A stretch of DNA of 64,000 nucleotides. It comes from Acidobacteriota bacterium (GTDB lineage: Bacteria; Acidobacteriota; UBA6911; RPQK01; JAJDTT01). Every line of letters begins with the position of its first letter. The first letter of the stretch is position 1. Position numbers and translations under genes: made by a program. The stretch spans positions 5,536,001-5,600,000 of the forward strand of contig OZ253580.1 of NCBI GenBank assembly GCA_965263035.1. The letters run 5' to 3'. Below are positions 1 through 64,000 of this stretch, one piece after another. Below the pieces are notes generated by a model. The model did not search any database. It saw only the letters and a list, made by a program, of their open reading frames with translations, and was not told where the DNA came from.

Positions 1-758
1 CCCGAACCCGGAGCAAGATCCTGGAGAGTCTCTTTTCCCGGCAGGAATGGACCCTGGCGTTGCTCCAAGCCGTTTCGGAGGAGTCCGTCGCAGCGAGCCA
101 GATCGACGCCAAGCGTCGAGAGCTCCTCATGAACCACGACGACGAGTCGATCCGGGAGCAGGCGGTCCGGCTCCTGGGGTCCGAGGAACTGGGGTCTCGC
201 CAGGACGTGCTGGCCGAATTTCAGGCCAGCTTGTCTCTGACCGGCGACCACAAACGCGGCGAGGCCGTCTACCGGCGGGAATGCGTCAAGTGCCACCGGC
301 TCTCGTCCCGGGAACACCCCACCGGACCGAACCTGATCCGCGGTTTGGAGAAGGATCCCGAGTCCTTGCTGGCGAACATCCTGGATCCCAACCGTTTCAT
401 CGAACCCCAGTATCTGCAGTACGTGGCGACGGACCTCAAAGGGGGTCTCTACACCGGCCTGCTGCGGGATGAAACGGCCACCAGCGTCACCCTGGTGGAG
501 GGAGACGACCTGCGGAACACCCTGTTGCGGGTGAACATCCGCGAGATCCGGGCGACGACCAAATCCCTCATGCCCGAGGGTCTGGAAGAGAACATCGACC
601 ACCAGGAGATGGCCGATCTGATCTCCTTCATCCTCAAGTATCAGTACGAGGTCGGCACCGAGAGCGCAGGCATCGGCTACGGGGAGGAAGTCTACGAGGA
701 GATGATGCTTCACCCGTCGCTGAGACCGGAGAATCAGGATTCGCAGAAGGGGAATTAG
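1..758 (+). CDS. C-terminal part of a PVC-type heme-binding (CxxCH) protein / putative membrane-bound dehydrogenase; 5' end outside window
   Basis: GDxKRGEAVY..ECVKCH heme c motif followed by GPNL, ILDPNRFIEP and SLMPEGLE..ADLISFI, typical of this family. Confidence 0.8.
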   Translation, partial: RTRSKILESLFSRQEWTLALLQAVSEESVAASQIDAKRRELLMNHDDESIREQAVRLLGSEELGSRQDVLAEFQASLSLTGDHKRGEAVYRRECVKCHRLSSREHPTGPNLIRGLEKDPESLLANILDPNRFIEPQYLQYVATDLKGGLYTGLLRDETATSVTLVEGDDLRNTLLRVNIREIRATTKSLMPEGLEENIDHQEMADLISFILKYQYEVGTESAGIGYGEEVYEEMMLHPSLRPENQDSQKGN

Positions 759-891
759 TTAATAAGGCCTGTGCAAACGAATGGACAGCATTGTTACCGG
801 GTCACCAAAAGGGATCGACACTGACTCGGATGCGCCGGTATTTGAAGCATTAGTCCATGATAATTTGAAGAAAACTAACCCCCATTTCTCA

Positions 892-2887
892 GTGCGCCGT
901 GGAAAGGCGCTGTTTCTCAGTGGGTGCGAATCCCACCCGGCAACTGTCGCTCCAGCCGGTAGCAGTCGGAGCGGTTCATGGAGGCAACGATATGGACTGA
1001 AGCACTCCGATGTCAAAGGGTCGCTTTAGGCGACTCAGCGAGTCCGCAGGCCGCAACATGTGAACGCTGCGCAGGCCTCGAAACGGGTAATGCGGAAGCC
1101 GACCCGCCTGAGAAACGCACGAAGGCTGCCAGCGGTCGGGAAGCGAGCGACGCAAGCACCGACCGGTTCCGCCGGGGTATTGGCGGTGGCATGTGGACAA
1201 GAGGGAGACAGCAGCAACACGGGAAGCCCCGCCGGTGGCGTGGCACGCGTCAACCGGGAACCCGTGAGGGCCAGCCTGGGCCGTCGGGGTGGCGGAGAGG
1301 CCCGTAGTACTGGAGAAGCCGGGTAACGCCGGTGGAGGGAAGGGGCCTTGGTTCGAGAACCGCGTTGGACGGGGAAAAGGACGTGAAGACTGGTGAGAAC
1401 CTAGTAGCTTCAGAGAAAGTTCAGAGACTCCGGAAGACGCTCCATGCGAGCATCGAAGGAGGCTCCGGGCTTCCGGTTCTACTCGCTGTGCGACAAGGTG
1501 TGGCGGTTGGACGTGCTCCGTGTGGCCTGGCAGGAGGTCCGCCGCAACGGCGGGTCGGCCGGGGTGGACGGGGAGGCGATCGCCGACATCGAGTCGTCGG
1601 GGGTGGACGGGTGGCTCGGGGAACTGGCGCGGGACCTGAAGGAAGGGACCTACCGGCCCAACGCGGTGCGGCAGGTTCTGATCCCGAAGAAGCAACGCGG
1701 GAAGTTCCGGCCTTTGGGCATTCCGTGTGTGCGGGATCGGGTGGCGCAGACGGCGGCAATGTTGGTGTTGTCGCCGATCTTCGAAGCCGATCTGGCCCCG
1801 GAACAATATGCCTATCGGCCGGGCCGGAGCGCGGGCGATGCCGTCAAGCACGTGCACCGACTGCTGAACCGGGGCCACCGCGAGGTGGTGGACGCCGACC
1901 TGACGGACTACTTCGGCCAGATCCCCCATGCCCAACTGATCAAGTCCGTGGCCCGCCGCATCAGTGATGGGCGGGTGGTGGGTTGGATCAAGGCTTGGTT
2001 GGAGATGGCGGTGGAGGAAGAGGACGGCTGCGGCGGACGACGCCGAACGACCCGGGCGCGGCAAGAGAGGAAAGGGACCCCGCAAGGGGCGCCCATCTCA
2101 CCGCTGCTGAGCAACTTGTACATGCGACGCTTCATTCTGGGCTGGAAGGGACTGGGCTACGCTCGGCGCTTCAAGGCGGAAATCGTCAACTACGCAGACG
2201 ACTTTGTGGTCCTGGGCCAAGCTCCGGCCGCGATCATGCGGACGGCGGTCGAGGATCTGGTGAAGCGTCTGAAGCTGGCGTTGAACGCGGAGAAGACCCG
2301 AGAGGTGCGGGTGCCGGAGGAACCGCTGGAGTTCCTCGGCTACCGGATTGGGCGCAACTACCGCCGGGATACGGGGCGAGCCTACATTGGGACGCGCCCG
2401 AGCCCGGCGAGCGTTCAGAGCCTCTGCCGCAGGGTGAGCGCGTTGACCGAGAGACGCTATGGACTCCTGGAACCCGAGCGAGTCGTGGGACGCCTCAACC
2501 GGCTTCTGAACGGTTGGGCGAACTACTTCTCGTTGGGTCAGGTGAGTCCCGCTTATGCGACGATCGATCGGCACGCGACCCGGCGGCTGCGCCAGTGGCT
2601 GAGCCGCAAGCACAAGGTGAGGGCCGGGAAGACGGTGCGCTTCCCGGACAAGCGACTCTGGAAGGAGTGGGAGCTCACTCGTCTTGGTCCGCGAACGGCC
2701 AGCTTTCCGTGGGCGCGCGTATGATCTCGTCCGAGAGCCGGATGCGTTAGTAGCGCACGTCCGGTTCGATGAGCGGGGAGAGGAAACGGGGTCACGGTGG
2801 AGATTGAGGCACCGGCATGAGGGCGAAAGCCGCCGGCAACAGCGACTCCCTTCGACCTACGGCCGTCGCGCCTCTCCTCGACTCTAC
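892..2887 (+). mobile_element. Group II intron (bacterial, lacking the En domain; probably class E-like)
   Basis: 5' GTGCG at 892; domain V-like GAGAGCCGGATGCG..GCACGTCCGGTTCGATGAGCGGG at ~2733-2778; 3' end CGACTCTAC; EBS1 TGAGAAA (1109-1115) complementary to 5' exon TTTCTCA (885-891). Confidence 0.9.
1383..2724 (+). pseudogene. ltrA: Group II intron reverse transcriptase/maturase, frameshifted near the N-terminus (~1448)
   Basis: RPLGIP..DRV, GTPQGAPISPLLSN, YADDF and GWANYF motifs; N-terminal KVQRLRKTLHA lies in a different frame from SKEAPGFRFYSL. Confidence 0.85.
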
Positions 2888-4882
2888 CCAGATTATTCAT
2901 CACGCAAACATAAAATGAGCAAGCGTGCCCGTCATGTCGAGTCGGATCAGAGGGTTACGGGATACCCACAGAAAACGGATGGGATCCGACCTGGGTGAAA
3001 CGCTATCTTTGTTGTCAACGTCGGTTTAACCCCAGGATTCAAGGGGGGCCGAAACCCAAGCATTTCCACGGTTTGCGTCCCCTCCAAGGGCGGCATAAAG
3101 AGACGGCGTGCCCGTCATTTGTGGTATGATTATAGTGCTAAGAAACAACCACAATAAACGGAGCACGCCATGCCTGAGACGATACCGCAGATCCGGCCCT
3201 CATTCAACCGATCCCTCCGCCTCGAGACCCGCCCCGAGTTGCTCAGTGCGGACACGGGAGCCCTGGTGCAGCGGGAGCTGATGGAGCGCAGCGGCCTCAT
3301 CGACTGGTTGACCGAGCGGTTGCACGATCCGCGACACCCGAGTTCGATCCGCTATCCGCTGTCGGATCTGCTGCGAACTCGACTCCTGCTGCTGGGGCAG
3401 GGCTGGCGCGACCAGTCCGACGCCGACCGCCTGCGTCAGGATCCGAGCTTGCGGGTGGCGAGCCAGACCCGTCGGGGCACGGCGGCCTTGGAGGAGGGCC
3501 ACGGGCTGGCGTCACAGCCGACCTTGTCCCGACTGTTGGACACGCTCAGCCGGGAGGAGAACCTTCCGGTCCTGCACCAGGCGGTGACGGAGCTGGCGTG
3601 CCGTCGGATCGAGATGATCGAAGGTCGGCGGCGAAAACGGGGGAAAAAGACCCCACGGAAGAAGAGACGGAAAAAGACGATGGTCCTGGACGTGGACGGT
3701 CTCCCGGTCGAGGTCCATGGGCATCCCCCGGGAAGCGAATGGAACGGATACTATCGCCAGCGGATGTACCACGGATTGGTGGCGAGTTGTGCCGAGACGG
3801 GGGACCTGATCGACGGGGAGATTTTTCCGGGAGCCAGCTACCTGGGGAAGAAGGCGCTGAAGTTGACGCTCCGGGTGGTGGACCGCTGTCGGGGGCGTGT
3901 GTGCGGCTCGATGATCGTGCGGATGGATGCGGGGTTCCCGGAGCCGGGGCTGCTGCAGGGGCTGGAGTCGAGAAGCGTGCCCTATATCGCTCGAATCCGC
4001 AAGAATGAGGTCCTGAACCGGATGGCGAAGCCCTACTTGACCCAGCCGGCGGGGCGATCCCCGAAAGCACCACCGAGGCTCTGGTTCCATGAGCTGACCT
4101 ATCAGGCGGAGAGCTGGGATCGGGCGCGCCGGGTGGTGCTGGTGGTGCGGGAGCGACCGGGGGAGTTGTATCCGGATCATTTCTGGTTGCTGACGAGCCT
4201 GAGTCGGAAACGATACGAGGCGGAAGCGTTGCTGGCGCGGTACCGCAAACGGGGGAAGGCGGAAGGCCACATGGGGGAGTTGATGGACGTGCTCGATCCG
4301 GCCTTGTCCTCCGCGAGCCGGCCCAAGACGCACTACCGGGGGAAGCCGCTGAAGTCGGAAGCCAAGCCGGAAGCGAGGACGGAGGCCGGGGTTCGACCCC
4401 ACAACGAAGTCTTGTTTCTGCTGAATCTGCTGGGGTACGAGATCCTGCACCTGGGTCGGGTGCTGATGGAGCAGGCGACGCGTCGGGGCTGGAGTCTGCG
4501 TCGTTTTCGCGAGCGGGTGTTGCGAGTGGCATCTCGGGCGCTACGTCAGGGGAGGCGATTGATTTTCGTCATCAGTCAAGGGGCGACGGACTGGAAGCGG
4601 TTGTGGAAGAGACTGGCGCGGGTGTCCTGGGCGCCGGGATAGCGGACGGAGGAGGAATCGGGCCCGTGGAAGGGACCGAAACGGTGGGGATTTCTCACCG
4701 GAGAGTCAATCTGTCGGCGGGTGACGGCCCCCTTGGCCGTTAAACGGTTTATGACTGGTTCAATCGTCCTGTTTTTGAGCCGATTCAGTCGAATCGACAG
4801 AGGTTCAAGAGAAACCGGGCTGCGACCGCACGAAAACGCCGGGTTGGAAGCCCTTATCAACATGTTCCATGAATAATCTGGG
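2887..4882 (+). mobile_element. IS1380-family element B
   Basis: Perfect 14-bp IRs CCCAGATTATTCAT (2887-2900) / ATGAATAATCTGGG (4869-4882); 5-bp TSD CTCTA at 2882-2886 and 4883-4887. Confidence 0.9.
3170..4642 (+). CDS. IS1380-family DDE transposase
   Basis: LSADTG, LASQPTLSR, VLDVD, VRMDAGF, YRKRGKAE motifs. Confidence 0.9.
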   Translation: MPETIPQIRPSFNRSLRLETRPELLSADTGALVQRELMERSGLIDWLTERLHDPRHPSSIRYPLSDLLRTRLLLLGQGWRDQSDADRLRQDPSLRVASQTRRGTAALEEGHGLASQPTLSRLLDTLSREENLPVLHQAVTELACRRIEMIEGRRRKRGKKTPRKKRRKKTMVLDVDGLPVEVHGHPPGSEWNGYYRQRMYHGLVASCAETGDLIDGEIFPGASYLGKKALKLTLRVVDRCRGRVCGSMIVRMDAGFPEPGLLQGLESRSVPYIARIRKNEVLNRMAKPYLTQPAGRSPKAPPRLWFHELTYQAESWDRARRVVLVVRERPGELYPDHFWLLTSLSRKRYEAEALLARYRKRGKAEGHMGELMDVLDPALSSASRPKTHYRGKPLKSEAKPEARTEAGVRPHNEVLFLLNLLGYEILHLGRVLMEQATRRGWSLRRFRERVLRVASRALRQGRRLIFVISQGATDWKRLWKRLARVSWAPG

Positions 4883-5126
4883 CTCTACACACCGACACGA
4901 TAATCAGTTGGTTTAACAGCATTTCAGTGGTTTTCTTATCTACATGAATTCGAGAGCCGTCTGGCCGACTCGAATGCGGTGACGAATGCCGAAATCCGGC
5001 GATGGTCAGGGGCATTTGACCTCCCACCGGCACTCATGAGCGAGGTTTCTCCCCCAAGAGCCGACTCCAGGGCAGAGTCCGTCCCGCGGACTCCCAACCG
5101 GGCGTCTTCCATAGGGCTGGTTCTCG

Positions 5127-6539
5127 CTAACAGCGAAGCGGGAGGGCTTGCACTTGTGCCAGAACCGTCCGCAACAACGCCGCATGGGGGTAGCTCTCGG
5201 AAAACGACAGCCAGACCTTGCGCGTCGTGACCCGGACCTGTGCCCCGATCTTCAGCAATCTCACCCGCAGGGTCCAGCTCTGCGCCCGCGCCAGCTTCGT
5301 CCCTGCCAGTCCCACCCGCCGCAACGTCTCCATCATCACGTAGGCGAACGCCGAGAAATACAACCGCAGTTGATTCCCCGCCAGCTTCCGGGTCGACGTG
5401 CGGTCCGCAAACAGACCCAGCTGCTGTTCCTTTATCCGATTCTCCATGTCTCCCCGCGCGCAGTAGACCTCCTCGTACAATCTGCGCCCATCGCATTCCT
5501 GGACCGGGACCGAAGTCACGATGAACCGCGGGTTCTTTCCCCGGGGCAGGTGCTCCACCTTCGCCACCACCCGACGCTCGCACGACCACGTGTCCCGCGT
5601 CTGGTAGCGTAGTTCCTGAAACTGCCTCACCGCCTTCCCGATCGCCCGCTGCAACTGCCGGACGGTCTCCATCCGGGTCGCGATCCTCCGCTTCAGCCGA
5701 TCGTTCTGCGCCAACCCCAGGACGTAATCGATCCCTTCCTTCTCGCACCAGACCATCAACTCGTCGTTGGAGAAGGCACTGTCCCCTCGAACCACGATCC
5801 GGACCTGGGGCCACGCTTCACGCAGCCGCCTCACGATCGGTTCCAACTCCGCCACCACCCCGTGGGCCGCGCCTCGATCCGCCGTGCGCAGCCGCGCACA
5901 CAACAGGTGTTCCCCACAGAAGACGTACAGCGGCAGGTAGCAGTAGCGTTTGTAATAGCCGTGGAAAAACCGTCCCTCCTGCTTCCCATGCAGCGGATCG
6001 TCCGTGGCGTCCACGTCCAGGATCACCTCCTCCGGGGGCTCCGGATGCGCTTCCACAAACACCTCCAGCAGCAGTTCGTCCATCCCCGCCGGGTCGGCCA
6101 CGATCTTCTTGTACGCGCCCTCCGGTCCCTCCAACGGAGTCCGCTCCAGTCGGTTCAGGGTGCTCTTGCCTGCCAGCGGTTTGCCTCGATCCGACTCCAC
6201 GCGCCGGAACTCCCCCGTCAGGTCGTCCCGGTCGCACAGTAGCGCCAGGAGCCGGTCCCGGCACAACTCGTCGTGGTCGTTGAGGTCCTCGTAGCCCAGG
6301 CACAGCCCCAGCACCCGCTGTTTGATCAACGCCTCCACCGGGTGTTCGACTCGATCCGGGTCTCGATAGTCGGTGAAGCATTCGCTCAGACGACCCAGAA
6401 TCCGGGTCCGCTGCTCCACTTCGCGCAAGAGGACACCACCGGCGTCGGAGGTGATCTCGCCGCCGTCGAACCGGCCCACGACGTCCCGTCCGTCCAGGCC
6501 CTGAAATCTGAGCTTTATTCTGGTACACTCTGCGTTCAT
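5127..6539 (-). CDS. IS1380-family DDE transposase
   Basis: FDGGEITSDAG, GYEDLNDHD, LAGKSTLNRLE, LDVDATDDPLHG, RGDSAF, YCARGDMENRIKE motifs. Confidence 0.93.
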   Translation of the reverse strand: MNAECTRIKLRFQGLDGRDVVGRFDGGEITSDAGGVLLREVEQRTRILGRLSECFTDYRDPDRVEHPVEALIKQRVLGLCLGYEDLNDHDELCRDRLLALLCDRDDLTGEFRRVESDRGKPLAGKSTLNRLERTPLEGPEGAYKKIVADPAGMDELLLEVFVEAHPEPPEEVILDVDATDDPLHGKQEGRFFHGYYKRYCYLPLYVFCGEHLLCARLRTADRGAAHGVVAELEPIVRRLREAWPQVRIVVRGDSAFSNDELMVWCEKEGIDYVLGLAQNDRLKRRIATRMETVRQLQRAIGKAVRQFQELRYQTRDTWSCERRVVAKVEHLPRGKNPRFIVTSVPVQECDGRRLYEEVYCARGDMENRIKEQQLGLFADRTSTRKLAGNQLRLYFSAFAYVMMETLRRVGLAGTKLARAQSWTLRVRLLKIGAQVRVTTRKVWLSFSESYPHAALLRTVLAQVQALPLRC

Positions 6540-7167
6540 AAGGTCGCGTTCCTTCTGCTTTGTAAGTTATTGATTACACAACACTTATAGCAGAATACGC
6601 GGCCTTTATCTATCTTTCTGTTGAGATTTCCGGGCTACGCGAGCACTTCGGGTTGGAGCAAGACTGATATCTACGGCGATCATTCCGATGTCTATACGTC
6701 TGTGGATTTGCCCGAGATCATTTTGCCGCGGCATCAACACCTCGGTGATTACGCTAGCGTTGTATCGCGGCTCATCGAGATTTTTTCGAAAATCGCCAAG
6801 ACGGACGAACTCACCCTCTATCGCAACTTGGTTGCGGCCGACCGTGATGTCATACGGGTACGCACTGCTGAAAGCGACGATGGCAGCGTAGTCGCAAGCG
6901 GCGGAATCAATCTCATGCGGGGTGCGCACGACATGCTCTTGGCTGCGGCCTGCTCACTAAGGAATCCCCAACCTCTCTATCGGGCCGGTGCAAACAAAGA
7001 GGCCAGCGACTACTTGCGCCGAGTTCGCTTGGGACAGACTGAACAGGGTAGTTTCGTTATCACACTGCTGACACCTGTTGTTCCGCCACGGATACAGCCA
7101 ACACTCGGCCGAGAATATGATCGAGACGACGATCCAATCGAGCGGCAGGTGACACGGCGTCTAGCTA

Positions 7168-8817
7168 ATTCTCATCCAGAAAGTTGGGTTTTGGGGGATT
7201 GGGTAGCCCGAGGAAGGCCGGAGAAACTGCAATAAACCGGCTCGATGGGGGCCGAAAGCAGGAAATTCAAGTCCGTTGAGAGCCGATCCCGGATTTTGAA
7301 GACACGAGTCCCTGACGGGGCATCGGCAATGGATTCAAGCTGCGCTTACAGCAGCAGGCGGGCCAGAACCAGCAGGTTGAAGCTGATGATCGAGAGGTAC
7401 ACATATTGCTGGAAGTGGGGCCAGCCCTTCCAGGTGCAGCGTCCGAGTCCGAACACTCGCTTGAGCCACGAGATGCACCCTTCGATGCCGGCCCGGAAGC
7501 GTCGCAGTTGCCGGTAGACCCAACTGGAGCGCACCATCTCAGGGACCTTCAGTCCGCGTTTCTTGGCAAAGGCGACATCCTGGACGCCTTGCTTTTTGGC
7601 CCACTCCAGATTGGAGCGGCTGGCAAAGCATCCGTCACAACTGACCTGTCGAGGCCAACGGCCGTACAGATCATACTGGCGCCGCATCCAGGGCTGGAAC
7701 TGACCGGCATCGTTAGGGTTCCCCCGCACCACCTCAGCATCCAGCATCAGGCCGGAGACGCCGCCGGTCAGAAACAGCTTGTGCCCAAAGACCGTTTCCC
7801 GGCGCTTCTTTTTGATGATGTCGGTGTGCTCCTCAAACAAGGAGAGGACTTTCTCGGCGGCCGGAACCGTCTCTCCCCGCAGCACACGCCGCTCGGTCTG
7901 GTCGATGATCTTCTTCGTCAAATCCAAGTAATGGCGCAGTTGACCGGCGATGACCAGACTGGGCAGGTCGGTGAACCGATCCGCTTGCCGCAGCGCCCTC
8001 TCGGCGTCATGAGCGGTCTTGCGAGCGACCTTCAACAGATCCCGATAGGCTCGCAGACGACGCTTGCCCCGGTGGTTGGCGATGTTCGCAACAGCGTCGC
8101 TTGGCCCGGCGCCGGTGATCCGAAAAGACGATCTTGTGAGGTCGGGCCAAGCGGCGCAGCCAGCGGGTGAGGACTCGAACCGAGTCGGACAACATCTGGG
8201 AATCCCGCGGATAGGGGATGGGGCTTTCCACGGCCGTGGCATCGGCTCGGATCTTCCGTCCCCGTTCCAGTCCCTGGCCCTCCGCCCATTGCACCAGGAG
8301 CCGGTTGATCTGCTGCCAGGTTCCGGCTTGAATCCGGCTGATGTTGTCCTGGAGGCAGGAGGCACTGGGGGTCCATTGCCAAGGGAGTCGAGCGAAGCGA
8401 CGAAAGCTCTGAGAGTCGCTCCAGAGGAACGCCAACTTGGTGTAGGGCAGCTGATGCCAGTTCTTGAGGATGGCCGCGCGCAGGACCTGCTCTGCGGAGA
8501 GACCCGGAGCCCCCTGGCCTGAACCGGCGGTGTCACACAGATCGTGTAGAACCAGACCCAGGATCGAGGGGTTGTCATCCAAGATCTTGGAAACAGCTTT
8601 CAATTCCTGGGCGAGTCGGTGACCGGGCCAGAGCCCGGAGAGCGGAAGCTGGTTTTCCCGTTTTCGGCGCATTGTTCAAGCCCCCGGTTTTGTGTAAGTC
8701 ATTTGGTTGCTTTTATTTAGCACCAATAGACTACCAAACGACTATGACAGAACCGGGGCTTGAAAATGCCTCCTTAGTCCTTATTTCCCAATAACTTACG
8801 GCTTTCCGGATGAGAAC
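7168..8817 (-). mobile_element. IS5/ISNCY-like insertion sequence
   Basis: IRs ATTCTCATCCAGAAAG / CTTTCCGGATGAGAAC; flanking duplication TAGCTA (7162-7167, 8818-8823). Confidence 0.8.
7346..8672 (-). pseudogene. IS5/ISNCY-like DDE transposase, frameshifted at ~8090
   Basis: RADATAVES..YPRDS in one frame; KVLSLFEEHTDII, FGHK, CDGCF and FRAGIEGCISWLKR in another. Confidence 0.8.
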
Positions 8818-9943
8818 TAGCTAGCGCTCTTGCCGCTACTCGAAAAGCGACTGAAAGAACGGTCAAAGGAGATGCCAGCGCCTTCTCGGAGGCCGTGAAT
8901 GACGGTGTAAGCGCCAATCTGTGTGAGGCACTTGTTGAAGTGATTGAACCATTCCAGACAGTGGATGTTAGTCTGACCTGGGCTCGGACACGTCCGACAC
9001 ATCAAGCCCAGGATATCATTCACTTTGCCGCTGACGATGCTCCCATTTTGCGCGAAGCCTCACGGTTGTTCCGAGACCACGAACCGTGCCCGGATAAGAC
9101 TTTGTTTGGCGTTGTGCGGACGCTGAGTCGTGGCGAGGCCGAAACGAAAGGAACAGTTACTTTGCTGGCATCCATCGACGGGACGATCAAGTCAGTCAAA
9201 ACCGTTTTGCAGCAGTCTGACTACGAGCGGGCGATCTTGGCTCATAAAGAGAAGGCCCCAGTAGTAATGAAGGGTGATCTTGAGCGCTCTGGACAACGAT
9301 GGCGCTTGCTGAACCCGAAAATTGTAAATGTCATCCAGGGTAGCGAGTAGAGCCCGGGGTTATCGTGCCAAAGAAACAGCCCACACCCCAACCCGACCCC
9401 AAAGACAGAGCCCCGCTTCCATGCGCGACCTGGAAGATGTTTTCGGTCAGCTAATAGCAGCACCTCCTGGCAAGTTGAAGAGTGAGAATAGGGAGCCTGC
9501 ACGGCAGAATTGAGGCAGCGTTACAGACTGGTCCGTCGGCGTTGATGGCCAGCCTTGCTGATTTTGCTACATAAATCCCTTAAGTTAACGGACGAAGCCC
9601 GGTGCGGAACCGTGCCGGAAAGTATATTCTGGTCGGCAGGAGGAAGGCCCACCGAGACTCCGCATAATCGGCGGGAGCACGGGCTCCGCCCAGTTCTGAC
9701 CATGGCGACGGGATCCCCTTCGGTCCGTTCGATGGTCGTTTTTAGTGGAACGCTCCTCATTCTCCCATCATCGGCGGATACGGATTCCTGCGGCGCAGGC
9801 TCCTAGCCCGGATAGCCTCCGCCGGTCTCCGCGCCGGCCCTCCGGGTGACACCCCTGGCCCGCTGCGGCTCAGAGGCCCTTAGGGCCGGAAGGTGCCCTT
9901 CCGGCCAGGCAGCACGCCCAGGAAGACCACCGGTGAGGGGGCG

Positions 9944-10120
9944 TCAGGCGTCTTTGGGCCGTGGCGCCAAGTCGAACAGTGCCCGGTCCTGGTCGCGCTC
10001 CAGGAACTCATCGAGGCCCTTCATGAACCGGGTCATGAACACCGGGTCGGCTTGGCTGACGCTGTCGATGTAGGACCCGAGCAGGATCAAGCGGCGGGTG
10101 CGGCGCTTGCGGTCGGCGGC
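9944..10120 (-). pseudogene. C-terminal remnant of a MobC/MobS-like plasmid mobilisation accessory protein
   Basis: Manual translation AADRKRRTRRLILLGSYID..KGLDEFLERDQDRALFDLAPRPKDA* resembles the RKxxTRRxIxxG..LDxFLxRxxDRxLF pattern; not in the ORF track. Confidence 0.55.
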
Positions 10121-10998
10121 GGTGACGCGCCCAGGCGCTGAGCAATTATCAGCACGTGGTCATTGTCATGCGTGATGTGCGTCATGTCGCGGAACGCCTG
10201 CCGCACGCGCTGGCGGAAGGTGTCGATCGCCGCGCGGAGCGCATCTTCTGAATACAGCCGAAAGGTCGAATAATGATAGTGGGTGACTTGTTCGACGAGT
10301 CGAACCAAGGAGGAGGTGACCGGCCACGCAACCGTCTGCGCGCGCACCGACCTGAAGGCACCGGTGGCTTCCAGGGCGGCTCGCACATCGTTGACCTCAT
10401 GGAGTCTCGTTTCCCGCGTGGCAAACTCGGGAAAGTGGCGGCCCCAGATTGTGCGGCGGTTCTGCTCTGGGGTTCGCATATAGACGACGAGCTGGCCGGA
10501 GGGGGTGAGCACCCGAGACGCCTCGCCAGCAAACCGGGCGAGGTCGAAGTGGTGCACGGCATTGAAGCAGGTCATCACGTCACAGATGGAGGCCCGGAAC
10601 GGGAGCGTTTCGACGGCCCCGACCAGGTGCCGCGTACGCAGACCCGCGTGTCTGTTGCGGATGCGTGCTTGCCTGAGCATGGGCGGACTCAGATCCAGGC
10701 CGATGGAAACGACCTGCATGGCAAGAGCTGAGCCTAAGCAATGATTGACCGCGTCCAGGTACCGTCCCGAGCCCGTGGCGACGTCCACAAGCCGCACGGG
10801 TCTCCCTAAGTCCACGGCGCGAGCCACTACGTCGCTGATGATACGCACGGCCTCGAAATCCAGCTCGCGCAGCGTTCGATACCGTGCAGACACCTTGGCG
10901 AAGTGGTCGCTCAACCGCACCGTGCGACCGCGCGCTTCCCAGTCGTCCGGCCCAGGGGTAATCTCGACAGTCAATTCCGGAGTGCCTCCCGTGGCCAT
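10087..10998 (-). CDS. Class I SAM-dependent methyltransferase
   Basis: LVDVATGSG motif I, GLDLSPPML, ETLPF..DVMTC..AVHHF, RVLTPSG. Confidence 0.85.
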   Translation of the reverse strand: MATGGTPELTVEITPGPDDWEARGRTVRLSDHFAKVSARYRTLRELDFEAVRIISDVVARAVDLGRPVRLVDVATGSGRYLDAVNHCLGSALAMQVVSIGLDLSPPMLRQARIRNRHAGLRTRHLVGAVETLPFRASICDVMTCFNAVHHFDLARFAGEASRVLTPSGQLVVYMRTPEQNRRTIWGRHFPEFATRETRLHEVNDVRAALEATGAFRSVRAQTVAWPVTSSLVRLVEQVTHYHYSTFRLYSEDALRAAIDTFRQRVRQAFRDMTHITHDNDHVLIIAQRLGASPPPTASAAPAA

Positions 10999-11257
10999 CA
11001 GTTTTCTACGTGGAACGCCGGACCCCACGGCGGGATCGATTCAGGGGGCTCGACGACAATGCACCCTCAAACTCTGCCGCTACTCCGGCAACCTGTCAAG
11101 CGCTACGGTGATAGGAACCTCCAACCCGCCTGGTGCGCGGAGGCGGCCCGGGCTGATTGGGGGAGGCCCTCTCCCCCATCAGACTCCAGATCCTCTTCCG
11201 CCAGCGGCGCAAAGCGGGGCGACCCCCGCAGAAATCAGAGGTCAGGGACGTGGGTCA

Positions 11258-11285
11258 GAGTACGATAAAGTATATTATACGTAGC
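11258..11285 (+). promoter_or_regulatory. dif/Xer-like 11-6-11 recombination or autoregulatory site directly upstream of the recombinase
   Basis: GAGTACGATAA-AGTATA-TTATACGTAGC resembles dif architecture (..ATAA-N6-TTAT..); ends 4 bp before the ATG. Confidence 0.6.
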
Positions 11286-11289
11286 TAAT

Positions 11290-12480
11290 ATGAGCGACAC
11301 CGACCTCGCCCTCAGAACCGACGATTCGCCTGCCGAAAAGGACCTCGAAGGGACCTTCCCGGCCATTCTCGTGAGGGCCGGCGCGAGCGCCTGCCTCGCC
11401 GCGGACGAGTTCTTCTCCGCGCGGATCTCCAACCCCCATACGCGAACCGCCTACGCCCACCAGGTGAGCCGGTTCCTCGCTTGGTGCGAGGACGAGGGGC
11501 TGGAGCTGCACCAGGTCACGCCAGGGTTGGCCGGCCGGTTCCTGGACGAGCTCCCCGGTGGTGCCCCCACCCGGAACCAGGCCCTGGCCGGACTGCGCCA
11601 CTTCTTCGATACCCTGGTGGCCCGGCACGCGGCGGTCCTCAATCCCTTTCAGTCGGTCCGGGGGGTGCGCCACCCGCACGGGGAGGGCCGGACGCCCGAG
11701 GTGACGGTCGACCAGGCCCGGCAGCTCCTCGCCTCCATCAAAACCCGCGACGTGTACGGGCTTCGGGACCGGGCGGTCCTCGGGACGCTCATCTACACCG
11801 GCGCCCGGGTCGGGGCCATCGCCCGGCTCCGGATGCAGGATCTTCGCGACAACGGCAAGTACCGGTCGCTGCAGTTTGCGGAAAAAGGAGGGAAGGCGCG
11901 GGAGATCCCGGTGCGCCACGATCTCGACGAGTGGATCGCGGCCTACCTCGAGGGGGCCGGGCTTGAGGACGCGCCCCAGGCCTCGCCGCTGTATCGGGCC
12001 GGGCAGCGCCGCGGCAGTCCGTTGACCGATCGGGCGATGTCGCCTCTCGCCATCCAGCTGATACTCAAGCGCCGGCTCAAGGCGGCCGGGTTGCCGAAGA
12101 TCCTCTCGCCCCACTCGTTCCGGGTCCTGGTGGTCACGGACCTGCTTTCCCAGAACGTGCCGCTTGAGTACGTTCAGTACCTGGCCGGTCACGCCCACCC
12201 CCGCACTACCCAGATCTACGACCGGCGCCGCCGCCGCGTCTCCCGCAATTTGGTGGAAGGGGACGGAGAAGGGGACAGTCACCTCGTCTCGCGTCAAGTG
12301 CCACCGGCTCTCGTCCCGGGAACACCCTACCGGACCGAACCTGATCCGCGGTTTGGAGAAGGATCCCGAGTCCTTGCTGGCGAACATCCTGGATCCCAAC
12401 CGTTTCATCGAACCCCAGTATCTGCAGTACGTGGCGACGGACCTCAAAGGGGGTCTCTACACCGGCCTGCTGCGGGATGA
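11290..12480 (+). CDS. Tyrosine recombinase/integrase; native C-terminus apparently replaced at ~12258 by the palindromic repeat and a foreign tail
   Basis: Catalytic R (TGARVG), K (EKGGK), HxxR (HSFR), H (LAGHA) and Y (TTQIYD); the tail after SRNLVE is an out-of-frame read of the CxxCH duplicate. Confidence 0.88.
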   Translation: MSDTDLALRTDDSPAEKDLEGTFPAILVRAGASACLAADEFFSARISNPHTRTAYAHQVSRFLAWCEDEGLELHQVTPGLAGRFLDELPGGAPTRNQALAGLRHFFDTLVARHAAVLNPFQSVRGVRHPHGEGRTPEVTVDQARQLLASIKTRDVYGLRDRAVLGTLIYTGARVGAIARLRMQDLRDNGKYRSLQFAEKGGKAREIPVRHDLDEWIAAYLEGAGLEDAPQASPLYRAGQRRGSPLTDRAMSPLAIQLILKRRLKAAGLPKILSPHSFRVLVVTDLLSQNVPLEYVQYLAGHAHPRTTQIYDRRRRRVSRNLVEGDGEGDSHLVSRQVPPALVPGTPYRTEPDPRFGEGSRVLAGEHPGSQPFHRTPVSAVRGDGPQRGSLHRPAAG

Positions 12481-12766
12481 AACGGCCACCAGCGTCACCC
12501 TGGTGGAGGGCGACGACCTGCGGAACACCCTGTTGCGGGAGAACATCCGCGAGATCCGGGCGACGACCAACTCCCTCATGCCCGAGGGCCTGGAAGAGAA
12601 CATCGACCACCAGGAGATGGCCGATCTGATCTCCTTCATCCTCAAGTATCAGTACGAGGTCGGCACCGAGAGCGCCGGCATCGGCTACGGGGAGGAAGTC
12701 TACGAGGAGATGATGCTTCACCCGTCGCTGAGGCCGGAGAGTCCGAAACCGCAAAAGGGGAATTAG
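12291..12766 (+). repeat. 476-bp diverged duplicate of the 3' end of the CxxCH gene (283-758)
   Basis: Near-identical from GCGTCAAGTGCCAC to the stop codon; variant tail ESPKPQKGN vs ENQDSQKGN; starts 1 bp after a palindrome copy. Confidence 0.95.
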
Positions 12767-13132
12767 CTGGCTTCAGGTAGGACGAGCGACGCGCAATAGC
12801 GTGCGATAATGCGCAGAATAGGATCATCTGAAGACAGTTAAACGACCCTATTTTCCGCTCTGCGGCGGCGCCGTACGCCGGCGTTTCTGGTCCGCACGGG
12901 AAAGCGGGATCCCGAGCTCGAGCTCTGGACTTGGTCCATACCGGCCGACATCTACAGCCGTGGTCCACGTCGAGGACTTGGTCCACAGGGAAGCCCGGAT
13001 CCGGAACTCGAGGCCCTGGATCCCGAGCGAACGGCCGCGGCGCCGTATGCCGGTGCCTCCAGCTGCTCACGGGCCGGGGCCGACCATACCTGATCCTTGT
13101 ACGGAGAAGGGGACAGTCACTTCCTTTCGTCA

Positions 13133-13951
13133 TTATCCGGTATCTTCTCCATCCGAACCTGGGGGCGGCGACTCAATGGCCGATGATCTCACACGCGCTC
13201 TGACCGACGACCGATGCACAACCGTTTTCACGACCTGGGCGAACCACGGCGCGGCATGCGGCGGCACCACGACCTCTTTCACCAGGATGTCCAGATTCAC
13301 AGAAATGTATCGACCTCGCTGAACCGCAACGTCGGGATCGAGGCGAATGTCCCCGTCCTCCGAAGGCGGGCAGGGCAGAACTGCACGCACCTCGCCCTCT
13401 CCGCGGTACTCGATCCGCTTATGGAAGAGCGGGGCCCATCCGAACCTCGACACTTCCTGTTGGCGGTAATCGATGTACTTTACCTGCCCGAAGGTGATTG
13501 GCAGTTCGGGAACCGAGCAAATTGACTCTTGCAAAGCCTGGTAGGTGGTACGGACCGCTACTCCTTCCGTGCCGGCGTAGGCTTCCCACATGAGGCTGGA
13601 TTCGTGGCCGGACTCCGTCCAGCAACTTATCAAGGCGGCCCGCGCCATCTTGTGCAGAGTGTCGCGAACGAGGTCTTCCGCTTCCCGCAGAGGATCTCCA
13701 GACTTGGGAGTTAGCGGCGGATAGATAAATCCCTCGTACCTGTCCGCCATTTCGCCGACCAAGGAGAAAAACAGCGCCCTGCGTTCCAGCAGGGAGGAGA
13801 ACTTTGCGAAGCTCATGTAACGCCAGAGCGTGGCGGTTGCATCTGGTTCCGACGGCTCCCACGGAGTCTCCCAAGCGGAATCGCCACTTGAAAACAACCG
13901 TTGCTCGCCCAACGCCGCTCCGATTAGCGGCTTTCCATATTCATGAGTCAT
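13133..13951 (-). CDS. DUF2971-like protein
   Basis: LWRYMSFAKF, ISCW, ESSLMWEAY, GVAV, GQVKY and KRIEYRGEGEVR patterns; bracketed by palindrome copies. Confidence 0.65.
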   Translation of the reverse strand: MTHEYGKPLIGAALGEQRLFSSGDSAWETPWEPSEPDATATLWRYMSFAKFSSLLERRALFFSLVGEMADRYEGFIYPPLTPKSGDPLREAEDLVRDTLHKMARAALISCWTESGHESSLMWEAYAGTEGVAVRTTYQALQESICSVPELPITFGQVKYIDYRQQEVSRFGWAPLFHKRIEYRGEGEVRAVLPCPPSEDGDIRLDPDVAVQRGRYISVNLDILVKEVVVPPHAAPWFAQVVKTVVHRSSVRARVRSSAIESPPPGSDGEDTG

Positions 13952-14534
13952 TGCCAGCAGCCTGCTCTAAAACGCGGGAGAAGGGGACAGTCACCACCTC
14001 TCATTCTACAAAGGGACACCTTCAAGACCATCGAAGCCGTCCTGGGACCGCATCGTCCTCATCGTCCGAGCGGCCGCGTGCTGTTCAGAGTTCGCGGCGC
14101 AACCGGCACAGCTTACTCTGGCCAGTGCTTCTTCCGCTATTCGAATAATGACGACAGTCTCCTCGCGAGAAGGGGACAGTCACCTCGTCTCGCCGGTCAC
14201 TTTTGCGACGCAGGATTCCAGGCCCGTCGGCGCGGGAGAAGGGGACGGTCACCTCGTCTCGCCGCGCGAGTTCTCAAGGGACGGACAAGGGGACAGTCAC
14301 CTCCTCTCGCACCGCACCATGCGTACGGCTGCCCATTTCCCGATACATACGATGAACTACAGAACCACTTCAAGAGTGCCTTTGATCTCTTGGAGGGTCA
14401 GGCCTGTCTATTTCATGGCGTCTGCAGGAAACTGACAGGTGGAATCAACGGCAACGGCATTATTACGTTTCGTGTGTTTCTGGTCCTTATCAGTCAATCA
14501 TGGGAAAATCGGTGCGCTGGTACTGAAAGAATTA

Positions 14535-15356
14535 ATGAGTGTCGAACATTATTGCGTCGCGGCTACGGTGCTTGGGGCTGCTGTTGCCATAGTGGGCCTT
14601 GGCACTACGCTTAGGCTAGTGCAGGGGATTGTGGACCGGGAATGGAGAAGACTCCGATACAAGGTAGACCAAATTGTCGCGGAGATGGACTCTGCTGATT
14701 CTCCAAAGCCATCCCATCAGATGTGTCAGTTTTTGGTGGTCGGGGAAGATCGTCGGTTCCATCATCATCCAGGTGTGGATCCAATAGCGCTGGGCAGAGC
14801 CGTTTGGAAGACGTTCTATTGCGGCCAACGCCAGGGAGCGTCAACTATTGCGATGCAATTCGTGCGCACTTTAACTGGGCGCTACGAATGCACCTATCGG
14901 CGCAAGTTGCTTGAAATGATTCTTGCAGTTCGGGTGACCCACCACATTGGCCGCGCTCGGCTGCCGGCTCTCTATCTCTGGATCGCATATTACGGGTGGC
15001 AGATGAGAGGTTTCAGGCAGGCTTGTCTACGAGTTCGTATCGACCCACATACCTCCGGCGCAGCCGAATCGGCACTGCTTGTTGCTCGACTCAAGTACCC
15101 GGAAACACGGAGCGTGAGCCGCAAACAAGAGCGAAGAATTCAACGTCGGGCGGACCACCTAACGTCGTTTCGAACTTCCAGTAAAAACAATAGACTTTGG
15201 AGCCAATTAGCATTCTGGATCAATGTCACGTGTTGGAATTGGCAGGCTGAGGTCGAGAGTAGACACGGACAACGATCATCTAATTATGGCCTTCGCGGGA
15301 TGTTCGTAACAGATTCCAAAAGTACCGGCCAGTCTACGATTCCATCTGGTCTTTGA
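14535..15356 (+). CDS. Stand-alone GT51 transglycosylase-domain protein
   Basis: EDRRFHHHPGVD, GASTIAMQ, RKLLE, LYLWIAYYG motifs; N-terminal hydrophobic segment; no transpeptidase domain. Confidence 0.8.
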   Translation: MSVEHYCVAATVLGAAVAIVGLGTTLRLVQGIVDREWRRLRYKVDQIVAEMDSADSPKPSHQMCQFLVVGEDRRFHHHPGVDPIALGRAVWKTFYCGQRQGASTIAMQFVRTLTGRYECTYRRKLLEMILAVRVTHHIGRARLPALYLWIAYYGWQMRGFRQACLRVRIDPHTSGAAESALLVARLKYPETRSVSRKQERRIQRRADHLTSFRTSSKNNRLWSQLAFWINVTCWNWQAEVESRHGQRSSNYGLRGMFVTDSKSTGQSTIPSGL

Positions 15357-15482
15357 TGAGCGTATTTCTCGGTGGGAATTCGAAGGGAATCGGGGTCTTT
15401 ATTTGAAGATTTCGAGCCCCCATATGCAGCCACTTGGATTACGGAGAACCCGGGCGGTTCTGCGGGGCAAATACGTAGACTA

Positions 15483-16442
15483 ATGGCCGTAGAAATGCAG
15501 GGCAAATTCATTCCAAACACCTATCAAATTCTCGTGATGATTCTAGCGTTTGCGTTCTGCGGGCTGGTGTGGGCAGGAGACCACTATCAAAGTCTTGCAC
15601 CGAGTCCCGTCAATTACGAGGACTTCTCTCTATCCGATTTGGGGTCCCAACGAACAGTTATCGTCCGAACTCTAACAGGCGGAATCGGAGTCCTGGCCTT
15701 AAAGGTCGGATGGGGTGGCAGGGAGTCGCCCACTTTTCTCGTTGAAACGCTTGCAAGCCAGGATCGAGCGGGTAAGAGCGACCCGACGAATACGGAAACA
15801 TGGTATCTCAAGCTTTGCAATCAGATCCGCGAGGCGCTCATTGCAGCGACTGTCGAGGCTCTTGTTACAGTTATCATATTCGGCCTCGGCGGATTCATAT
15901 TCTTCAAGTACGTTGTTCGACCGCCCGATCTATCTGGGTGTTGGAAATTCACTGTGGAATACGAAAACACCGCCTACTCCAAGTTCAGCGGTCTACAGGT
16001 TACATACCAGGTCTTACTGATTCAGCAGGGCCTCAAACTATCTGGTACGGGCGAGAAACTATCTGATCGCGGACCAATACAGGATGCTAAAGACTACGTT
16101 GGTAAATACCGAACGAAGATCCAAATCGTTGGCAACGTCACACACAATTATTTCTCGCGTGATGTCGTCGCGCTTCATTACGATGAGGGCGGTGAGCGTC
16201 GCAAGAGTTCGACTGTGCACCGGCTCGTGGAATGCGGTGGGGGAAGAATGAGTGGTTGTTTTTGGTCCACGATCGCCAACACCTCGGGCCCAGTCTGGTG
16301 GGAACGTTGTGCCTCTAACATCGACTATGAGCCCGTGACGCCTCCTGGACGTTTGATGGTGGCTTCCACGATTTCGGACCGTGCAAGGAACAACTTGATG
16401 GTGAAGGCACGAAGGTGCCTTCACCCACCCAATGGCGACTGA
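15483..16442 (+). CDS. Membrane protein with a C-terminal beta-rich domain (possibly SMODS-associated 2TM-beta/Cap15-like)
   Basis: TM segments, then PDLSGCW.F..YQVLLIQ..LSGTGEK..MSGCFWST; lower GC than the flanks. Confidence 0.45.
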   Translation: MAVEMQGKFIPNTYQILVMILAFAFCGLVWAGDHYQSLAPSPVNYEDFSLSDLGSQRTVIVRTLTGGIGVLALKVGWGGRESPTFLVETLASQDRAGKSDPTNTETWYLKLCNQIREALIAATVEALVTVIIFGLGGFIFFKYVVRPPDLSGCWKFTVEYENTAYSKFSGLQVTYQVLLIQQGLKLSGTGEKLSDRGPIQDAKDYVGKYRTKIQIVGNVTHNYFSRDVVALHYDEGGERRKSSTVHRLVECGGGRMSGCFWSTIANTSGPVWWERCASNIDYEPVTPPGRLMVASTISDRARNNLMVKARRCLHPPNGD

Positions 16443-16581
16443 ACGCGTGAGATTAGAGGGGGACGGCGGGAGAACGGGCCAGTCTCCTCCTCTTGTCCTT
16501 GCGGCTTTCCGGATGAGAACCAAGTAAAGGTCCGATACCGGCCGCGCGAGTTCCCAACGCCGCCGGGCTCTCCTGGATCGG

Positions 16582-17811
16582 CTAACTGACCGGTCCAAAA
16601 TCGGGAATCTTCAGCCAGTCTCCACCCTTCAGCGCCGAGTGGAATCCGACGATTCCGGGCGCAGTATAGGACAGGGCTTGATGGACATCGACCGACGGGG
16701 CGCGTTGCTCCAGACATGCCGAAACGAACTCATGAATGATAAAGGGATGGGAACCCCCGTGCCCTCCAACGTTCCTCAGTGACGGCGGCAGTCCTGCGGA
16801 GTGGTCCGCCTGCAACAGTTCAGGTTCTGAATGAGGACGGGTCACGTAAGCGGAAGGGCACAGACCCTTCCACCTCTCGAACAACGACATTTCGGTCCCA
16901 AAATAATCCGCTCCTTCACGGCCGGGAGCGGCGGTCCACCAGTGGATGTTGATTCGGGAGGAGTTTCCACCCGACGTTTTGAAGAAGAAGGTCGTGTTCA
17001 AAAACGGGTTGCCGTACTCGTTCTCCTTGAAGAACGGGTGATCCAGCGGCGTTCCGACCGCCGCGACCTCAACCAGGCTCTCGCCGGTCACATGAACGAT
17101 CGGACCGCTGGCATGGGTGATATAGAGGCCTTGAGCGTTGCCATACCGCCATGTCGGCTTACCCTCGTGAAAGAACATCCGCTCCAGATACTCCGGCATC
17201 TCTCCCTTCGCCAAGTAGGTACCGTGGTCATGGATGTAATCCCCCTGAGTGTAGTAGATCCTCCCGAACTCTCCTTCTTCCCTCAGTCTGCGGGCAGTCA
17301 TGGTGGATGGGTGAAAGCAGCTGGTTTCGGCCATCATGTAGATCTGGCCGGTCTTTTTGACGGACTCCAGAAGCTGCTGGCACTGTTCCAAGGTTGTGGC
17401 GGCCGGAACCGCACTGATGGCGTGCCGACCGGATTCCATGACCTCCACGCAGTGCGGAACGTGATGGGGCGCCCCGGTGAAGATGGCGACCGCATCCACT
17501 GAGGGGTTCTTGAGCATGGCACGGAAATCGGCATAGGCGTTAGAGCACTCGAACCGCTCTTCCAGCCTTTTCCGGCGGTCCTCCCTGAGGTCAGCGACCG
17601 CGGTCACCTTGCAGTTGGGATGCCGCTGCCAGGGAAACGCGGCGCCGAATCCGCCGCCTACCACGCCGATCCGCAACTGTTTGCCAGCCTCGAGCGGGCG
17701 GTACCCTTTTCCGAGTAGCGAAGCGGTCAATGCGGTCGTACCGGCTGCCTTCGCACCCTGGAAAAACACTCGGCGGCTTATGGATTGGGATCGCGCCTCC
17801 GATCTCACCAT
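16582..17811 (-). CDS. Gfo/Idh/MocA-family oxidoreductase with Tat signal
   Basis: SRRVFF twin-arginine motif, LRIGVVGGGFG Rossmann motif, DAVAIFT..H, GGHGGSH. Confidence 0.88.
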   Translation of the reverse strand: MVRSEARSQSISRRVFFQGAKAAGTTALTASLLGKGYRPLEAGKQLRIGVVGGGFGAAFPWQRHPNCKVTAVADLREDRRKRLEERFECSNAYADFRAMLKNPSVDAVAIFTGAPHHVPHCVEVMESGRHAISAVPAATTLEQCQQLLESVKKTGQIYMMAETSCFHPSTMTARRLREEGEFGRIYYTQGDYIHDHGTYLAKGEMPEYLERMFFHEGKPTWRYGNAQGLYITHASGPIVHVTGESLVEVAAVGTPLDHPFFKENEYGNPFLNTTFFFKTSGGNSSRINIHWWTAAPGREGADYFGTEMSLFERWKGLCPSAYVTRPHSEPELLQADHSAGLPPSLRNVGGHGGSHPFIIHEFVSACLEQRAPSVDVHQALSYTAPGIVGFHSALKGGDWLKIPDFGPVS

Positions 17812-18074
17812 GATGGGCGTCCTTTCTGGGGGCTGGAATTTGGGTGAATCCTAGAGGACACCGAATCGGGCGGTCAAGGCAGCGTAGCGTGGGCTCGGCT
17901 ACGGAAACGGCGCTTGGAGGGAAGGAAACCAGAGAAGGGGACAGTCACCGTCTCTGGTGCCCCACGCGGTCGGGCTCGCTTCGTCGGCGACGCAAGCCTT
18001 TAGCTCGGGGGCGCCAGCGATCAGTTCCGCGAAGCACTGGCACGCTCTGAGAGAAGGAAGAAAAGTCGAACCGA

Positions 18075-19031
18075 TCAGATCAGCATCTTTCTAAGCCGTC
18101 GGAGCTTCAGCTTCACCCCAACCTTCTCGTCAACATCGAGGGCATTCTCGTACTGCTCGATCGCTTGGTGGAGATCTCCCGCCTGTTCATGAATTTCTCC
18201 CGACAACCGAAGGGCCTTGGCGATGATGCGGTCATCGTCTTGGACGTCCTGCTTGTCAAATGCCTTCTTAACTAGGGCTAGGAATTTCTCTGCATTTCCA
18301 CTAGAAATATCGTCAGAGTAGGCTGCAAGTTTTTCTCTGCAAACATCAAGGATATCCTGACCTGATCCGTAGCGGATTCGGCTCTGATCCCAATTATCGG
18401 AGTCCTCGAACCGTCCATCCTCATACGAGTATTCGAACGTCCCAAATTGCTCATAGACAAGGCCGAGCTTCCGGTCCATGTCGTCGAACCAATAGGACTC
18501 GGCCCAGCCGGTTTCCGGCTTCTTTTTCCAACGAATCTCGCCGGTGGTGAGGTCGAGAAATACCAATGCTCCCCCATCTTCTTTGGAGGGCGCATTCGCA
18601 AGCTGTACGACGGCGTACTTGCCGCTGTCACTGATGCCTGTACTGATCGCATTGGCTCGAAACTCATGCTTTAGGATTTGGTCTCCGTCAGAGGAGAATC
18701 CGTAAACTCGGCTCTTGAGGGCGTTGCCGAAACACCAGTCTGTCAGGATAATGGTTCCGTTTCTTGCCACCTTTCCATCGTTCGGGCGTTCAAGCTTCCC
18801 TGAGCACAACTTCGAATTCCCACGCTTCAGGACATACGCTCCATGCGGATCGTCGCCGTCGCTAAAGAATTGAGACCACGTCAGCCGGTATGTTCCGTCC
18901 GTTGATTCGGCATATGGTCCGACGCTCTCAATGAAATCCAGGTCGATAACTTTGGGCTTGATTCCGGTTGGCTTCGGCTTGGATCCTTGCGGAGATCGGA
19001 GAGCTCTCAGGACGGCATTGATGAAACTCAT
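18075..19031 (-). CDS. Hypothetical protein, beta-propeller-like region plus C-terminal TPR
   Basis: Likely start MSFINAV at 19031; beta-rich repeats and ALRLSGEIHEQAGDLHQAIEQYENAL TPR. Confidence 0.6.
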   Translation of the reverse strand: MSFINAVLRALRSPQGSKPKPTGIKPKVIDLDFIESVGPYAESTDGTYRLTWSQFFSDGDDPHGAYVLKRGNSKLCSGKLERPNDGKVARNGTIILTDWCFGNALKSRVYGFSSDGDQILKHEFRANAISTGISDSGKYAVVQLANAPSKEDGGALVFLDLTTGEIRWKKKPETGWAESYWFDDMDRKLGLVYEQFGTFEYSYEDGRFEDSDNWDQSRIRYGSGQDILDVCREKLAAYSDDISSGNAEKFLALVKKAFDKQDVQDDDRIIAKALRLSGEIHEQAGDLHQAIEQYENALDVDEKVGVKLKLRRLRKMLI

Positions 19032-19299
19032 AGGAATCTCCTTTGGCTCATAATGACCTTCAGCGTGCGGGGCGCGGACGTCCAAACTGACCAAGTGGAG
19101 TTCCCTGCGGCCGCCGCGGACCGCCAGCAGCCAGTGTATCAGGGGAAACGATAGGGGAAAGTCACCTTCTCTCGCCGGCGGCGCGGGGCGGTCCCAGGGA
19201 GAAGGGGATAGTGCGCCAGGTTCGCGAGCCGTGCGGGGGGAAACGGAGAAGGGGACAGTCACTTCCTCTCGGTCACCTCCTCTCGCGGGCCTGTTACGG

Positions 19300-19412
19300 G
19301 GTCTGGAAGAGAACAGCGACCGCCAGGAAATGGCCGACCTGATCACCTTCATCCTCAAGTATCAAACCGAGGTCGGCACGTAGAGCGGCGGCATCGGCTA
19401 TGGGGAGGACGT
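19300..19412 (+). pseudogene. Degenerate 3' fragment of the CxxCH gene
   Basis: GGTCTGGAAGAGAAC..ATGGCCGACCTGATC..CTCAAGTATCA..GGCATCGGCTATGGGGAGG matches ~578-688. Confidence 0.85.
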
Positions 19413-19430
19413 CTCTTTAGTTGAGTCTCG

Positions 19431-19852
19431 TCACTGCGGGACGGGAACCACCGGCAAAGTCGTGAAGATTCGGCTTCCGGCATCCAACTCCAGGGCGATC
19501 CCGGCGAACCGTTCCCCTTCAGGAGCGGTGCAACGAACCGATCCGACGAAGTCGGACGTATCGGTCTGGGTGAACAACTCGTGGATAAACTTGGCCGTCT
19601 GGCCGTTGCCGGCCAGTGGAATGTCCTTCGTCTCCAATTCCGCGCCTGCTTTCATCAATTGGCAACTCACGTCGATCGGATTCTCTCCCAGGTTCCGGAT
19701 CGCGGCTCCCGTGTTGATTCCGCCCTCTTGGCGGCGGGCCGGGAAAATGACGTCGTTTGCGGGCGCACTGACCCCCACGCCGGCCACGCCCAGGGACGGG
19801 GCATCGAACCGCAGGACCCCGCCGATGCGGGCTGCGCCGCCCGCGTCCTCCC
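19431..19852 (-). pseudogene. 3' fragment of the C-terminal-domain gene at 21340-22872
   Basis: Near-identical to ~21365-21768; its 5' break abuts the palindrome at 19857. Confidence 0.9.
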
Positions 19853-19915
19853 GAGAGAGAAAGGGACAGTCACCTCCTTGCGCCTCTTGTTATCATAATC
19901 TGATAACATCAATCG

Positions 19916-20287
19916 ATGACGACGCCGGACCGAGACCCGGGACTGGACACCCTGCTCGACCTTCACGGCGAGACGCTGTTTGTGGACGACACGGGGCATT
20001 GGGTGAAGTTCGTCGTAGTGCGGACCGAGGCGACGCCCGAACGACCGCACGCCCTCCGCTACTCGTTGACACTGCACGCGCCGGATGGCGCCAGATTGGT
20101 TGGATTCGATAATGCGCACCCGGTTAGGGAGCGGCCAGGCCCGGGCAGGCGGCGACGGACAGAGCGCGACCATCGGCATCGGCTGCGGAAGGTCCGGCCC
20201 TATGAGTACAGAGACGCAGTGACGCTCCTCGAGGATTTCTGGAAAGAAGTGGACCAAGTTCTTGAAGAAGGAGGCTCGATTCCATGA
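19916..20287 (+). CDS. DUF6516-like putative toxin
   Basis: RPHALRYSLTLH..RLVGFDNAH..DHRH..YEY..LLEDFW pattern; 4-bp overlap with the next gene. Confidence 0.75.
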   Translation: MTTPDRDPGLDTLLDLHGETLFVDDTGHWVKFVVVRTEATPERPHALRYSLTLHAPDGARLVGFDNAHPVRERPGPGRRRRTERDHRHRLRKVRPYEYRDAVTLLEDFWKEVDQVLEEGGSIP

Positions 20288-20652
20288 AGACACTAGAGAT
20301 CGGGATTGCCGGTTACGACCAGATGAAGGCGCGCACCCTGGCGATTGCCCGCGGGGAGCACACGCCCGCGAAAGGTGAGCCGAAGGTGTGGTTCACCTCG
20401 ATCGAGAGCTTTGCAAAGTTGCTCTCCGAGCACAACAGACATCTCCTGGAGCTGATTGCCCGAGAGAAACCGGGTTCGCTCACGGAGCTCGCGGAGATGG
20501 CCGGGCGAAGCAAGTCGAACCTCTCGCGAACCCTGAAGACGATGTCTAAATACGGGCTCGTGGAATTGCGACACGGAGAGCGTGGGAGGCTGGTACCGCG
20601 GGTGCCTTACGATCACGTGAGGCTCGATGTCTCGTTGACTTCAACGTGGTGA
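20284..20652 (+). CDS. MarR-type HTH putative antitoxin
   Basis: VWFTSIESFAKLLS, PGSLTELAEMAGRSKSNLSRTLKTM HTH; ATGA coupling to the upstream gene. Confidence 0.8.
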   Translation: MKTLEIGIAGYDQMKARTLAIARGEHTPAKGEPKVWFTSIESFAKLLSEHNRHLLELIAREKPGSLTELAEMAGRSKSNLSRTLKTMSKYGLVELRHGERGRLVPRVPYDHVRLDVSLTSTW

Positions 20653-20825
20653 AGCAGCGGTACACATAAGCCCCACAGAAGGTGGGCCGCCGGTCCCCGT
20701 CTCTCAGCCCGGAACAGCCCATCAATGGTACCGGGCAGTGATCCAGATCACCGCTCTCCAGCCGTGTCCATGCGAGAGTCAGGAGGGGGCCCTTCAGCCT
20801 CTCCGAAACTCCCGGAATCGGCGGT

Positions 20826-21116
20826 TCAAAATTCCCGCTCCTTTTTCTTGGAAGGGGTCTGAAGCCTCGCGACTCTCTCCAGGAACTCCCGGGCGACCCG
20901 TTCGTACCGGTCCCGATCCAGGTTCCAGGCCCTGCCGTGGCTGGCGCCGGGGACCGTCACGCACCGGACCAGATCGGATCGGGAATTCGCCAGCAGTTGG
21001 CTGGTTCGGAGCGGAACCAGGGTGTCCTCGCCGCCGTGGAAAACCAGCGTGGGCGCCTGCAAGTATTTCGTGTTCCCGACATAATTTAGTGCCTTCCAGG
21101 GGACTCCGAATCGAAC
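20826..21116 (-). pseudogene. Diverged 3' fragment of the alpha/beta-hydrolase at 60553-61710
   Basis: VRFGVPWKALNYVGNTKYLQAPTLVFHGGEDTLVPLRTSQLLA vs VRFGLPWTELNYVRETEHLQAPTLVFHGGADTLVPLRTSQLLA; its 5' break abuts the palindrome at 21119. Confidence 0.9.
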
Positions 21117-21159
21117 CGGAGAAGGGGACAGTCACCTCCTCTGAAGGGACCGGACGCGT

Positions 21160-21355
21160 GCTGAGGGATGAAGCGGGCACCGGCGTGACCCTGGTGGAGG
21201 GCGACGACCTCCGGAATACCCTGTTGCAGGAGAACATCCGTGAAATCCGGGCCACGACCAACTCCCTCATGCCCGAGGGTCTGGAGGAGAACATCGACCA
21301 CCAGGAGATGGCCGACCTTATCTCCTTCATCCTCAAGTATCAGTACGAGGTCGGT
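21160..21355 (+). pseudogene. Third 3' fragment of the CxxCH gene
   Basis: LRDEAGTGVTLVEGDDLRNTLL..SLMPEGLEENIDHQEMADLISFILKYQYEVG; begins ~18 bp after the palindrome ending at 21142. Confidence 0.9.
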
Positions 21356-22872
21356 ACCGGAATCACCGGCAAAGTCGTGAAGATTCGGCTATCGGCATCC
21401 ATCTCCAGGGCGACCCCGGTGAACCGTTCCCCTTCAGGAGCGGTGCAACGAACGGACCCGACGAAGTCGGACGTATCGGTCTGGGTGAACAACTCGTGGA
21501 TGAACTTGGCCGTCTGTCCGTTGCCGGCCAGTGGAATGTCCTTCGTCTCCAATACCGCGCCTGCTTTCATCAATTGGCAACTCACTTCGATCGGATTCTC
21601 TCCCAGGTTCCGGATCGCGGCTCCGGTGTTGATTCCACCCTCTTGGCGGCGGGCCGGAAAAATGACGTCGTTTCCGGGCGCACTTGCCCCCACGCCGGCC
21701 ACGCCCAGGGACGGGGCGTCGAACCGCAGGACCCCGCCGATGCGGGCCGCGCCGCCCGCGTCCTCCCGGTTTTTGTCGCCCGCGAGATTAAAGCGCACAA
21801 TGTCGGAGAACACCGTTACCGATCCGGTCACCAACTCCCCTCGCCCATGGGTCGAAATCACCAGTTCACCCAGAGGTTCAATCCCCGTCCGGACAGTCAA
21901 CGCTCCGTCCTCCCGGACTTCCAGATCTTCCGTCACGTCCACCACCGATTCGGGGTCGATGAGTGCGCCCATTTGATCGTAGAAGTAGATGGCCGAGTAA
22001 GTCGCCGAGGGCTCCACGTTCACCAACACCAAGTCCGAGGTGATGGACCCTCCATTCCCGAAATGCGCAAAGCTCAGAGACTGTCGCAGGTCCGCCGTGA
22101 TTGGAAGCATGGCGTTGTCCGATTGAACCTGGAGAAGTCGGTCGAAGTAAGCGATCCGATTCGGCATAGTCTCCAATATTGTCCGCTCGTAAGGTCGGGA
22201 GATTCGAGCCGAACGATATCGGACAGCCAAGTACGCCAGGAACGACTCGGTGATGTCTTCTCGCTCCGGATGATCTCGTGCGTAGTCGGAAATGAAGTTG
22301 CCATCGGCTGTCTGGGCGGCACGCCAATCGACGGCGTTGACAATCCCCATCCAGGGTGGGTCCAGGGAAGTGTGCGCCCCCTCGTGGACCAATTCCTCCT
22401 CCAAAAAACCCTTGGCGATGGACTCTTCCGCATGATCTGCATGAATGAGAATATTGTTGTTTCCACCCCCGAGAGGCTGATTCCCTTTATGGATCCAGAC
22501 CGTCTTGACATTGGTTCGAAGAAGGGTTGGCAATTGGCCGATGAATCCCCCATATTTGCTAGCCTCCGCCATCGCGGCCGATGCACTGCCGAACTCTGGA
22601 TTGACCTGAATCTCCGCAGTCAGCCCATCATCAAATCGGGCCATGAACAAATAGGCGTTGACCACGATCCAGTCCTTGACCCGCTGGTCGAACATCGTCC
22701 GTTGCCCCCGTCCGGCTTCCGTCACACTCACGAGCGCAGTCGGATCTGATAGCGTGATGATGTCCGGGTCGATCCAGACGGTGCCCGAATAGGGTGGATC
22801 GGTCTGGTCCTTGCTCTGAACCTCTCGGCCGAGCGTGGCCAGCAGGAATACAGCTAGCATTATGTGCCTCAT
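21340..22872 (-). CDS. Secreted zincin-like (HExxH) protein with one copy of the shared C-terminal domain
   Basis: Signal peptide; EEELVHEGAHTSLD and YARDHPEREDITESF; C-terminal LSFAHFGNG..ITSDLVLVN..IFTTLPV; stop codon supplied by the antisense CxxCH fragment. Confidence 0.65.
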   Translation of the reverse strand: MRHIMLAVFLLATLGREVQSKDQTDPPYSGTVWIDPDIITLSDPTALVSVTEAGRGQRTMFDQRVKDWIVVNAYLFMARFDDGLTAEIQVNPEFGSASAAMAEASKYGGFIGQLPTLLRTNVKTVWIHKGNQPLGGGNNNILIHADHAEESIAKGFLEEELVHEGAHTSLDPPWMGIVNAVDWRAAQTADGNFISDYARDHPEREDITESFLAYLAVRYRSARISRPYERTILETMPNRIAYFDRLLQVQSDNAMLPITADLRQSLSFAHFGNGGSITSDLVLVNVEPSATYSAIYFYDQMGALIDPESVVDVTEDLEVREDGALTVRTGIEPLGELVISTHGRGELVTGSVTVFSDIVRFNLAGDKNREDAGGAARIGGVLRFDAPSLGVAGVGASAPGNDVIFPARRQEGGINTGAAIRNLGENPIEVSCQLMKAGAVLETKDIPLAGNGQTAKFIHELFTQTDTSDFVGSVRCTAPEGERFTGVALEMDADSRIFTTLPVIPVPTSY

Positions 22873-22944
22873 GGACGAAGGATAGTCGCGGAGGAGGGGG
22901 ACGTAGTCGCGGAGGAGGGGACAGTCACCTTCTCGCGCGGTGTC

Positions 22945-25638
22945 CTACCTGCCCCACGCGTAGCGGATGCGCACGTAGTAGTACGCGCCGTTGAATCCCC
23001 AAGGTGTGTACTCGCTGTACTTCTCCCCGACCGACATCGCTCGCGCGCTCTCGTCGGGATAGGTATTGAGCAGGTTCTGGGCGCCGATCGCCAGCGTCAT
23101 GCCCTCGGAGAGATCGATGCTGCCCTCCACGTCGACGATCGGGCGCCCGTCGAAGAAGCCCTGCTCGATACCGGCGGACGGGATGAACGCCTGCCGAAAC
23201 CCGCTGTCCCAGTCGTACCAGCCGCCATAGTAGCTCACGCGCCCGAGCAGTTGGACCCGCCCGAGGCGCTGGTTGATGCCGGCGCTCCAGCGGACCCGCG
23301 GCAGCGCGTAGGCGTACTCGGCCAGCCGCCGGTCGCTGAGCAGACCCTTCTCGTTGTCGGTCACCTCGGTGTCGGTGTAGTTGAAGACGGCGCTGAACAC
23401 CGTGTTGCCACGCAGCGCAATTGGCGTGTAGGTCGAGACTACGTCGATCCCCTGCGACCGCGTGGAGAACGCGTTGGTGAAGAACCGGAAATTCTTCAGG
23501 TCGCGGGCGCTCTCGATGTCTTGCGCCAGCAGGTTCTCGATCTCGGCGTCCTGCAGGCTGAAGTTGCTCGTGATGCCGATCCGGTCGGCGACGTTGACGA
23601 GGAAGTAGTCGGCGCTGAAGTTGAACGGCCCGGTGTCGAAGACGACGCCGGCAGTGTAGTTGACGGAGCGTTCAGGCTCCAGCGGCACGCCGCCGCGCAA
23701 CGCCGCCACCGGCGAGATCGACGGGATGACGCCGTTGTTGACCAGGTCTCCGATGGCCGGGTCGAAGGTGGTCGAGATGTTGAAGCCGTTCTGCTGGCCG
23801 GGTGTGGGTGCGCGGAACCCGCTGCTGACGCTGGCGCGCACGAAGGCGAAGCGGGCGGAGACCTTGCCGTTCGTGGTTGTGCCGAAGTCCTCGAAGTGCT
23901 CGACCCGCAGCGCACCGCCCAGGGTCCATCCGCCGTCCACGTCGTTCACTTCGACATCGCCGTACGCCGCGACATTGTTCCGGTTCCAGGTGCCGGCGGC
24001 GAGCGGTCCGTAGCCGAAGAAGCCGTTGGAGCCGGCTGAGAATCCCTGTCCCCGGCCGTACGGGCCGACCGTCCACGACGCCGGCTCGCCCTCGGTGGTC
24101 TGGTACTGCTCGTCGCGCCACTCCGCGCCGGCCGCGATGTTGACCCTGTCCGTCGCGGCGTAGGAGAGATCGAAGTTCAGCCCGATCTCCCGCTGCCGGT
24201 TGCTGCCGAGTTCGAAGGCGGTCGGAGTATCGTAGCCGAGCGAGGCGTTGACGGTGTCGCGGATGAAGAGGTCGGTCTCGTGGGCGCCGACCGAGACGCT
24301 CGTATCCCAGATGACGCCGGCGCCGGTGAAGCCGCGGATGCCGCCCACTACCGACATGTCCTGCGCCTCGCCGCCGAAGTTGGGCGTGAAGCCGCCGGGG
24401 AACCGCTCGTAGAGCGTGAAGCAGTTCGGATTTTCTGCGACCGCCGCGAGCGCCTCGCCGTCGGGGACGTTGCCGACTATCGGCACCGTCGGGCAGTTGC
24501 CGGCGCCGGGCATCCCGGTCTCGGCCCACAGCCGGTCGCCCACGAGTAGCGTGCTGCCGCCGTCCGGGCTGAAGACCCCGCCCCGCGTATTCGGGTTGCG
24601 GAAGAAGAAGCCGCCGGTCACCCGCTTGCTCGCATAGTTGGTATGGCCGTAAAGCTGCACCCCGGTGGAGAACGTGTAACCGAAGTTCCCGAACAGCTTC
24701 AGATCGTCGTCGACCTCCGGTGAACCCCAGATCTGCGGCGTATCCGATGCGACATGTGTGTTCCCCGCGGCGAGAAGCGCGGTGGCGTCGCTACGGGGGG
24801 CGCTCCGGTTCGTCGGATTCGAGCTGCCGTATTCCAGGCTGAGGTTGGCGAAGCCGGTGGCGCCCAGCGGCAGGCCGACATTGCCGGCGACGTTGAAGGC
24901 CTCGCCGTCCCCTTCCTGAAAGGTGCCGGTGTCGAATTCGAGACTACCGCCGGAGGCGGCATCCTTGAGCTGGAAATTCATGACGCCGGCGATGGCGTCC
25001 GAGCCGTACTGCGCCGCCGCACCGTCGCGCAACACTTCGACTTGGCGCAGCGCGATGGCCGGGATGGCGGAGATGTCCGGGCCCTGCGAGCCGTAGGCCA
25101 CGCCGTTGCCGCCGTGCCAGTCGATGATGGACGAGCGGTGGCGTCGCTTTCCGTTCACCAGGACCAGCGTGTGGTCCGGCGCCAGGTTGCGAAGCATCGC
25201 CGGACGGACGACCGTCGACGCATCGCTGATCGGCTGCGTGTTGACGTTGAACGACGGAATGACCGTGCGTAGCTGATCCTGCAGATTGGAGACACCCTGG
25301 TTGGTGATGTCGGACGTCGAGAGCACGTCGACCGGTACCGGCGACTCCGCAACGGTCCGTGGCCGGGCACGGGAGCCGACGACGACGGTCTCCTCAGTGA
25401 GCCCGTCGAGCAACACCTTCAGCTCGTCAGGCGACAGCCCCATCGCCTGGATTTCGGCCACCGAAACGCCGAGCGCGCGGCTGAGCGCTTCGTACCGTTC
25501 TGCCGTCAGGTCTTCCTGTGCGAACGCCGGAGCCGGCAAACCGGCAACGAGTGCAATGAGCAGACTCGATAGGAACACGATGAACATTGATCGATGCGTC
25601 ACTTGCGGTTTCCTCCCTCGGATTCGGCCGGAGGGCAT
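22945..25638 (-). CDS. TonB-dependent receptor
   Basis: ETVVVGSR TonB box, SPVPVDV plug, TLVLVNGKRRH, VEVLRDGAAAQYGSDAIAGVMNF, GFRAPT; GGAGG RBS before the ATG at 25638. Confidence 0.92.
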   Translation of the reverse strand: MPSGRIRGRKPQVTHRSMFIVFLSSLLIALVAGLPAPAFAQEDLTAERYEALSRALGVSVAEIQAMGLSPDELKVLLDGLTEETVVVGSRARPRTVAESPVPVDVLSTSDITNQGVSNLQDQLRTVIPSFNVNTQPISDASTVVRPAMLRNLAPDHTLVLVNGKRRHRSSIIDWHGGNGVAYGSQGPDISAIPAIALRQVEVLRDGAAAQYGSDAIAGVMNFQLKDAASGGSLEFDTGTFQEGDGEAFNVAGNVGLPLGATGFANLSLEYGSSNPTNRSAPRSDATALLAAGNTHVASDTPQIWGSPEVDDDLKLFGNFGYTFSTGVQLYGHTNYASKRVTGGFFFRNPNTRGGVFSPDGGSTLLVGDRLWAETGMPGAGNCPTVPIVGNVPDGEALAAVAENPNCFTLYERFPGGFTPNFGGEAQDMSVVGGIRGFTGAGVIWDTSVSVGAHETDLFIRDTVNASLGYDTPTAFELGSNRQREIGLNFDLSYAATDRVNIAAGAEWRDEQYQTTEGEPASWTVGPYGRGQGFSAGSNGFFGYGPLAAGTWNRNNVAAYGDVEVNDVDGGWTLGGALRVEHFEDFGTTTNGKVSARFAFVRASVSSGFRAPTPGQQNGFNISTTFDPAIGDLVNNGVIPSISPVAALRGGVPLEPERSVNYTAGVVFDTGPFNFSADYFLVNVADRIGITSNFSLQDAEIENLLAQDIESARDLKNFRFFTNAFSTRSQGIDVVSTYTPIALRGNTVFSAVFNYTDTEVTDNEKGLLSDRRLAEYAYALPRVRWSAGINQRLGRVQLLGRVSYYGGWYDWDSGFRQAFIPSAGIEQGFFDGRPIVDVEGSIDLSEGMTLAIGAQNLLNTYPDESARAMSVGEKYSEYTPWGFNGAYYYVRIRYAWGR

Positions 25639-25749
25639 CGCCTCCTGATGGCTTGTGGTCTTGTTTGGGTGGACGTGAGAAAGTGGGACGAACAGAGTAC
25701 GAATTGGAAAGAACCCAAGATGATGAAGAAGCTCATCTCCGCTATCGTA

Positions 25750-25776
25750 CCCAGACCCCTCGCGGAGGGGTCTGGG
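25750..25776. terminator. Stem-loop downstream of the giant gene
   Basis: CCCAGACCCCT-CGCGG-AGGGGTCTGGG, an 11-bp perfect stem; no clear U-tract. Confidence 0.45.
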
Positions 25777-25828
25777 CCTCTTCTTCCGGCCCGTGTGTCC
25801 GGGCGGCTCGGTGCAGGTCCTGTTGGAA

Positions 25829-28800
25829 TTACTCCTGAGAGATTGTGGTTTGAATCGGCACGACCGGCAGAGTGGTGAAGATCCGGTTGCCGGTATCCAG
25901 CTCAACCGCGACTCCCGTGAACGTGCCTTCCCCGGCCGCCGTGCATCTCACCGACCCGACGAAGTCTCTGGTATCCGTCCTGGTGAACACCTCTTCGATG
26001 AACCGGGCATGCTGTCCTTGTCCGTTGAGATGGATGTCCACCTCTTCCAGCGCTTCGCCCCCGCTCATCAACCGGCACCGCACCGTTGCGCGCTGCGCCG
26101 CCAGGTTGCGGATCGCCGCAGCGGTGCGAATCCCTCCTGCTTGCCGCCGGGCCGGGAACAGCGCGTCCGCCGTGGCTTGACTCGCGCCCACGCCGGCCAC
26201 GCCGACGCCTGGGATGTCAAAGCGCAGGACGCCGCCGATAGGTCCGTTCGCCACGACTCGGACGGACCCGGTCACCACCTCTCCCCGGCCGTGGGTCGAG
26301 ATCGTCAGCTCGCCCAGACGAGCCATGGCCGTTCGTAGGGTCAGGCCTCCGTCCTCTCGAACGACCAGATCCTCCCCCACGTCCACCGTTGATTCCGGCT
26401 CCAGCAGCTCTCCGCGCTGATCGTAAAAGTAGATGGCCGGCCGGGCCGTTGAGGCCGCCACGTTCACCAGCACCAGGTCGGACGTAATCAAGGTCCCGTC
26501 GCCGGAAGTGCCATTGGCGAAGTGCGCGAAAGTCAGGGTCGTTTCTTCCTCTTCGCCACCCCCAGGATCCACCGGCACCACCGGCAGGGTGGTGAAGATC
26601 CGGTTGTCCGCATCCAACTCCACCGCCACGCCCGTGAACGACTCGCCGCGCGGGACCGTACAGCGCACCGAACCGACGAAGTCCGTGGTGTCGGTCGCGG
26701 TGAACAGTTCCTCGATGAACTGGGCGTCCTGACCGTTGGCGTCCAGTTCGATCGCTCTTTCTTCCAGGACGGCGCCGTTTTTCATCAACCGGCACTGGAC
26801 GTCGACGGCCTCCATCCCCAAGTTGTGGATGGCCGCCGCGGTGCGGATCCCTCCTGCCTGACGCCGCGCCGGGAACAGGGCGTCCCCCGTGGGTTCGCTG
26901 GCTCCGACCCCGGCCACGCCGATCCCGGGGATGTCGAAGCGCACCACGCCGCCGATGGGACCGTCCGACACGACCCGCACCGATCCGGTCACCACCTCTC
27001 CCCGGCCATGGGTCGAGATCGTCAGCTCGCCCAGCGACGCGATCTCCGTCCGGGGCGACAGCCCTCCGTCCTCCCGGATCTCCAGATCGTCCCCGACATC
27101 CACCACGGACTCGGCTTCAAACAGATCTCCCTCCCGGTCGAAGAAGTAGACGGCGGGACGAATCTCCGACTCGGCGACGTTCACCAGCACCAGGTCGGAG
27201 GTAATGAGAACGTCGTTGCCCGAATACCCGTTGCCGAAATGGGCGAACTCCAGGATCACCTCCTCCGCCATGGGCGTGGCCTCGACCGGGCTGGAGGGGG
27301 GACTCTGGCCGACTTCGTTCACCGCCCGCACCTCGAAGACGTAGGTCCGGCCGTTGGTCAGTCCGATGACCGTATAGGTCAGGTCCGTGGAACCGATGGA
27401 GGTCCAGTCCCCGGGCCGGTCGATCCGGACCTGGTAGCCGGTGAGGGCGGAGCGACCGTCGCTCTCGGGCACCTCCCAGGTCAGCGTCACTTCACCGTCC
27501 CCGGCTTCTGCCTGCAGGTTCAACGGTGCCGTGGGTACCGTCGCAGCCGGCGGCGGCGGAGGAGGAGGCGGCGGCGGCGGAGGAGGAGGCGGCGGCGGCG
27601 GAGGAGGAGGCGGCGGCGGCGGTGGTGGTGGCGGGGCCGAGACTTCGTTGTCCAGGACCGTCACGCGAGCGCTCTGAGTCGAAGCGGAACCCAGCCGGTA
27701 CTCGGCTCCCGGCCGCAGCCGGGCGGTGACCCGGCTGGTGGATTCGGCGACGTCGTCATCGTCGGTCAACACCTCCAACGTCGCCGTGTCCTGTCCGGTC
27801 CGGAACTCCACCTCGTCCGGCGGTTCGTACCCGTCCGAGGTCTTGATCATCGATCCCGTCTCCGTGACCTCCAGGCTCACCGTCAGCGCGGCCTCCGTCG
27901 GAGGCCCCCGCGTCAGGGTGAACTCCACGGTGGCGCCTTCCGTGACCGTCTCGGATCCCTGCTTGGCTTCGATGGTGACCAGTGGCGGGTCCGCCCGTTG
28001 ATCGGTCAACGCCTCCACCGCGTTACCCACCTCGTCCTGGATCGGGTCGAACCTGGGTGTATAGCTCACTCTTACCGTCTCGCCCGCCGCCACCGGAGAG
28101 GTCAGCGTCAAGGTGACGCTGTTTCCTCTCACCTGGACCTGGATGACCGTCCGGTCATTCCCCTCCACCGTCACCGCGAAGTCGTCCCTGGCCGGCCTCG
28201 AGTCCTCATCCAACGCCTCGTCGTAGGTCAGCGCCACCCGCAAGCCATGCACCGTCACGGTCTGCAGTCCCGGCACGCTCGCGTCCACCTTTTGGTTCGC
28301 CTGCGCCTCCACCGCCTCGTAGCTCCGTGCCGCCGGGTTGTCCGCCAGATCCAGGATCTTCCCCCCATTGAGCGCGATGCTCCCCCGCGGCACGCTCACG
28401 CCGTCCTCGTCCTCGTCCCCCTTCTCCACCGTGTAGACGAACACCACTGCGGCCCGCGCCGACCCCACACTGGCGCTGGCCCGCTTCCTCTGGTTCCCCA
28501 CCAGCAGGTCCAGCGTCGGCGTCCCCTGCACCGTGTCAACCGTCACCGTCTCGTCGTAGCGCACCGTCACGGAGATCATGTCGTCGACCGCGTAGGTCTC
28601 GTCCGTCCCCGGGTCCGAGCTGATCTCGATCCCTTCGATCGATGGGGCCGTCGTGTCCGGCGTCCGGTTGTCTACGAACTCGTCCCGGAAGGCCTCGGCA
28701 TCGTTGCCGATCGCGTCCTGGATCGGATTCGACCGCGACTCGTAGCTCACCCGGATGTCCGTCTCTCCGTACTCCGCCGCTGGACTCACCGTCAGCCGAA

Positions 28801-31800
28801 CCTCACTCTCGGTCACCTGAACCCGGGTCACCGTGCGCGTCTCGTTGCCCCCGGCCAGGGTGAAGTCGCTGGTCGCCGGCCGCGAAGAGGTGTTGAGCGG
28901 TTCGTTGTAGGTCAGCGTCAGCGTCGTTCCGTTCACCACCGCCGGGTCGGTCACGGCCAGGGCCGGGGCCACCGCGTCCACCTTGTGGCTTGAGCTGGCC
29001 GCCACGGCCGTATGGTCCAAGGTGGCGTCATTGCCCGCCCCGTCCCGGATCGTCCCTCTGGCTCGCGACAGGCGGTTCTCCTCGATACTCACACCGTCCT
29101 CGTCGACGTCGTCCGTCACCACCCGATAGGTGAACTTCACCGCCCGGTTCGTGACGCTCTGGTACTCCGCCGTCCGGTTCCGGCCGCCCACATTCAGCGT
29201 CACTTCGGGCGTCCCCGTCACCACCACCGTCTCGTCGAACGTCACCGTCACCTCGATGGTCTCGTCCACGCCGTAGGTCCGATCCGACCCCGCACTGGAC
29301 GTGATCCGAACCGTCTCCACCACCGGCTCCGTCGTGTCTCCCGTCTTGTTCGTGACCGGTTGGTTGTTCAACTCATCCGCGGCGTTGCCCACCAAGTCCC
29401 GGATTGGATTCGACCCCGGCTGGTAGCTCAACCGGAGGCCGCTCTCTGTGGCCGTGACGGCCGAACTCAGCGTCAGGAAAACGGCACTCCCGTCGACCCG
29501 AACTGCCCTGACCGTCCGCGTCTTGCTCCCTCCCGTCACGGTGAAGTCGTCCGTCGACGGTCTCGAAGAGGAATCCAGCGGCTCGCCGTAGGCCAGCGTC
29601 AGCGTCGTCCCGTTCACGACTGTCCCGTCGGACGTCGCCAGCACCGGCTTGACCCCATCCACCTTGTGGCTCGAATCGGCCGCCACCGGCGCGTGGTTCA
29701 GCACGGCGTTATTCTGGGCGCCGTCGCGGATCGTGCCGCTGGACAGGCGGTTCGCCTCGATCCTCACCCCGTACGGGGCCGCGTCGCCCGAGACCACTTT
29801 GTATTCGAACCTCACGGCCGCCCCCGTGACGTCCTGGTAGTTGGCCGTTCGGCTCCGGCCGCCCACGTTCAGCGTCAACCGCGGGGTCCCCGTCACCACC
29901 ACCGTCTCGTCAAACGTCACCGTGACCTCGATGAGATCATCCACCGCGTAGGTCTGATCCGACCCCGCATTGGAGGTGATCCGAACCGTCTTCACCACCG
30001 GCTCCGTCGTGTCTCCCGTCTTGTTCGTGACCGGTTGGTTGTTCAACTCATCCGCGGCGTTGCCCACCAAGTCCCGGATTGGATTCGACCCCGGCTGGTA
30101 GCTCAACCGGAGGCCGCTCTCTGTGTCTTGCACCGCCGGGCTCAAGGTCAGGAAAACGGCGTTTCCGCTCACCTGGACTCGGGTCACCGTCCGTGTCTCA
30201 CTGCCCCCGGTCACCGAGAAGGCGCTCGCCGCCGGTCTCGAGGAGGAGTTCAGTGGCTCGCTGTAGGCCAGCGTCAGCGTCGTTCCGGTCGCCACCGCCC
30301 CGTCGGGCAGCGCCAGCGCCGGCGGAATCCCGTCCACCTTGTGGCTCGAATCGGCCGCCACCGCCGCGTGGTCCAAGGTCGCGTTATTCCGGGCCCCGTC
30401 CCGGATCGCCCCACCGCCTCGCGACAGGCTGTCGGCCTCGAGGCTCACGCCGTCCCGGTCGCGGTCGCCCCGGGCGACCCTATACTCGAACTTGACGGCG
30501 GAGCCCGCAACGCTTACGTATTCCGCCGTTCGATTCCGGCCACCCACGTTCAGCGTCAACTGCGGGGTCCCCGTCACCACCACCGTCTCGTCGAACATCA
30601 CCGTCGCTTCGATGGGAGCTTCCACCGCGTAGGTTCCATCCGAACCCGCATTCGAGGTGATCCTCACCATCTCGACCGCCGGCCCCGTCGTGTCGCCTGT
30701 GTTGTTGGTGACGCTCTTGTTGCTCAACCGATCCGCGTCGTTGCCCGCCGTGTCCTGAATCGGACTCTCTCCCATCTCGGTCGGTACCGTGTAGTTCACC
30801 CGAAGGCCCGTTTCCCCGTGCTCCACCGGTGGATCCAGGGTCAACTCCACCGCGCTCCCACTCACCCGCACCCCGGTGACCGTGCGCGTCTGGTTGCCCC
30901 CCGTCACCGTGAAGGCGCCCGTCGGCGGCACTGAGAACCGGTCCAGCTCCTCGCTGTAGGCCAGCGTCAGCGTCGCCCCGTTCACCACCGCAGAAGAAAA
31001 CGCCGGCGCCGTATCGTCCACATCCTGAAGCCGGACGATGAAGTCCGCCTCCACGGGATTGAACCCGTCGGTGACCTGCACCCTGATTTCGTAGTCCCCG
31101 TCCCGATTGGCGTCGTCCGGACTCTCGTAGTCCTTCGCCGTCTTGAACGCGAGTTCGCCGTCGGACGTCAGCGTGAACTTGCTCCGGTCCGCGCCTCCCG
31201 CCAGCTCCCACTCCAGATCTTCTACCCGGCCATCCGCGTCCGTGGCCGCCAGCGTCTCCACCTCCGTCTCGTTCTCCGCCACCAGAAGCGGAGGGGTCGT
31301 CGTAATTTCCGGTGCGAAGTCGTCATCGGTAATGGTGACCGTCTGCTGCGTGCCCACGGCCTCACGATTGTGAGTCGCCGTGATCAGGATCTCTTCATCG
31401 TTTTCGACGAGTTCGTCCTCCACCGCGGTGAGGGTGGTCGTCACCGAACTTCCACCCAGCGTGAGGGTGAGCCGCTCCGTTCCCACCGTGTAGTCCGTAT
31501 CCTTCGCCGCAGTCCCTGCCCAGGACAGTCGGATCTCCTGATCCGCTGCGAAGGTGACACCGTTGGTGATTCTCACCGTCACCGTCGAGGTCCCCGCCGC
31601 CTCCACCATCGTCGACGGACCGACCTCCAGGGTCATCACCGGCTCATCGTCATCGTCGGTGACTGTCAGCGTCTTCTCGGACGGACCCGTCACCCCATGG
31701 TCGTTGCTGGCCCTCCCCGATACCCGAACCGTCCGGTCCGGCGCGTCCACATCGTTATCGTTGGCGCTGATCGTCACCGTCCCGATGCTGTCCGTCTCTC

Positions 31801-34800
31801 CCGCCAGAATGATCAGGTCCCGGTTCGTGCTCAGCCTGAAATCCTCCTCTGCCGCCGGACTCACCGGCGTCGCCGAGACCGTCACCGTCGTCCTCTCACC
31901 CGAGGCCCGGCTCAGACTTGCCGTCACCGTGCTCGACTCCCCGTTCTCACCGATCGAGTCTGGCGACAACTCCAGCGTCACCGCGGGCGTTCCATCGTCA
32001 TCCCTGATCGTCAGCGTCACGCCGGACGGACCCGTCACGCCCTGGTCGTTGGTCGACGTCCCGGACACCTGCACCGTCTTGTCGGGGGCGTCCACATCGT
32101 TGTTGTTGGCGCTGATCGTCACCGTCCCGGTGCTGCGTGTCTGACCTGCCTCGATCGTCAGCATCTGGTTGGTGCTGACCGTGAAGTCCTCCGCCACCGC
32201 CGGACTCACCGGCGTCGCCGAGACCGTCACCGTCGTCGGCTCACTCGACACCCGGTCCAACCGCGCCGTCACCGTGCTCGACCCTCCGTTTTCACTGATC
32301 GAATACGATGTCAGCAACCAGGTCACCGTCGGGGCCGGCTCCGCCGGCTCCTCCATGAACGCCGCCGCCCCGTTGCCCACCTTGTCCTGAATCGGATTGA
32401 ACCCCGGCGTATAGGTCACCGTCACCGCTTCGCCCGCCGCCACCGGCGAGGCCAGCCGTAGCGTGACCTTCTTTCCACTCACTTGGACCTGGATCACCGC
32501 ACGATCATTCCCCGCCACCGCCACCGTGAAGTCGGACCCCAAAGGCACCGAGCCCTCATCCAGCGCCTCGTCGTAGGTCAACGTCACCCGCGACTCATGC
32601 ACCGTCACGCTCTCCCGCTCCGGCTCCACGCCGTCCACCCGGTGGCCCGCCTGCGCCGGCAATGCTTCATAACTCCGCGCCGCCAGATTGCCCGCCGAGT
32701 CCTCGATCCTGCCCCCGTTCAAGTCGATCCGGTCGGCAGCAATGCTCACCCCGTCCGGGTCCAGGTCCCCTTTCTCCACCGTGTAGACGAACACCACCGT
32801 CGCCGATTCCGGACCGGCGCCGGCCCGGGCCGCCTTCCGCCGATTGCCCACCGTCAGATCCAGCGTCGGCGTCCCCTGCGTGGTGACCACCCTCACCGGC
32901 TCGTCGTAGCGCACCGTCACCTCGATCGCGTCCCCGGCCGCGTAGGTCTGGTCGGTCCCCGGGTTCGAGCTGAGCTCGATCTCTTCCAACGCCGGCGCGG
33001 TCGTGTCCGGCGTCCGGTTGTCCACCCCCTGGTCCGTGAACGCCCCGGCGTCGTTGCCTGCCACGTCCTGGATCGGATTCGACCCCGGCTGGTAGCTCAC
33101 CCGGATCCCCGTCTCTTCGTGCTCCGCCGCCGGATTCACCGTCAGCTCCACCGCGCTCCCGCTCACCTGCACCCCGGTCACCGTTCGCGTCGCATTCCCG
33201 CCCGTCACCGTGTAGGCGCTCGGCGCCGGCCTCGACGACCCGTTCAACGGCTCGTCATAGGTCAGCGTCAGCGTCGATCCGTTCATCGTCGCCCTGTCCA
33301 TAGGGGCCAGACCCGGAGCCACGCCGTCCACCTTGTGCTCCGAATCGTCCCCGACCGCCGCGTGGTCCAGGATCGCGTTATTGCTGGCCCCGTCCCGGAT
33401 CGACCCGGTGCCCCGCGACAGGCGGTTCGCCTCGATGCTCACTCCGTCCGGGTCGTTGTCGCCGACCCCCACTGCGTATCCGAACCTTACGGCGGCCCCG
33501 GTGACGCTTTGGTACTCCGCCGTTCGATCCCCGCCGCCGACGTTCAAGATCAACCGGGGCGTCCCCGTCACCACGACCGTCTCGTCGAAGGTTACGGTCA
33601 CCTCGATCGTCTCCCCGGCCGCGTAAGTCTGATCCGACTCTGCATTCGAGGTGATCCTCACCATCTCGACCGCCGGCCCCGTCATATCTCCTGTCTGGTT
33701 GGTGACCTGCCGGTTGCTCAGGCTGTCCGCGTCGTTGCCGGCCGTGTCCTGAATCGGACTCTCTCCCATCTCGGTCGGTACCGTGTAGGTCACCCGCAGC
33801 CCCGTCTCCCCGTGCTCCACCGGTGGAGCCAGGGTCAACTCCACCGCGCTCCCACTCACCCGCACCCCGGTGACCGTGCGCGTCTGGTTGCCCCCCGTCA
33901 CCGTGAACGCATCGTTCGGTGGCATCGAAGACTCGTCCAACGCCTCGCTGTAGGCCAGCGTCAGCGTCGCCCCGTTCGCCACCGCAGAAGAAAACGTCGG
34001 TGCCGTATCGTCCACATCCTGAAGCCGGACGATAAAGTCCGCCTCCACGGGATTGAACCCGTCGGTGACTCGCACCCTGATTTCGTAGTCCCCGTCCCGA
34101 TTGGCGTCGTCCGGACTCTCGTAGTCCTTCGCCGTCTTGAACGCGAGTTCGCCGTCGGACGTCAGCGTGAACTTGCTCCCGTCCGCGCCGCCTGCGATCT
34201 CCCACTCCAGGTCCGCCACCGCTCCATCCTCGTCCCTCGCTGCCAACGTCGCCACCTCGGTCTCGTTCTCCGCCACCAGAAGTGGGGAGTCCGTCGTGAT
34301 CACTGGGGCGGCATCGTCATCGGTGATCGTGATCGTCTGCTGCGTGCCGACGGCGTTACGATTATGGGTGGCGGTGATCAGGACCGTCTCGTCGACGTCG
34401 ATGAGACGGTCGTTCACAGCAGTGACGGGGGTCGTCACCGAGTCGTCGCCCGCCATGAGGTTGAGCCTCTCGGAGTCCACCGTATAGTCCGTGTCCTTCT
34501 CCGCCGTCCCCGAGAAAGACAGCCGGATCTCCTGAGCCTCCGCGAAGGTCACTCCGTTCGTGATCCTCACCGTCACTGTCGAGCTCCCGGCCGCCTCCGC
34601 GATCACCGCCGGACTGACCTCCAGGGTCATCACCGGAGCCGCATCGTCGTCCGTGATGGTGAGCGTCACATCGGAAGGATCCGTCACCCCCTGACTATTG
34701 TTGGCGGAACCGGACACCCGCACCGTCTTGCCGGGCGCATCCACGTCGTTGTTGTTGGCTCTGATCGTCACCGTCCCCGTGCTGGTGGTCCGGCCCGCCG

Positions 34801-37800
34801 TGATGGTCAGCGTCTGGTTCCCGCTCAGGGTGAAGTCCCCCGACATGGCCGGGGAGACGGCCGTCGCCGACACCGTCACCGTCGTCGTCTCACTCGACGC
34901 ACGGTTCAGCTCCGCCGTCACGGTCGTCGACCCGCTGTTCTCGCTGATGGAGGCCGGCGACAACTCGAGCGTCACCGTCGGAGCGGTGTCCTCATCGGTG
35001 ATGGTGAGCGTCACATCGTCTGGGTCCGTCACCCCCTGGCTGTTGCTGGCGGAACCGGACACCCGCACCGTCTTGTCGGGTGCGTCCACCTCGTTGTTGT
35101 TGGCTCTGATCGTCACCGTCCCCGTGCTGGTGGTCCGGCCCGCCGTGATGGTCAGCGTCTGGTTCGCGCTCAGCATGAAGTCCCCCTCTACAGTCGGGGA
35201 GACGGCCGTGGCCGACACCGTCACCGTCGTCACCACACTCGATGACCGGTTCAGCTTCGCCCGGACGGTAGTGGATCCTCGATTCTCGCCGATGAAGGTC
35301 GGCGATAGCTGGAGCGTCACCGTCGGAGCTCCGTCCTCATCCGTGATGGTCAGGGTCACATCGTCTGGGTCGATCACTCCCTGACTGTTGCTGGCGGAGC
35401 CCGATACCCGAACCGTCTTGTTCGGTGTGTCCACGTCGTTGTCGTTGGCGCTGATCGACACCGTCCCCGTGCTGGCGGTCTGGCCCGCCGTGATGGTCAG
35501 CGTCCGGTTCGCACTCAGCGTGAAGTCCCTCGACACCGCCGGGGAGACGGCCGTCGCCGACACCGTCACCGTCGTCGCCACACTCGATGCGCGGTCCAAC
35601 CGCGCCGTCACGGTCGTGGACCCTCCGTTCTCGCTGATCGAATCTGCCGACAGCTCCAGCGTCACCGTCGGAGCGGTATCGTCATCGGTGATCGTGAGCG
35701 TCACGTCGGCCGGGTCCGTCACCCCCTGGTTGTTGCTGGCGGAGCCCGATACCCGAACCGTCTTGTTCGGTGTGTCCACGTCGTTGTCGTTGGCGCTGAT
35801 CGACACCGTCCCCGTGCTGGCGGTCCGGCCCGCCGTGATGGTCAGCGTCCGGTTCGCACTCAGCGTGAAGTCCCTCGACACCGCCGGGGAGACGGCCGTC
35901 GCCGACACCGTCACCGTCGTCGCCACACTCGATGCGCGGTCCAACCGCGCCGTCACGGTCGTGGACCTTCCGTTCTCGCTGATCGAATCTGCCGACAGCT
36001 CGAGCGTCACCGTCGGAGCGGTATCGTCATCGGTGATCGTGAGCGTCACGTCGGCCGGGTCCGTCACCCCCTGGTTGTTGCTGGCCGTCCCCGATACCCG
36101 CACCGTCTTGTCGGGTGCGTCCACGTCGTTGTTGTTGGCTCTGATCGTCACCGTCCCCGTGCTGGTGGTCCGGCCCGCCGTGATGGTCAGCGTCTGGTTC
36201 GCGCTCAGCATGAAGTCCCCCGACACGGCCGGGGAGGTGGCCATGGCCGACACCGCTACCGTCGTCGTCTCGCTCGACACACGGTCCAGCTTCGCCCGGA
36301 CGGTGGTGGATCCTCGATTCTCGCCGATGGAGGTCGGCGACAACTCGAGCGTCACCGTCGGAGCAGGGTCGTCATCGGTGATGGTCAGGTTCACGTCGGC
36401 CGGACCCATCACCCCCTGGCTGTTGCGGGCCAATCCCGACACCCGCACCGTCTTGTTGGGCGTGTCCGCGTCGTTGTTTTTGGCGCTGATCGACACCGTC
36501 CCCGTGCTGGCGGTCTGGCCCGCCGTGATGGTCAGCGTCCGGTTCGCACTCAGCGTGAAGTCCCTCGACACCGCCGGGGAGACGGCCGTCGCCGACACCG
36601 TCACCGTCGTCGCCACACTCGATGCGCGGTTCAGCCGCGCCGTCACGGTCGTGGACCCTCCGTTCTCGCTGATGGAGGTCGGCGACAACTCAAGCGTCAC
36701 CGTCGGGGCGGGCTCGTCATCCACGATCGTCAGCGTGACGTCGGCCGGGTCCGTCACCCCTTGGCTGTTGCTGGCGGAGCCCGACACTCGCACCATCTTG
36801 TTGGGTGCGTCCACATTGTTGTTTCTGGCGGTGATGGCCACCGTCCCCGTGCTGGTGGCCTGACCGGCGGTGATCGTTAGCGTCTGGTTCGCGCTCAGCA
36901 TGAAGTCCCCCGGCACGGCCGGGGAGACGGCCATGGCCGACACCGTCACCGTCGTCGTCTCGCTCGACGTATGGCTCAATGTCGCCATCACCATGGCGGA
37001 CCCGCTGTTCTCGCTGATGAAGGCCGGCGACAACTCGAACATCACCGTGGGCATGGCGCCCGGCATCGGCACGGCCACGGAAACCCGCGGACTGCGGCTC
37101 CCTTCGCCGCCATTGATCACGGCCGCCACCTGATAGACGTAGGTGGCGCCGGCAGTCACGTCGGTGTCGACGTAGGTGCGATTTCCGGTGTTCTCAGCGA
37201 GGATCTCGACGGTGGTTCCGGCAGTGCGGTAGAGGTTGTAGGTCCCACCGGAGATTGCGGACCAGGTCAGCGTCACCTGGCCCACCGTGGGTGTCGCCAT
37301 CAGGTTCGGGCCGGCGCGAACCTGATGGCCGAACTCCTGCCAGGTCGCCCCGCCGCCCCCATTCGTGTCCACCGAAAGGACCGGGTACTGGCCCGACGTC
37401 CCGAAGTCCCAGGGATCGTCGTTCATGCCGTCGCCGTTCAGATCCACGTTCCAGGTCAAATAGATGTCGCCGGCGGACGTGGGCAACTGCAACTCCGCCG
37501 TGGTCTTTGCTTGGCCGTTGGAGCCGCTGGTGCGTCCCGACGTGTCGGAATCCCAATAGCTGGCGGTGATGGCGCCGCCGCCGGTGTTCCGGCCGACCAG
37601 GCCACCGATTGTGCTGCGGCCCGAGACGAGACCGGTCGCATAGCTGATGTCGACGTCACCGGTGTTCCGGCCGATCAATCCTCCGGCCTCGTAATCCCCC
37701 ACGATTCGGCCCGTCGCGTATGCGGCCCTCACCTCGCCGCTGTTGGACCCGGCGAGGCCGCCGATGCGGTCGTCTCCCGTCACGTGGACGGTGGAGTAAC

Positions 37801-40800
37801 TGGCGGACACGGATCCGTCATCCAGGTTGGCGCCGGCCAACCCGCCGACATCGTCGTCGCCGGATACCGTGCCCGTGGCGAAGGATCCGCTGACGGCGCC
37901 GCTGTTGGACCCGACCAGACCGCCGACGTTGTCGGTTCCCGTCACCTGGACAGAAACCATCTCCAGGTTCCGGATGACGGCGGACGACCTGGTCGCGCCG
38001 AACAATCCAAGTTCGTTTTCGCTACTGTCGATAAACAGATTGGCGATGGTCCGACCGTTGCCCTCGAAGATCGCAGCGAAGCTAGAGAAGCTGCGGGATG
38101 AGTCACCGATCGGCTCCCAGCCGGCGCCGTCCTTCCAGTAGTCGTCGTCTGAGTCGACATCTCCATCCCTGTCGGTGTCGAAGTCCAGATCGGCGTTCAG
38201 TTCATATCCCACACAACCGACCAGGCCGCCGCAGGCCAGGGAACTGCCCCCGTTGGGGAACGCATCGGTATAGGCCGTGGAAAAATAGCCAAACCCAGTC
38301 AGGTCGTAACGGACGGCATCGAGCTGCGCCAGATTGCTGATTTCGATGAGGCCGTCGTCGTCGGTGTCGTAATCAACCGTCGTGGTGGGCAGAACGGTCA
38401 CCCTGAACTGCTGAGTCCTGCTCCGGTTGGACCCCTCGTCGGTAGCGGTCACCGTGATGGTCGTGCGGCCCTCGGCGACCGGGATGATCGTCACCCGTGT
38501 CCCCGAAAGAGTCACCCGGGCGACGGTGGTGTCCGAGGAGGACACGGCGTAGGCGATGGTGTCGCCCTCCGGATCCTGGAACGCCCCGCCCACCTCCGTC
38601 ATCGCCGAGTCGCCCACGAGCAACCACCGCCACCGCAAGGTGCCCACCGCCTCTGGACGTTTGTTGCCGGCCACCGTCACCGATACCGTGGTGCTCCGCA
38701 CGGCTTCGCCGCCATCCACCACCGCCACCACCTGGTAGATGTAGGTTTCAGCGGCGACGTCGGTGTCCGTGTACTCGCGCACGGAGAGGTTCTCGGCGAT
38801 GGCCTCGATGGTGTCGTCCTCTTCTTCTCGGGTCACGGTGTAGGAAACGCTCGGCGCCGGGGTCCATTCGCTATTCAACGGCGCCTCGGTCCATTCCAGT
38901 TCGACCTGGCTTTGCCCGGCATTCGTCGTCGCTGTCGCGGTCAGGGTTGGCCCGGACCGAAGCTGATAGCCGAACTCCTCCCACGTCGCATCGTCGTCTC
39001 CATCCACGTCCGCCCGCAGGGCCGGGTACTGGCTGGACGTCCCGAAATTCCAGAGGTTATCGTTCACATGGTCTTCATCGATATCCACGTTCCAGCTTCC
39101 GTAGATGCCGCTGTAGCCGGTGGGCGACTGCAGTTGCGACGTCGTTCTGCCCGAGCCGGGTGACCCCGATCCCTGCCCTGACGTGAGCGTATCCCAGTAG
39201 CTGTTGGTGATGGTCCCGCCGTCATCGTCTCCCACCAACCCACCATTGTTTCGGCCGTCCACGACGCGCCCCGTCGCATAGCTGGCAGTGATAGTGCCCT
39301 CTCTGTAGACGTGACCGACCAGCCCGCCGGCATTCGAACCATCAACGCTGCCGGTCGCGTAGCTGGCACTGATCGTTGCCTCATCGAACGGCGTAGCGAT
39401 CGTGCCGACGAGTCCGCCCGAGGTCGGCCCGGAGACCGGACCCGTCGCATAGCTGGCAGCGATCAATTTGAATTGGTGGTAACCGACCAGCCCGCCGGCT
39501 GAACTGTCCGAGGTGACCGGGCCGGTCGCGTAGCTGTAGACGACGTAACCGGTGTTGTAACCCACCAACCCGCCGGCGGCGGACGGTGCCCCGAAAGTAA
39601 CGATGATGTTTACACCGGGAGGAAACGGCGGTCTCATTCGCGTTACCGCCGCCGAGCTGCTGGAGAGGTAGACGAGCCTCAGATTGAGCCCGACCAGTCC
39701 CCCGACGTGAAGCTCTCCGGATACGTGCCCCGACGACTGGATGCCGCTGAGAAGGCCCTGGTTCTCCCCGACCAGCGCACCGGCAGCCCCCGTGCCCGAC
39801 ACGTTCACGTCAGCCAACGTGAGGTCGTCGACAGCGCCGCCCAAACCGATCCTACCGAACAACCCCGAGAATCCGCGCCCCGCAGTGAAGAGGTTGCTCA
39901 GGGTGTGTCCGTTGCCTTCGAATGTCGTGTTGAAGAAATAGGAAAACCCCCTGGAATCCCAGCCGATAGGCTCCCAACCGTCGCCATCGTTCCAGTAGTC
40001 GTCGTCTGAGTCGACCGCCCCATCCCCGTCCGTGTCGAAGTCCAAATCTGCGAGGAGTTCATACCCCGAGCAACCGTCCACGCCGCCGCACATTCGATCG
40101 AGCGCCGAGGGGAAAGCTGCCGCGTACGCCGCCACGGTGCCCGCGTAACCATTCCCATCGCGGTCATAGCGCATAGCATCGAGCTGCGCCAAATTGCTGA
40201 CGCCGATCAGCCCGTCGCCGTCGGCGTCGTAGTCGTGGCCAACCGTCACTCTGAAGCGCTGCGACACGCTCATATTGGACCCGCCGTCGTCGGTCGCCGT
40301 CACGGTGACGATCGTCCGGCCCGCGGCCACCGGCGTGATCGTCACCACGGATCCCGACCTGCTCAACGTGGCGACGGATGTCAGCGACGAGCTTGCCCCA
40401 TATGTCAGCGTGTCGTTGTCCGGATCCTGGAAGGCCTCCGCGACGTCTACCACGACCGCCATGGACCCCACTGTCAGCTGCCGATCTGCAATAATTCCCA
40501 CCGCTAACGGGGGCTGGTTCCCCGCGCCGGCGATCACCGCCACCGGCGCGCTACGCGCTGCTTCACCACCGTCCACTACCGCGGCCACCCAGTACGTGTA
40601 GTCGTCGCCGATCGTCACGTCGGTGTCGGTGTGGCTGAGCCCGGTCAGATTCGTCGCGATGACTTCGATGCTGGTTCCGTCGTCGCGATAGAGGGTGTAG
40701 CTGACATCCGGCGCCGGGCTCCAGGAACTCGGAATCGATATCGCATTCCAGCCGAGGACCACTTGGGCCTGGCTCGCCGTCGTCGCCGCCGTCAGCGTCA

Positions 40801-43800
40801 AGCTGTCGCGGACCTGGTAGCCGAACTCCTCCCATGTCGCTTGACTATCATCATTCAGATCCAGCGACAGGACCGGATACTGCGCCGTCGTCCCGAAATC
40901 CCAGGGATCGTCGTGCTCGTCATCGCCGGAAGAGAAGCTGCCCAGCTCCACGTTCCACGTGTCGTAGATGCCTGTGTAGTCCGTCGGTGTCCGCAGCTCC
41001 GCGGTGGTCTTCCCGCCCACGCCCAGCCGCAGCCGCTCCGTACCGTCGATCACGCCATTGTCATTCGAATCGTCCTGGCCCACTCCGACGCGCACCCCGG
41101 AGGTCTCCAGATCCCAGTAACTGGACTGGACCTTAACGAAGCGGCCACTGCCGACAAGCCCGCCGACTGCCGCCGTACCGGAGACCGCGCCCGTGGCATA
41201 GCTCACCTGGACATAACCACAGGAACTGCCGACCAACCCGCCGACGCCCCCGCCGGTACTGGTGGTGGTTTCTGCGGGTCCGGACAGGGTGAAGGCCCCG
41301 AGCAAATCACAAATGATGAATCCGGAATCCGAGTCCGTGAGTCGAGATCCACGACCCGACACGTTCCCGCTGGCATAGCTGGCCTCAATGAGCTGTGCCA
41401 CATCGCTGACGGCTCCGACCAACCCACCGACCGCGTCCATCCCCTCCACGTTCCCGGTGGCATAGCTGGCGATGGTGTCATTGAGAATCTGGTGCCCAAC
41501 CAACCCACCGACCGCGTCATTGCCGGACACATTGACGGCGGCCGAGCTGTGCCACACCGTGCCCCAGGTCCGGCCCACCAGGCCGCCCACTTCATCCTCG
41601 CCAGACACCTGGCCCCTGGCATGGTTGTCTACGACCGACCCATAGACGCCGTCACCCAGCAGGCTGCCCACCGCGTCGCGGCCGGTCACATATGCGCCAA
41701 TCAGGCTGACGCCAGTGATTCTGCTCCTATCGATAGCCCCGAACAGACCAACCCCGTCCTCGGTGTCCCGGTCGATGAACAGGTTGGACACGGTGCGACG
41801 ATTGCCCTTGAAATCGGCAATGAAGGGCGTGTCGGCCTCACCGATCGGCTCCCAGCCGTCGCCGCCGTTCCAGTAGTCGTCGTCTGAGTCGATATCTCCA
41901 TCGTCGTCCGTGTCGAAGTCCAGGTTCGCCGTCAGCTCGTAGCCCGTGCAGCCGTCGTCGCTGGGACACCCCATTCCCAGAGCACCCATGGGATAGGCGG
42001 TGTAATACGGCATCCAGATCGCACCATCCACCAGGCCATCGCCGTTCAGGTCGTACCGCAGGGCGTCCAGCTGCGCCAGGTTGGCGACATCGATCAGACC
42101 GTCGTTATCGGAATCGTAGTCCCTGTTTCCCGCTGTGACTGTGACTGAAAAAGAGTCGGTTGCGCTCAGGCCGTCGGGGTCGATCGCGCGCAACCTCACC
42201 ATGACGCGTCCGGGCGAGCCCGGGGTCATCGTTACCTCTGCACTGCTCAGAGTGATGGTCAGTCGGTCAGGGTCGCTCGATATCGCCTCATAGGTCAGCG
42301 TGTTGTTGTCCGGATCGTCGAAGACATCCTCCAAAGCGATGTCCACAGCATCGTCACCCGGAGCGAATGTCCGGTTGGATTGGGCACTCGCCACGGTGGG
42401 CGCCCCATTGCGGTCCGCCACCGCGACATCGACGGCATCCACCGCGCCTGGAGCCATCACGATGCCGGCCCCGGAATCGCGATCGACGCCGGTCGTCTCG
42501 ATGTCCAGGACCGCGGTTCCGGTCGTCATCCCTGTACGGAGCTGCGCCGGGGTGACTTGGCCCGGACCCCCTGCCGCCTCCAGCATCAAGGCCCCAATCG
42601 CCGCCGCGTGCGGCGCGGCAGATGAAGTGCCGCAGAAGGTCGAGAAGCCGGGCGTCGCCGTCGACACGCACGTCGCAGCGGTGAGGTCCGGCTTCTGCAG
42701 CAGCTTCCCGCCCGTCGAGGAGAAATTGCCGGCCGTGATCGCTGTGCCGTCCGGTTGGAAGAAGATCCGGCGCGGACCGTCCGAATTGCTCGTCCGGACC
42801 GACTCGGTCCCGTTGAAGACTTGGCCGGACCCGGCGGCGTCGCGCACGTCGACCATCGCCACACTGACCGCGTTCTCCGCCGCTGAGTGGCCGTACAGGT
42901 TGCCGGCGGTCTGGATCGCCAACCGTCCGTCGAAGGCGTGCACGCGCAGGTAGCGGTCCGATCCGGAGGTCTTGACGACGACTACAGTGAGTCCGGAGAA
43001 GTTGAAAAACGGCGAGAGGATGGACTCGACCGGATCTTGCGTTCCGTCCTGGATGTCCGTCGAGCTGGCGACCACGTCGCCGTCCTCATCGACCAGGAAC
43101 AAGTCGTAATCGCTCGATGAAGCACCCAGCGGGTCGGCCCACTGAAGGACAATGGTGCGAACCCCGGAAAACCCGGAGCCGCTCACCTCGTTCGCTTCCA
43201 CCCCACCGCCGAAATCGTGCCGGACGCCGAGCGTCTCACCGTCCACGATCAGCGCGGTTCCCGCGTCGTAGTCCCCCTCCCAGACCCCAGTAGTGCCATC
43301 GGTCAGATTGCCGTCGTTACCACCCGCCGAGAAGAAGTAACAGCCGCCAGCGACCGCCGCGTTGACCCCTTTCGCGACGATGTCGTCCTGGAAGGCTGCT
43401 TCATTGGTGTAGCCGATGTCGTCGACGATAACGTTCGCACCGGCCTCGCAGAGCGCCTCGATATTCGCTGCCATCTGCGCCTGGCCTCCATAGCCCGTCG
43501 CGAAATACAGCTCTGCCCCCGGAGCGAGATCATGGACGATCTCGAGCAGCGCCGTCCCTTCGTCCCCGCTACCCGCCTGTCCCGGCAGCACCGTCACCCG
43601 CGCTGGCAAGTCGTCCGTAGCCTGCCGGCCGGCAAGCGTCCTGACACCATCCGAGATCACACCGATCCCAATTCCAGTACCGTCGACTCTGTGAATAGCG
43701 CGCGTCCGTATCGCCCGATGGGCGACGTCACCCTCGGACGTGTTGTCCTTTTTGGTTACCGGGGCATCCGCTATCCGTGTCCGGGAGGTGGGTGAGAGCG

Positions 43801-45733
43801 TCGAGACTTGGCCGCGTGTCCTGGCCTCGTCGGCGGGCCGGATCGTTCGGATCGCGTCCAGCGCGGCAAGCATCTCCACAGTGCGCAGTGGAAGTTGTGC
43901 CCGGATAGCCTGGTACTTCGGTACGCTGCTGATGACCGTGCCTCCCAGCTCCCGGATACGGGTCAGGACGGCCGGCGTGACGGCGGCCCGGATGTCCACC
44001 ATCACCCGTTCTTCTTTGCCTTCCGGATCCGTCGCTTCGAGACTGTCGATTCCGGCCGCTGTTGGCTTCGGCCGCGGTTTTCGGCGGGCATCCAGAAGCT
44101 GCGAACTCACCTTCCGCTGGGCAGGCGTCCGGCGAACCTTGGCCGATAGCAGGGACTGGATCTGGCGCACGGCCCTCGCCGGCAGTCGGCCGCTTGCCTG
44201 CTTCGTCTCCTCGCCGGTCCGGTTCGTCACCGCCTGATTGGTGAACGCGATGGACTCGTTGCCCGCAGGGTCCCGGATCGGCTGCGCCGCCCCTTGTGCG
44301 GTGGCGGTGTAGCTCACCGTCACCGTGTCGCCCTGAACGACCGGGGAGGCCAACGCCAGCGCCACGGCGTTCCCCGTCACCGCGACCGTCGTGACGTCTC
44401 TCCTTTCGTCCGCCACACTCACACGGAAGTCTTCTGCCGACGGCGTCGAAGATCCGTCGAGCATCTCGTCGTAATTCAGCGTCAGCGTGGAGCCGCTCAC
44501 CGCCGCCGCATCGCTGTCCACGAGAGAAGGATTAACGCCGTCCACCCTCTGGCCGGATTGGTCCGGAAGTCCCGCATGGTTCAGCTCAGCGGCATGGTCC
44601 GAACCGTCCTCAATCACTCCGAGTTCCGCCGAAAGGCTGTCCGCCTCAACGCTCAACCCGTCGGTGTCTTCATCGTCCTCAGCCACGGTGTAGGAGAACA
44701 CCAGCGCCGTCGTGCCGGTGCCGCCGGAGTAGATCGCGCTCCTGGTGAGGCTCCCCACCCTCAGTCCCAACTGGGGTGTCCCGGTCACGTTCACGACTTC
44801 ACTGAAGGTCACCGTCGCCTCGATCGCGTCGCCGATTCCGTAGGTCTCCCGGCCCTCCGGAGGATTCGAGCTGATCTCGATCTTGTGCACCGAGGGCCCC
44901 GTCGCAACGTTCAACGGCATCGGCCCGGGCTCGAGTCCTCCGCCGGTGACTGCCGCGCGGAGTTCTTCCAGCGAGGTGTTGTGGAACCCACCGGCCGACT
45001 CCAGGGTCAGGGCCACCATCGCCGCCACCTGCGGAGGGGGCGCCGAACTGACGCAGAAGGTCGCGAAATCCGGATTGGCCGCAGTCACGCACGTCGCCCC
45101 GGAGAGGCCGGCGGTCGGCCCTGCCGCCATCGGCGGCCATTGGTCCGGAGCGGTTTCGGCTCCCCAGACCCTGGACTTGACTGGGTTGCCCTTCGCAGAG
45201 ACGTAGACGCAACCATTACGGACCGCCGCTTTGACCGCTTGGGCCATGAGGCCGCCCTGATAGATCGTCTCTTGATAGTCGAAGAGGTCGTCGACGATGA
45301 CGTCCGCCCCGGTTCGGCAGAGCGCCTCGATGTTGGCCGCGAACCGCGCCGGCCCGCCCAGACCGGTCGCGAAGTAGAGCTCGCCGCCCGGAGCCAGGTC
45401 GCGGAGGATCGAAAGGGTCGCCGTCCCGTCGTCCCCTTCTCCCGCCTGGCCCGGCAGCACCGTCACCCGATCCCGAAGATCGCCCGCTGCCTCACCGGTG
45501 ATCAGCGTCGCCACACCACTTGAGAGCACGCCGATCCCGACACCCGTGCCGTCGACACCGTGACTCCGGCGCATCGCTGCGGCTTGCCGGTCGGCCCGCT
45601 TCTGTATTCCACCTCCAGCGGCGACCGCCGGCTGCTCGGCCCGGATCGGCTCGATCAACAGAGAGATCGCCGCCAACACCCCGAATCCACCAAGGGCCCA
45701 TGACGGGTTTCCTGACCAGCGTGGCTGCCTCAT
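25829..45733 (-). CDS. Giant (6634 aa) secreted/surface protein: degenerate and intact S8/S53-like protease domains, 3 GLUG-rich modules, Fn3, Calx-beta/Ig-like, cadherin and SwmB-like repeats, polyproline linker, two C-terminal domains
   Basis: Signal peptide; GIGVISDG..DEGTALLEIVHDLAPGA..GTSSAAPH; VGGLVG repeats; KDYESPDDANRDGDYEI cadherin motif; TLTLAYSEALD..V.V.Y....NPIQD.AGN repeats. Confidence 0.85.
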   Translation of the reverse strand: MRQPRWSGNPSWALGGFGVLAAISLLIEPIRAEQPAVAAGGGIQKRADRQAAAMRRSHGVDGTGVGIGVLSSGVATLITGEAAGDLRDRVTVLPGQAGEGDDGTATLSILRDLAPGGELYFATGLGGPARFAANIEALCRTGADVIVDDLFDYQETIYQGGLMAQAVKAAVRNGCVYVSAKGNPVKSRVWGAETAPDQWPPMAAGPTAGLSGATCVTAANPDFATFCVSSAPPPQVAAMVALTLESAGGFHNTSLEELRAAVTGGGLEPGPMPLNVATGPSVHKIEISSNPPEGRETYGIGDAIEATVTFSEVVNVTGTPQLGLRVGSLTRSAIYSGGTGTTALVFSYTVAEDDEDTDGLSVEADSLSAELGVIEDGSDHAAELNHAGLPDQSGQRVDGVNPSLVDSDAAAVSGSTLTLNYDEMLDGSSTPSAEDFRVSVADERRDVTTVAVTGNAVALALASPVVQGDTVTVSYTATAQGAAQPIRDPAGNESIAFTNQAVTNRTGEETKQASGRLPARAVRQIQSLLSAKVRRTPAQRKVSSQLLDARRKPRPKPTAAGIDSLEATDPEGKEERVMVDIRAAVTPAVLTRIRELGGTVISSVPKYQAIRAQLPLRTVEMLAALDAIRTIRPADEARTRGQVSTLSPTSRTRIADAPVTKKDNTSEGDVAHRAIRTRAIHRVDGTGIGIGVISDGVRTLAGRQATDDLPARVTVLPGQAGSGDEGTALLEIVHDLAPGAELYFATGYGGQAQMAANIEALCEAGANVIVDDIGYTNEAAFQDDIVAKGVNAAVAGGCYFFSAGGNDGNLTDGTTGVWEGDYDAGTALIVDGETLGVRHDFGGGVEANEVSGSGFSGVRTIVLQWADPLGASSSDYDLFLVDEDGDVVASSTDIQDGTQDPVESILSPFFNFSGLTVVVVKTSGSDRYLRVHAFDGRLAIQTAGNLYGHSAAENAVSVAMVDVRDAAGSGQVFNGTESVRTSNSDGPRRIFFQPDGTAITAGNFSSTGGKLLQKPDLTAATCVSTATPGFSTFCGTSSAAPHAAAIGALMLEAAGGPGQVTPAQLRTGMTTGTAVLDIETTGVDRDSGAGIVMAPGAVDAVDVAVADRNGAPTVASAQSNRTFAPGDDAVDIALEDVFDDPDNNTLTYEAISSDPDRLTITLSSAEVTMTPGSPGRVMVRLRAIDPDGLSATDSFSVTVTAGNRDYDSDNDGLIDVANLAQLDALRYDLNGDGLVDGAIWMPYYTAYPMGALGMGCPSDDGCTGYELTANLDFDTDDDGDIDSDDDYWNGGDGWEPIGEADTPFIADFKGNRRTVSNLFIDRDTEDGVGLFGAIDRSRITGVSLIGAYVTGRDAVGSLLGDGVYGSVVDNHARGQVSGEDEVGGLVGRTWGTVWHSSAAVNVSGNDAVGGLVGHQILNDTIASYATGNVEGMDAVGGLVGAVSDVAQLIEASYASGNVSGRGSRLTDSDSGFIICDLLGAFTLSGPAETTTSTGGGVGGLVGSSCGYVQVSYATGAVSGTAAVGGLVGSGRFVKVQSSYWDLETSGVRVGVGQDDSNDNGVIDGTERLRLGVGGKTTAELRTPTDYTGIYDTWNVELGSFSSGDDEHDDPWDFGTTAQYPVLSLDLNDDSQATWEEFGYQVRDSLTLTAATTASQAQVVLGWNAISIPSSWSPAPDVSYTLYRDDGTSIEVIATNLTGLSHTDTDVTIGDDYTYWVAAVVDGGEAARSAPVAVIAGAGNQPPLAVGIIADRQLTVGSMAVVVDVAEAFQDPDNDTLTYGASSSLTSVATLSRSGSVVTITPVAAGRTIVTVTATDDGGSNMSVSQRFRVTVGHDYDADGDGLIGVSNLAQLDAMRYDRDGNGYAGTVAAYAAAFPSALDRMCGGVDGCSGYELLADLDFDTDGDGAVDSDDDYWNDGDGWEPIGWDSRGFSYFFNTTFEGNGHTLSNLFTAGRGFSGLFGRIGLGGAVDDLTLADVNVSGTGAAGALVGENQGLLSGIQSSGHVSGELHVGGLVGLNLRLVYLSSSSAAVTRMRPPFPPGVNIIVTFGAPSAAGGLVGYNTGYVVYSYATGPVTSDSSAGGLVGYHQFKLIAASYATGPVSGPTSGGLVGTIATPFDEATISASYATGSVDGSNAGGLVGHVYREGTITASYATGRVVDGRNNGGLVGDDDGGTITNSYWDTLTSGQGSGSPGSGRTTSQLQSPTGYSGIYGSWNVDIDEDHVNDNLWNFGTSSQYPALRADVDGDDDATWEEFGYQLRSGPTLTATATTNAGQSQVELEWTEAPLNSEWTPAPSVSYTVTREEEDDTIEAIAENLSVREYTDTDVAAETYIYQVVAVVDGGEAVRSTTVSVTVAGNKRPEAVGTLRWRWLLVGDSAMTEVGGAFQDPEGDTIAYAVSSSDTTVARVTLSGTRVTIIPVAEGRTTITVTATDEGSNRSRTQQFRVTVLPTTTVDYDTDDDGLIEISNLAQLDAVRYDLTGFGYFSTAYTDAFPNGGSSLACGGLVGCVGYELNADLDFDTDRDGDVDSDDDYWKDGAGWEPIGDSSRSFSSFAAIFEGNGRTIANLFIDSSENELGLFGATRSSAVIRNLEMVSVQVTGTDNVGGLVGSNSGAVSGSFATGTVSGDDDVGGLAGANLDDGSVSASYSTVHVTGDDRIGGLAGSNSGEVRAAYATGRIVGDYEAGGLIGRNTGDVDISYATGLVSGRSTIGGLVGRNTGGGAITASYWDSDTSGRTSGSNGQAKTTAELQLPTSAGDIYLTWNVDLNGDGMNDDPWDFGTSGQYPVLSVDTNGGGGATWQEFGHQVRAGPNLMATPTVGQVTLTWSAISGGTYNLYRTAGTTVEILAENTGNRTYVDTDVTAGATYVYQVAAVINGGEGSRSPRVSVAVPMPGAMPTVMFELSPAFISENSGSAMVMATLSHTSSETTTVTVSAMAVSPAVPGDFMLSANQTLTITAGQATSTGTVAITARNNNVDAPNKMVRVSGSASNSQGVTDPADVTLTIVDDEPAPTVTLELSPTSISENGGSTTVTARLNRASSVATTVTVSATAVSPAVSRDFTLSANRTLTITAGQTASTGTVSISAKNNDADTPNKTVRVSGLARNSQGVMGPADVNLTITDDDPAPTVTLELSPTSIGENRGSTTVRAKLDRVSSETTTVAVSAMATSPAVSGDFMLSANQTLTITAGRTTSTGTVTIRANNNDVDAPDKTVRVSGTASNNQGVTDPADVTLTITDDDTAPTVTLELSADSISENGRSTTVTARLDRASSVATTVTVSATAVSPAVSRDFTLSANRTLTITAGRTASTGTVSISANDNDVDTPNKTVRVSGSASNNQGVTDPADVTLTITDDDTAPTVTLELSADSISENGGSTTVTARLDRASSVATTVTVSATAVSPAVSRDFTLSANRTLTITAGQTASTGTVSISANDNDVDTPNKTVRVSGSASNSQGVIDPDDVTLTITDEDGAPTVTLQLSPTFIGENRGSTTVRAKLNRSSSVVTTVTVSATAVSPTVEGDFMLSANQTLTITAGRTTSTGTVTIRANNNEVDAPDKTVRVSGSASNSQGVTDPDDVTLTITDEDTAPTVTLELSPASISENSGSTTVTAELNRASSETTTVTVSATAVSPAMSGDFTLSGNQTLTITAGRTTSTGTVTIRANNNDVDAPGKTVRVSGSANNSQGVTDPSDVTLTITDDDAAPVMTLEVSPAVIAEAAGSSTVTVRITNGVTFAEAQEIRLSFSGTAEKDTDYTVDSERLNLMAGDDSVTTPVTAVNDRLIDVDETVLITATHNRNAVGTQQTITITDDDAAPVITTDSPLLVAENETEVATLAARDEDGAVADLEWEIAGGADGSKFTLTSDGELAFKTAKDYESPDDANRDGDYEIRVRVTDGFNPVEADFIVRLQDVDDTAPTFSSAVANGATLTLAYSEALDESSMPPNDAFTVTGGNQTRTVTGVRVSGSAVELTLAPPVEHGETGLRVTYTVPTEMGESPIQDTAGNDADSLSNRQVTNQTGDMTGPAVEMVRITSNAESDQTYAAGETIEVTVTFDETVVVTGTPRLILNVGGGDRTAEYQSVTGAAVRFGYAVGVGDNDPDGVSIEANRLSRGTGSIRDGASNNAILDHAAVGDDSEHKVDGVAPGLAPMDRATMNGSTLTLTYDEPLNGSSRPAPSAYTVTGGNATRTVTGVQVSGSAVELTVNPAAEHEETGIRVSYQPGSNPIQDVAGNDAGAFTDQGVDNRTPDTTAPALEEIELSSNPGTDQTYAAGDAIEVTVRYDEPVRVVTTQGTPTLDLTVGNRRKAARAGAGPESATVVFVYTVEKGDLDPDGVSIAADRIDLNGGRIEDSAGNLAARSYEALPAQAGHRVDGVEPERESVTVHESRVTLTYDEALDEGSVPLGSDFTVAVAGNDRAVIQVQVSGKKVTLRLASPVAAGEAVTVTYTPGFNPIQDKVGNGAAAFMEEPAEPAPTVTWLLTSYSISENGGSSTVTARLDRVSSEPTTVTVSATPVSPAVAEDFTVSTNQMLTIEAGQTRSTGTVTISANNNDVDAPDKTVQVSGTSTNDQGVTGPSGVTLTIRDDDGTPAVTLELSPDSIGENGESSTVTASLSRASGERTTVTVSATPVSPAAEEDFRLSTNRDLIILAGETDSIGTVTISANDNDVDAPDRTVRVSGRASNDHGVTGPSEKTLTVTDDDDEPVMTLEVGPSTMVEAAGTSTVTVRITNGVTFAADQEIRLSWAGTAAKDTDYTVGTERLTLTLGGSSVTTTLTAVEDELVENDEEILITATHNREAVGTQQTVTITDDDFAPEITTTPPLLVAENETEVETLAATDADGRVEDLEWELAGGADRSKFTLTSDGELAFKTAKDYESPDDANRDGDYEIRVQVTDGFNPVEADFIVRLQDVDDTAPAFSSAVVNGATLTLAYSEELDRFSVPPTGAFTVTGGNQTRTVTGVRVSGSAVELTLDPPVEHGETGLRVNYTVPTEMGESPIQDTAGNDADRLSNKSVTNNTGDTTGPAVEMVRITSNAGSDGTYAVEAPIEATVMFDETVVVTGTPQLTLNVGGRNRTAEYVSVAGSAVKFEYRVARGDRDRDGVSLEADSLSRGGGAIRDGARNNATLDHAAVAADSSHKVDGIPPALALPDGAVATGTTLTLAYSEPLNSSSRPAASAFSVTGGSETRTVTRVQVSGNAVFLTLSPAVQDTESGLRLSYQPGSNPIRDLVGNAADELNNQPVTNKTGDTTEPVVKTVRITSNAGSDQTYAVDDLIEVTVTFDETVVVTGTPRLTLNVGGRSRTANYQDVTGAAVRFEYKVVSGDAAPYGVRIEANRLSSGTIRDGAQNNAVLNHAPVAADSSHKVDGVKPVLATSDGTVVNGTTLTLAYGEPLDSSSRPSTDDFTVTGGSKTRTVRAVRVDGSAVFLTLSSAVTATESGLRLSYQPGSNPIRDLVGNAADELNNQPVTNKTGDTTEPVVETVRITSSAGSDRTYGVDETIEVTVTFDETVVVTGTPEVTLNVGGRNRTAEYQSVTNRAVKFTYRVVTDDVDEDGVSIEENRLSRARGTIRDGAGNDATLDHTAVAASSSHKVDAVAPALAVTDPAVVNGTTLTLTYNEPLNTSSRPATSDFTLAGGNETRTVTRVQVTESEVRLTVSPAAEYGETDIRVSYESRSNPIQDAIGNDAEAFRDEFVDNRTPDTTAPSIEGIEISSDPGTDETYAVDDMISVTVRYDETVTVDTVQGTPTLDLLVGNQRKRASASVGSARAAVVFVYTVEKGDEDEDGVSVPRGSIALNGGKILDLADNPAARSYEAVEAQANQKVDASVPGLQTVTVHGLRVALTYDEALDEDSRPARDDFAVTVEGNDRTVIQVQVRGNSVTLTLTSPVAAGETVRVSYTPRFDPIQDEVGNAVEALTDQRADPPLVTIEAKQGSETVTEGATVEFTLTRGPPTEAALTVSLEVTETGSMIKTSDGYEPPDEVEFRTGQDTATLEVLTDDDDVAESTSRVTARLRPGAEYRLGSASTQSARVTVLDNEVSAPPPPPPPPPPPPPPPPPPPPPPPPPPPPPAATVPTAPLNLQAEAGDGEVTLTWEVPESDGRSALTGYQVRIDRPGDWTSIGSTDLTYTVIGLTNGRTYVFEVRAVNEVGQSPPSSPVEATPMAEEVILEFAHFGNGYSGNDVLITSDLVLVNVAESEIRPAVYFFDREGDLFEAESVVDVGDDLEIREDGGLSPRTEIASLGELTISTHGRGEVVTGSVRVVSDGPIGGVVRFDIPGIGVAGVGASEPTGDALFPARRQAGGIRTAAAIHNLGMEAVDVQCRLMKNGAVLEERAIELDANGQDAQFIEELFTATDTTDFVGSVRCTVPRGESFTGVAVELDADNRIFTTLPVVPVDPGGGEEEETTLTFAHFANGTSGDGTLITSDLVLVNVAASTARPAIYFYDQRGELLEPESTVDVGEDLVVREDGGLTLRTAMARLGELTISTHGRGEVVTGSVRVVANGPIGGVLRFDIPGVGVAGVGASQATADALFPARRQAGGIRTAAAIRNLAAQRATVRCRLMSGGEALEEVDIHLNGQGQHARFIEEVFTRTDTRDFVGSVRCTAAGEGTFTGVAVELDTGNRIFTTLPVVPIQTTISQE
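27548..27637 (-). repeat. Polyproline-coding tract (~28 Pro) built of 18-bp units
   Basis: GGCGGCGGCGGAGGAGGA-like units on the + strand; a shorter, varied analogue lies at ~47990-48088. Confidence 0.9.
34620..37050 (-). repeat. About 7 tandem 348-bp (116-aa) Calx-beta/Ig-like repeats
   Basis: PTVTLELS..ISENGGSTTVTA..DVTLTITDDD recurs every 348 bp; neighbouring copies near-identical. Confidence 0.85.
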
Positions 45734-45799
45734 AATCCTGGGGTGAGGAAGAATCGGTGTCCTTACGGGGACTTCGATAAAGAGCGAGAAGGGATGGTC

Positions 45800-46186
45800 G
45801 CTCTTATCCGTCTATCTTTAGACTCCTGTTCGGCAGGGTGCTCCGAGCTGATGTGCGCTGTTTCTCGACATGATGAGTTCCGTGCAATAGACAATGTGTC
45901 AATTGTAAGGAGCAACCCGGACGAATTTGGAACCAATTCGTGAAGTCCGAGTGATATTTAGGTTGATATAGTGATGATTAAGTGAAATATGCTACCTGGA
46001 CCGCTCTCGCTGCCGGCTGCAGAGCGCGGAGCGAGGCGCACCCGGATCCTCCGCCGAAACGACGCCGGAGGGCGGGGCACCGGGTTTCGCTCCGGGGTCT
46101 GACGAGGTTGGGCCAATGAAGAAGTGGCGACGAATTGGTCCGGCGGGACGCAGCTCTTCGAGCACCTACGGGGGCTTCGGGGAACG
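45800..46186 (+). repeat. Duplicate of the 57280-57885 divergent regulatory region, carrying an internally deleted remnant of the sensor kinase start
   Basis: TCTTTAGACTC..GAGCTGATGTGCGCTG..CAATAGACAATGTGTCAATTGTA is shared; ATGAAG(A)AGTGGCGACGAATTG is joined to GTCCGGCGGGACGCAGCTCTTCGAGCACC. Confidence 0.9.
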
Positions 46187-46289
46187 CGGAAGCGGCCGGC
46201 GCACCTGTTTTGAAAGGACACGCGTGCCGCCGTTCGCAATCGACCGAGGGGTTCAGGGAGGGGATCGTCTTCCAACTACTCTCGGCGGG

Positions 46290-49200
46290 TCATCTTTGAA
46301 TCGGCACGACCGGCAGAGTGGTGAAGATCCGGTGGCCGGTATCCAACTCAACCGCGACTCCCGTGAACGTGCCTTCACCGGCCGCCGTGCATCTCACCGA
46401 CCCGACGAAGTCTCTGGTATCCGTCCTGGTGAAGACCTCTTCGATGAACCGGGCATGCTGCCCGTGGCTGTTGAGATGGATGTCCACCTCTTCGAGGGCT
46501 TCGCCCCCGCTCATCAACCGGCACCGCACCGTTGCGCGCTGCGCCGCCAGGTTGCGGATCGCCGCAGCGGTGCGAATCCCTCCCGCCTGCCGGCGGGCCG
46601 GGAACAGCGCGTCCGCCGTGGCTTGACTCGCGCCCACGCCGGCCACGCCGACGCCTGGGATGTCAAAGCGCAGCACGCCGCCGATAGGTCCGCTCGCCAC
46701 GACCCGCACCGATCCGGTCACCACCTCTCCCTGGCCGTGGGTCGAGATCGTCAACTCGCCCAGACGGGCCATGGCCGTTCGTACGGTCAGACTTCCGTCC
46801 TCTCGAACCACCAGATCCTCCCCCACATCCACCATCGATTCCGGCTCCAGAAGTTCGCCGCGCTGATCGTAAAAGTAGATGGCCGGCCGGGCCGTTGACG
46901 CCGCCACGTTCACCAGCACCAGGTCCGACGTAATCAAGGTCCCGTCGCCGGAAGTGCCATTGGCGAAGTGCGCGAAAGTCAGGGTCGTTTCTTCCTCTTC
47001 GCCACCCCCAGGATCCACCGGCACCACCGGCAGGGTGGTGAAGATCCGGTTGTCCGCATCCAGCTCCACCGCCACGCCCGTGAACGACTCGCCATGCGGG
47101 ACCGTACAGCGCACCGAACCGACGAAGTCCGTGGTGTCGGTCGCGGTGAACAGTTCCTCGATGAACTGGGCGTCCTGACCGTTGGCGTCCAGTTCGATCG
47201 CTCTTTCTTCCAGGACGGCGCCGTTTTTCATCAACCGGCACTGGACGTCGACGGCCTCCATTCCCAAGTTGTGGATGGCCGCTGCGGTGCGGATCCCGCC
47301 GGCCTGCCGACGGGCCGGGAACAGGGCGTCCGCGGTGGGTTCGCTGGCTCCGACGCCGGCGACTCCGATCCCGGGGATGTCGAAGCGCACCACGCCGCCG
47401 ATGGGACCGTCCGACACGACCCGCACCGACCCCGTCACCACTTCGCCCCGGCCGTGGGTCGAGATCGTCAGCTCGCCCAGCGACACTATCTTTGTCCTGG
47501 GCGACAGCCCTCCGTCCTCCCGGATCTCCAGATCGTCTCCGACGTCGATGACCGATTCGACCGCCAACAGATCTCCCTCCCGGTCGAAGAAGTAGATGAC
47601 GGGACGGATCTCCTCTTCGGCCACGTTCACCAGCACCAGGTCTGAGGTGATGAGCACGTCATTGGCGGAGACGCCATTTCCGAAATGGGCGAACTCCAGG
47701 ATCACCTCCTCAGGCACGGGCGAAGCCTCGGCCGGGCCGGAGGGAGGACTCTCGCCGACCTCGTTCACCGCCCGGACTTCGAAGACGTAGGTCCGGCCGT
47801 TGCTGAGATCTGTCACCGTCACCGTCAGGTCGGTGGAGCCGATGGAGGTCCACTCCCCGGTCCGGTCGATCCGGACCTCGTAGTCGGTGAGGGCGGAACG
47901 GCCGTCGCTCTCGGGCGCCTCCCAGGAGAGGGTCACCTCCGCGTCGCCGGCTTCCGCCTGCAGGTTCAAGGGCGCCGTGGGCGCGGTTGGAGGAGGCGCG
48001 GGCGGCGGAGCCGGTCCTGGGCCGGGCCCCGGCGGCGGCGGAGGAGGCGGCGGAGGAGGAGGAGGAGGTGGCGGAGGCGGAGGCGGGGCCGAGACTTCGT
48101 TGTCCTCGACCGTCACCCGGGCGCTCTGGGTCGAAGTGGGTCCCAGCCGGTACTCGTCTCCCGGCTGCAGCCGGGCGGTGACCCGGCTGGTGGATTCGGC
48201 GACGTCGTCATCGTCGGTCAACACCTCCAACGTCGCCGTGTCCGGTCCGGAACTCCACCTCGTCCGGCGGTTCGTACCCGTCCGAGGTCTTGATCATCGA
48301 TCTCGTCTCCGTGACCTCCAGGCTCACCGTCAGCGCGGCCTCCGTCGGAGGCCCCCGCGTCAGGGTGAACTCCACGGTGGCGCCTTCCATGACCGTCTCG
48401 GATCCCTGCTTGGCCTGGATGGTGACCAGTGGCGGGTCCGCCCGTTGATCGGTCAACGCCTCCACCGCGTTCCCCACCTCGTCCTGGATCGGGTCGAACC
48501 CCGGCGTATAGCTCACTCTTACCGTCTCGCCCGCCGCCACCGGAGAGGTCAGCGTCAAGGTGACGCTGTTTCCTCTCACCTGGACCTGGATGACCGTCCG
48601 GTCATTCCCCTCCACCGTCACCGCGAAGTCGTCCCTGGCCGGCCTCGAGTCCTCATCCAACGCCTCGTCGTAGGTCAGCGCCACCCGCAAGCCATGCACC
48701 GTCACGCTCTGCAGTCCCGGCACGCTCGCGTCCACCTTTTGGTTCGCCTGCGCCTCCACCGCCTCGTAGCTCCGTGCCGCCGGGTTGTCCGCCAGATCCA
48801 GGATCTTCCCCCCATTGAGCGCGATGCTCCCCCGCGGCACGCTCAGTCCATCCTCGTCCTCGTCCCCCTTCTCCACCGTGTAGACGAACACCACTGCGGC
48901 CCGCGCCGGCCCCACACTGGCGCTGGCCCGCTTCCGCCGGGTCCCCACCAGAAGATCCAACGTCGGCGTTCCGTGAATGGTGTCCACCGTCACTGGCTCG
49001 TCGTACGTCACCGTCACGGAGATCATGTCGTCGACCGCGTAGGTCTCGTCCGTCCCGGAGTCCGAGCTGATCTGGATCCCTTCGATCGATGGGGCCGTCG
49101 TGTCCGGCGTCCGGTTGTCTACGAACTCGTCCCTGAAGGCTTCGGCATCGTTGCCGATCGCGTCCTGGATCGGATTCGACCGCGACTCGTAGCCCACCCG

Positions 49201-52200
49201 GATCCCTGTCTCTCCGTACTCCGCCGCTGGACTCACCGTCAGCCGAACCTCACTCCCGGTCACCTGAACCCGGGTCACGGTGCGCGTCTCGTTGCCTCCC
49301 GCCACGGTGAAGTCGCTGGTCGCCGGCCGCGAAGAGGTGTTGAGCGGTTCGTTGTAGGTCAGCGTCAGCGTCGCGCCGTTGACCACCGCCGGATCGGTCA
49401 GTGCCAGGACCGGGGCGACCGCGTCCACCTGGTGGCTCGAATTGTCCGCCACCGCGTTATGGTCCAAGGTGGCGTCATTCTGGGCACCGTCGCGGATCGT
49501 CCCGCCGCTTCGCGACAGCCCGTTCGCCTCGATGCTCACGCCGTCCTCGTCGTTGTCCCCAGTGACCACCCGGTAGGTGAACTTCACCGCCCGGTTCGAG
49601 ACGCTCTGGTACTCTGCCGTTCGATTGCGGCCCCCTACGTTCAGGGTCACTTCGGGCGTCCCCGTCACCACCACCGTCTCGTCGAACGTCACCGTCACTT
49701 CGATGGTCTCGTCCACGCCGTAGATCCGGTCCGACCCCGCACTCGAGGTGATCGCGACCATACTCACCACCGGTCCCGCCGTGTCTCCCGTCTGGTTAGT
49801 GACGCTCTTGTTGCTCAACCGGTCCGCATCGTTGCCCGCCGTGTCCTGGATCGGATTCGATCCCGGCTCGTAGTTCACCCGGAGGCCGCTCTCTCCGTCC
49901 GTTACTGCCGAGCTCAGCGTCAGGAAAACGGCACTCCCGTCGACCCGAACTGCCCTGACCGTCCGCGTCTCGCTCCCTCCCGTCACGGTGAAGTCGTCCG
50001 TCGACGGTCTCGAAGAGGAATCCAGCGGCTCGCCGTAGGCCAGCGTCAGCGTCGTCCCGTTCACGACTGTCCCGTCGGACGTCGCCAGCACCGGCTTGAC
50101 CCCATCCACCTTGTGGCTCGAATCGGCCGCCACCGGCGCGTGGTTCAGCACGGCGTTATTCTGGGCGCCGTCGCGGATCGTGCCGCTGGACAGGCGGTTC
50201 GCCTCGATCCTCACCCCGTACGGGGCCGCGTCGCCCGAGACCACTTTGTATTCGAACCTCACGGCCGCCCCCGTGACGTCCTGGTAGTTGGCCGTTCGGC
50301 TCCGGCCGCCCACGTTCAGCGTCAACCGCGGGGTCCCCGTCACCACCACCGTCTCGTCAAACGTCACCGTGACCTCGATGAGATCATCCACCGCGTAGGT
50401 CTGATCCGACCCCGCATTGGAGGTGATCCGAACCGTCTCCACCACCGGCTCCGTCGTGTCTCCCGTCTTGTTCGTGACCGGTTGGTTGTTCAACTCATCC
50501 GCGGCGTTGCCCACCAAGTCCCGGATTGGATTCGACCCCGGCTGGTAGCTCAACCGGAGGCCGCTCTCTGTGTCTTGCACCGCCGGGCTCAAGGTCAGGA
50601 AAACGGCGTTTCCGCTCACCTGGACTCGGGTCACCGTCCGTGTCTCACTGCCCCCGGTCACCGAGAAGGCGCTCGCCGCCGGTCTCGAGGACGAGTTCAG
50701 CGGCTCGCTGTAGGCCAGCGTCAGCGTCGTTCCGTTCACCACCGCCCCGTCCGTCGTCGCCAGGCTGGGCTTGACCCCATCCACCTTGTGCCGCGAATCG
50801 GGCGCCACTGCTGCATGGGTCAACGTCGCGTCATTCCGGGCCCCGTCGCGGATCGTCCCGCTCCCTCGCGACAGGCTGTTTGCGTCGATGCTCACGCCGT
50901 CCCGGTCCCGGTCGCTCAAGACGACCTTGTACTCGAACTTGACGGTGGAGCCCGAGACGCTCAGGTATTCCGCCGTTCGATTCTGTCCGCCTACGTTCAG
51001 CGTCAACCGCGGGGTCCCCGTCACCACCACCGTCTCGTTGAACGTCACGGCCACCTCGATGGAATCATCCACGGCGTAAGTTGAATCCGACCCCGCGCTC
51101 GAAGTGATCCTCACCATCTCGACCGTCGGTCCCGTCGTGTCTCCCGTGACGTTGGTGACCGAGCGGTTGCTCAACCGGTCCGCGTCGTTGCCCGCTTGGT
51201 CCTGGATCGGGTTCGCTCCCGTTCCCGTCGGGATCGTGTAGCCCACCCGCAGTCCCGTCTCTCCATGCTCCACCGCCGGAGTCAGGGTCAGCTCCGCCGC
51301 GCTTCCGCTCACCCGGACGCCGGTGACCGTCCGCGTCTCATTCCCTCCGGTCACGGAGAAGGCGTTGTTCCCCGGTGCCGAAGACGTATCCAGCGGCTCA
51401 CTGTAGGCCAGCGTCAGCATCGTTCCGTTGGCGACGGCGCCGTCGGTGCTCGCCAGTACGGGTTTGATGCCGTCCACCTTCTGCCCGGTGTCGGCCGCCA
51501 CGGCCGAATGGGTCAGGACGGCATTGTTCCTGGCGGTATCCCGGATCGTCCCGCCCGACAAGCTGTCCGCCTCGATGCTCACGCCGTCCGTGTCGCTGTC
51601 GTTGACGGCCACGGTGTAGGCAAATACCACCACCGCCCCCGTGACGCTCTCGTAGTTCGCTGATCGGTCCCTTTCTCCCACCTTCAGCGTCACCCGGGGC
51701 GTCCCGGTCACCACCACCGTCTCGCTGAACGTCACCGTGACCTCGATGAGATCATCCATCGCGTAGGTCTGATCCGACCCCGCATTGGAGGTGATCCTCA
51801 CCGTCTGCACGGTCGGCCCCGTCGTGTCTCCCGTGTTGTTGGTGACCGGTTCGTTGTTCAACTCCTCCGCGGCGTTGCCCACCGTGTCCTCGATCGGGTT
51901 GTCCCCCGCCTGGTAGTTCAACCGGAGGCCGCTCTCTGTGTCCGTTACGGCCGGGTTCAACGTCAACACGACCGAGTTTCCGCTCACCTGGACCCGGGTC
52001 ACCGTCCGCGTCTGACTGCCCCCGGTCACCGAGAAAGCGCTCGCCGCCGGTCTCGAGGAAGAGTTCAGTGGCTCACTATAGGCTAGTGAGAGCGCCGTTC
52101 CGTTCACAACCGCCCCGTCGGTATTGGCCAGCACCGGCAGAATCCCGTCTACTCTGTGCCGGGAATCGGCCGCCACCGCCGCGTGGTCCAAGGTGGCGTT

Positions 52201-55200
52201 ATTCCGGGCGCCGTCGCGGATCGTCCCTCCACCGCGCGACAAGCTGTCCGCATCGATACTCACGCCGTCCTCGTCGTTGTCCCCAGTGACCACCCGGTAG
52301 GTGAACTTCACCGCCCGGTTCGAGACGCTCTGGTACTCTGCCGTCCGGTCCCGGCTGCCCACGTTCAGGGTCAGTTCGGGCGTTCCCGTCACCACCACCG
52401 TCTCGTTGAACGTCACCGTCACCTCGATGTCATCGTCCCCGGCGTAGGTTGAATCCGACCCCGCGCTCGAGGTGATCGCCACGGTGCTCACCGTCGGTCC
52501 CGTCGTGTCTCCCGTGACGTTGGTGACCGAGCGGTTGCTCAACCGGTCCGCGTCGTTGCCCGCCTGGTCCTGGATCGGGTTCGCTCCCGTTCCCGTCGGG
52601 ATCGTGTAGCCCACCCGCAGCCCCGTCTCTCCATGCTCCACCGCCGGATCCACGGTCAGCTCCACTGCACTCCCGCTCACCTGGACGTTGGTGACCGTTC
52701 GCGTCTCACTGCCTCCTGTCACGGAGAAGGCGTCGTTCTCCGGGACCGAGGATGGGTCCAATGGCTCGCTGTAGGCCAGCGTCAACATCGTCCCGTTGGC
52801 GACCGCCCCGTCGGTGCTCGCCAGTACGGGTTTGATGCCGTCCACCTGCTGCCCGGTGTCGGCCGCCACGGCCGAATGGGTCAGGACGGCATTGTTCCTG
52901 GCGGTATCCCGGATCGTCCCGCCGGACAGGCTGTCCGCCTCGATGCTCACGCCGTCGGTGTCGCTGTCGTTGACGGCCACGGTGTAGGCAAATACCACCA
53001 CCGCACCCGTGACACTCTCGTAGTTCGCCGATCGATCCCGTTCCCCTACCTTCAGCGTCACCCGGGGCGTCCCGGTCACCATCACGGTCTCGCTGAAGGT
53101 CACTGTCGCCTCGATCACATCGCCGGTCGCGTAGGTGTCCCGGTTGTCTGGAGGATTCGAGGTGATCTCGACGCTGCTTACCGTCGGCGAGGTCGTGTCC
53201 GGCGTGTCGTTGGTCACCGGCTCCTGGCTCAGCGCCTCCGCCTCGTTTCCCGCCACGTCCCGGAGCCGGTTCATCCCAGGCGTGTAGCTCACCGTGATCC
53301 CCGCCTCTTCGTGCTCGGCCGCTGGGTCGAGGGTCAACTCCACCGCGCTTCCGCTCACCCGGACGCCGGTGACCGTCCGCGTCTCATTCCCTCCGGTCAC
53401 GGAGAAGGCGTCGTTCCCCGGTGCCGAAGACGTATCCAGCGGCTCACTGTAGGCCAGCGTCAGCATCGTTCCGTTGGCGACCGCCCCGTCGGTGCTCGCC
53501 AGTACGGGTTTAATGCCGTCCACCTTCTGCCCGGTGTCGGCCGCCACGGCCGAATGGGTCAGGACGGCATTGTTCCTGGCGGTATCCCGGATCGTCCCGC
53601 CCGACAGGCTGTCCGCCTCGATGCTCACGCCGTCCGTGTCGCTGTCGTTGACGGCCACGGTGTAGGCAAATACCACCACCGCCCCCGTGAGGCTCTCGTA
53701 GTTCGCCGATCGGTCCCTTTCTCCCACCTTCAGCGTCACCCGGGGCGTCCCGGTCACCACCACCGTCTCGCTGAAGGTGACCGTCACTTCCATCTCATCC
53801 CCCGGGGCGTAGGTCGCGTCCGGCCCCGGATTCGAGGTGATCGCCACCCTGCTCACCACCGGCGCTTGGGTGTCCACCGCAAACGCCGCGCTCGCCGCCA
53901 GGTTGCCGTTGTTCAAAGGGCCCACCACCGCGCCCGCCGTCACCGTCACCGTCACGTCATCTTCAATGCCGGCGTCCGGCGCGATGTCGAGGGTGTAGAC
54001 CGCCCCCGCGCCCGCGAAGTTCGACCCTGCGCCCTTGGTCACCTCGATCTCATTGGCTGCCAGCCCCGTTACCGGCTCCGAGAAGGTGATCGTCACCGTG
54101 AACCCGTCCTTCGTCGGATGCGTTCCACTACTCGTGATCGACATCACGGGGGGGCCAGTGGACCGGGGGGGATGACATGCGATACGGGAACTTCCGACAG
54201 CATGGTTCCGCCGGCCGTGCAGATGCCGGCCGAAGCGCAGGACTGGCCGGCAACCAGGGCGAAGGTAATCGGGCCAACGCCCGTGGGAGTCAGGGTGACG
54301 AGATAGGCGTTGGCCGGATCTCCGGGCGCCACATGGGGGCTGATGCCGGCGATCGTGGCGCCGGTGACGCTGACCGATGGCCAGGTGGTGGCGGCAGGGT
54401 CCGGGTCCACCACGGGCCGGCTGAAGGCAACCACCACCTTCGGTGCATCGGTTGGGCCGAGATGGAATGCCGAACTGGCAGGACTCTCGACTATCTCCGC
54501 CCTCAGCGGGCCGGGCGTGTCCGCCAGCGCCACGAACTCCACCGGGTAGGCCCGGGTGGGCTGGACCTGCTCGCTATTGTGGTATTCGGGATGCGTGATC
54601 TTAAAGGCAAGCAGTTCTTCGTTGGTGAGCGGATCGAACTCGGTCAGCGACGCTTCAAGGGGAAGGACCGAGCCGCCCCGGTCATCGCCACGGCCCCAGC
54701 TGATCAGCCAATTGCCGTTGTCCATGCGGTGGATGTGGCCCTGGGCTATCGAGAACCGGTCACAGTCGTTGCCCAGGCAATGATCGCGTACAAAGACCGC
54801 TTCACCGTTGTCGGGGTCGAGCGCATACTCCACGACGCGGCTGAACTCCGAATTCGTTCGTTGGGTATCGCCCGTCTCCGGGTCGGAAAGGCAGTGGTTG
54901 CCGTTGTCGAAGAGCAGGAGATGCCCGTTGGGTATCAGCCGTGCGGAATGCTGCCCGCAGAACTCTCCGTGGGGATCGCCGACGATCTTGAGCGGCGCCG
55001 GCATGCCGAGATCCTCCCACTCCGCGTCGCTCCGGTTGCTGCGTCCCAACAGCCATTCCGGGTCTTTCGTTTCGCGGTCGATCCGCCACACCTGCGAGCA
55101 GCCGCGGAACGAGGCGATGATGTCCGCCTCGTCCACGACCTGCACCGAGTTGATATGAGCGTAGTCATTCGGGAAGCGGTGCTGTCGACAATCGTTCAGG

Positions 55201-57131
55201 TACATGTGGTCCCACGAGTTCCAGAAGAAGGCGCGCCTTTCCGCCGGGGTCACTTCTTCGATGACCGAGTCCTCCGTTGCCTGCGTGGTGCTGTATGGAT
55301 TGTCGTCCTCATCGGTATAGGCGCTGAAGTCATGAAAGGCGGGCTCGTAGGCCATGAAGACGTAGTTGCCGTTCTCTCTGATCGCAAAGTCGTGACCGCC
55401 AGTCACCGTGAGCGCAGGAGTAGTCGCGACCCGTTCCACTTCTTCCAGATTCTCGTCAAGGATGACGATTTGGCTGGCGGTCCAGTAAGAGTATGGATAC
55501 CTTCCGTCGGGGTGGGCCTTGAAATGGGTCGCACGCCTGTTGAGGCGCCGTTGCCAGCGCGGAACGCCGTTGGCATCGATAATCGCCAGATAGGTGGAGT
55601 GAGTCTGGCGTCCGGGTCCAATTTGTGCATAGACCGAGATCAGCTCGGTTGAAGCTCCCGGTTCCTTGATTGTGCGTTCGATGGCCGAATTCCTGCTATC
55701 CATGCAGTGCACAACGTAGGTCGTACTCGTGCCGTTGCTGCCGGTCGTGAGGATAATCCGGACATCGCTGTCCCCCTCCACCGGTACCTCAACGGTCGCA
55801 TTCTTGTCGTTCGCCTGCACCCCGTTGACGGCGACGCGCGTTCCCTCGTTTTTTGCGGAGAAGGTCAGCGTCATAGTGTCGTTGTCCGTGCATCCGACGG
55901 CGTAGTGGAGAATGTCGGCACTGAAAGCGGGTCGCATATTCCATCTGTCAGGGTCGGCCGTCGAGGTGGCTGTCGTCACGTTGAGGTGATCGAGAAGCTC
56001 CGCGGTCACGACCTCAGCCGAGACGGCGCGGGCGCTTTGGCCGGCAGTGTGGGAGTGGGTGTAGTCTGCCGTCACCCGCAGGTAGGCGCCCGTATCGGCG
56101 GCCGTCGGCGTGTAGCTGGCTGCCGTCTCTCCGTCGATGACCACCCAGGTGTTGCGGCCCACTGAGCGCTCCCACTGCCAGGTAGGCGTGCCGCTGCCCT
56201 CATCCGGGTCGCTCAGCGTCGCCCTCACGGCCGTACCGAGCTGGGGCCGCGCCGTGTCCAGCGAGATTGCGCCATCCTCGTTCTCGTCGGTGACCGTGAC
56301 GGTCACACGCAGGGGATCCAGATTGGTGAAAGGGGTGCCGGCTCCGGCCAACACGGTCACCTCGTAGGCGTTGTCGATGTCCTCGTCGTCGGGCGCTTCG
56401 TAGTCCGGCAGCTTGGGGAAGGGGTTGTCGCCGTCCGGGTCGATGTGGAAGCGAAGGACGCCCCGTGGGTTGTCGATGCTGAAGTGGTCCTTGTCGTCTC
56501 CGGTGAGAATCCACGTGATGCCGTCCCGGTCCGCCTCAGACGAGGCGGTGTAGGTGGCCACCCGAGTGGCCCCGTTCTCGGCGTACGGAACTGCGGCCGG
56601 CCCGGTTACCTCGGTTGCCAGTTCGATGACGTTCTCGACCGTCACGCGGATATCCGCAGTGACCGTGTTGTCGTTGTCGCTGACCTGCACGGTGATTTCA
56701 TAGGTCCGGTCGCCGTCGGCGTCGTCCGGGTTTTCATAGTCCTTGACGGCACTGAAAGCCAGGACACCGGTGGAACTGAGCGTGAACTTGTCCGCGTCCG
56801 CGCCTCCCCTGCCGTCCTGTGGAATCGTCCAGACCAGTTGGTCGCTTGCCGTGTCCTCGTCCGACGCGGTGAGGGTCGCCACCGCCGTTGTTCCCTCGGC
56901 AACGGTGAATGGCCCGCCACTGGTAATCTCGGGTGCTGCCTGCGCCTGTGCGTCCGTGTTGGAGGGGAGGAAGAGCACGAGCGCAAACAGATAGACTGCA
57001 CTGCGGCTCGGGGTGCAGCCCTTGAGAGCCGCGATGACGGATCGCAGAAACATCGGCAAGGCGACGCGAAGGAAAAGGGAGGTCCGGCGGGTGCACGACA
57101 AAAAAGTGACGACTGGATCAGGCTGCGGCAT
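46290..57131 (-). pseudogene. Second giant surface protein (~3600 aa) split by two frameshifts: cadherin, arylsulfotransferase-like, Ig-like and SwmB-like repeats, polyPro, Fn3, two C-terminal domains
   Basis: Three consecutive ORFs (54144-57254, 48208-54147, 46290-48230); ASST-like HDF..DYAHINSV..GQH..LLLFDNG; C-terminal half colinear with the first giant gene. Confidence 0.8.
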
Positions 57132-57358
57132 TGAAATCGGCTCGCCATTCCCAGAAGTCACCAAAACGCCCACTGAGTCGAACGCACCGAAGGGCCATGA
57201 TCGAATGAGCTCCCCGCACACTCCAATGCATCCCGGAACGTTTGAGTCGTGCACCGATGGCGCTAAGGATGTACGCTCTCATCCGGCATATCTTTAGACT
57301 CTTACCAGGCAGGGGGCTCCGAGCTGATGTGCGCTGTCTCTCCACATGGTGAGTTCCG

Positions 57359-57383
57359 TACAATAGACAATGTGTCAATTGTA
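57359..57383. promoter_or_regulatory. Conserved inverted repeat, candidate operator (second copy at 45883-45907)
   Basis: TACAATAGACA-ATG-TGTCAATTGTA, retained upstream of both giant genes; contains TTGACA on the minus strand. Confidence 0.5.
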
Positions 57384-57584
57384 CGGAGGAACCCGGACGA
57401 TCTTGGAACACAAACATGAAATCTGAGTGAAAATTTGGCTGTATTAGTGATAATATGGTGAAATATTCCACCCGGACCGCTCTCGCCGGCGGCGACTGAG
57501 CGCGGCGCACCCGGATCCTCCGTCGAAACGACGCCGGGGGACGGGGCACCGAAGTTGGCTCCGGGGTCTGACGAGGTTGGGAAA

Positions 57585-59927
57585 ATGAAGAGTGGCGACG
57601 AATTGAGGCGAGAAAACGACGCGCTACGAGAGCGCATCTCCCGGCTGAGCGCCGCCATCCTGCGTATCAGCGCGACCCTCGACGTCGGCGCCGTCCTGCG
57701 CGAGGTCGTGGACAGCGCCCGCGCGTTGACCGGCGCCCGCTACGGCGTGATTGCGACCATCGACGACGCGGGGCGGCCCCAGGAATTCGTCTCGTCCGGC
57801 CTCACTGCGGAAGAGCACCAACGGCTGGCGAACTGGTCCGGCGGGACGCAGCTCTTCGAGCACCTGCGGGGGCTTCGGGGAACGTTGAGACTTCGAGATC
57901 TGCCCGATTATTCCACCGCGCTCGGCCATCTCCCGAACCTGATGGGGTCGAAGACCATCCAGGGAGCGCCCATGCGTCATCGGGGCGTGCAAGTCGGCAA
58001 CTTCTTTCTCGGCGGGAAGGAGGGAGAGCAGGAGTTCACGAGCGAGGACGAAGAGACCCTGGTGCTGTTCGCATCTCAGGCGGCGACGGCCATCGCCAAC
58101 GCCCGTACGCACCGGGACGAGCAGCGGGCCCGGGCTGACCTGGAGGTCCTGGTCGACACCTCGCCGGTGGGCGTGGTGGTCATGGAGGCCAGGACCGCCA
58201 AGCCGGTATCGTTCAATCGGGAAGCGATGCGGATCGTGGAAGGTCTGTTCACACCGGGTCAATCCACGGAGCAGTGGCTGGAGGTTGTGACCTGCCGGTT
58301 CGGCGACGGGCGGGAGTTCTCCGCAAGAAAGTTCCCGCTGGAGCAAGTGCTGAGCAACGCTACCCAGGTACGCGCCGAGGAGATCGTCCTCCGGGTCCCC
58401 GACGGCCGGAGTGTCACGACGCTGTTCAATGCCTCGCCGGTCCGTTCCGAGGACGGCACGGTCGAGTCCGTGATCGTCACCCTTCAGGACTTGGCTCCTC
58501 TGAAGGAGCTGGAGCGGTTGCGGGCCGAGTTCCTGGGTATGGTGAGCCACGAACTACGGGTTCCGCTGACCTCCATCAAGGGCTCGGCCGCCACCGCGCT
58601 GCGGGCGTCGCCGACCCCGGACCCGGCCGTAGTGCAGCAGTTCCTCCGCATCATCGATGAGCAGGCCGATCACATGCACAGCCTGATCGACGATCTGCTG
58701 GATGCGGGTCGCATCGAGGCGGGCACGCTGGCGGTCGGCCCCGAGCCCACGGAGGTGGCCAGCTTGGTGGAACAGGCCAGGAACATGTTTCTGAGTGGAG
58801 AAGGCCGGCACCCCGTCCAGATCGACCTGCCGCCGGATCTGCCCCGGGTGATGGCCGACCGCGGCCGCATCGTCCAGGTATTGACCAACCTTTTGTCCAA
58901 CGCGGCCCGGCACTCGCCCGAGTCATCCCCCATCCGGGTTGCCGCGGAGCGGGAGGGCGTTCACGTGGCGATCTCGGTTTCCGACAAAGGCCAAGGGGTA
59001 CCGCTGGATCAGCTGCCGCACCTGTTCCGGAAGTCCGCGCGTGTTGGCGGTGATCGCGGGATCAGGGGATCCGGTCTGGGTCTGGCCATCTGCAAGGGTC
59101 TGGTGGAGGCCCACGGGGGGCGCATCCGCGCCGAGAGTGGCGGGACGGGCCTGGGCACGCGGTTCACCTTCACGATTCCGGTGGCGGAAGACGCCGCGCC
59201 CGGCTTCGCCCGGAGCTCTTCCGGCCCGCCTCGTGAAGGGGGGGAACGAACCCGCATCCTGGTGGTGGACGACGACCCGCAGACGCTCCGCTACGTGCGG
59301 GACGCGCTGACGGCCGCTGGCTACTCCCCCCTGGTGACGGGCGATCCTCAGGAGGTGTCCGGCCTGATCAAGTCGAAGAAGCCCCGGCTGGTGCTCCTGG
59401 ACCTGATACTGCCCGGGATCGACGGCATCGAGTTGATGGAGCGGGTCCCCGAGATGGCAGATCTCCCGGTCCTCTTCATCTCCGGCTACGGACGGGACGA
59501 GACGATCGCCCGGGCCCTGGAGGCCGGGGCCGCCGATTACATCGTCAAGCCCTTCTCGCCGACGGAGCTGACGGCGAGAGTCCGGGCGGCCCTGCGCCGG
59601 CGCGACGAGCCGCCCGAACCCTTCCGGTTGGAGGATTTGGCCATCCACTACGAGGAACGCCGGGTGACCGTCGCCGGCCGTCCGGTGCATCTGACGACCA
59701 CGGAATACAATCTGCTGTGCGTGCTCTCGGTCAATGCCGGACGGGTCATGACGTACGATTCCCTGCTGCGCCAAGTGTGGAGCCGGGAAGATTCCGGCGA
59801 CGTGCGGCCGGTGCGCGCCTTCGTGAAGATCCTCCGCCGCAAGCTGGGCGATGACGCCGCCAACCCGACCTATATCTTCAACGAGCGCCGGGTCGGCTAC
59901 CGCATGGTCAGACCCGGCGGCCGGTGA
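57585..59927 (+). CDS. Hybrid regulator: GAF-PAS-HisKA-HATPase-REC-OmpR-type winged HTH
   Basis: VSHELRVPL H-box, NLLSNA, DKGQG, GSGLGLAI, ILVVDDD, LLDLILPG, KPF, LTTTEYNLL..LRRKLGDD..VGYRM. Confidence 0.92.
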   Translation: MKSGDELRRENDALRERISRLSAAILRISATLDVGAVLREVVDSARALTGARYGVIATIDDAGRPQEFVSSGLTAEEHQRLANWSGGTQLFEHLRGLRGTLRLRDLPDYSTALGHLPNLMGSKTIQGAPMRHRGVQVGNFFLGGKEGEQEFTSEDEETLVLFASQAATAIANARTHRDEQRARADLEVLVDTSPVGVVVMEARTAKPVSFNREAMRIVEGLFTPGQSTEQWLEVVTCRFGDGREFSARKFPLEQVLSNATQVRAEEIVLRVPDGRSVTTLFNASPVRSEDGTVESVIVTLQDLAPLKELERLRAEFLGMVSHELRVPLTSIKGSAATALRASPTPDPAVVQQFLRIIDEQADHMHSLIDDLLDAGRIEAGTLAVGPEPTEVASLVEQARNMFLSGEGRHPVQIDLPPDLPRVMADRGRIVQVLTNLLSNAARHSPESSPIRVAAEREGVHVAISVSDKGQGVPLDQLPHLFRKSARVGGDRGIRGSGLGLAICKGLVEAHGGRIRAESGGTGLGTRFTFTIPVAEDAAPGFARSSSGPPREGGERTRILVVDDDPQTLRYVRDALTAAGYSPLVTGDPQEVSGLIKSKKPRLVLLDLILPGIDGIELMERVPEMADLPVLFISGYGRDETIARALEAGAADYIVKPFSPTELTARVRAALRRRDEPPEPFRLEDLAIHYEERRVTVAGRPVHLTTTEYNLLCVLSVNAGRVMTYDSLLRQVWSREDSGDVRPVRAFVKILRRKLGDDAANPTYIFNERRVGYRMVRPGGR

Positions 59928-60084
59928 GTCCCCCCCTTTCCTCACGACTCCTTTTCCCCCAGCGACGTGAAGCGGGGCAACCTGCGCGGGAACCCGGGGG
60001 GCAGGGAAATGGGTTAGGGAAGGTCTGATTAAGTCAGCGGCCTTCACGATAATTCTTCCATCGTCATTGAGTGGAGGGATAGAG

Positions 60085-60345
60085 GATGGAGCACTGGAGC
60101 GGCAAGGACTGCGGCTGAGCCCGGGGACGATCATGGACGTGCGCATCCTGGTGGCCCCTTCGTCGACCAAGAACCGGGAGCGGGCGCGGGACCCGGAGAT
60201 GCACCAGACGAAAAAGGGGAACAGTGGAATTTCGGGATGAAGGCGCATCTGGGGGTGGACGCAGAGGCGGGGCTGACGCACACGGTGGTGACGGCTCCGG
60301 CCAACCAACATGACGTGACGCAGGCGCCCCAGTTGATGCACGGGT
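60085..60345 (+). pseudogene. IS5-family transposase internal fragment
   Basis: [23 protein letters not shown] / [25 protein letters not shown] with a frameshift; no termini seen. Confidence 0.85.
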
Positions 60346-60552
60346 GCGGTCCGTCCCGCCAAGTCGTGAACCGCAAGCGTGGAACATCACCTGCTGATGT
60401 CTCGCTTAGTTTGTCCCGGGGCACCTATCGAACCATTCCACTGCAGAGAGAAACCGGCAAAATTCGTCAGGACTCCACGTTGGAGACGTCTCTGGACGCC
60501 GCGTCCGCTCCACGCTGAATCCGGACGACTATCTACAAGTCGTCAAGAGCAC

Positions 60553-61710
60553 TTAGGCGCTCGATATGGACTCCAGGAACTCGCGGGCGATCCGCTCATA
60601 ACGGTCCGGGTCCAGGTTCCAGGACCGGCCGTGGGAGGCACCGTGAAACGTCTCGCACCGGACCAGATCGGGACGGGAGCGGGCCAGCAGTTGGCTGGTT
60701 CGGAGCGGAACCAGGGTGTCTGCGCCGCCATGGAACACCAACGTGGGCGCCTGCAGGTGTTCCGTCTCCCTGACGTAATTCAGCTCCGTCCAGGGGAGCC
60801 CGAAACGAACTCGAGCCAGGGTCTTCGCCGCGTGGCGGAATAGCCAGGGATACCCTCGGTTTCGGGCGGCGAAGTCCACCGTGGCCTCAAGATCCAGGAC
60901 CGGCGAGTCCAGTATGACTCCCTTGACGGACCGAGCCAGGACCGATCGCCGCAGGAAACTCATGACCACGGATCCGCCCATGCTGTAGCCGACCAGGACC
61001 AAGCTTCGAGCCCCGGCCTCCAGGGCATGGCGAGCGGCTCCTTCCAGATCCTCCCACTCGGTGAGTCCATACCAGTGGCGTCCGTCCGGAGCGGGCTCGG
61101 TCTCCAGATCGTTTCGATAGGAGATGACCAGGCCGGGAAAGCCCAGATCCGCCGCCACCTTGAGCAGGGGGAAGGAGCGGAGGGCGCCGCTCGGCGGCGC
61201 GCCCCGTTTTCCGTGGACGAAGATGACCCAGGTGGCGCGGGAACCGGGGATCAGCCAGGCGGGGAAACGGCCCAGCGGCGAGCGGTATCGGACCGGTTGG
61301 ACCCGCAACCCGAAGGCTTCTTCCGGGTCGTCGGGAAAGGCGAAGCTGGTGAGCGTCACCTGGGTGCCGGGCGCCGGGTCTCCGTTCAGAAGACGAAGGC
61401 TTCGAGTCACCTTCCTCTTCCCCAGGTGCAAAATCTTGCCAACTTGGCCGTAACCCTCCGGCCAGCGCAGACCCCAGAGACCCTCCTGACGCCAGCCGTG
61501 GCTGGACCCGGTCTCCGGGAGGACTCCCAACGTCAAACGGTCCGATTCGACGTTGAGAACTTCAAGGGGCCGCGAGCCTCCCTGCGTCCTGGGTTCCAGG
61601 ACCCGGCGGCGGATCCGGTTGGAGAGGTGCCATGCTCCGGCCAGCCAGGCGGCGGCCAGGATGGCTAGCAAGAGGGCCAGCCACGCCGGGAAGGTCAGCG
61701 GGGTCTCCAT
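60553..61710 (-). CDS. Membrane-anchored alpha/beta-hydrolase
   Basis: WVIFVHG, GYSMGG nucleophile, LVFHGGAD, HG; N-terminal TM segment. Confidence 0.85.
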   Translation of the reverse strand: METPLTFPAWLALLLAILAAAWLAGAWHLSNRIRRRVLEPRTQGGSRPLEVLNVESDRLTLGVLPETGSSHGWRQEGLWGLRWPEGYGQVGKILHLGKRKVTRSLRLLNGDPAPGTQVTLTSFAFPDDPEEAFGLRVQPVRYRSPLGRFPAWLIPGSRATWVIFVHGKRGAPPSGALRSFPLLKVAADLGFPGLVISYRNDLETEPAPDGRHWYGLTEWEDLEGAARHALEAGARSLVLVGYSMGGSVVMSFLRRSVLARSVKGVILDSPVLDLEATVDFAARNRGYPWLFRHAAKTLARVRFGLPWTELNYVRETEHLQAPTLVFHGGADTLVPLRTSQLLARSRPDLVRCETFHGASHGRSWNLDPDRYERIAREFLESISSA

Positions 61711-61763
61711 CGGTTTCGATGGGTCGGAAGGAGGCCGGAAACGGCGTCCCGCATCACCGGGCG

Positions 61764-62225
61764 TTACTCCGCCAGTTCCCGGTCCAGCATCTTGCGGTGT
61801 TTGGCGGACAGGGACCGGCTCCGGCGGCGGGTCTTGGACCCCGGCTCGGGCTCTTTCGTGTTCTTGAGGAAGACGACGACCACCACGCCCCCGAAAGTCA
61901 GGACGACGAAGGGGAGGACCCAGGCCAACAGATTGAATCCCTCGGGTTTGGGAGCCCCGTAGATCTTGGGACCAAACTCTTTTTCGTATTTCGCAAAGAC
62001 CTGCTCCTCCGTCATCCCGCTGGCCAGCAACTGCTGGATGTGGGCTCTGATCTGTGGAGCCGGGCCGCACTCGTCTCCGCAGTCCCCTACCAGGTGGGGG
62101 CAGTCGCAGAGGCACTTCATGTTCGATTCGATCCGCTTCAGGGTTTCCTCATCGGCGCCCAACGCGCCGGAGACGGCAAGAGCGAGATAGGAGGGGAGAA
62201 GGAGTCTGACCAGCATTGACGGCAT
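61764..62225 (-). CDS. ccmH: CcmH/NrfF-like cytochrome c biogenesis protein
   Basis: Signal peptide, Cys-rich MKCLCDC..C...C, G.TEEQV..YEKEFG, APKPEGFNLLAWVLP TM segment. Confidence 0.7.
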   Translation of the reverse strand: MPSMLVRLLLPSYLALAVSGALGADEETLKRIESNMKCLCDCPHLVGDCGDECGPAPQIRAHIQQLLASGMTEEQVFAKYEKEFGPKIYGAPKPEGFNLLAWVLPFVVLTFGGVVVVVFLKNTKEPEPGSKTRRRSRSLSAKHRKMLDRELAE

Positions 62226-62323
62226 TGTATACGAAGGGTTCGCGAACTGCTCTCCGGCGTGGCCCGATGCAGACCCCGACTTGCGCCGGCCGGAGAATTG
62301 CGCCATCTTGCCGGATGACGACC

Positions 62324-63277
62324 ATGCCGCGAATCCTGACCGTTGCCGCAGCCCAGTCCGGCCCCGTCTCCCGCTCCGAGACCCGGGCAGACGTGGTCGA
62401 ACGCCTGCTCTCGCAGATGCGGGAGGCGAGCCGCCTCGGTTGCGACCTGGTGGTCTTCACGGAAGTGGCCCTGACGGCATTCTTCGCCCACTGGTACATG
62501 GAAGACCAGGATGAGATCGATGCCTGGTTCGAGCGGGAGATGCCGGGACCCGAGACCCGGAGACTGTTCGACGAGGCCAAAGAGCTGGGCATCGGGTTCC
62601 ACCTGGGTTACGCCGAGTTGACCCGCGAGGAAGGGCGGACGCGCCGTTTCAACACGTCCATACTGGTGGGCAAGGACGGCCGGATCATCGGCAAGTACCG
62701 GAAGATCCACCTGCCCGGGCACGCCGAGCACCAGCCCGGAGACCGGTACCAGAACCTGGAGAAGTACTATTTCGATCGGGGAAACCTGGGGTTTCGAACC
62801 TGGCGGGCCTTTGGAGGGGTGGTGGGCCTGTGCACCTGCTACGATCGCCGCTGGCCGGAGACCTACCGGGTGCTGGCGTTGCGCGGCGCCGAGTTGATTC
62901 TGTTGGGATACAACACCCCCGACTCCTGGCCCGACCGTCCCGGGAAGGCGCCGTTGGCCCGGTTTCACAACCTGCTCTGCATGCAGGCGGGCGCCTACCA
63001 GAACGGCGTCTGGGTGGTGGGAGTCGCCAAGGCCGGCGTCGAAGCGGGTGTGAGCCAGATCGGCCAGAGCTGCATCATCTCTCCGAGGGGAGAAATCGAA
63101 GCCATGGCAACCACCCTGGAGGACGAACTGGTGGTGGCCCAATGCGACCTGGAACAGACCACCAGGTACAGAAAGCACGCCCTCAACTTCGATGAGAACC
63201 GGAGCATCCGGGACTATGGCCCGATCACCGAGGGAGCGGGAGCCGTATCTCCGGAAGGATCCCTCGACACGACCTGA
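62324..63277 (+). CDS. Nitrilase-family N-carbamoyl-D-amino-acid amidohydrolase-like protein
   Basis: E-K-C triad (FTEVAL, YRKIHLPGH, CYDRRWPE); LGYNTP, QAGAYQNG. Confidence 0.85.
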   Translation: MPRILTVAAAQSGPVSRSETRADVVERLLSQMREASRLGCDLVVFTEVALTAFFAHWYMEDQDEIDAWFEREMPGPETRRLFDEAKELGIGFHLGYAELTREEGRTRRFNTSILVGKDGRIIGKYRKIHLPGHAEHQPGDRYQNLEKYYFDRGNLGFRTWRAFGGVVGLCTCYDRRWPETYRVLALRGAELILLGYNTPDSWPDRPGKAPLARFHNLLCMQAGAYQNGVWVVGVAKAGVEAGVSQIGQSCIISPRGEIEAMATTLEDELVVAQCDLEQTTRYRKHALNFDENRSIRDYGPITEGAGAVSPEGSLDTT

Positions 63278-63314
63278 GGCCGGACCTTCCCTTCCGCACT
63301 GGCGAGACGATGCC

Positions 63315-64000
63315 ATGAGCTCATTCCTGTTTCTCTTCTGGGGACTCTTCCTGGTCCTGAACGAACCCGTCGCCGCGTCCGGCGCCGAACCGGTCCGTCT
63401 GGACCGCAACGAACTGCTCCAATATCGCGATTCCCAGGGAAGAATCCGACCGGTCGAGACGGTCGCGGACTGGGAACGGCGCCGAGCCGAGATCGTGCGG
63501 GGGATGCAGGAGGTGATGGGTGAGATGCCCGGCGAGGATCGTCGCGTCCCCTTGGAACTTCGGGTCGTGGAGGAGGTCGATCGCGGGACCTACGTCCGGC
63601 GCCTCATCACCTACCAGTCCGAACCGGAGTCGCGCACACCGGCCTACCTCTGCATTCCCAAGGAGGTGCTGGCGGGAAAGCGGCGGGCCCCGGCGGTGCT
63701 CTGCCTGCACGGGACCAACATGGAAGTGGGACACAAGGTCGTCGTCGAACCGGGGTCCCGGCGTGGACGCGCCTACGCCAAGGAGCTGGCCGAGCGGGGT
63801 TACGTCACCCTTTCGCCCGCCTATCCTCACATGGCCAACTACTGGCCTAATCTGGGAGCCCTCGGCTATGTGAGCGGCACCATGAAGGCCATCTGGGACA
63901 ACTCCCGCGGCCTGGACCTGCTGGCCTCGCTGCCCTACGTGGACGCCACACCGGGGTTCGCCGCAATCGGCCAGTCGTTGGGCGGGCACAATGCCATCTA
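63315..64000 (+). CDS. Secreted alpha/beta-hydrolase (dienelactone hydrolase/esterase-like), truncated by the window end
   Basis: Manual translation: signal peptide, PAVLCLHG, YAKELAERGYV, IGQSLGGHNA GxSxG motif. Confidence 0.75.
   Translation, partial: MSSFLFLFWGLFLVLNEPVAASGAEPVRLDRNELLQYRDSQGRIRPVETVADWERRRAEIVRGMQEVMGEMPGEDRRVPLELRVVEEVDRGTYVRRLITYQSEPESRTPAYLCIPKEVLAGKRRAPAVLCLHGTNMEVGHKVVVEPGSRRGRAYAKELAERGYVTLSPAYPHMANYWPNLGALGYVSGTMKAIWDNSRGLDLLASLPYVDATPGFAAIGQSLGGHNAI

Follow-up and report, generated by a model that had tools for sequence, protein, structure and literature searches.

What is the role of a short imperfect palindrome that recurs, always in one orientation, between unrelated genes? 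This question is raised by a 64,000-nt stretch of an Acidobacteriota genome (contig OZ253580.1, positions 5,536,001 to 5,600,000; hereafter, the window), which carries 14 same-strand (+) copies of GAGAAGGGGAC-A-GTCACC(TC)TCTC across positions 12266–22936. A sequence-only reading of the window regarded them as boundaries of cassettes in an undescribed gene-capture system. The analysis presented below suggests, with a probability of about one in two, that they are hairpins of the TIRtron family, recognized in trans by the TIRYT transposase and marking the junctions where accessory blocks rearrange via TIRYT nicking and rejoining.

The Hairpin Repeat

Matches to the 18-mer core of the repeat (up to 3 mismatches allowed) number 22 in the window vs. 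a mean of 0.41 in 100 shuffled sequences, none of which attains 22. Twelve of these matches are + strand copies situated between 12266 and 22929; five others, on the − strand within the array region, are palindromic shadows of the + copies. Including a variant copy (GGGGAAAGTCACC, 19153) and a left-half remnant (19199), the + total is 14, so the estimate of about 14 co-oriented copies in 10.7 kb is borne out. The five matches outside the array are weak (2–3 mismatches), three of them (51322, 52690, and 53368) falling within a repeated coding stretch; therefore, the claim that the window harbors no copies elsewhere holds as well. The distance between array copies is irregular, from 48 to 2776 nt.

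In the array, the palindrome reaches ca. 31 nt (GCGAGAGAAGGGGACAGTCACCTC(C/G)TCTCGC); CGG or GCG predominates on its 5′ side, and none of the 5′ flanks of the copies bears a GTAG tetranucleotide at the hairpin foot. The G8/A16 mismatch, described earlier as conserved, is indeed kept in 58 of the 61 genome copies, a figure partly forced by the search pattern. Position 15 is occupied by C in 49 copies and by T in 12, the T preserving a G–T pair on the motif strand only; the hairpin motif is strand-asymmetric. The stability of the folds is modest (−3.5 to −10 kcal/mol, without a T run), and the hairpin has no match in Rfam. Runs of copies separated by empty 20–160-nt spacers also occur, and left-half remnants are found upstream of 12 of 62 copies, 2.1 being expected at random positions. 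With several of its copies decayed, the array is possibly a fossil.

Architecture of the Array

The hairpins, the DNA blocks between them, and the flanks of the locus are arranged in the window as follows:

3–758, +, conserved left flank, 3′ part of a cytochrome-c-domain gene
759–12258, no strand, strain-specific insertion outside the hairpin system (group II intron RT, three DDE transposases, methyltransferase, tyrosine integrase)
11290–12258, tyrosine integrase gene, ending at the first motif without its last 5 codons
12266–12290, +, hairpin copy 1, in place of the final 15 nt of the integrase gene, abutting a 5′-truncated cytochrome-c gene copy
12291–12791, +, cassette with the displaced cytochrome-c gene 3′ end (97% identical to window 283–758) and the ancestral downstream flank
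13104–13128, +, hairpin copy 2
13133–13951, −, single-gene cassette, 272-aa ORF, separated from its flanking hairpins by 4 nt and 26 nt
13978–14002, +, hairpin copy 3
14167–14191, +, hairpin copy 4, ssDNA fold −8 kcal/mol on the + strand vs. −6.3 on the − strand
14236–14260, +, hairpin copy 5, followed by a 23-nt remnant (14261–14283) of the oxidoreductase cassette left end
14284–14308, +, hairpin copy 6
14309–16469, +, two-gene cassette, GT51 transglycosylase (14439–15356) and 356-aa ORF (15372–16442), low GC (51–55%)
16470–16494, +, hairpin copy 7, decayed (3 mismatches)
16541–17893, −, oxidoreductase (GFO_IDH_MocA) cassette, gene at 16582–17811
17932–17956, +, hairpin copy 8
17957–19152, −, cassette with a TPR-like ORF, in this genome only among 9 compared
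19153–19223, +, variant copy 9 (GGGGAAAGTCACC, 19153–19177) and left-half remnant (from 19199)
19246–19286, +, hairpin copy 11, right arm partly duplicated in tandem (19270–19286)
19271–19856, no strand, fragment cassette, cytochrome-c piece (19299–19414) and truncated copy (19437–19853) of the gene at 21340–22872
19857–19881, +, hairpin copy 12, left boundary of the toxin–antitoxin cassette
19882–20657, +, cassette with TumE toxin (19916–20287) and HTH partner (20284–20652)
20862–21116, −, 255-nt copy of the right-flank hydrolase gene 3′ end, ending at hairpin 13
21119–21143, +, hairpin copy 13
21144–22911, −, cassette with a cytochrome-c piece (21156–21392) fused to a 510-aa gene (21340–22872)
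22912–22936, +, hairpin copy 14, last of the array, ssDNA fold −10 kcal/mol, z −3.5
60553–62115, −, conserved right flank, alpha/beta hydrolase gene, ca. 37.6 kb from the array in this genome

The cassette genes lie on both strands while the orientation of the hairpins is constant, and the hairpins are found within 4–82 nt of ORF ends. Short stretches of letters are shared at the junctions, e.g., GC(G) at 12290/12291. A stretch of 476 nt from the target gene is directly repeated on either side of the 11.5-kb strain-specific insertion. Among the gene labels assigned previously, GT51 (PF00912, E 7e-29), the oxidoreductase (GFO_IDH, E 1.6e-17), and the toxin–antitoxin pair (TumE + HTH) were confirmed, the TPR assignment is weak and below the cut-off, DUF2971 scored E 0.037 (15.8 bits vs. 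a cut-off of 22), and the zinc peptidase match corresponding to the zincin label had E 0.18. The 272-aa ORF showed no family above the cut-off in profile comparison; the 510-aa gene belongs to a large paralogous family.

Genome-Wide Distribution and the Link to TIRYT

A scan of the genome for clustering, strand bias, and a flanking Y1 gene, proposed in the sequence-only reading, revealed 61 copies, most of them within four co-oriented arrays (at 1.95, 2.29, 4.27, and 5.55 Mb; the GC-skew maximum is near 5.86 Mb), as well as four hairpin-flanked Y1 genes. Neighboring copies share their orientation in 38 of 40 pairs, and the arrays sit between convergent genes. By replication strand, 37 copies are leading and 24 lagging (14 vs. 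7 when counted as units); unlike that of IS608-type elements, the orientation of the arrays is not tied to replication direction. The same genome harbors a GTAG-type hairpin family, which is dispersed (19 + and 22 −) and forms no arrays.

No RAYT gene is present in the window, as noted before, and the expectation of an HUH enzyme encoded elsewhere agrees with the four intact genes of a 311-aa Y1/HUH protein (TIRYT), all situated outside the window; therefore, the enzyme would act in trans. The protein carries the HuH motif NHFH and the Tyr motif YVELNA(V)RAGLV (family consensus MGNHxH...YVELNPVRAGLV), matches Pfam Y1_Tnp with 37.3 bits (cut-off 23), a model matched by 42 of 47 family members, and retrieves 6991 cluster representatives at E ≤ 0.001. 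Its best PDB profile match, 4ER8 TnpArep, is weak (E 0.026), and the NCBIfam RAYT equivalog model NF047646 yields 50.7 bits, under the cut-off of 80. By motif signatures alone (those of the TnpA-Y1 classes appear in Table 1 of PMC6006769), the TIRYT found here is probably a member of TnpA-Y1 subclass 2.1, corresponding to RAYT group 1. Beside subclass 2.1 genes, Quentin et al. 2018 (PMC6006769) found no REP-like structures.

In this genome, each of the four TIRYT genes has the repeat core on both sides, in the + orientation upstream and inverted downstream; of 20 TIRYT copies sampled in congeners, all carry the core upstream (+) and 18 carry it inverted downstream. The core GGGGACAG is found in array copies and gene-flanking copies and fits GGGGWSAS. 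The variant flanking the TIRYT genes in this genome is GTCT[AG]TTTTTC vs. GTCACC..TCTC in the array; the array-type arm adjoins a TIRYT gene in G023 (L003 and L004), G007 (L006), and part of G005, but not in this genome. Of 31 related genomes, the same 10 contain both the multi-copy motif and TIRYT homologs (identity of 73% or more), nine of them from one genus and G023 from another family, and in a sample of the phylum the motif is present in many copies in 6 of 201 genomes. The repeat family is physically and phyletically linked to the TIRYT gene.

Orthologous Arrays in Related Genomes

The orthologous locus was compared in eight congeners, making up, together with the genome under study (G000), nine genomes of the genus. 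In all eight, a co-oriented array resides at the same cytochrome-c/hydrolase intergenic site with differing content, and all 46 copies in these arrays are co-oriented. The oxidoreductase cassette is present at the locus in 9/9 genomes, beginning directly after a hairpin in 11 of its 12 copies and measuring exactly 1358 nt between hairpins in three cases; it is duplicated in G007, and the cassette order is swapped in G004. Hairpins flank truncated pieces in G006, G008, and G000. The toxin–antitoxin cassette occurs in six of the nine genomes, its right end being identical in 6/6 and followed by an intact or decayed hairpin. The GT51 two-gene cassette is missing from the orthologous arrays, and each genome possesses unique foreign blocks of differing GC exactly between hairpins. 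The second array (4.26 Mb) repeats this pattern at its own orthologous locus; flanking-gene fragments abut hairpins in both arrays and at one TIRtron insertion site.

These observations support the view that the hairpins lie between all gene blocks of the hypervariable region, marking cassette boundaries as initially proposed. Likewise, the alignment of related genomes suggested at that time places gain/loss breakpoints on the motif in nine species, with blocks gained, lost, duplicated, reordered, and truncated at hairpins. Among homologs of the array genes elsewhere, no motif-bounded cassette was found intact at a second locus: two of two lacked the motif, and others had different boundaries. 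In G007, GT51 is inverted relative to the motif. No cleavage, circular junction, or excision product was seen, and public runs gave short contigs only.

Relation to Known Systems

In TIRtrons, inverted repeats with the consensus GGGGWSAS flank a RAYT-like Y1/HUH gene, TIRYT (Di Nocera et al. 2013, PMC3733652). The epithet “undescribed” goes too far as regards the repeat and the enzyme because both fit this class. The arrangement of the gene between inverted repeats (here with GGGGACAG), the moderately abundant repeat family of singles, dimers, and clusters, and the signatures (HuH N-H-[YF]-H and Y-[IV]-E-L-N-P-like) are shared. The statements of PMC3733652 considered here mention only dimers and clusters, whereas in the present case head-to-tail repeats have genes between them, the loci are conserved across the genus, and cassette differences fall on the repeats. 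The gene numbers 4 copies in this genome and 2–12 per congener genome.

The system also resembles REP/BIME-RAYT (REPtrons) in its short imperfect hairpin, conserved mismatch, and gene flanked by inverted copies. As outlined in Corneloup 2021 (PMC8266576), the Y1 enzyme of REP/RAYT recognizes the hairpin on one strand, cuts beside it, and rejoins. In contrast to REP/RAYT, the repeats here lack the GTAG tag, number 61 instead of hundreds, and form co-oriented clusters, being neither dispersed nor alternating, and the enzyme gene is multi-copy, not single-copy. A GTAG REPtron was rejected as an assignment: no GTAG/CGTC foot was seen, NF047646 scored below the cut-off, and there are four gene copies and mostly arrayed repeats. 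In IS608 “peel and paste”, as described in PMC8266576 and PMC6006769, the Y1 enzyme acts on same-strand hairpins; similarly to IS200/IS605, any DNA enclosed by a pair of same-strand hairpins might in principle leave as a single-stranded circle. The differences from IS200/IS605 include the Y motif (Y---N, YVELN, instead of Y---Q), the inverted repeats of the transposase gene, and no clear replication-strand bias. A CRISPR was dismissed, in agreement with the earlier note on spacing, given intervals of 48 to 2776 nt and spacers that hold genes. For Xer/dif modules, which use an 11-6-11 XerC/XerD site and have their chromosomal site at the terminus, the relevant observation is the placement of the four arrays relative to the GC-skew maximum given above.

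Possible Mechanism and Its Alternatives

The repeat family, its TIRYT link, the local co-orientation, and the motif breakpoints in nine species are matters of observation. According to the mechanism suggested, the palindrome would be a self-complementary member of the TIRtron repeat family recognized by TIRYT, its copies building up head-to-tail at a small number of fixed hot spots in the intergenic DNA of convergent gene pairs, and the hairpin junctions would be the points where accessory DNA blocks are inserted, duplicated, deleted, reordered, or truncated. TIRYT would bind the hairpin on the strand carrying GGGGACAGTCAC, nick this strand at or beside the hairpin, and rejoin it to a same-orientation copy; in this way, intervening DNA would be either excised as a loop or acquired, with single-stranded circles as putative intermediates. 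Occasional non-cognate joins could leave flanking-gene duplicates and gene fragments starting or ending exactly at a hairpin. Several observations weigh against this mechanism: the arm variant beside the TIRYT genes of this genome differs from that of the array, some array copies have decayed, orientation is not coupled to replication direction, the cassette genes occupy both strands, no intact motif-bounded cassette turned up at a second locus, and REP-like structures were not found by Quentin et al. 2018 beside subclass 2.1 genes.

A serious rival, deserving a limited but real share of probability, is host recombination, or slippage during replication, at repeats that are themselves passive. 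The hairpins would then have been spread at some time by TIRYT or local duplication; RecA recombination between the 25–31-nt direct repeats would duplicate, delete, and reorder blocks, and template switching when replication stalls at a hairpin would generate truncations and flank duplications ending at the hairpin foot. All the within-locus changes (the G007 duplication, the G004 swap, and deletions) are products of the kind that unequal crossing-over yields, inter-locus cassette transfer was not found, and the many decayed copies and the short letters shared at junctions point the same way, as do the half-site remnants, which fit slippage in the hairpin. Against passivity stand the unique foreign blocks of different GC exactly between hairpins in each genome, the strict co-orientation in nine species, and the GTAG-type family, which forms no arrays in the same genome. 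A 25-nt repeat is also near the lower limit for RecA recombination. Selection of the hairpins as transcription terminators, RNA-stabilizing elements, or insulators between acquired genes, a role compatible with the other readings, appears improbable: the proximity to ORF ends, the placement of arrays between convergent genes, and the 3′ elements reported among REPs of other bacteria in PMC3733652 would suit it, but not the constant orientation despite genes on both strands, the modest stability and missing T run, the runs of copies with empty spacers or abutting gene fragments, and the lack of an Rfam match.

The adjacent tyrosine integrase had been named as another candidate enzyme; in that case, the motif would be its attachment or crossover site and the array a stack of tandem integrations. 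The integrase gene does end at the first motif, a target-gene repeat brackets the 11.5-kb insertion, and two other arrays have pieces of integrase genes next to motifs. Still, this enzyme is contradicted, its chance being very slight, because its five intact paralogs end in NLVERI(S/P)(V/F)-stop with no motif within 3 kb, it is missing from 8/8 orthologous arrays, and its own 3′ end is cut by the motif; G023 combines 51 motif copies with no integrase homolog at E 1e-30 or better. Classical integrons, in turn, share with this locus co-oriented, strand-asymmetric imperfect palindromes bounding compact cassettes in a fixed array whose content varies between relatives. The attC form is R''/L''...L'/R' with RYYYAAC and GTTRRRY, about 57–141 nt. 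The 25–31-nt site has no RYYYAAC/GTTRRRY ends, as already remarked in the sequence-only reading, and the best score with the integron integrase model TIGR02249 is 78.7 bits vs. a cut-off of 265; an integron cassette array or an integrase-less attC cluster (CALIN) is therefore contradicted, with neither IntI nor the attC form, and is hardly credible. Unlike in integrons, the genes here are in both orientations, no cassette was seen to pass from one array to another, and the part played there by a tyrosine recombinase has an HUH nuclease as its candidate.

Returning to TIRYT-mediated rearrangement, a tentative extension, to which we would not give even odds, is an integron-like cassette system run by this HUH single-strand nuclease instead of a tyrosine recombinase. 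The strand-specific hairpins at fixed chromosomal hot spots would serve as cut-and-rejoin sites to capture, shuffle, duplicate, and discard accessory and defense genes, and aberrant joins would give rise to the fragments and long flank duplications.

Implications

RAYT-/TIRYT-type HUH enzymes are widespread, and there is still debate about their biological role. At the loci described here, the cognate hairpins bound accessory blocks in hot spots that stay in place across the genus but change in content. Should the enzyme be responsible for these changes, it would represent a second route of cassette plasticity beside integrons, mechanistically independent of them, as well as a naturally occurring system for single-strand DNA insertion; otherwise, the locus still shows short hairpin repeats structuring variable regions. 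The accessory blocks include toxin–antitoxin, AbiEii-like ATPase, GmrSD, and Schlafen-type defense genes.

The Hairpin Array and Its Genomic Setting

In the window, the 18-nt core of the hairpin (an imperfect palindrome of ~25 nt found between gene cassettes) is matched 22 times vs. 0.41 expected (≤3 mismatches), and 12 of these matches are plus-strand copies situated between 12266 and 22929. Together with a variant at 19153 and a left-half remnant at 19199, found by a repeat finder and a looser scan, the array comprises 14 copies, all on the plus strand and irregularly spaced (48–2776 nt), in agreement with the ~14 one-orientation copies claimed in the sequence-only reading; the minus-strand matches within the array region come from reading the palindrome in reverse. 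The array is real and statistically solid. The palindrome as written in that reading is real as well but longer in the array, GCGAGAGAAGGGGACAGTCACCTC(C/G)TCTCGC, its right arm usually bearing two additional bases. As ssDNA, the array copies fold with −3.5 to −10 kcal/mol; positions 11000–24000 gave no Rfam match at E 0.1 or better. Five further core matches in the window outside the array are weak, and those at 51322, 52690, and 53368 (−) belong to a repeated coding stretch of ~78 nt (AACGACGCCTTCTCCGTGAC...), not to hairpin copies.

The genome carrying the window (G000; window at G000:C1:5536001-5600000) is a single contig of 6.198 Mb with 62% GC; judging by Pfam PSCyt/PSD1 matches, it resembles a planctomycete genome. 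It harbors 61 copies of the motif (≤2 mismatches), most of them in four co-oriented arrays, each with an arm variant of its own:

Hairpin arrays of G000 (≤2-mismatch scan)
1.945–1.959 Mb, 8 of 8 copies on the plus strand
2.278–2.311 Mb, 11 of 12 copies on the minus strand
4.264–4.271 Mb, 6 of 6 copies on the minus strand
array of the window, 11 of 11 copies on the plus strand

Across the genome, 38 of the 40 neighboring pairs ≤10 kb apart share the same orientation. With the replication direction taken from the GC skew (minimum near 2.86 Mb, maximum near 5.86 Mb), no significant replication-strand bias of the motif was found (37 “leading” vs. 24 “lagging” copies; 14 vs. 7 with arrays counted once). 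Apart from its local co-orientation, the hairpin is strand-asymmetric, and the asymmetry is kept: G8 stands opposite A16 in 58 of 61 copies, and position 15 is C in 49 copies and T in 12, the T preserving a G–T pair on the motif strand only. For 12 of 62 copies, a left-half hairpin remnant occurs ≤45 nt upstream, vs. 2.1 at random positions.

A second, GTAG-tagged hairpin family (GTAGGGGCACCCCTTGTGGGTGCCC) is represented in G000 by 41 copies (19 plus, 22 minus), none of them in the window, e.g., at ~1455–1550 and 3385–3480 of L020, a stretch extracted from G000 (5.960 and 5.962 Mb). Since these copies are scattered singly, array formation is not general to the hairpin repeats of this genome. 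Two Y1_Tnp open frames of 133 and 238 aa (at 3478135 and 2482924) might be the RAYTs of the GTAG family.

The blocks of the other arrays include AbiEii-like ATPases with an HNH protein, GmrSD, a Schlafen/AlbA_2 protein, as well as P450s, GNAT, radical SAM, APH, PhyH, and EamA genes, IS elements, and one tnpB. The latter resides in the 1.95-Mb array; its link to the motif was rejected, since the other tnpB copies are not near motifs. An IS110-family element, present in G000 in at least 8 full-length copies (97–99% identical over ~1.6 kb), is inserted in the second array (3080–4682 of stretch L019, G000 4.264 Mb). In G023, a genome of another family of the same order, some arrays are dense hairpin runs with two alternating non-coding units of ~170–210 nt and their truncated forms as spacers. 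One such stretch (L005, G023:C1:1486500-1491000) contains 18 hairpin cores in 2.2 kb; here the right arm (ATCATTTAGG) shows no complementarity to the left one, and some of the alternating non-coding units are truncated.

The Transposase Associated with the Hairpins

A Pfam Y1_Tnp search of the relatives revealed a 311-aa frame adjoining motif copies in G023. The protein scores 37.3 bits with Y1_Tnp (cut-off 23), featuring NHFH as the HuH motif and YVELNAVRAGLV as the Tyr motif, and stays below the cut-off of the NCBIfam “REP-associated tyrosine transposase” model (50.7 bits vs. 80); phmmer yielded no match in PDB. Four intact genes of this RAYT-like Y1/HUH transposase (TIRYT) are present in G000, none of them in the window:

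Intact TIRYT genes of G000
800924
1560682
1832165
5961195

All four have the core GGGACAGTC on either side, with arms other than those of the array, e.g., GAAAAAGGGGACAGTCTATTTTTC; upstream hairpins have the orientation of the gene, and downstream ones are inverted. Among 20 TIRYT copies sampled from five congeners, the core was upstream in the plus orientation in 20 and inverted downstream in 18, often as 2–6 tandem copies, with opposite-orientation cores in 3/20 upstream and 10/20 downstream. The hairpin is a TIRtron-type repeat (TIRtron being a TIRYT gene with flanking inverted repeats) linked to a Y1/HUH gene.

Of 31 related genomes, the nine of the genus (11–75 matches overall) and G023 (51) possess the motif in multiple copies, and four more have 1–2 matches. 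TIRYT homologs of ≥73% identity occur in exactly the same 10 genomes, the identity elsewhere being ≤58% (G016 counts in these tallies merely as one among the negatives); as these 10 genomes fall into two lineages, they do not count as ten independent cases. Among 201 genomes sampled from the phylum, 6 had the motif in many copies and 5 had a single one.

The family consensus of the 311-aa protein (MGNHxH, FWxxRFKS, YVELNPVRAGLV) agrees with the subclass 2.1 signatures listed in Table 1 of Quentin et al. 2018 (PMC6006769), where RAYT group 1 and TIRYT (Di Nocera et al. 2013) are given as equivalents of this subclass. TIRYT elements are described there as Y1 genes with flanking terminal inverted repeats sharing GGGGWSAS, and their repeat families as “moderately abundant”, occurring as singles, dimers, or clusters (PMC3733652; PMC6006769). 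The GGGGACAG of the hairpin conforms to this consensus. Hence, judging by the protein signatures and the GGGGWSAS fit, the repeat and the enzyme belong to an already described class (TIRtron/TIRYT). Unlike classical REP, the hairpin lacks the GTAG tag, and the TIRYT gene is not single-copy. Classical REP enzymes are documented to cleave at CT or CA beside the hairpin and then rejoin; a bulge or loop is needed, and the complementary strand is not acted on (PMC8266576). The available text of PMC3733652 and PMC6006769 reports no comparable cleavage or rejoining activity of TIRYT.

The Orthologous Locus in Nine Genomes

The same locus was found in all eight congeners of G000, between the following flanks (G000 window coordinates):

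3–758, cytochrome-c-domain gene, left flank
60553–62115, alpha/beta hydrolase gene, right flank, ~37.6 kb past the array

The hairpin-punctuated DNA from flank to flank ranges from ~3 kb (G004) to ~60 kb (G000). All 46 hairpins of the eight orthologous loci are co-oriented relative to the cytochrome gene (one match in reversed-sequence controls); all eight lack both a TIRYT gene and the integrase.

An oxidoreductase cassette (window 16541–17893) occurs in 9/9 genomes, twice in G007, with an identity of 88–93%, much like that of the flanks, and its length between hairpins is exactly 1358 nt in three instances. Of its 12 copies or fragments, 11 start immediately past the right arm (...TCTC|GCCGCGCGAG), three of the 11 being preceded by an additional partial right arm; the exception is the full copy of G000, with 46 other bases at its left end. 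The right end is directly followed by GCGA(G/C)AGAAGGGG in 5/9 copies, and in the other four an intact or decayed hairpin lies ≤50 nt away. A toxin–antitoxin (TA) cassette, found in six of the nine genomes, ends at the identical nucleotide in all six, followed by an intact or decayed hairpin. The order is oxidoreductase–TA in G002, G003, G006, and G007 and TA–oxidoreductase in G004. Truncated oxidoreductase pieces between hairpins comprise bases 1–173 (G008), 974–1180 (G006), and 1–23 (G000, 14261–14283). Every genome compared has blocks unique to it, those of G000 being a 272-aa ORF, a GT51 pair (GC 51–55%), and a TPR-like ORF.

Overall, the differences among the nine species at two hot spots coincide with the hairpins, where the sequence-only reading had proposed to look for gain/loss breakpoints. 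Motif polymorphisms beside the same cassette gave too little signal to infer the crossover point, and a search for cassettes that had moved from one locus to another found none. That reading had also proposed an undescribed system. The repeat and enzyme class are known, but for the head-to-tail, gene-bearing, positionally conserved arrays, searches of open-access literature on REP/RAYT, REPtron, and HUH with gene cassettes brought up no earlier account of gene arrays punctuated by hairpins and linked to a Y1 enzyme.

Insertions and Duplications of the Flanking Genes

Positions 759–12258 represent a strain-specific insertion of 11.5 kb with a methyltransferase gene and the following features:

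1444–2724 (+), group II intron reverse transcriptase/maturase (RVT_1 + GIIM), just 3′ of the cytochrome-c gene stop
3170–4642, DDE transposase gene
5127–6539, DDE transposase gene, with a close relative in the 2.29-Mb hairpin array (L017 18268–19680)
7346–8578, DDE transposase gene

The insertion is bracketed by a 97% identical 476-nt duplication of the cytochrome gene 3′ end. Three pieces of the 3′ part of this gene, each starting at a different gene position, closely follow hairpins (starts at 12291, 21156, and 19299), and a 255-nt piece of the hydrolase gene 3′ end stops at hairpin 21119. The 4.26-Mb array is an orthologous variable locus of its own, with co-oriented hairpins in G003, G005, and G006; its left-flank gene recurs within it as one full duplicate and as several fragments. 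The orthologous intergenic site of the TIRtron at 5.961 Mb is filled in 7/9 genomes (orientation alike in G000, G001, G006, and G007, the whole unit inverted in G002, G003, and G005) and empty in G004 and G008. The filled site displays a ~100-nt duplicate of the right-flank gene 3′ end, stopping 10 nt before the first hairpin. On both sides of the hot-spot insertions, the ends of flanking genes are present as direct duplications of unusual length (~100 nt, 476 nt, and ~2 kb):

Bracketing duplications
window, 283–758 / 12291–12766
L020, 1600–1689 / 3495–3584
L019, 182–2341 / 4690–6726

To our knowledge, no standard transposition mechanism explains such long bracketing flank duplications.

Possible Origin of the Arrays

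The sequence-only reading saw in the motif a strand-specific cut/join signal assembling cassettes. That TIRYT acts at the hairpins to shape the cassette arrays has, in our estimate, a probability of about 0.5. The enzyme would nick and rejoin one strand at the hairpin sites, which would permit loss by looping out, or uptake, of the DNA between same-strand hairpins; joining to a non-cognate site, a rare event, would yield circles carrying flank fragments. Reinsertion of such circles would account for the gene truncations and the long duplicates of flanking DNA that adjoin the hairpins. Several observations count against TIRYT action: none of the cassettes turned up intact at another locus, the TIRYT genes of G000 are flanked by an arm variant other than that of the array, many hairpin copies are decayed, and no reaction product emerged from the public reads. 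The four public runs are short Logan contigs (uncovered stretches of X1 and X2 were left out), where the sides of apparent joints at motifs are only 21–24 nt and match other genomic motif copies, the 4.27-Mb array, for instance, corresponds to the letters between 14002 and 12257; as to circles or deletions, these reads hence weigh neither way. Unequal crossing-over and hairpin-induced template switching at passive repeats could explain most array patterns, and we regard them as a possible, if less probable, origin of the arrays.

A regulatory role of the hairpins, compatible with the other explanations, seems rather unlikely. An integron array is highly improbable, since the G000 genome lacks an integron integrase. 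Hardly more credible is the hairpin as a site of the adjacent tyrosine recombinase (PF00589, ORF 11290–12480), the other enzyme candidate of the sequence-only reading: besides its absence from the eight orthologous loci, no well-formed hairpin lies ≤3 kb from its intact paralogs. At least five of these (60–92% aa identity) along with several fragments exist in G000 (2087369–2088337, 3683196–3684164, 5656001–5656966, and others). Five intact paralogs end with ...NLVERI(S/P)(V/F)-stop, whereas the window copy lacks the last 15 nt, where the hairpin begins. The nucleotide homology of the integrases ends at the stop codon, and the window copy and its three closest paralogs share an upstream stretch (..gagtacgataaagtatattatacgtagcta..).

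Other Features of the Window

The 510-aa gene at 21340–22872 (truncated copy at 19437–19853), with no Pfam family above the cut-off, belongs to a family of dozens of paralogs with 64–75% nucleotide identity (81% and 92% for the closest copies), located also at 25857–27252, 46303–47698, in the 6.147–6.194 Mb region of the genome, and elsewhere. Within the ~37.6 kb between the array and the ancestral right flank, a single open reading frame of 6634 aa (25829–45733, minus strand) directly follows a TonB-dependent receptor gene (22945–25905).

Follow-up and report, generated by a model that had tools for sequence, protein, structure and literature searches.

The window analysed here, a 64-kb stretch of an Acidobacteriota assembly (contig OZ253580.1, positions 5,536,001 to 5,600,000), contains a 10.7-kb array (12265-22935) with 13 copies of a short repeat, in the same orientation throughout. 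The repeat unit, GGAGAAGGGGACAGTCACCTCCTCT, is a 26-nt near-palindrome with 11-bp arms, one mismatch and a central A, and the gene fragments of the window end 1-30 nt from its copies. At up to three mismatches the window has 11 matches, all on the + strand, compared with none in 100 shuffles; outside the array no motif was found in the 64 kb at up to seven mismatches, except for a chance-like seven-mismatch match at 34997. The array lies to the right of the 3' part of a CxxCH gene and of an 11.5-kb pile of mobile DNA:

3-758, +: 3' part of a full-length CxxCH gene, putatively heme-binding (Cytochrom_C; TIGR02603, 94.8 bits against a cut-off of 68)
764-12264: mobile-DNA pile, 11.5 kb, missing from relatives
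~764-2887: group II intron
2887-4882: insertion sequence (IS) with 14-bp TIRs
from 4889: second IS
7161-8824: third IS
10087-11028, -: methyltransferase
11290-12264, +: Xer-like tyrosine recombinase, clipped by the motif
12265-12289, +: motif, one mismatch, with a left half-motif stutter immediately upstream
13103-13127, +: motif
13977-14001, +: motif
14166-14307, +: three motif copies (14166, 14235, 14283)
16469-16493, +: motif, three mismatches
16541-17889, -: GFO/IDH/MocA oxidoreductase module
17931-17955, +: motif
19148-19286, +: a degenerate motif at 19148, a left half-motif at 19198, the full motif at 19245-19269 and a duplicate of the right half-motif at 19272-19286
19856-19880, +: motif, four mismatches, accompanying the TumE/TumA module in relatives
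19916-20287, +: TumE-like toxin (PF20126, 37.3 bits against a cut-off of 23.4)
20284-20652, +: HVO_A0114-type HTH antitoxin (PF25212, 75.2 bits against a cut-off of 27.6)
21118-21142, +: exact motif copy, between two gene relics (hydrolase and CxxCH)
22911-22935, +: final motif of the array; the 3' end of a TonB-dependent receptor gene follows 10 nt later

The insert 764-12290 is accompanied by a target duplication of 481 bp. Its recombinase falls below the NCBIfam cut-offs for XerC/XerD and for the integron integrase (TIGR02249, 53 bits against 265). The homologues are mostly ~327 aa long, and all nine that were fetched (320-328 aa) terminate in ...NLVERISV or a closely similar sequence (e.g. 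...NIVERISV). In the window the match ends after ...NLVE and the reading frame continues through the motif to 12480, so that the four conserved last codons were lost because of the motif joint. A smaller truncation is found after the motif at 14235, where the oxidoreductase module breaks off at the next motif after ~23 nt; the stretch 14200-14273 is 96% identical to that of a relative.

Gene fragments and their joints with the motif

The preliminary description of this region reported gene fragments that break at the palindrome. All four classes of fragments are present where it placed them, 1-30 nt from the motif. The fragments and their parents on the right are:

12291-12766, +: recent duplicate, 3'-terminal 476 bp of the CxxCH gene (97.3% to 283-758 over the full 476 bp)
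19299-19414, +: relic of the last ~116 bp of the CxxCH gene (88% to 578-693)
19431-19853, -: geneX 3' fragment of 417 bp with the native stop codon at 19431-19433 (19437-19853, 94.7% to 21352-21768)
20862-21116, -: diverged hydrolase 3' relic (20862/20877-21116; 83% over 240 bp to 60571-60810 in the best local alignment)
21156-21371, +: ~216-bp relic from the 3' region of the CxxCH gene, in fusion with the 3' end of geneX (90-91% to 457-660)
21340-22872, -: geneX, full length, 510 aa, no Pfam family
60553-62115, -: alpha/beta hydrolase, full length, parent of the relic

The CxxCH gene at 3-758 is the parent of three of the fragments. It had been regarded as a flank of 19246-21770; it is not an immediate neighbour of that segment and flanks the whole array on the left. 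The 476-bp duplicate, which lies outside that segment, begins 2 nt past the motif at 12265-12289, so that the codon for the first Cys of CxxCH is cut, and matches its parent at 98% in the two sub-regions that were compared. The DNA downstream of the first copy has nothing in common with this duplicate past +5 nt, so that a plain tandem duplication would require a later replacement by the mobile-DNA pile. The 116-bp relic starts 30 nt past the 25-mer at 19245-19269 and 12 nt past the right half-motif at 19272-19286; it has a stop codon at 19381-19383, and the native intergenic DNA and the geneX 3' end are still attached. CBDCJH010000002.1 has the same joint (92% identity, with 5 nt in front of the motif included), and the relic groups with the fragment of that relative (92%). 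Since the joint is common to another species, it is old. The 216-bp relic starts 8-14 nt past the motif at 21118-21142, and its fusion to geneX has removed ~60 bp of intergenic DNA together with both native stop codons. This relic is an outgroup to all full-length copies, as is the hydrolase piece. These placements and the orthologous joint of the 116-bp relic show that not all events were recent or local. The last ~50 nt of the parent CxxCH gene still align with the antisense geneX 3' end, which supports an ancestral adjacency of the two genes.

The pieces of the right-hand genes end at the other edge of the motif: the geneX fragment stops 2-3 nt short of the copy at 19856 and the hydrolase relic 1-2 nt short of the copy at 21118. 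The C-terminal domain of geneX is related to the ends of giant genes downstream. Over its full ~255 bp, the hydrolase relic is 79.5% identical to the hydrolase of the window and 82.6% to that of a relative; the divergence is 5% between the two geneX copies and 20% between the hydrolase relic and its parent. The 39.4 kb that separate the relic from the full gene (21117-60552) are flanked by a 258-bp duplication. In CBDCJH010000002.1 the full hydrolase is the right-hand neighbour of the array, which identifies the piece as a relic of that adjacency; the capture from ~40 kb away that had been proposed is not needed.

Within the limits of approximate BLAST end points, three of the five fragment joints in the window lie within 3 nt of a motif edge and all five within 30 nt; for comparison, motif edges ±3 nt take up 0.16% of the window (1% of the array) and edges ±30 nt take up 1.2% (7%). 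The variable ends have no short consensus and no motif-like sequence is present at the cut positions in the parent genes.

The motif in relatives and at other loci

Sampling of ±5 kb around motif matches, and thus of loci selected for carrying the motif, gave 152 copies (up to five mismatches) in 529 kb, with none in shuffled sequence. These copies occur in 43 stretches, with the window counted alongside 42 merged loci, and seven Acidobacteriota MAG assemblies supply nearly all of them. Motifs are co-oriented at 32 of the 33 multi-copy loci, and their orientation has no link to the local GC skew (20 loci against 19). Comparison of 118 unique sequence contexts limits the conservation to ~26 nt, and as a single strand the motif forms a weak hairpin (-3.5 kcal/mol, z = 0.5). 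None of 150 copies represents a clean motif-only presence/absence difference; the segments on either side are always unrelated.

In three relatives the same array again follows the CxxCH gene immediately, and its modules differ. The oxidoreductase and TumE/A modules are each kept as a motif-bounded block in three relatives, the former with two copies in one of them, and a methyltransferase module is found in three separate motif loci of one genome. The motif bounds swappable gene modules in an uncultured group of soil Acidobacteriota; the enzyme acting on it is putative.

The two edges of the motif differ in their joints. At all 21 joints of the motif with a downstream segment whose homologue continues motif-free, the junction lies 25-31 nt from the motif start, and joints at the right edge are nucleotide-sharp. 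Homology to the right begins sharply at motif position 1 or 26-32, whereas homology to the left fades diffusely between -15 and 0. Of 72 intralocus duplicates in six other assemblies, 25 have one end no more than 15 nt away from a motif, which bears out the prediction that other motif clusters carry fragments of neighbouring genes; 26 of the 47 duplicates that do not end at a motif are internal repeats of two repeat-protein genes. One recent case (98.4% identity) consists of a motif and the first ~400 bp of a gene, cut by the next motif, beside a motif with the full gene. Retention of 3' ends is not a general rule: only the part beyond the motif is missing, as illustrated by the clipped recombinase of the window, a recombinase 5' relic in another locus (L043) and a histidine-kinase 5' piece in a relative.

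Motif-ended inserts at other loci often carry flanking direct target duplications of 160-600 bp. Duplications of at least 100 bp accompany 14 of 21 motif-ended inserts, compared with 6 of 22 inserts of other kinds (p = 0.015, Fisher test; the events are not independent); as an internal control, bona fide IS elements gave overlaps of 6-12 bp in the same comparison. The sharp joints recur in seven assemblies, the modules turn over between species and the events differ in age.

Origin of the fragments

These observations are best explained if the fragments are scars that motif-anchored duplications and deletions have left in a cassette-like array, a reading to which we assign a probability of roughly 0.7. 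The array would sit between an anciently convergent pair, CxxCH (+) and geneX (-), with the hydrolase farther to the right, and would consist of gene-sized modules with co-oriented 26-nt near-palindromes between them. Each event would have one end exactly at a motif edge and the other at an arbitrary point within a neighbouring gene, in line with the hotspot of recurrent events with variable cuts in neighbouring genes that the preliminary description proposed, the other end being fixed at the motif. Two types of duplication are envisaged: i) from a point inside the left gene to the right motif edge, leaving an intact gene and, farther on, a motif joined to a 3' piece, which would account for the three CxxCH pieces; and ii) from the left motif edge to a point inside the right gene, leaving a piece joined to a motif and, farther on, the intact gene, which would account for the 417-bp geneX and 255-bp hydrolase pieces. 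The same product might arise by an alternative route, in which homologous (Campbell-type) recombination reinserts a motif-closed circle; flanking duplications of 116-600 bp would be compatible with this route. The copies may later have been blurred by gain and loss of modules and by erosion beside the motifs, and the exact history of events cannot be reconstructed. Rather than towards a passive hotspot, we lean towards a dedicated, putative enzyme, encoded elsewhere, that would cut or recombine at the motif, mainly at its right edge near positions 26-28.

The preliminary description favoured one-ended or rolling-circle transposition (IS91/ISCR/Helitron-like, HUH), with the motif as the fixed origin end, replication over a variable distance and reinsertion of the copy at the hotspot. 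A sharp fixed end paired with a variable one is indeed observed, the motif copies are co-oriented and partial copies begin at the motif and end ~100-600 bp on; IS91/ISCR elements likewise combine a constant end with a variable far end and pick up pieces of adjacent genes. However, a scan of 233 ORFs of 44 motif loci and of the window genes detected no Y1/Y2 HUH transposase, and, unlike in IS91/ISCR, we found no Rep-like transposase or ori/ter pair, no target tetranucleotide is conserved at the 21 joints and both motif edges form joints. The hairpin is weak, and 19270-19855 is a single contiguous genomic stretch already bounded by an older event. This model appears quite unlikely. We regard as somewhat unlikely a passive hotspot, in which the motif serves the host as a REP-like element or protein-binding site (e.g. 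a polar replication barrier or portable homology) and breaks are mended by illegitimate or short-homology recombination without dedicated mobile machinery. REP sites are known as join points of duplications, and REP/BIME sequences with RAYT are also short imperfect palindromes repeated, sometimes in clusters, in the intergenic DNA of one lineage. A double-stranded palindrome would suit a dimeric binding protein, a barrier acting on one side would be in keeping with the polarity of the joints, and no enzyme was seen near any locus: the same scan detected neither a serine recombinase nor an intact tyrosine recombinase linked to the motif. On the other hand, the motif sequence is kept across species while its flanks turn over, it always separates unrelated segments, the same modules recur at different loci and its orientation is independent of GC skew. 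In contrast to REP/BIME, it lacks a GTAG/CGTC tag, is co-oriented and not arranged in inverted doublets, folds weakly, has no RAYT gene in any fetched locus and marks module boundaries instead of stable 3' UTRs.

An integron-like system, in which a tyrosine recombinase encoded elsewhere swaps cassettes of a module and a motif by crossover at the right motif edge and produces fragments via secondary sites in genes, is unlikely. The array resembles integron arrays and CALINs in its co-oriented short repeats between gene-sized modules, many with toxin-antitoxin pairs, and in the varying content among close relatives, including at orthologous positions; the loci share modules, and the common sharp boundary at positions 26-28 is approached from both sides. 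Yet the site measures 26 nt as opposed to 55-140 nt in attC, has no R''/R' boxes by inspection and no stable single-strand fold; no IntI-type integrase was found, and the sole nearby recombinase is Xer-like, motif-clipped and missing from the arrays of relatives. Unlike in integrons, modules occur in both orientations and include large genes, inserts have long target duplications, and insertion at secondary sites would split genes and not duplicate their ends. Serial integration of self-contained islands, each with its own integrase and a replacement CxxCH 3' end, in tandem accretion at the 3' end of the gene, is improbable. Displaced 3' ends behind targeted genes are known from rhs/cdi orphan C-terminal modules and from islands that replace the 3' end of their target (e.g. 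e14 at icd), which share with our array an intact gene with older, diverging 3'-end copies at a distance and a target end duplicated on insertion. The 11.5-kb insert with a tyrosine recombinase at its right end, beside a 476-bp direct repeat, would agree with such accretion, and the divergence of the displaced ends rises with distance, though not strictly (98% at 12291, 88% at 19299, 91% at 21156). Nevertheless, this recombinase lacks its conserved last four codons at the motif joint, tblastn and Pfam searches detected no integrase or relic in the other modules of the window or in 42 of 43 other loci, and the geneX and hydrolase pieces cut at the left motif edge are left unexplained. The pieces also differ from those systems in starting at a 26-nt repeat and in affecting genes on both sides, and the CxxCH protein is not a polymorphic toxin. 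Misjoining of contigs at a short repeat is hardly credible: the repeats are short, but like joints are found in genomes that were assembled independently, of which four are deposited as single-chromosome records, and a window joint is orthologous in CBDCJH010000002.1 at 92% identity.

Neisserial dRS3/NIME are short repeats with inverted termini, clustered at variable loci and tied to rearrangement break points and the insertion of foreign DNA. Although sequence and lineage are unrelated, and neither an IS110/Piv-type recombinase nor a filamentous prophage was detected here, the motif array resembles them in its clustering of a short repeat at rearrangement points.

The 26-nt motif and its array

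The window has a G+C content of 63.7%. The 25-mer GGAGAAGGGGACAGTCACCTCCTCT has 11 matches with at most 3 mismatches in it, every one on the + strand and within 12265-22935, compared with 0 matches in 100 shuffled versions. At up to 7 mismatches, two further degenerate copies are found at 19148 and 19856, and nothing convincing is present elsewhere in the 64 kb outside the array. The resulting 13 co-oriented copies are interspersed with gene-sized modules over 10.7 kb.

Features of the array and its surroundings, in left-to-right order
3..758 (+), CxxCH gene, putatively heme-binding; leftmost, before the array
~764-2887, group II intron (RF02003, 92.6 bits), starting 5 nt past the CxxCH stop codon
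left of the array, three IS elements, then a methyltransferase, then an Xer-like tyrosine recombinase (11290 onward)
12265-22935 (+), the array, as defined by its motif copies
module 1, unannotated 272-aa ORF
module 2, transglycosylase-only piece of a penicillin-binding protein (PBP) and a 356-aa ORF
module 3, GFO/IDH/MocA oxidoreductase
module 4, weakly TPR-like gene
module 5, pieces of the CxxCH gene (116 bp) and of geneX (417 bp)
module 6, TumE/HVO_A0114 toxin-antitoxin pair, then a hydrolase relic
module 7, 216-bp CxxCH piece fused to full-length geneX, a 510-aa gene at 21340..22872 (-)
past the last motif (22911), TonB-dependent receptor, then giant genes of up to 6634 aa
60553..62115 (-), full-length alpha/beta hydrolase

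The group II intron, with its reverse transcriptase and maturase ORF at 1444..2724, was the only element returned by an Rfam scan of 1-26000. An IS with perfect 14-bp TIRs (2887-4882) is inserted precisely at its 3' end and is flanked by CTCTAC on both sides. Module 2 (14439-16442) consists of a 305-aa ORF with only the transglycosylase domain of a PBP1C-like protein, followed by the 356-aa ORF without a family, and the pair may be a split or truncated PBP. The TumE and HVO_A0114 genes (19916-20652) are adjacent with a 4-nt overlap and belong to the TumE/TumA toxin-antitoxin class (PF20126, 37.3 bits against a cut-off of 23.4; PF25212, 75.2 against 27.6). Right after the TumA stop codon, 20676-20707 may be what is left of a motif copy interrupted by an insertion (CAGAAGGTGGGCC...GTCCCCGTCTCTC), at a position where relatives carry the motif. 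A lenient Pfam scan of the unannotated array ORFs gave no nuclease-like match. The giant genes to the right are all on the - strand (25829..45733, 6634 aa; 48208..54147, 1979 aa; 54144..57254, 1036 aa). Stretches of 380-690 bp in 25857-27224 and 46303-47699 have 63-72% identity to the 3' domain of geneX, which is thus a shared C-terminal module.

By scanning a genome contig collection with a 19-base motif pattern, we obtained 63 motif loci, merged into 42, almost all of them from seven MAG assemblies of Acidobacteriota; they occupy many places along the chromosomes and are found on either strand. The 529 kb of DNA fetched around the matches (about 5 kb on each side) contains 152 copies with at most 5 mismatches versus 0 in shuffled sequence; counts per assembly range from 10 to 56 for the fetched parts only, and a single JAPOYZ contig has 2. 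The copies are co-oriented in 32 of the 33 multi-copy loci. Replication-strand bias does not explain this orientation, as the sign of GC skew on the motif strand is divided 20 versus 19 among loci. In a comparison of 118 unique sequence contexts, conservation is confined to about 26 nt (consensus gGAGAAGGGGACAGTCACCTTCTCTC), which form two 11-bp arms with one mismatch and a central A; the flanks are not conserved. The single-stranded fold of the window copies is weak (-3.5 kcal/mol, z = 0.5 versus shuffles), and the window's variant of the motif has an unpaired A.C without a compensating change; judged by sequence, the motif therefore looks more like a double-stranded protein-binding palindrome than a structured hairpin. 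Derivation from the end of a local IS was rejected, since the window ISs lack similar TIRs.

Displaced gene fragments in the window and its relatives

Five pieces of three genes were mapped beside motif copies.

Gene fragments and their joints with the motif
12291-12766, copy of the CxxCH 3' end (283-758, 476 bp), 97.3% identity by self-comparison; begins 2 nt past the motif at 12265
19299-19414, 116-bp CxxCH piece, 88% identity; preceded by the motif copy at 19245, whose right half is duplicated
19437-19853, 3' 417 bp of geneX, 94.7% identity; ends 2-3 nt short of the motif at 19856
20862-21116, 3' ~255 bp of the hydrolase, 83% identity; ends 1-2 nt short of the motif at 21118
21156-21371, 216-bp CxxCH piece, 90-91% identity; begins 8-14 nt past the motif at 21118

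The preliminary description had reported that gene fragments break at the palindrome. This is confirmed and chance is excluded, because the translations run in frame to recognisable protein ends and no more than 1% of the array lies within ±3 nt of a motif edge. No sequence common to the cut positions in the parent genes was found; a match of the hydrolase parent to the motif left arm at ~7 of 10 bases was treated as chance. At its junction with the 216-bp CxxCH piece (21340-21380), ~60 bp of spacer and the native stop codon of full-length geneX are missing, so that the gene ends ...PVIPVPTSY* within antisense CxxCH sequence; the truncated copy retains the native ...PVVPVPQ* end (19431-19470). 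Retro-copying of mRNA 3' ends was rejected, as 19270-19855 contains convergent 3' ends of both strands with their native spacer, and 5' fragments occur as well.

In three relatives with ~90-93% identity (CBDCJH010000002.1, OZ246889.1 and CATOST010000025.1) the array lies directly behind the same CxxCH gene, and the 11.5-kb pile of mobile DNA is missing from all of them. Module content differs among the relatives; the oxidoreductase and TumE/TumA modules are kept as blocks starting 1-2 nt past the motif, the former in two copies in CBDCJH01. On the left, this genome has a motif, then the 116-bp CxxCH piece with its native spacer, geneX in full, the 5' part of a histidine-kinase gene and another motif, and further right the oxidoreductase, a motif and, after ~1 kb, the full hydrolase. 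The hydrolase is thus the right-hand neighbour of the array in CBDCJH01, and this adjacency explains the relic in the window; no capture from 40 kb away is needed to account for it. The 39.4 kb separating relic and full gene in the window appear as an 'insert' bracketed by a 258-bp duplication.

Identities between copies and parents range from ~98% down to ~80%, pointing to events of several ages. The 476-bp CxxCH copy is recent (98% pairwise identity). The closest match of the 116-bp piece is the corresponding fragment in the relative (92%) rather than any full-length gene (84-89%), and its joint with the motif is orthologous in the window and CBDCJH01, including 5 nt upstream of the motif. 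By pairwise identities, both the hydrolase relic and the 216-bp piece fall outside every full-length copy, as outgroups. An alignment with the antisense 3' end of geneX persists over the final ~50 nt of the parent CxxCH gene, from which we infer that these genes, with the array now between them, were once directly convergent.

Joints at other motif loci and comparison with known systems

Neighbour-gene fragments had also been expected at other motif clusters, and they occur there: 25 of 72 intralocus duplicates (at least 80 bp and 75% identity) in the motif loci of other genomes have an end within 15 nt of a motif, and 26 of the 47 non-motif duplicates are internal repeats of two repeat-protein genes. 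By a crude measure in which points are not independent, a motif is no more than 5 nt away for 7.3% of the 1691 end points of homology, versus 1.0% expected from coverage. We further compared sequence pairs to find DNA that only one of the two carries. Among motif-ended inserts, 14 of 21 have direct target duplications of at least 100 bp (range, 160-594 bp) at their sides, compared with 6 of 22 other inserts, several of these six in the same arrays (Fisher p = 0.015, on events that are not independent); genuine IS elements gave the expected overlaps of 6-12 bp in this comparison.

The joints are sharp on one side. All 21 joints for which a homologue continues motif-free lie 25-31 nt from the motif start, with no consensus in the parent sequences. 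Rightward homology starts sharply at motif position 1 or 26-32, whereas leftward homology ends diffusely between -15 and 0. This diffuseness is partly explained by polar stutter of left half-motifs, an extra one being found immediately upstream of 17 of 137 copies (control, 3/137); an extra right half-motif follows immediately downstream of 6 of 137 (control, 2/137). In a recent case at ~1.52 Mb of CBDCJH010000002.1, a 98.4%-identical pair comprises a motif followed by ~400 bp of a gene up to the next motif and, 4.3 kb on, a motif followed by the full gene.

The motif loci are rich in toxin-antitoxin pairs, in genes for Fic and Schlafen-like proteins and in metabolic genes of ordinary kinds; IS and TnpB elements are scattered among them. 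One methyltransferase module occurs in three different motif loci of a single genome (CATOST01), once inverted, at 87-91% identity. It is motif-bounded and encodes a 258-aa protein named from sequence as class-I methyltransferase-like (L008 3015-3791 (-), also L033, L035 and L004); the module recurs in other genomes. In CBDCJH010000001.1 (L011/L005, module 6111-8991 of the merged locus), a 783-aa protein with a DruA-like N-terminal domain and a Tn5-type DDE transposase is encoded on a 2465-bp insert, with ~8-9-bp overlap versus the empty site, inside a motif-bounded module. Orthologous hotspots in several assemblies (e.g. L003, L016, L011, L030, L038 and L026) share conserved flanks (AstE/AspA-like gene, 504-aa gene, Fic ... 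IscS/NifU) and hold different motif-bounded toxin-antitoxin and defence-like modules per species. A 400-bp piece from the 3' end of the 504-aa gene is found in CATOST010000018.1, 25-28 nt past a motif.

In arrangement, the closest working likeness is an integron cassette array or CALIN, with co-oriented sites between mobile cassettes. However, no IntI-type integrase lies beside the array, the nearest recombinase being XerC/XerD-like. An attC site has 55-140 nt with R''(RYYYAAC)...R'(GTTRRRY) boxes and folds as a single strand, whereas the motif has only 26 conserved nt, no GTT/AAC box by inspection and a weak fold. REP/REPIN sequences resemble it as short (20-40 nt), imperfect, multi-copy extragenic palindromes, and their associated Y1 (RAYT) transposase gene is usually REP-flanked; the motif differs in having no stable stem-loop and in being co-oriented rather than arranged in inverted doublets. 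REPs are described as having a GTAG or CGTC tag at one end (PMC3733652), whereas gGAGAAGGGGACAGTCACCTTCTCTC ends without either and CGTC is internal in some window copies only. One-fixed-end behaviour recalls IS91/ISCR. Rolling-circle elements of the IS91/ISCR/Helitron-like kind insert beside a conserved target tetranucleotide, but the 21 parents of motif/X joints have none, and no HUH Rep-type transposase is encoded in the fetched loci or the window. Xer/dif elements (IMEX, pdif) use a 28-bp site with an 11-6-11 layout and a conserved XerD arm; the motif has 11-1-11 symmetry, no ATAA...TTAT core and many dispersed loci per genome. A bare mobile MITE was rejected: none of 150 copies shows a clean motif-only presence/absence against any other fetched sequence, and no window IS has matching TIRs. 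The array thus fails the defining tests, among those run, of the integron, REP/RAYT, IS91/ISCR, dif and MITE families. Literature hits for the 12-nt motif core and its reverse complement concern, by their titles, unrelated uses such as primers, and listings and abstracts on Acidobacteria with REP/RAYT or integron/attC/CALIN mention no comparable repeat.

Enzyme candidates and possible mechanism

With the integron-integrase model TIGR02249 (cut-off, 265 bits), the recombinase at 11290 reaches 53 bits, and its best matches are XerC/XerD-like. Its family is very widespread (2028 matches, mostly ~327 aa among the matches listed). Nine fetched homologues have 320-328 aa and all end in ...NLVERISV or a close variant, e.g. 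...NIVERISV; the window protein lacks only its last 4 codons, lost at the motif joint. Its ORF (11290-12480) continues through the motif into the 476-bp CxxCH copy in another frame, giving a 396-aa fusion with a 71-residue foreign tail. The recombinase is absent from the relatives' arrays, and no full-length counterpart was found in the other fetched loci; being itself a victim of a motif joint, it is not regarded as the enzyme acting on the motif. A 250-nt 5' relic of a homologue with its upstream region (L043, CBDCJH010000001.1 20707-30730, ~4720-5024, reverse strand) stops ~30 nt short of a motif copy; a TnpB gene is located 2 kb from it, and a second TnpB lies ~350 nt from a motif in L034. 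Among 233 ORFs from 44 motif loci and the window genes there is no HUH transposase, serine recombinase, integron integrase or Y1 (RAYT) transposase.

All five fragments could be produced by one rule, in which a segment is duplicated with one end exactly at a motif edge and the other inside a neighbouring gene, leaving an intact gene and a piece on the far side of the motif. A left-hand gene on the + strand would leave its 3' end behind the motif (CxxCH, three times), a right-hand gene on the - strand its 3' end ahead of it (geneX, hydrolase), and a right-hand gene on the + strand a 5' end (as for the relative's kinase piece and the L043 relic of a recombinase). The prevalence of 3' ends is therefore a consequence of gene orientation. 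The interpretation in the preliminary description is partly supported: a recurrent hotspot with variable cut points holds, whereas capture from 40 kb away, a rule of 3' ends and rolling-circle machinery are not borne out by these data. Deletions from the motif edge would account for pieces without an intact partner nearby, such as the recombinase minus its last 4 codons.

Sharp, sequence-independent joints are to be expected from a site-specific enzyme that joins its specific site to a partner of any sequence, and likewise motif conservation amid flank turnover and co-orientation. We estimate at about 0.55 the probability that such a dedicated enzyme, encoded elsewhere, acts at the motif. The gene pieces left under the duplication rule could also arise from a motif-closed circle reintegrating by homologous recombination, and the duplication lengths of 116-600 bp, a range from which the 80-bp detection limit leaves out short ones, would fall within its working range. 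That the motif is a passive hotspot with no dedicated enzyme seems unlikely to us; it would then be a clear natural case in which segmental duplication and deletion are directed by a short palindrome of protein-binding type. With a dedicated enzyme, the motif would define a new site-specific system that can be tested with a 26-bp substrate. In either case, a large part of the structural differences among these genomes is accounted for by the motif at the loci studied.

We describe the structure as a repeat-bounded cassette array and recombination hotspot, with a real chance of representing a new system. In the window, a repeat specific to this lineage of large-genome soil bacteria is seen, which delimits modules at many hotspots and has nucleotide-sharp joints running into ordinary chromosomal genes. 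A more ambitious and doubtful proposal is that the palindrome is the recombination site of an undescribed Acidobacteriota-clade cassette system, which would build co-oriented arrays at many chromosomal hotspots with an enzyme encoded elsewhere. Such a system would parallel integrons in function while using an unrelated site, and could carve new modules from neighbouring chromosomal genes, and the window fragments would be snapshots of cassette genesis; the assembly of accessory-gene arrays and the origin of cassettes are open questions even for integrons. The fragments also resemble the displaced 3' ends behind rhs/cdi genes and islands that bring a replacement gene end.
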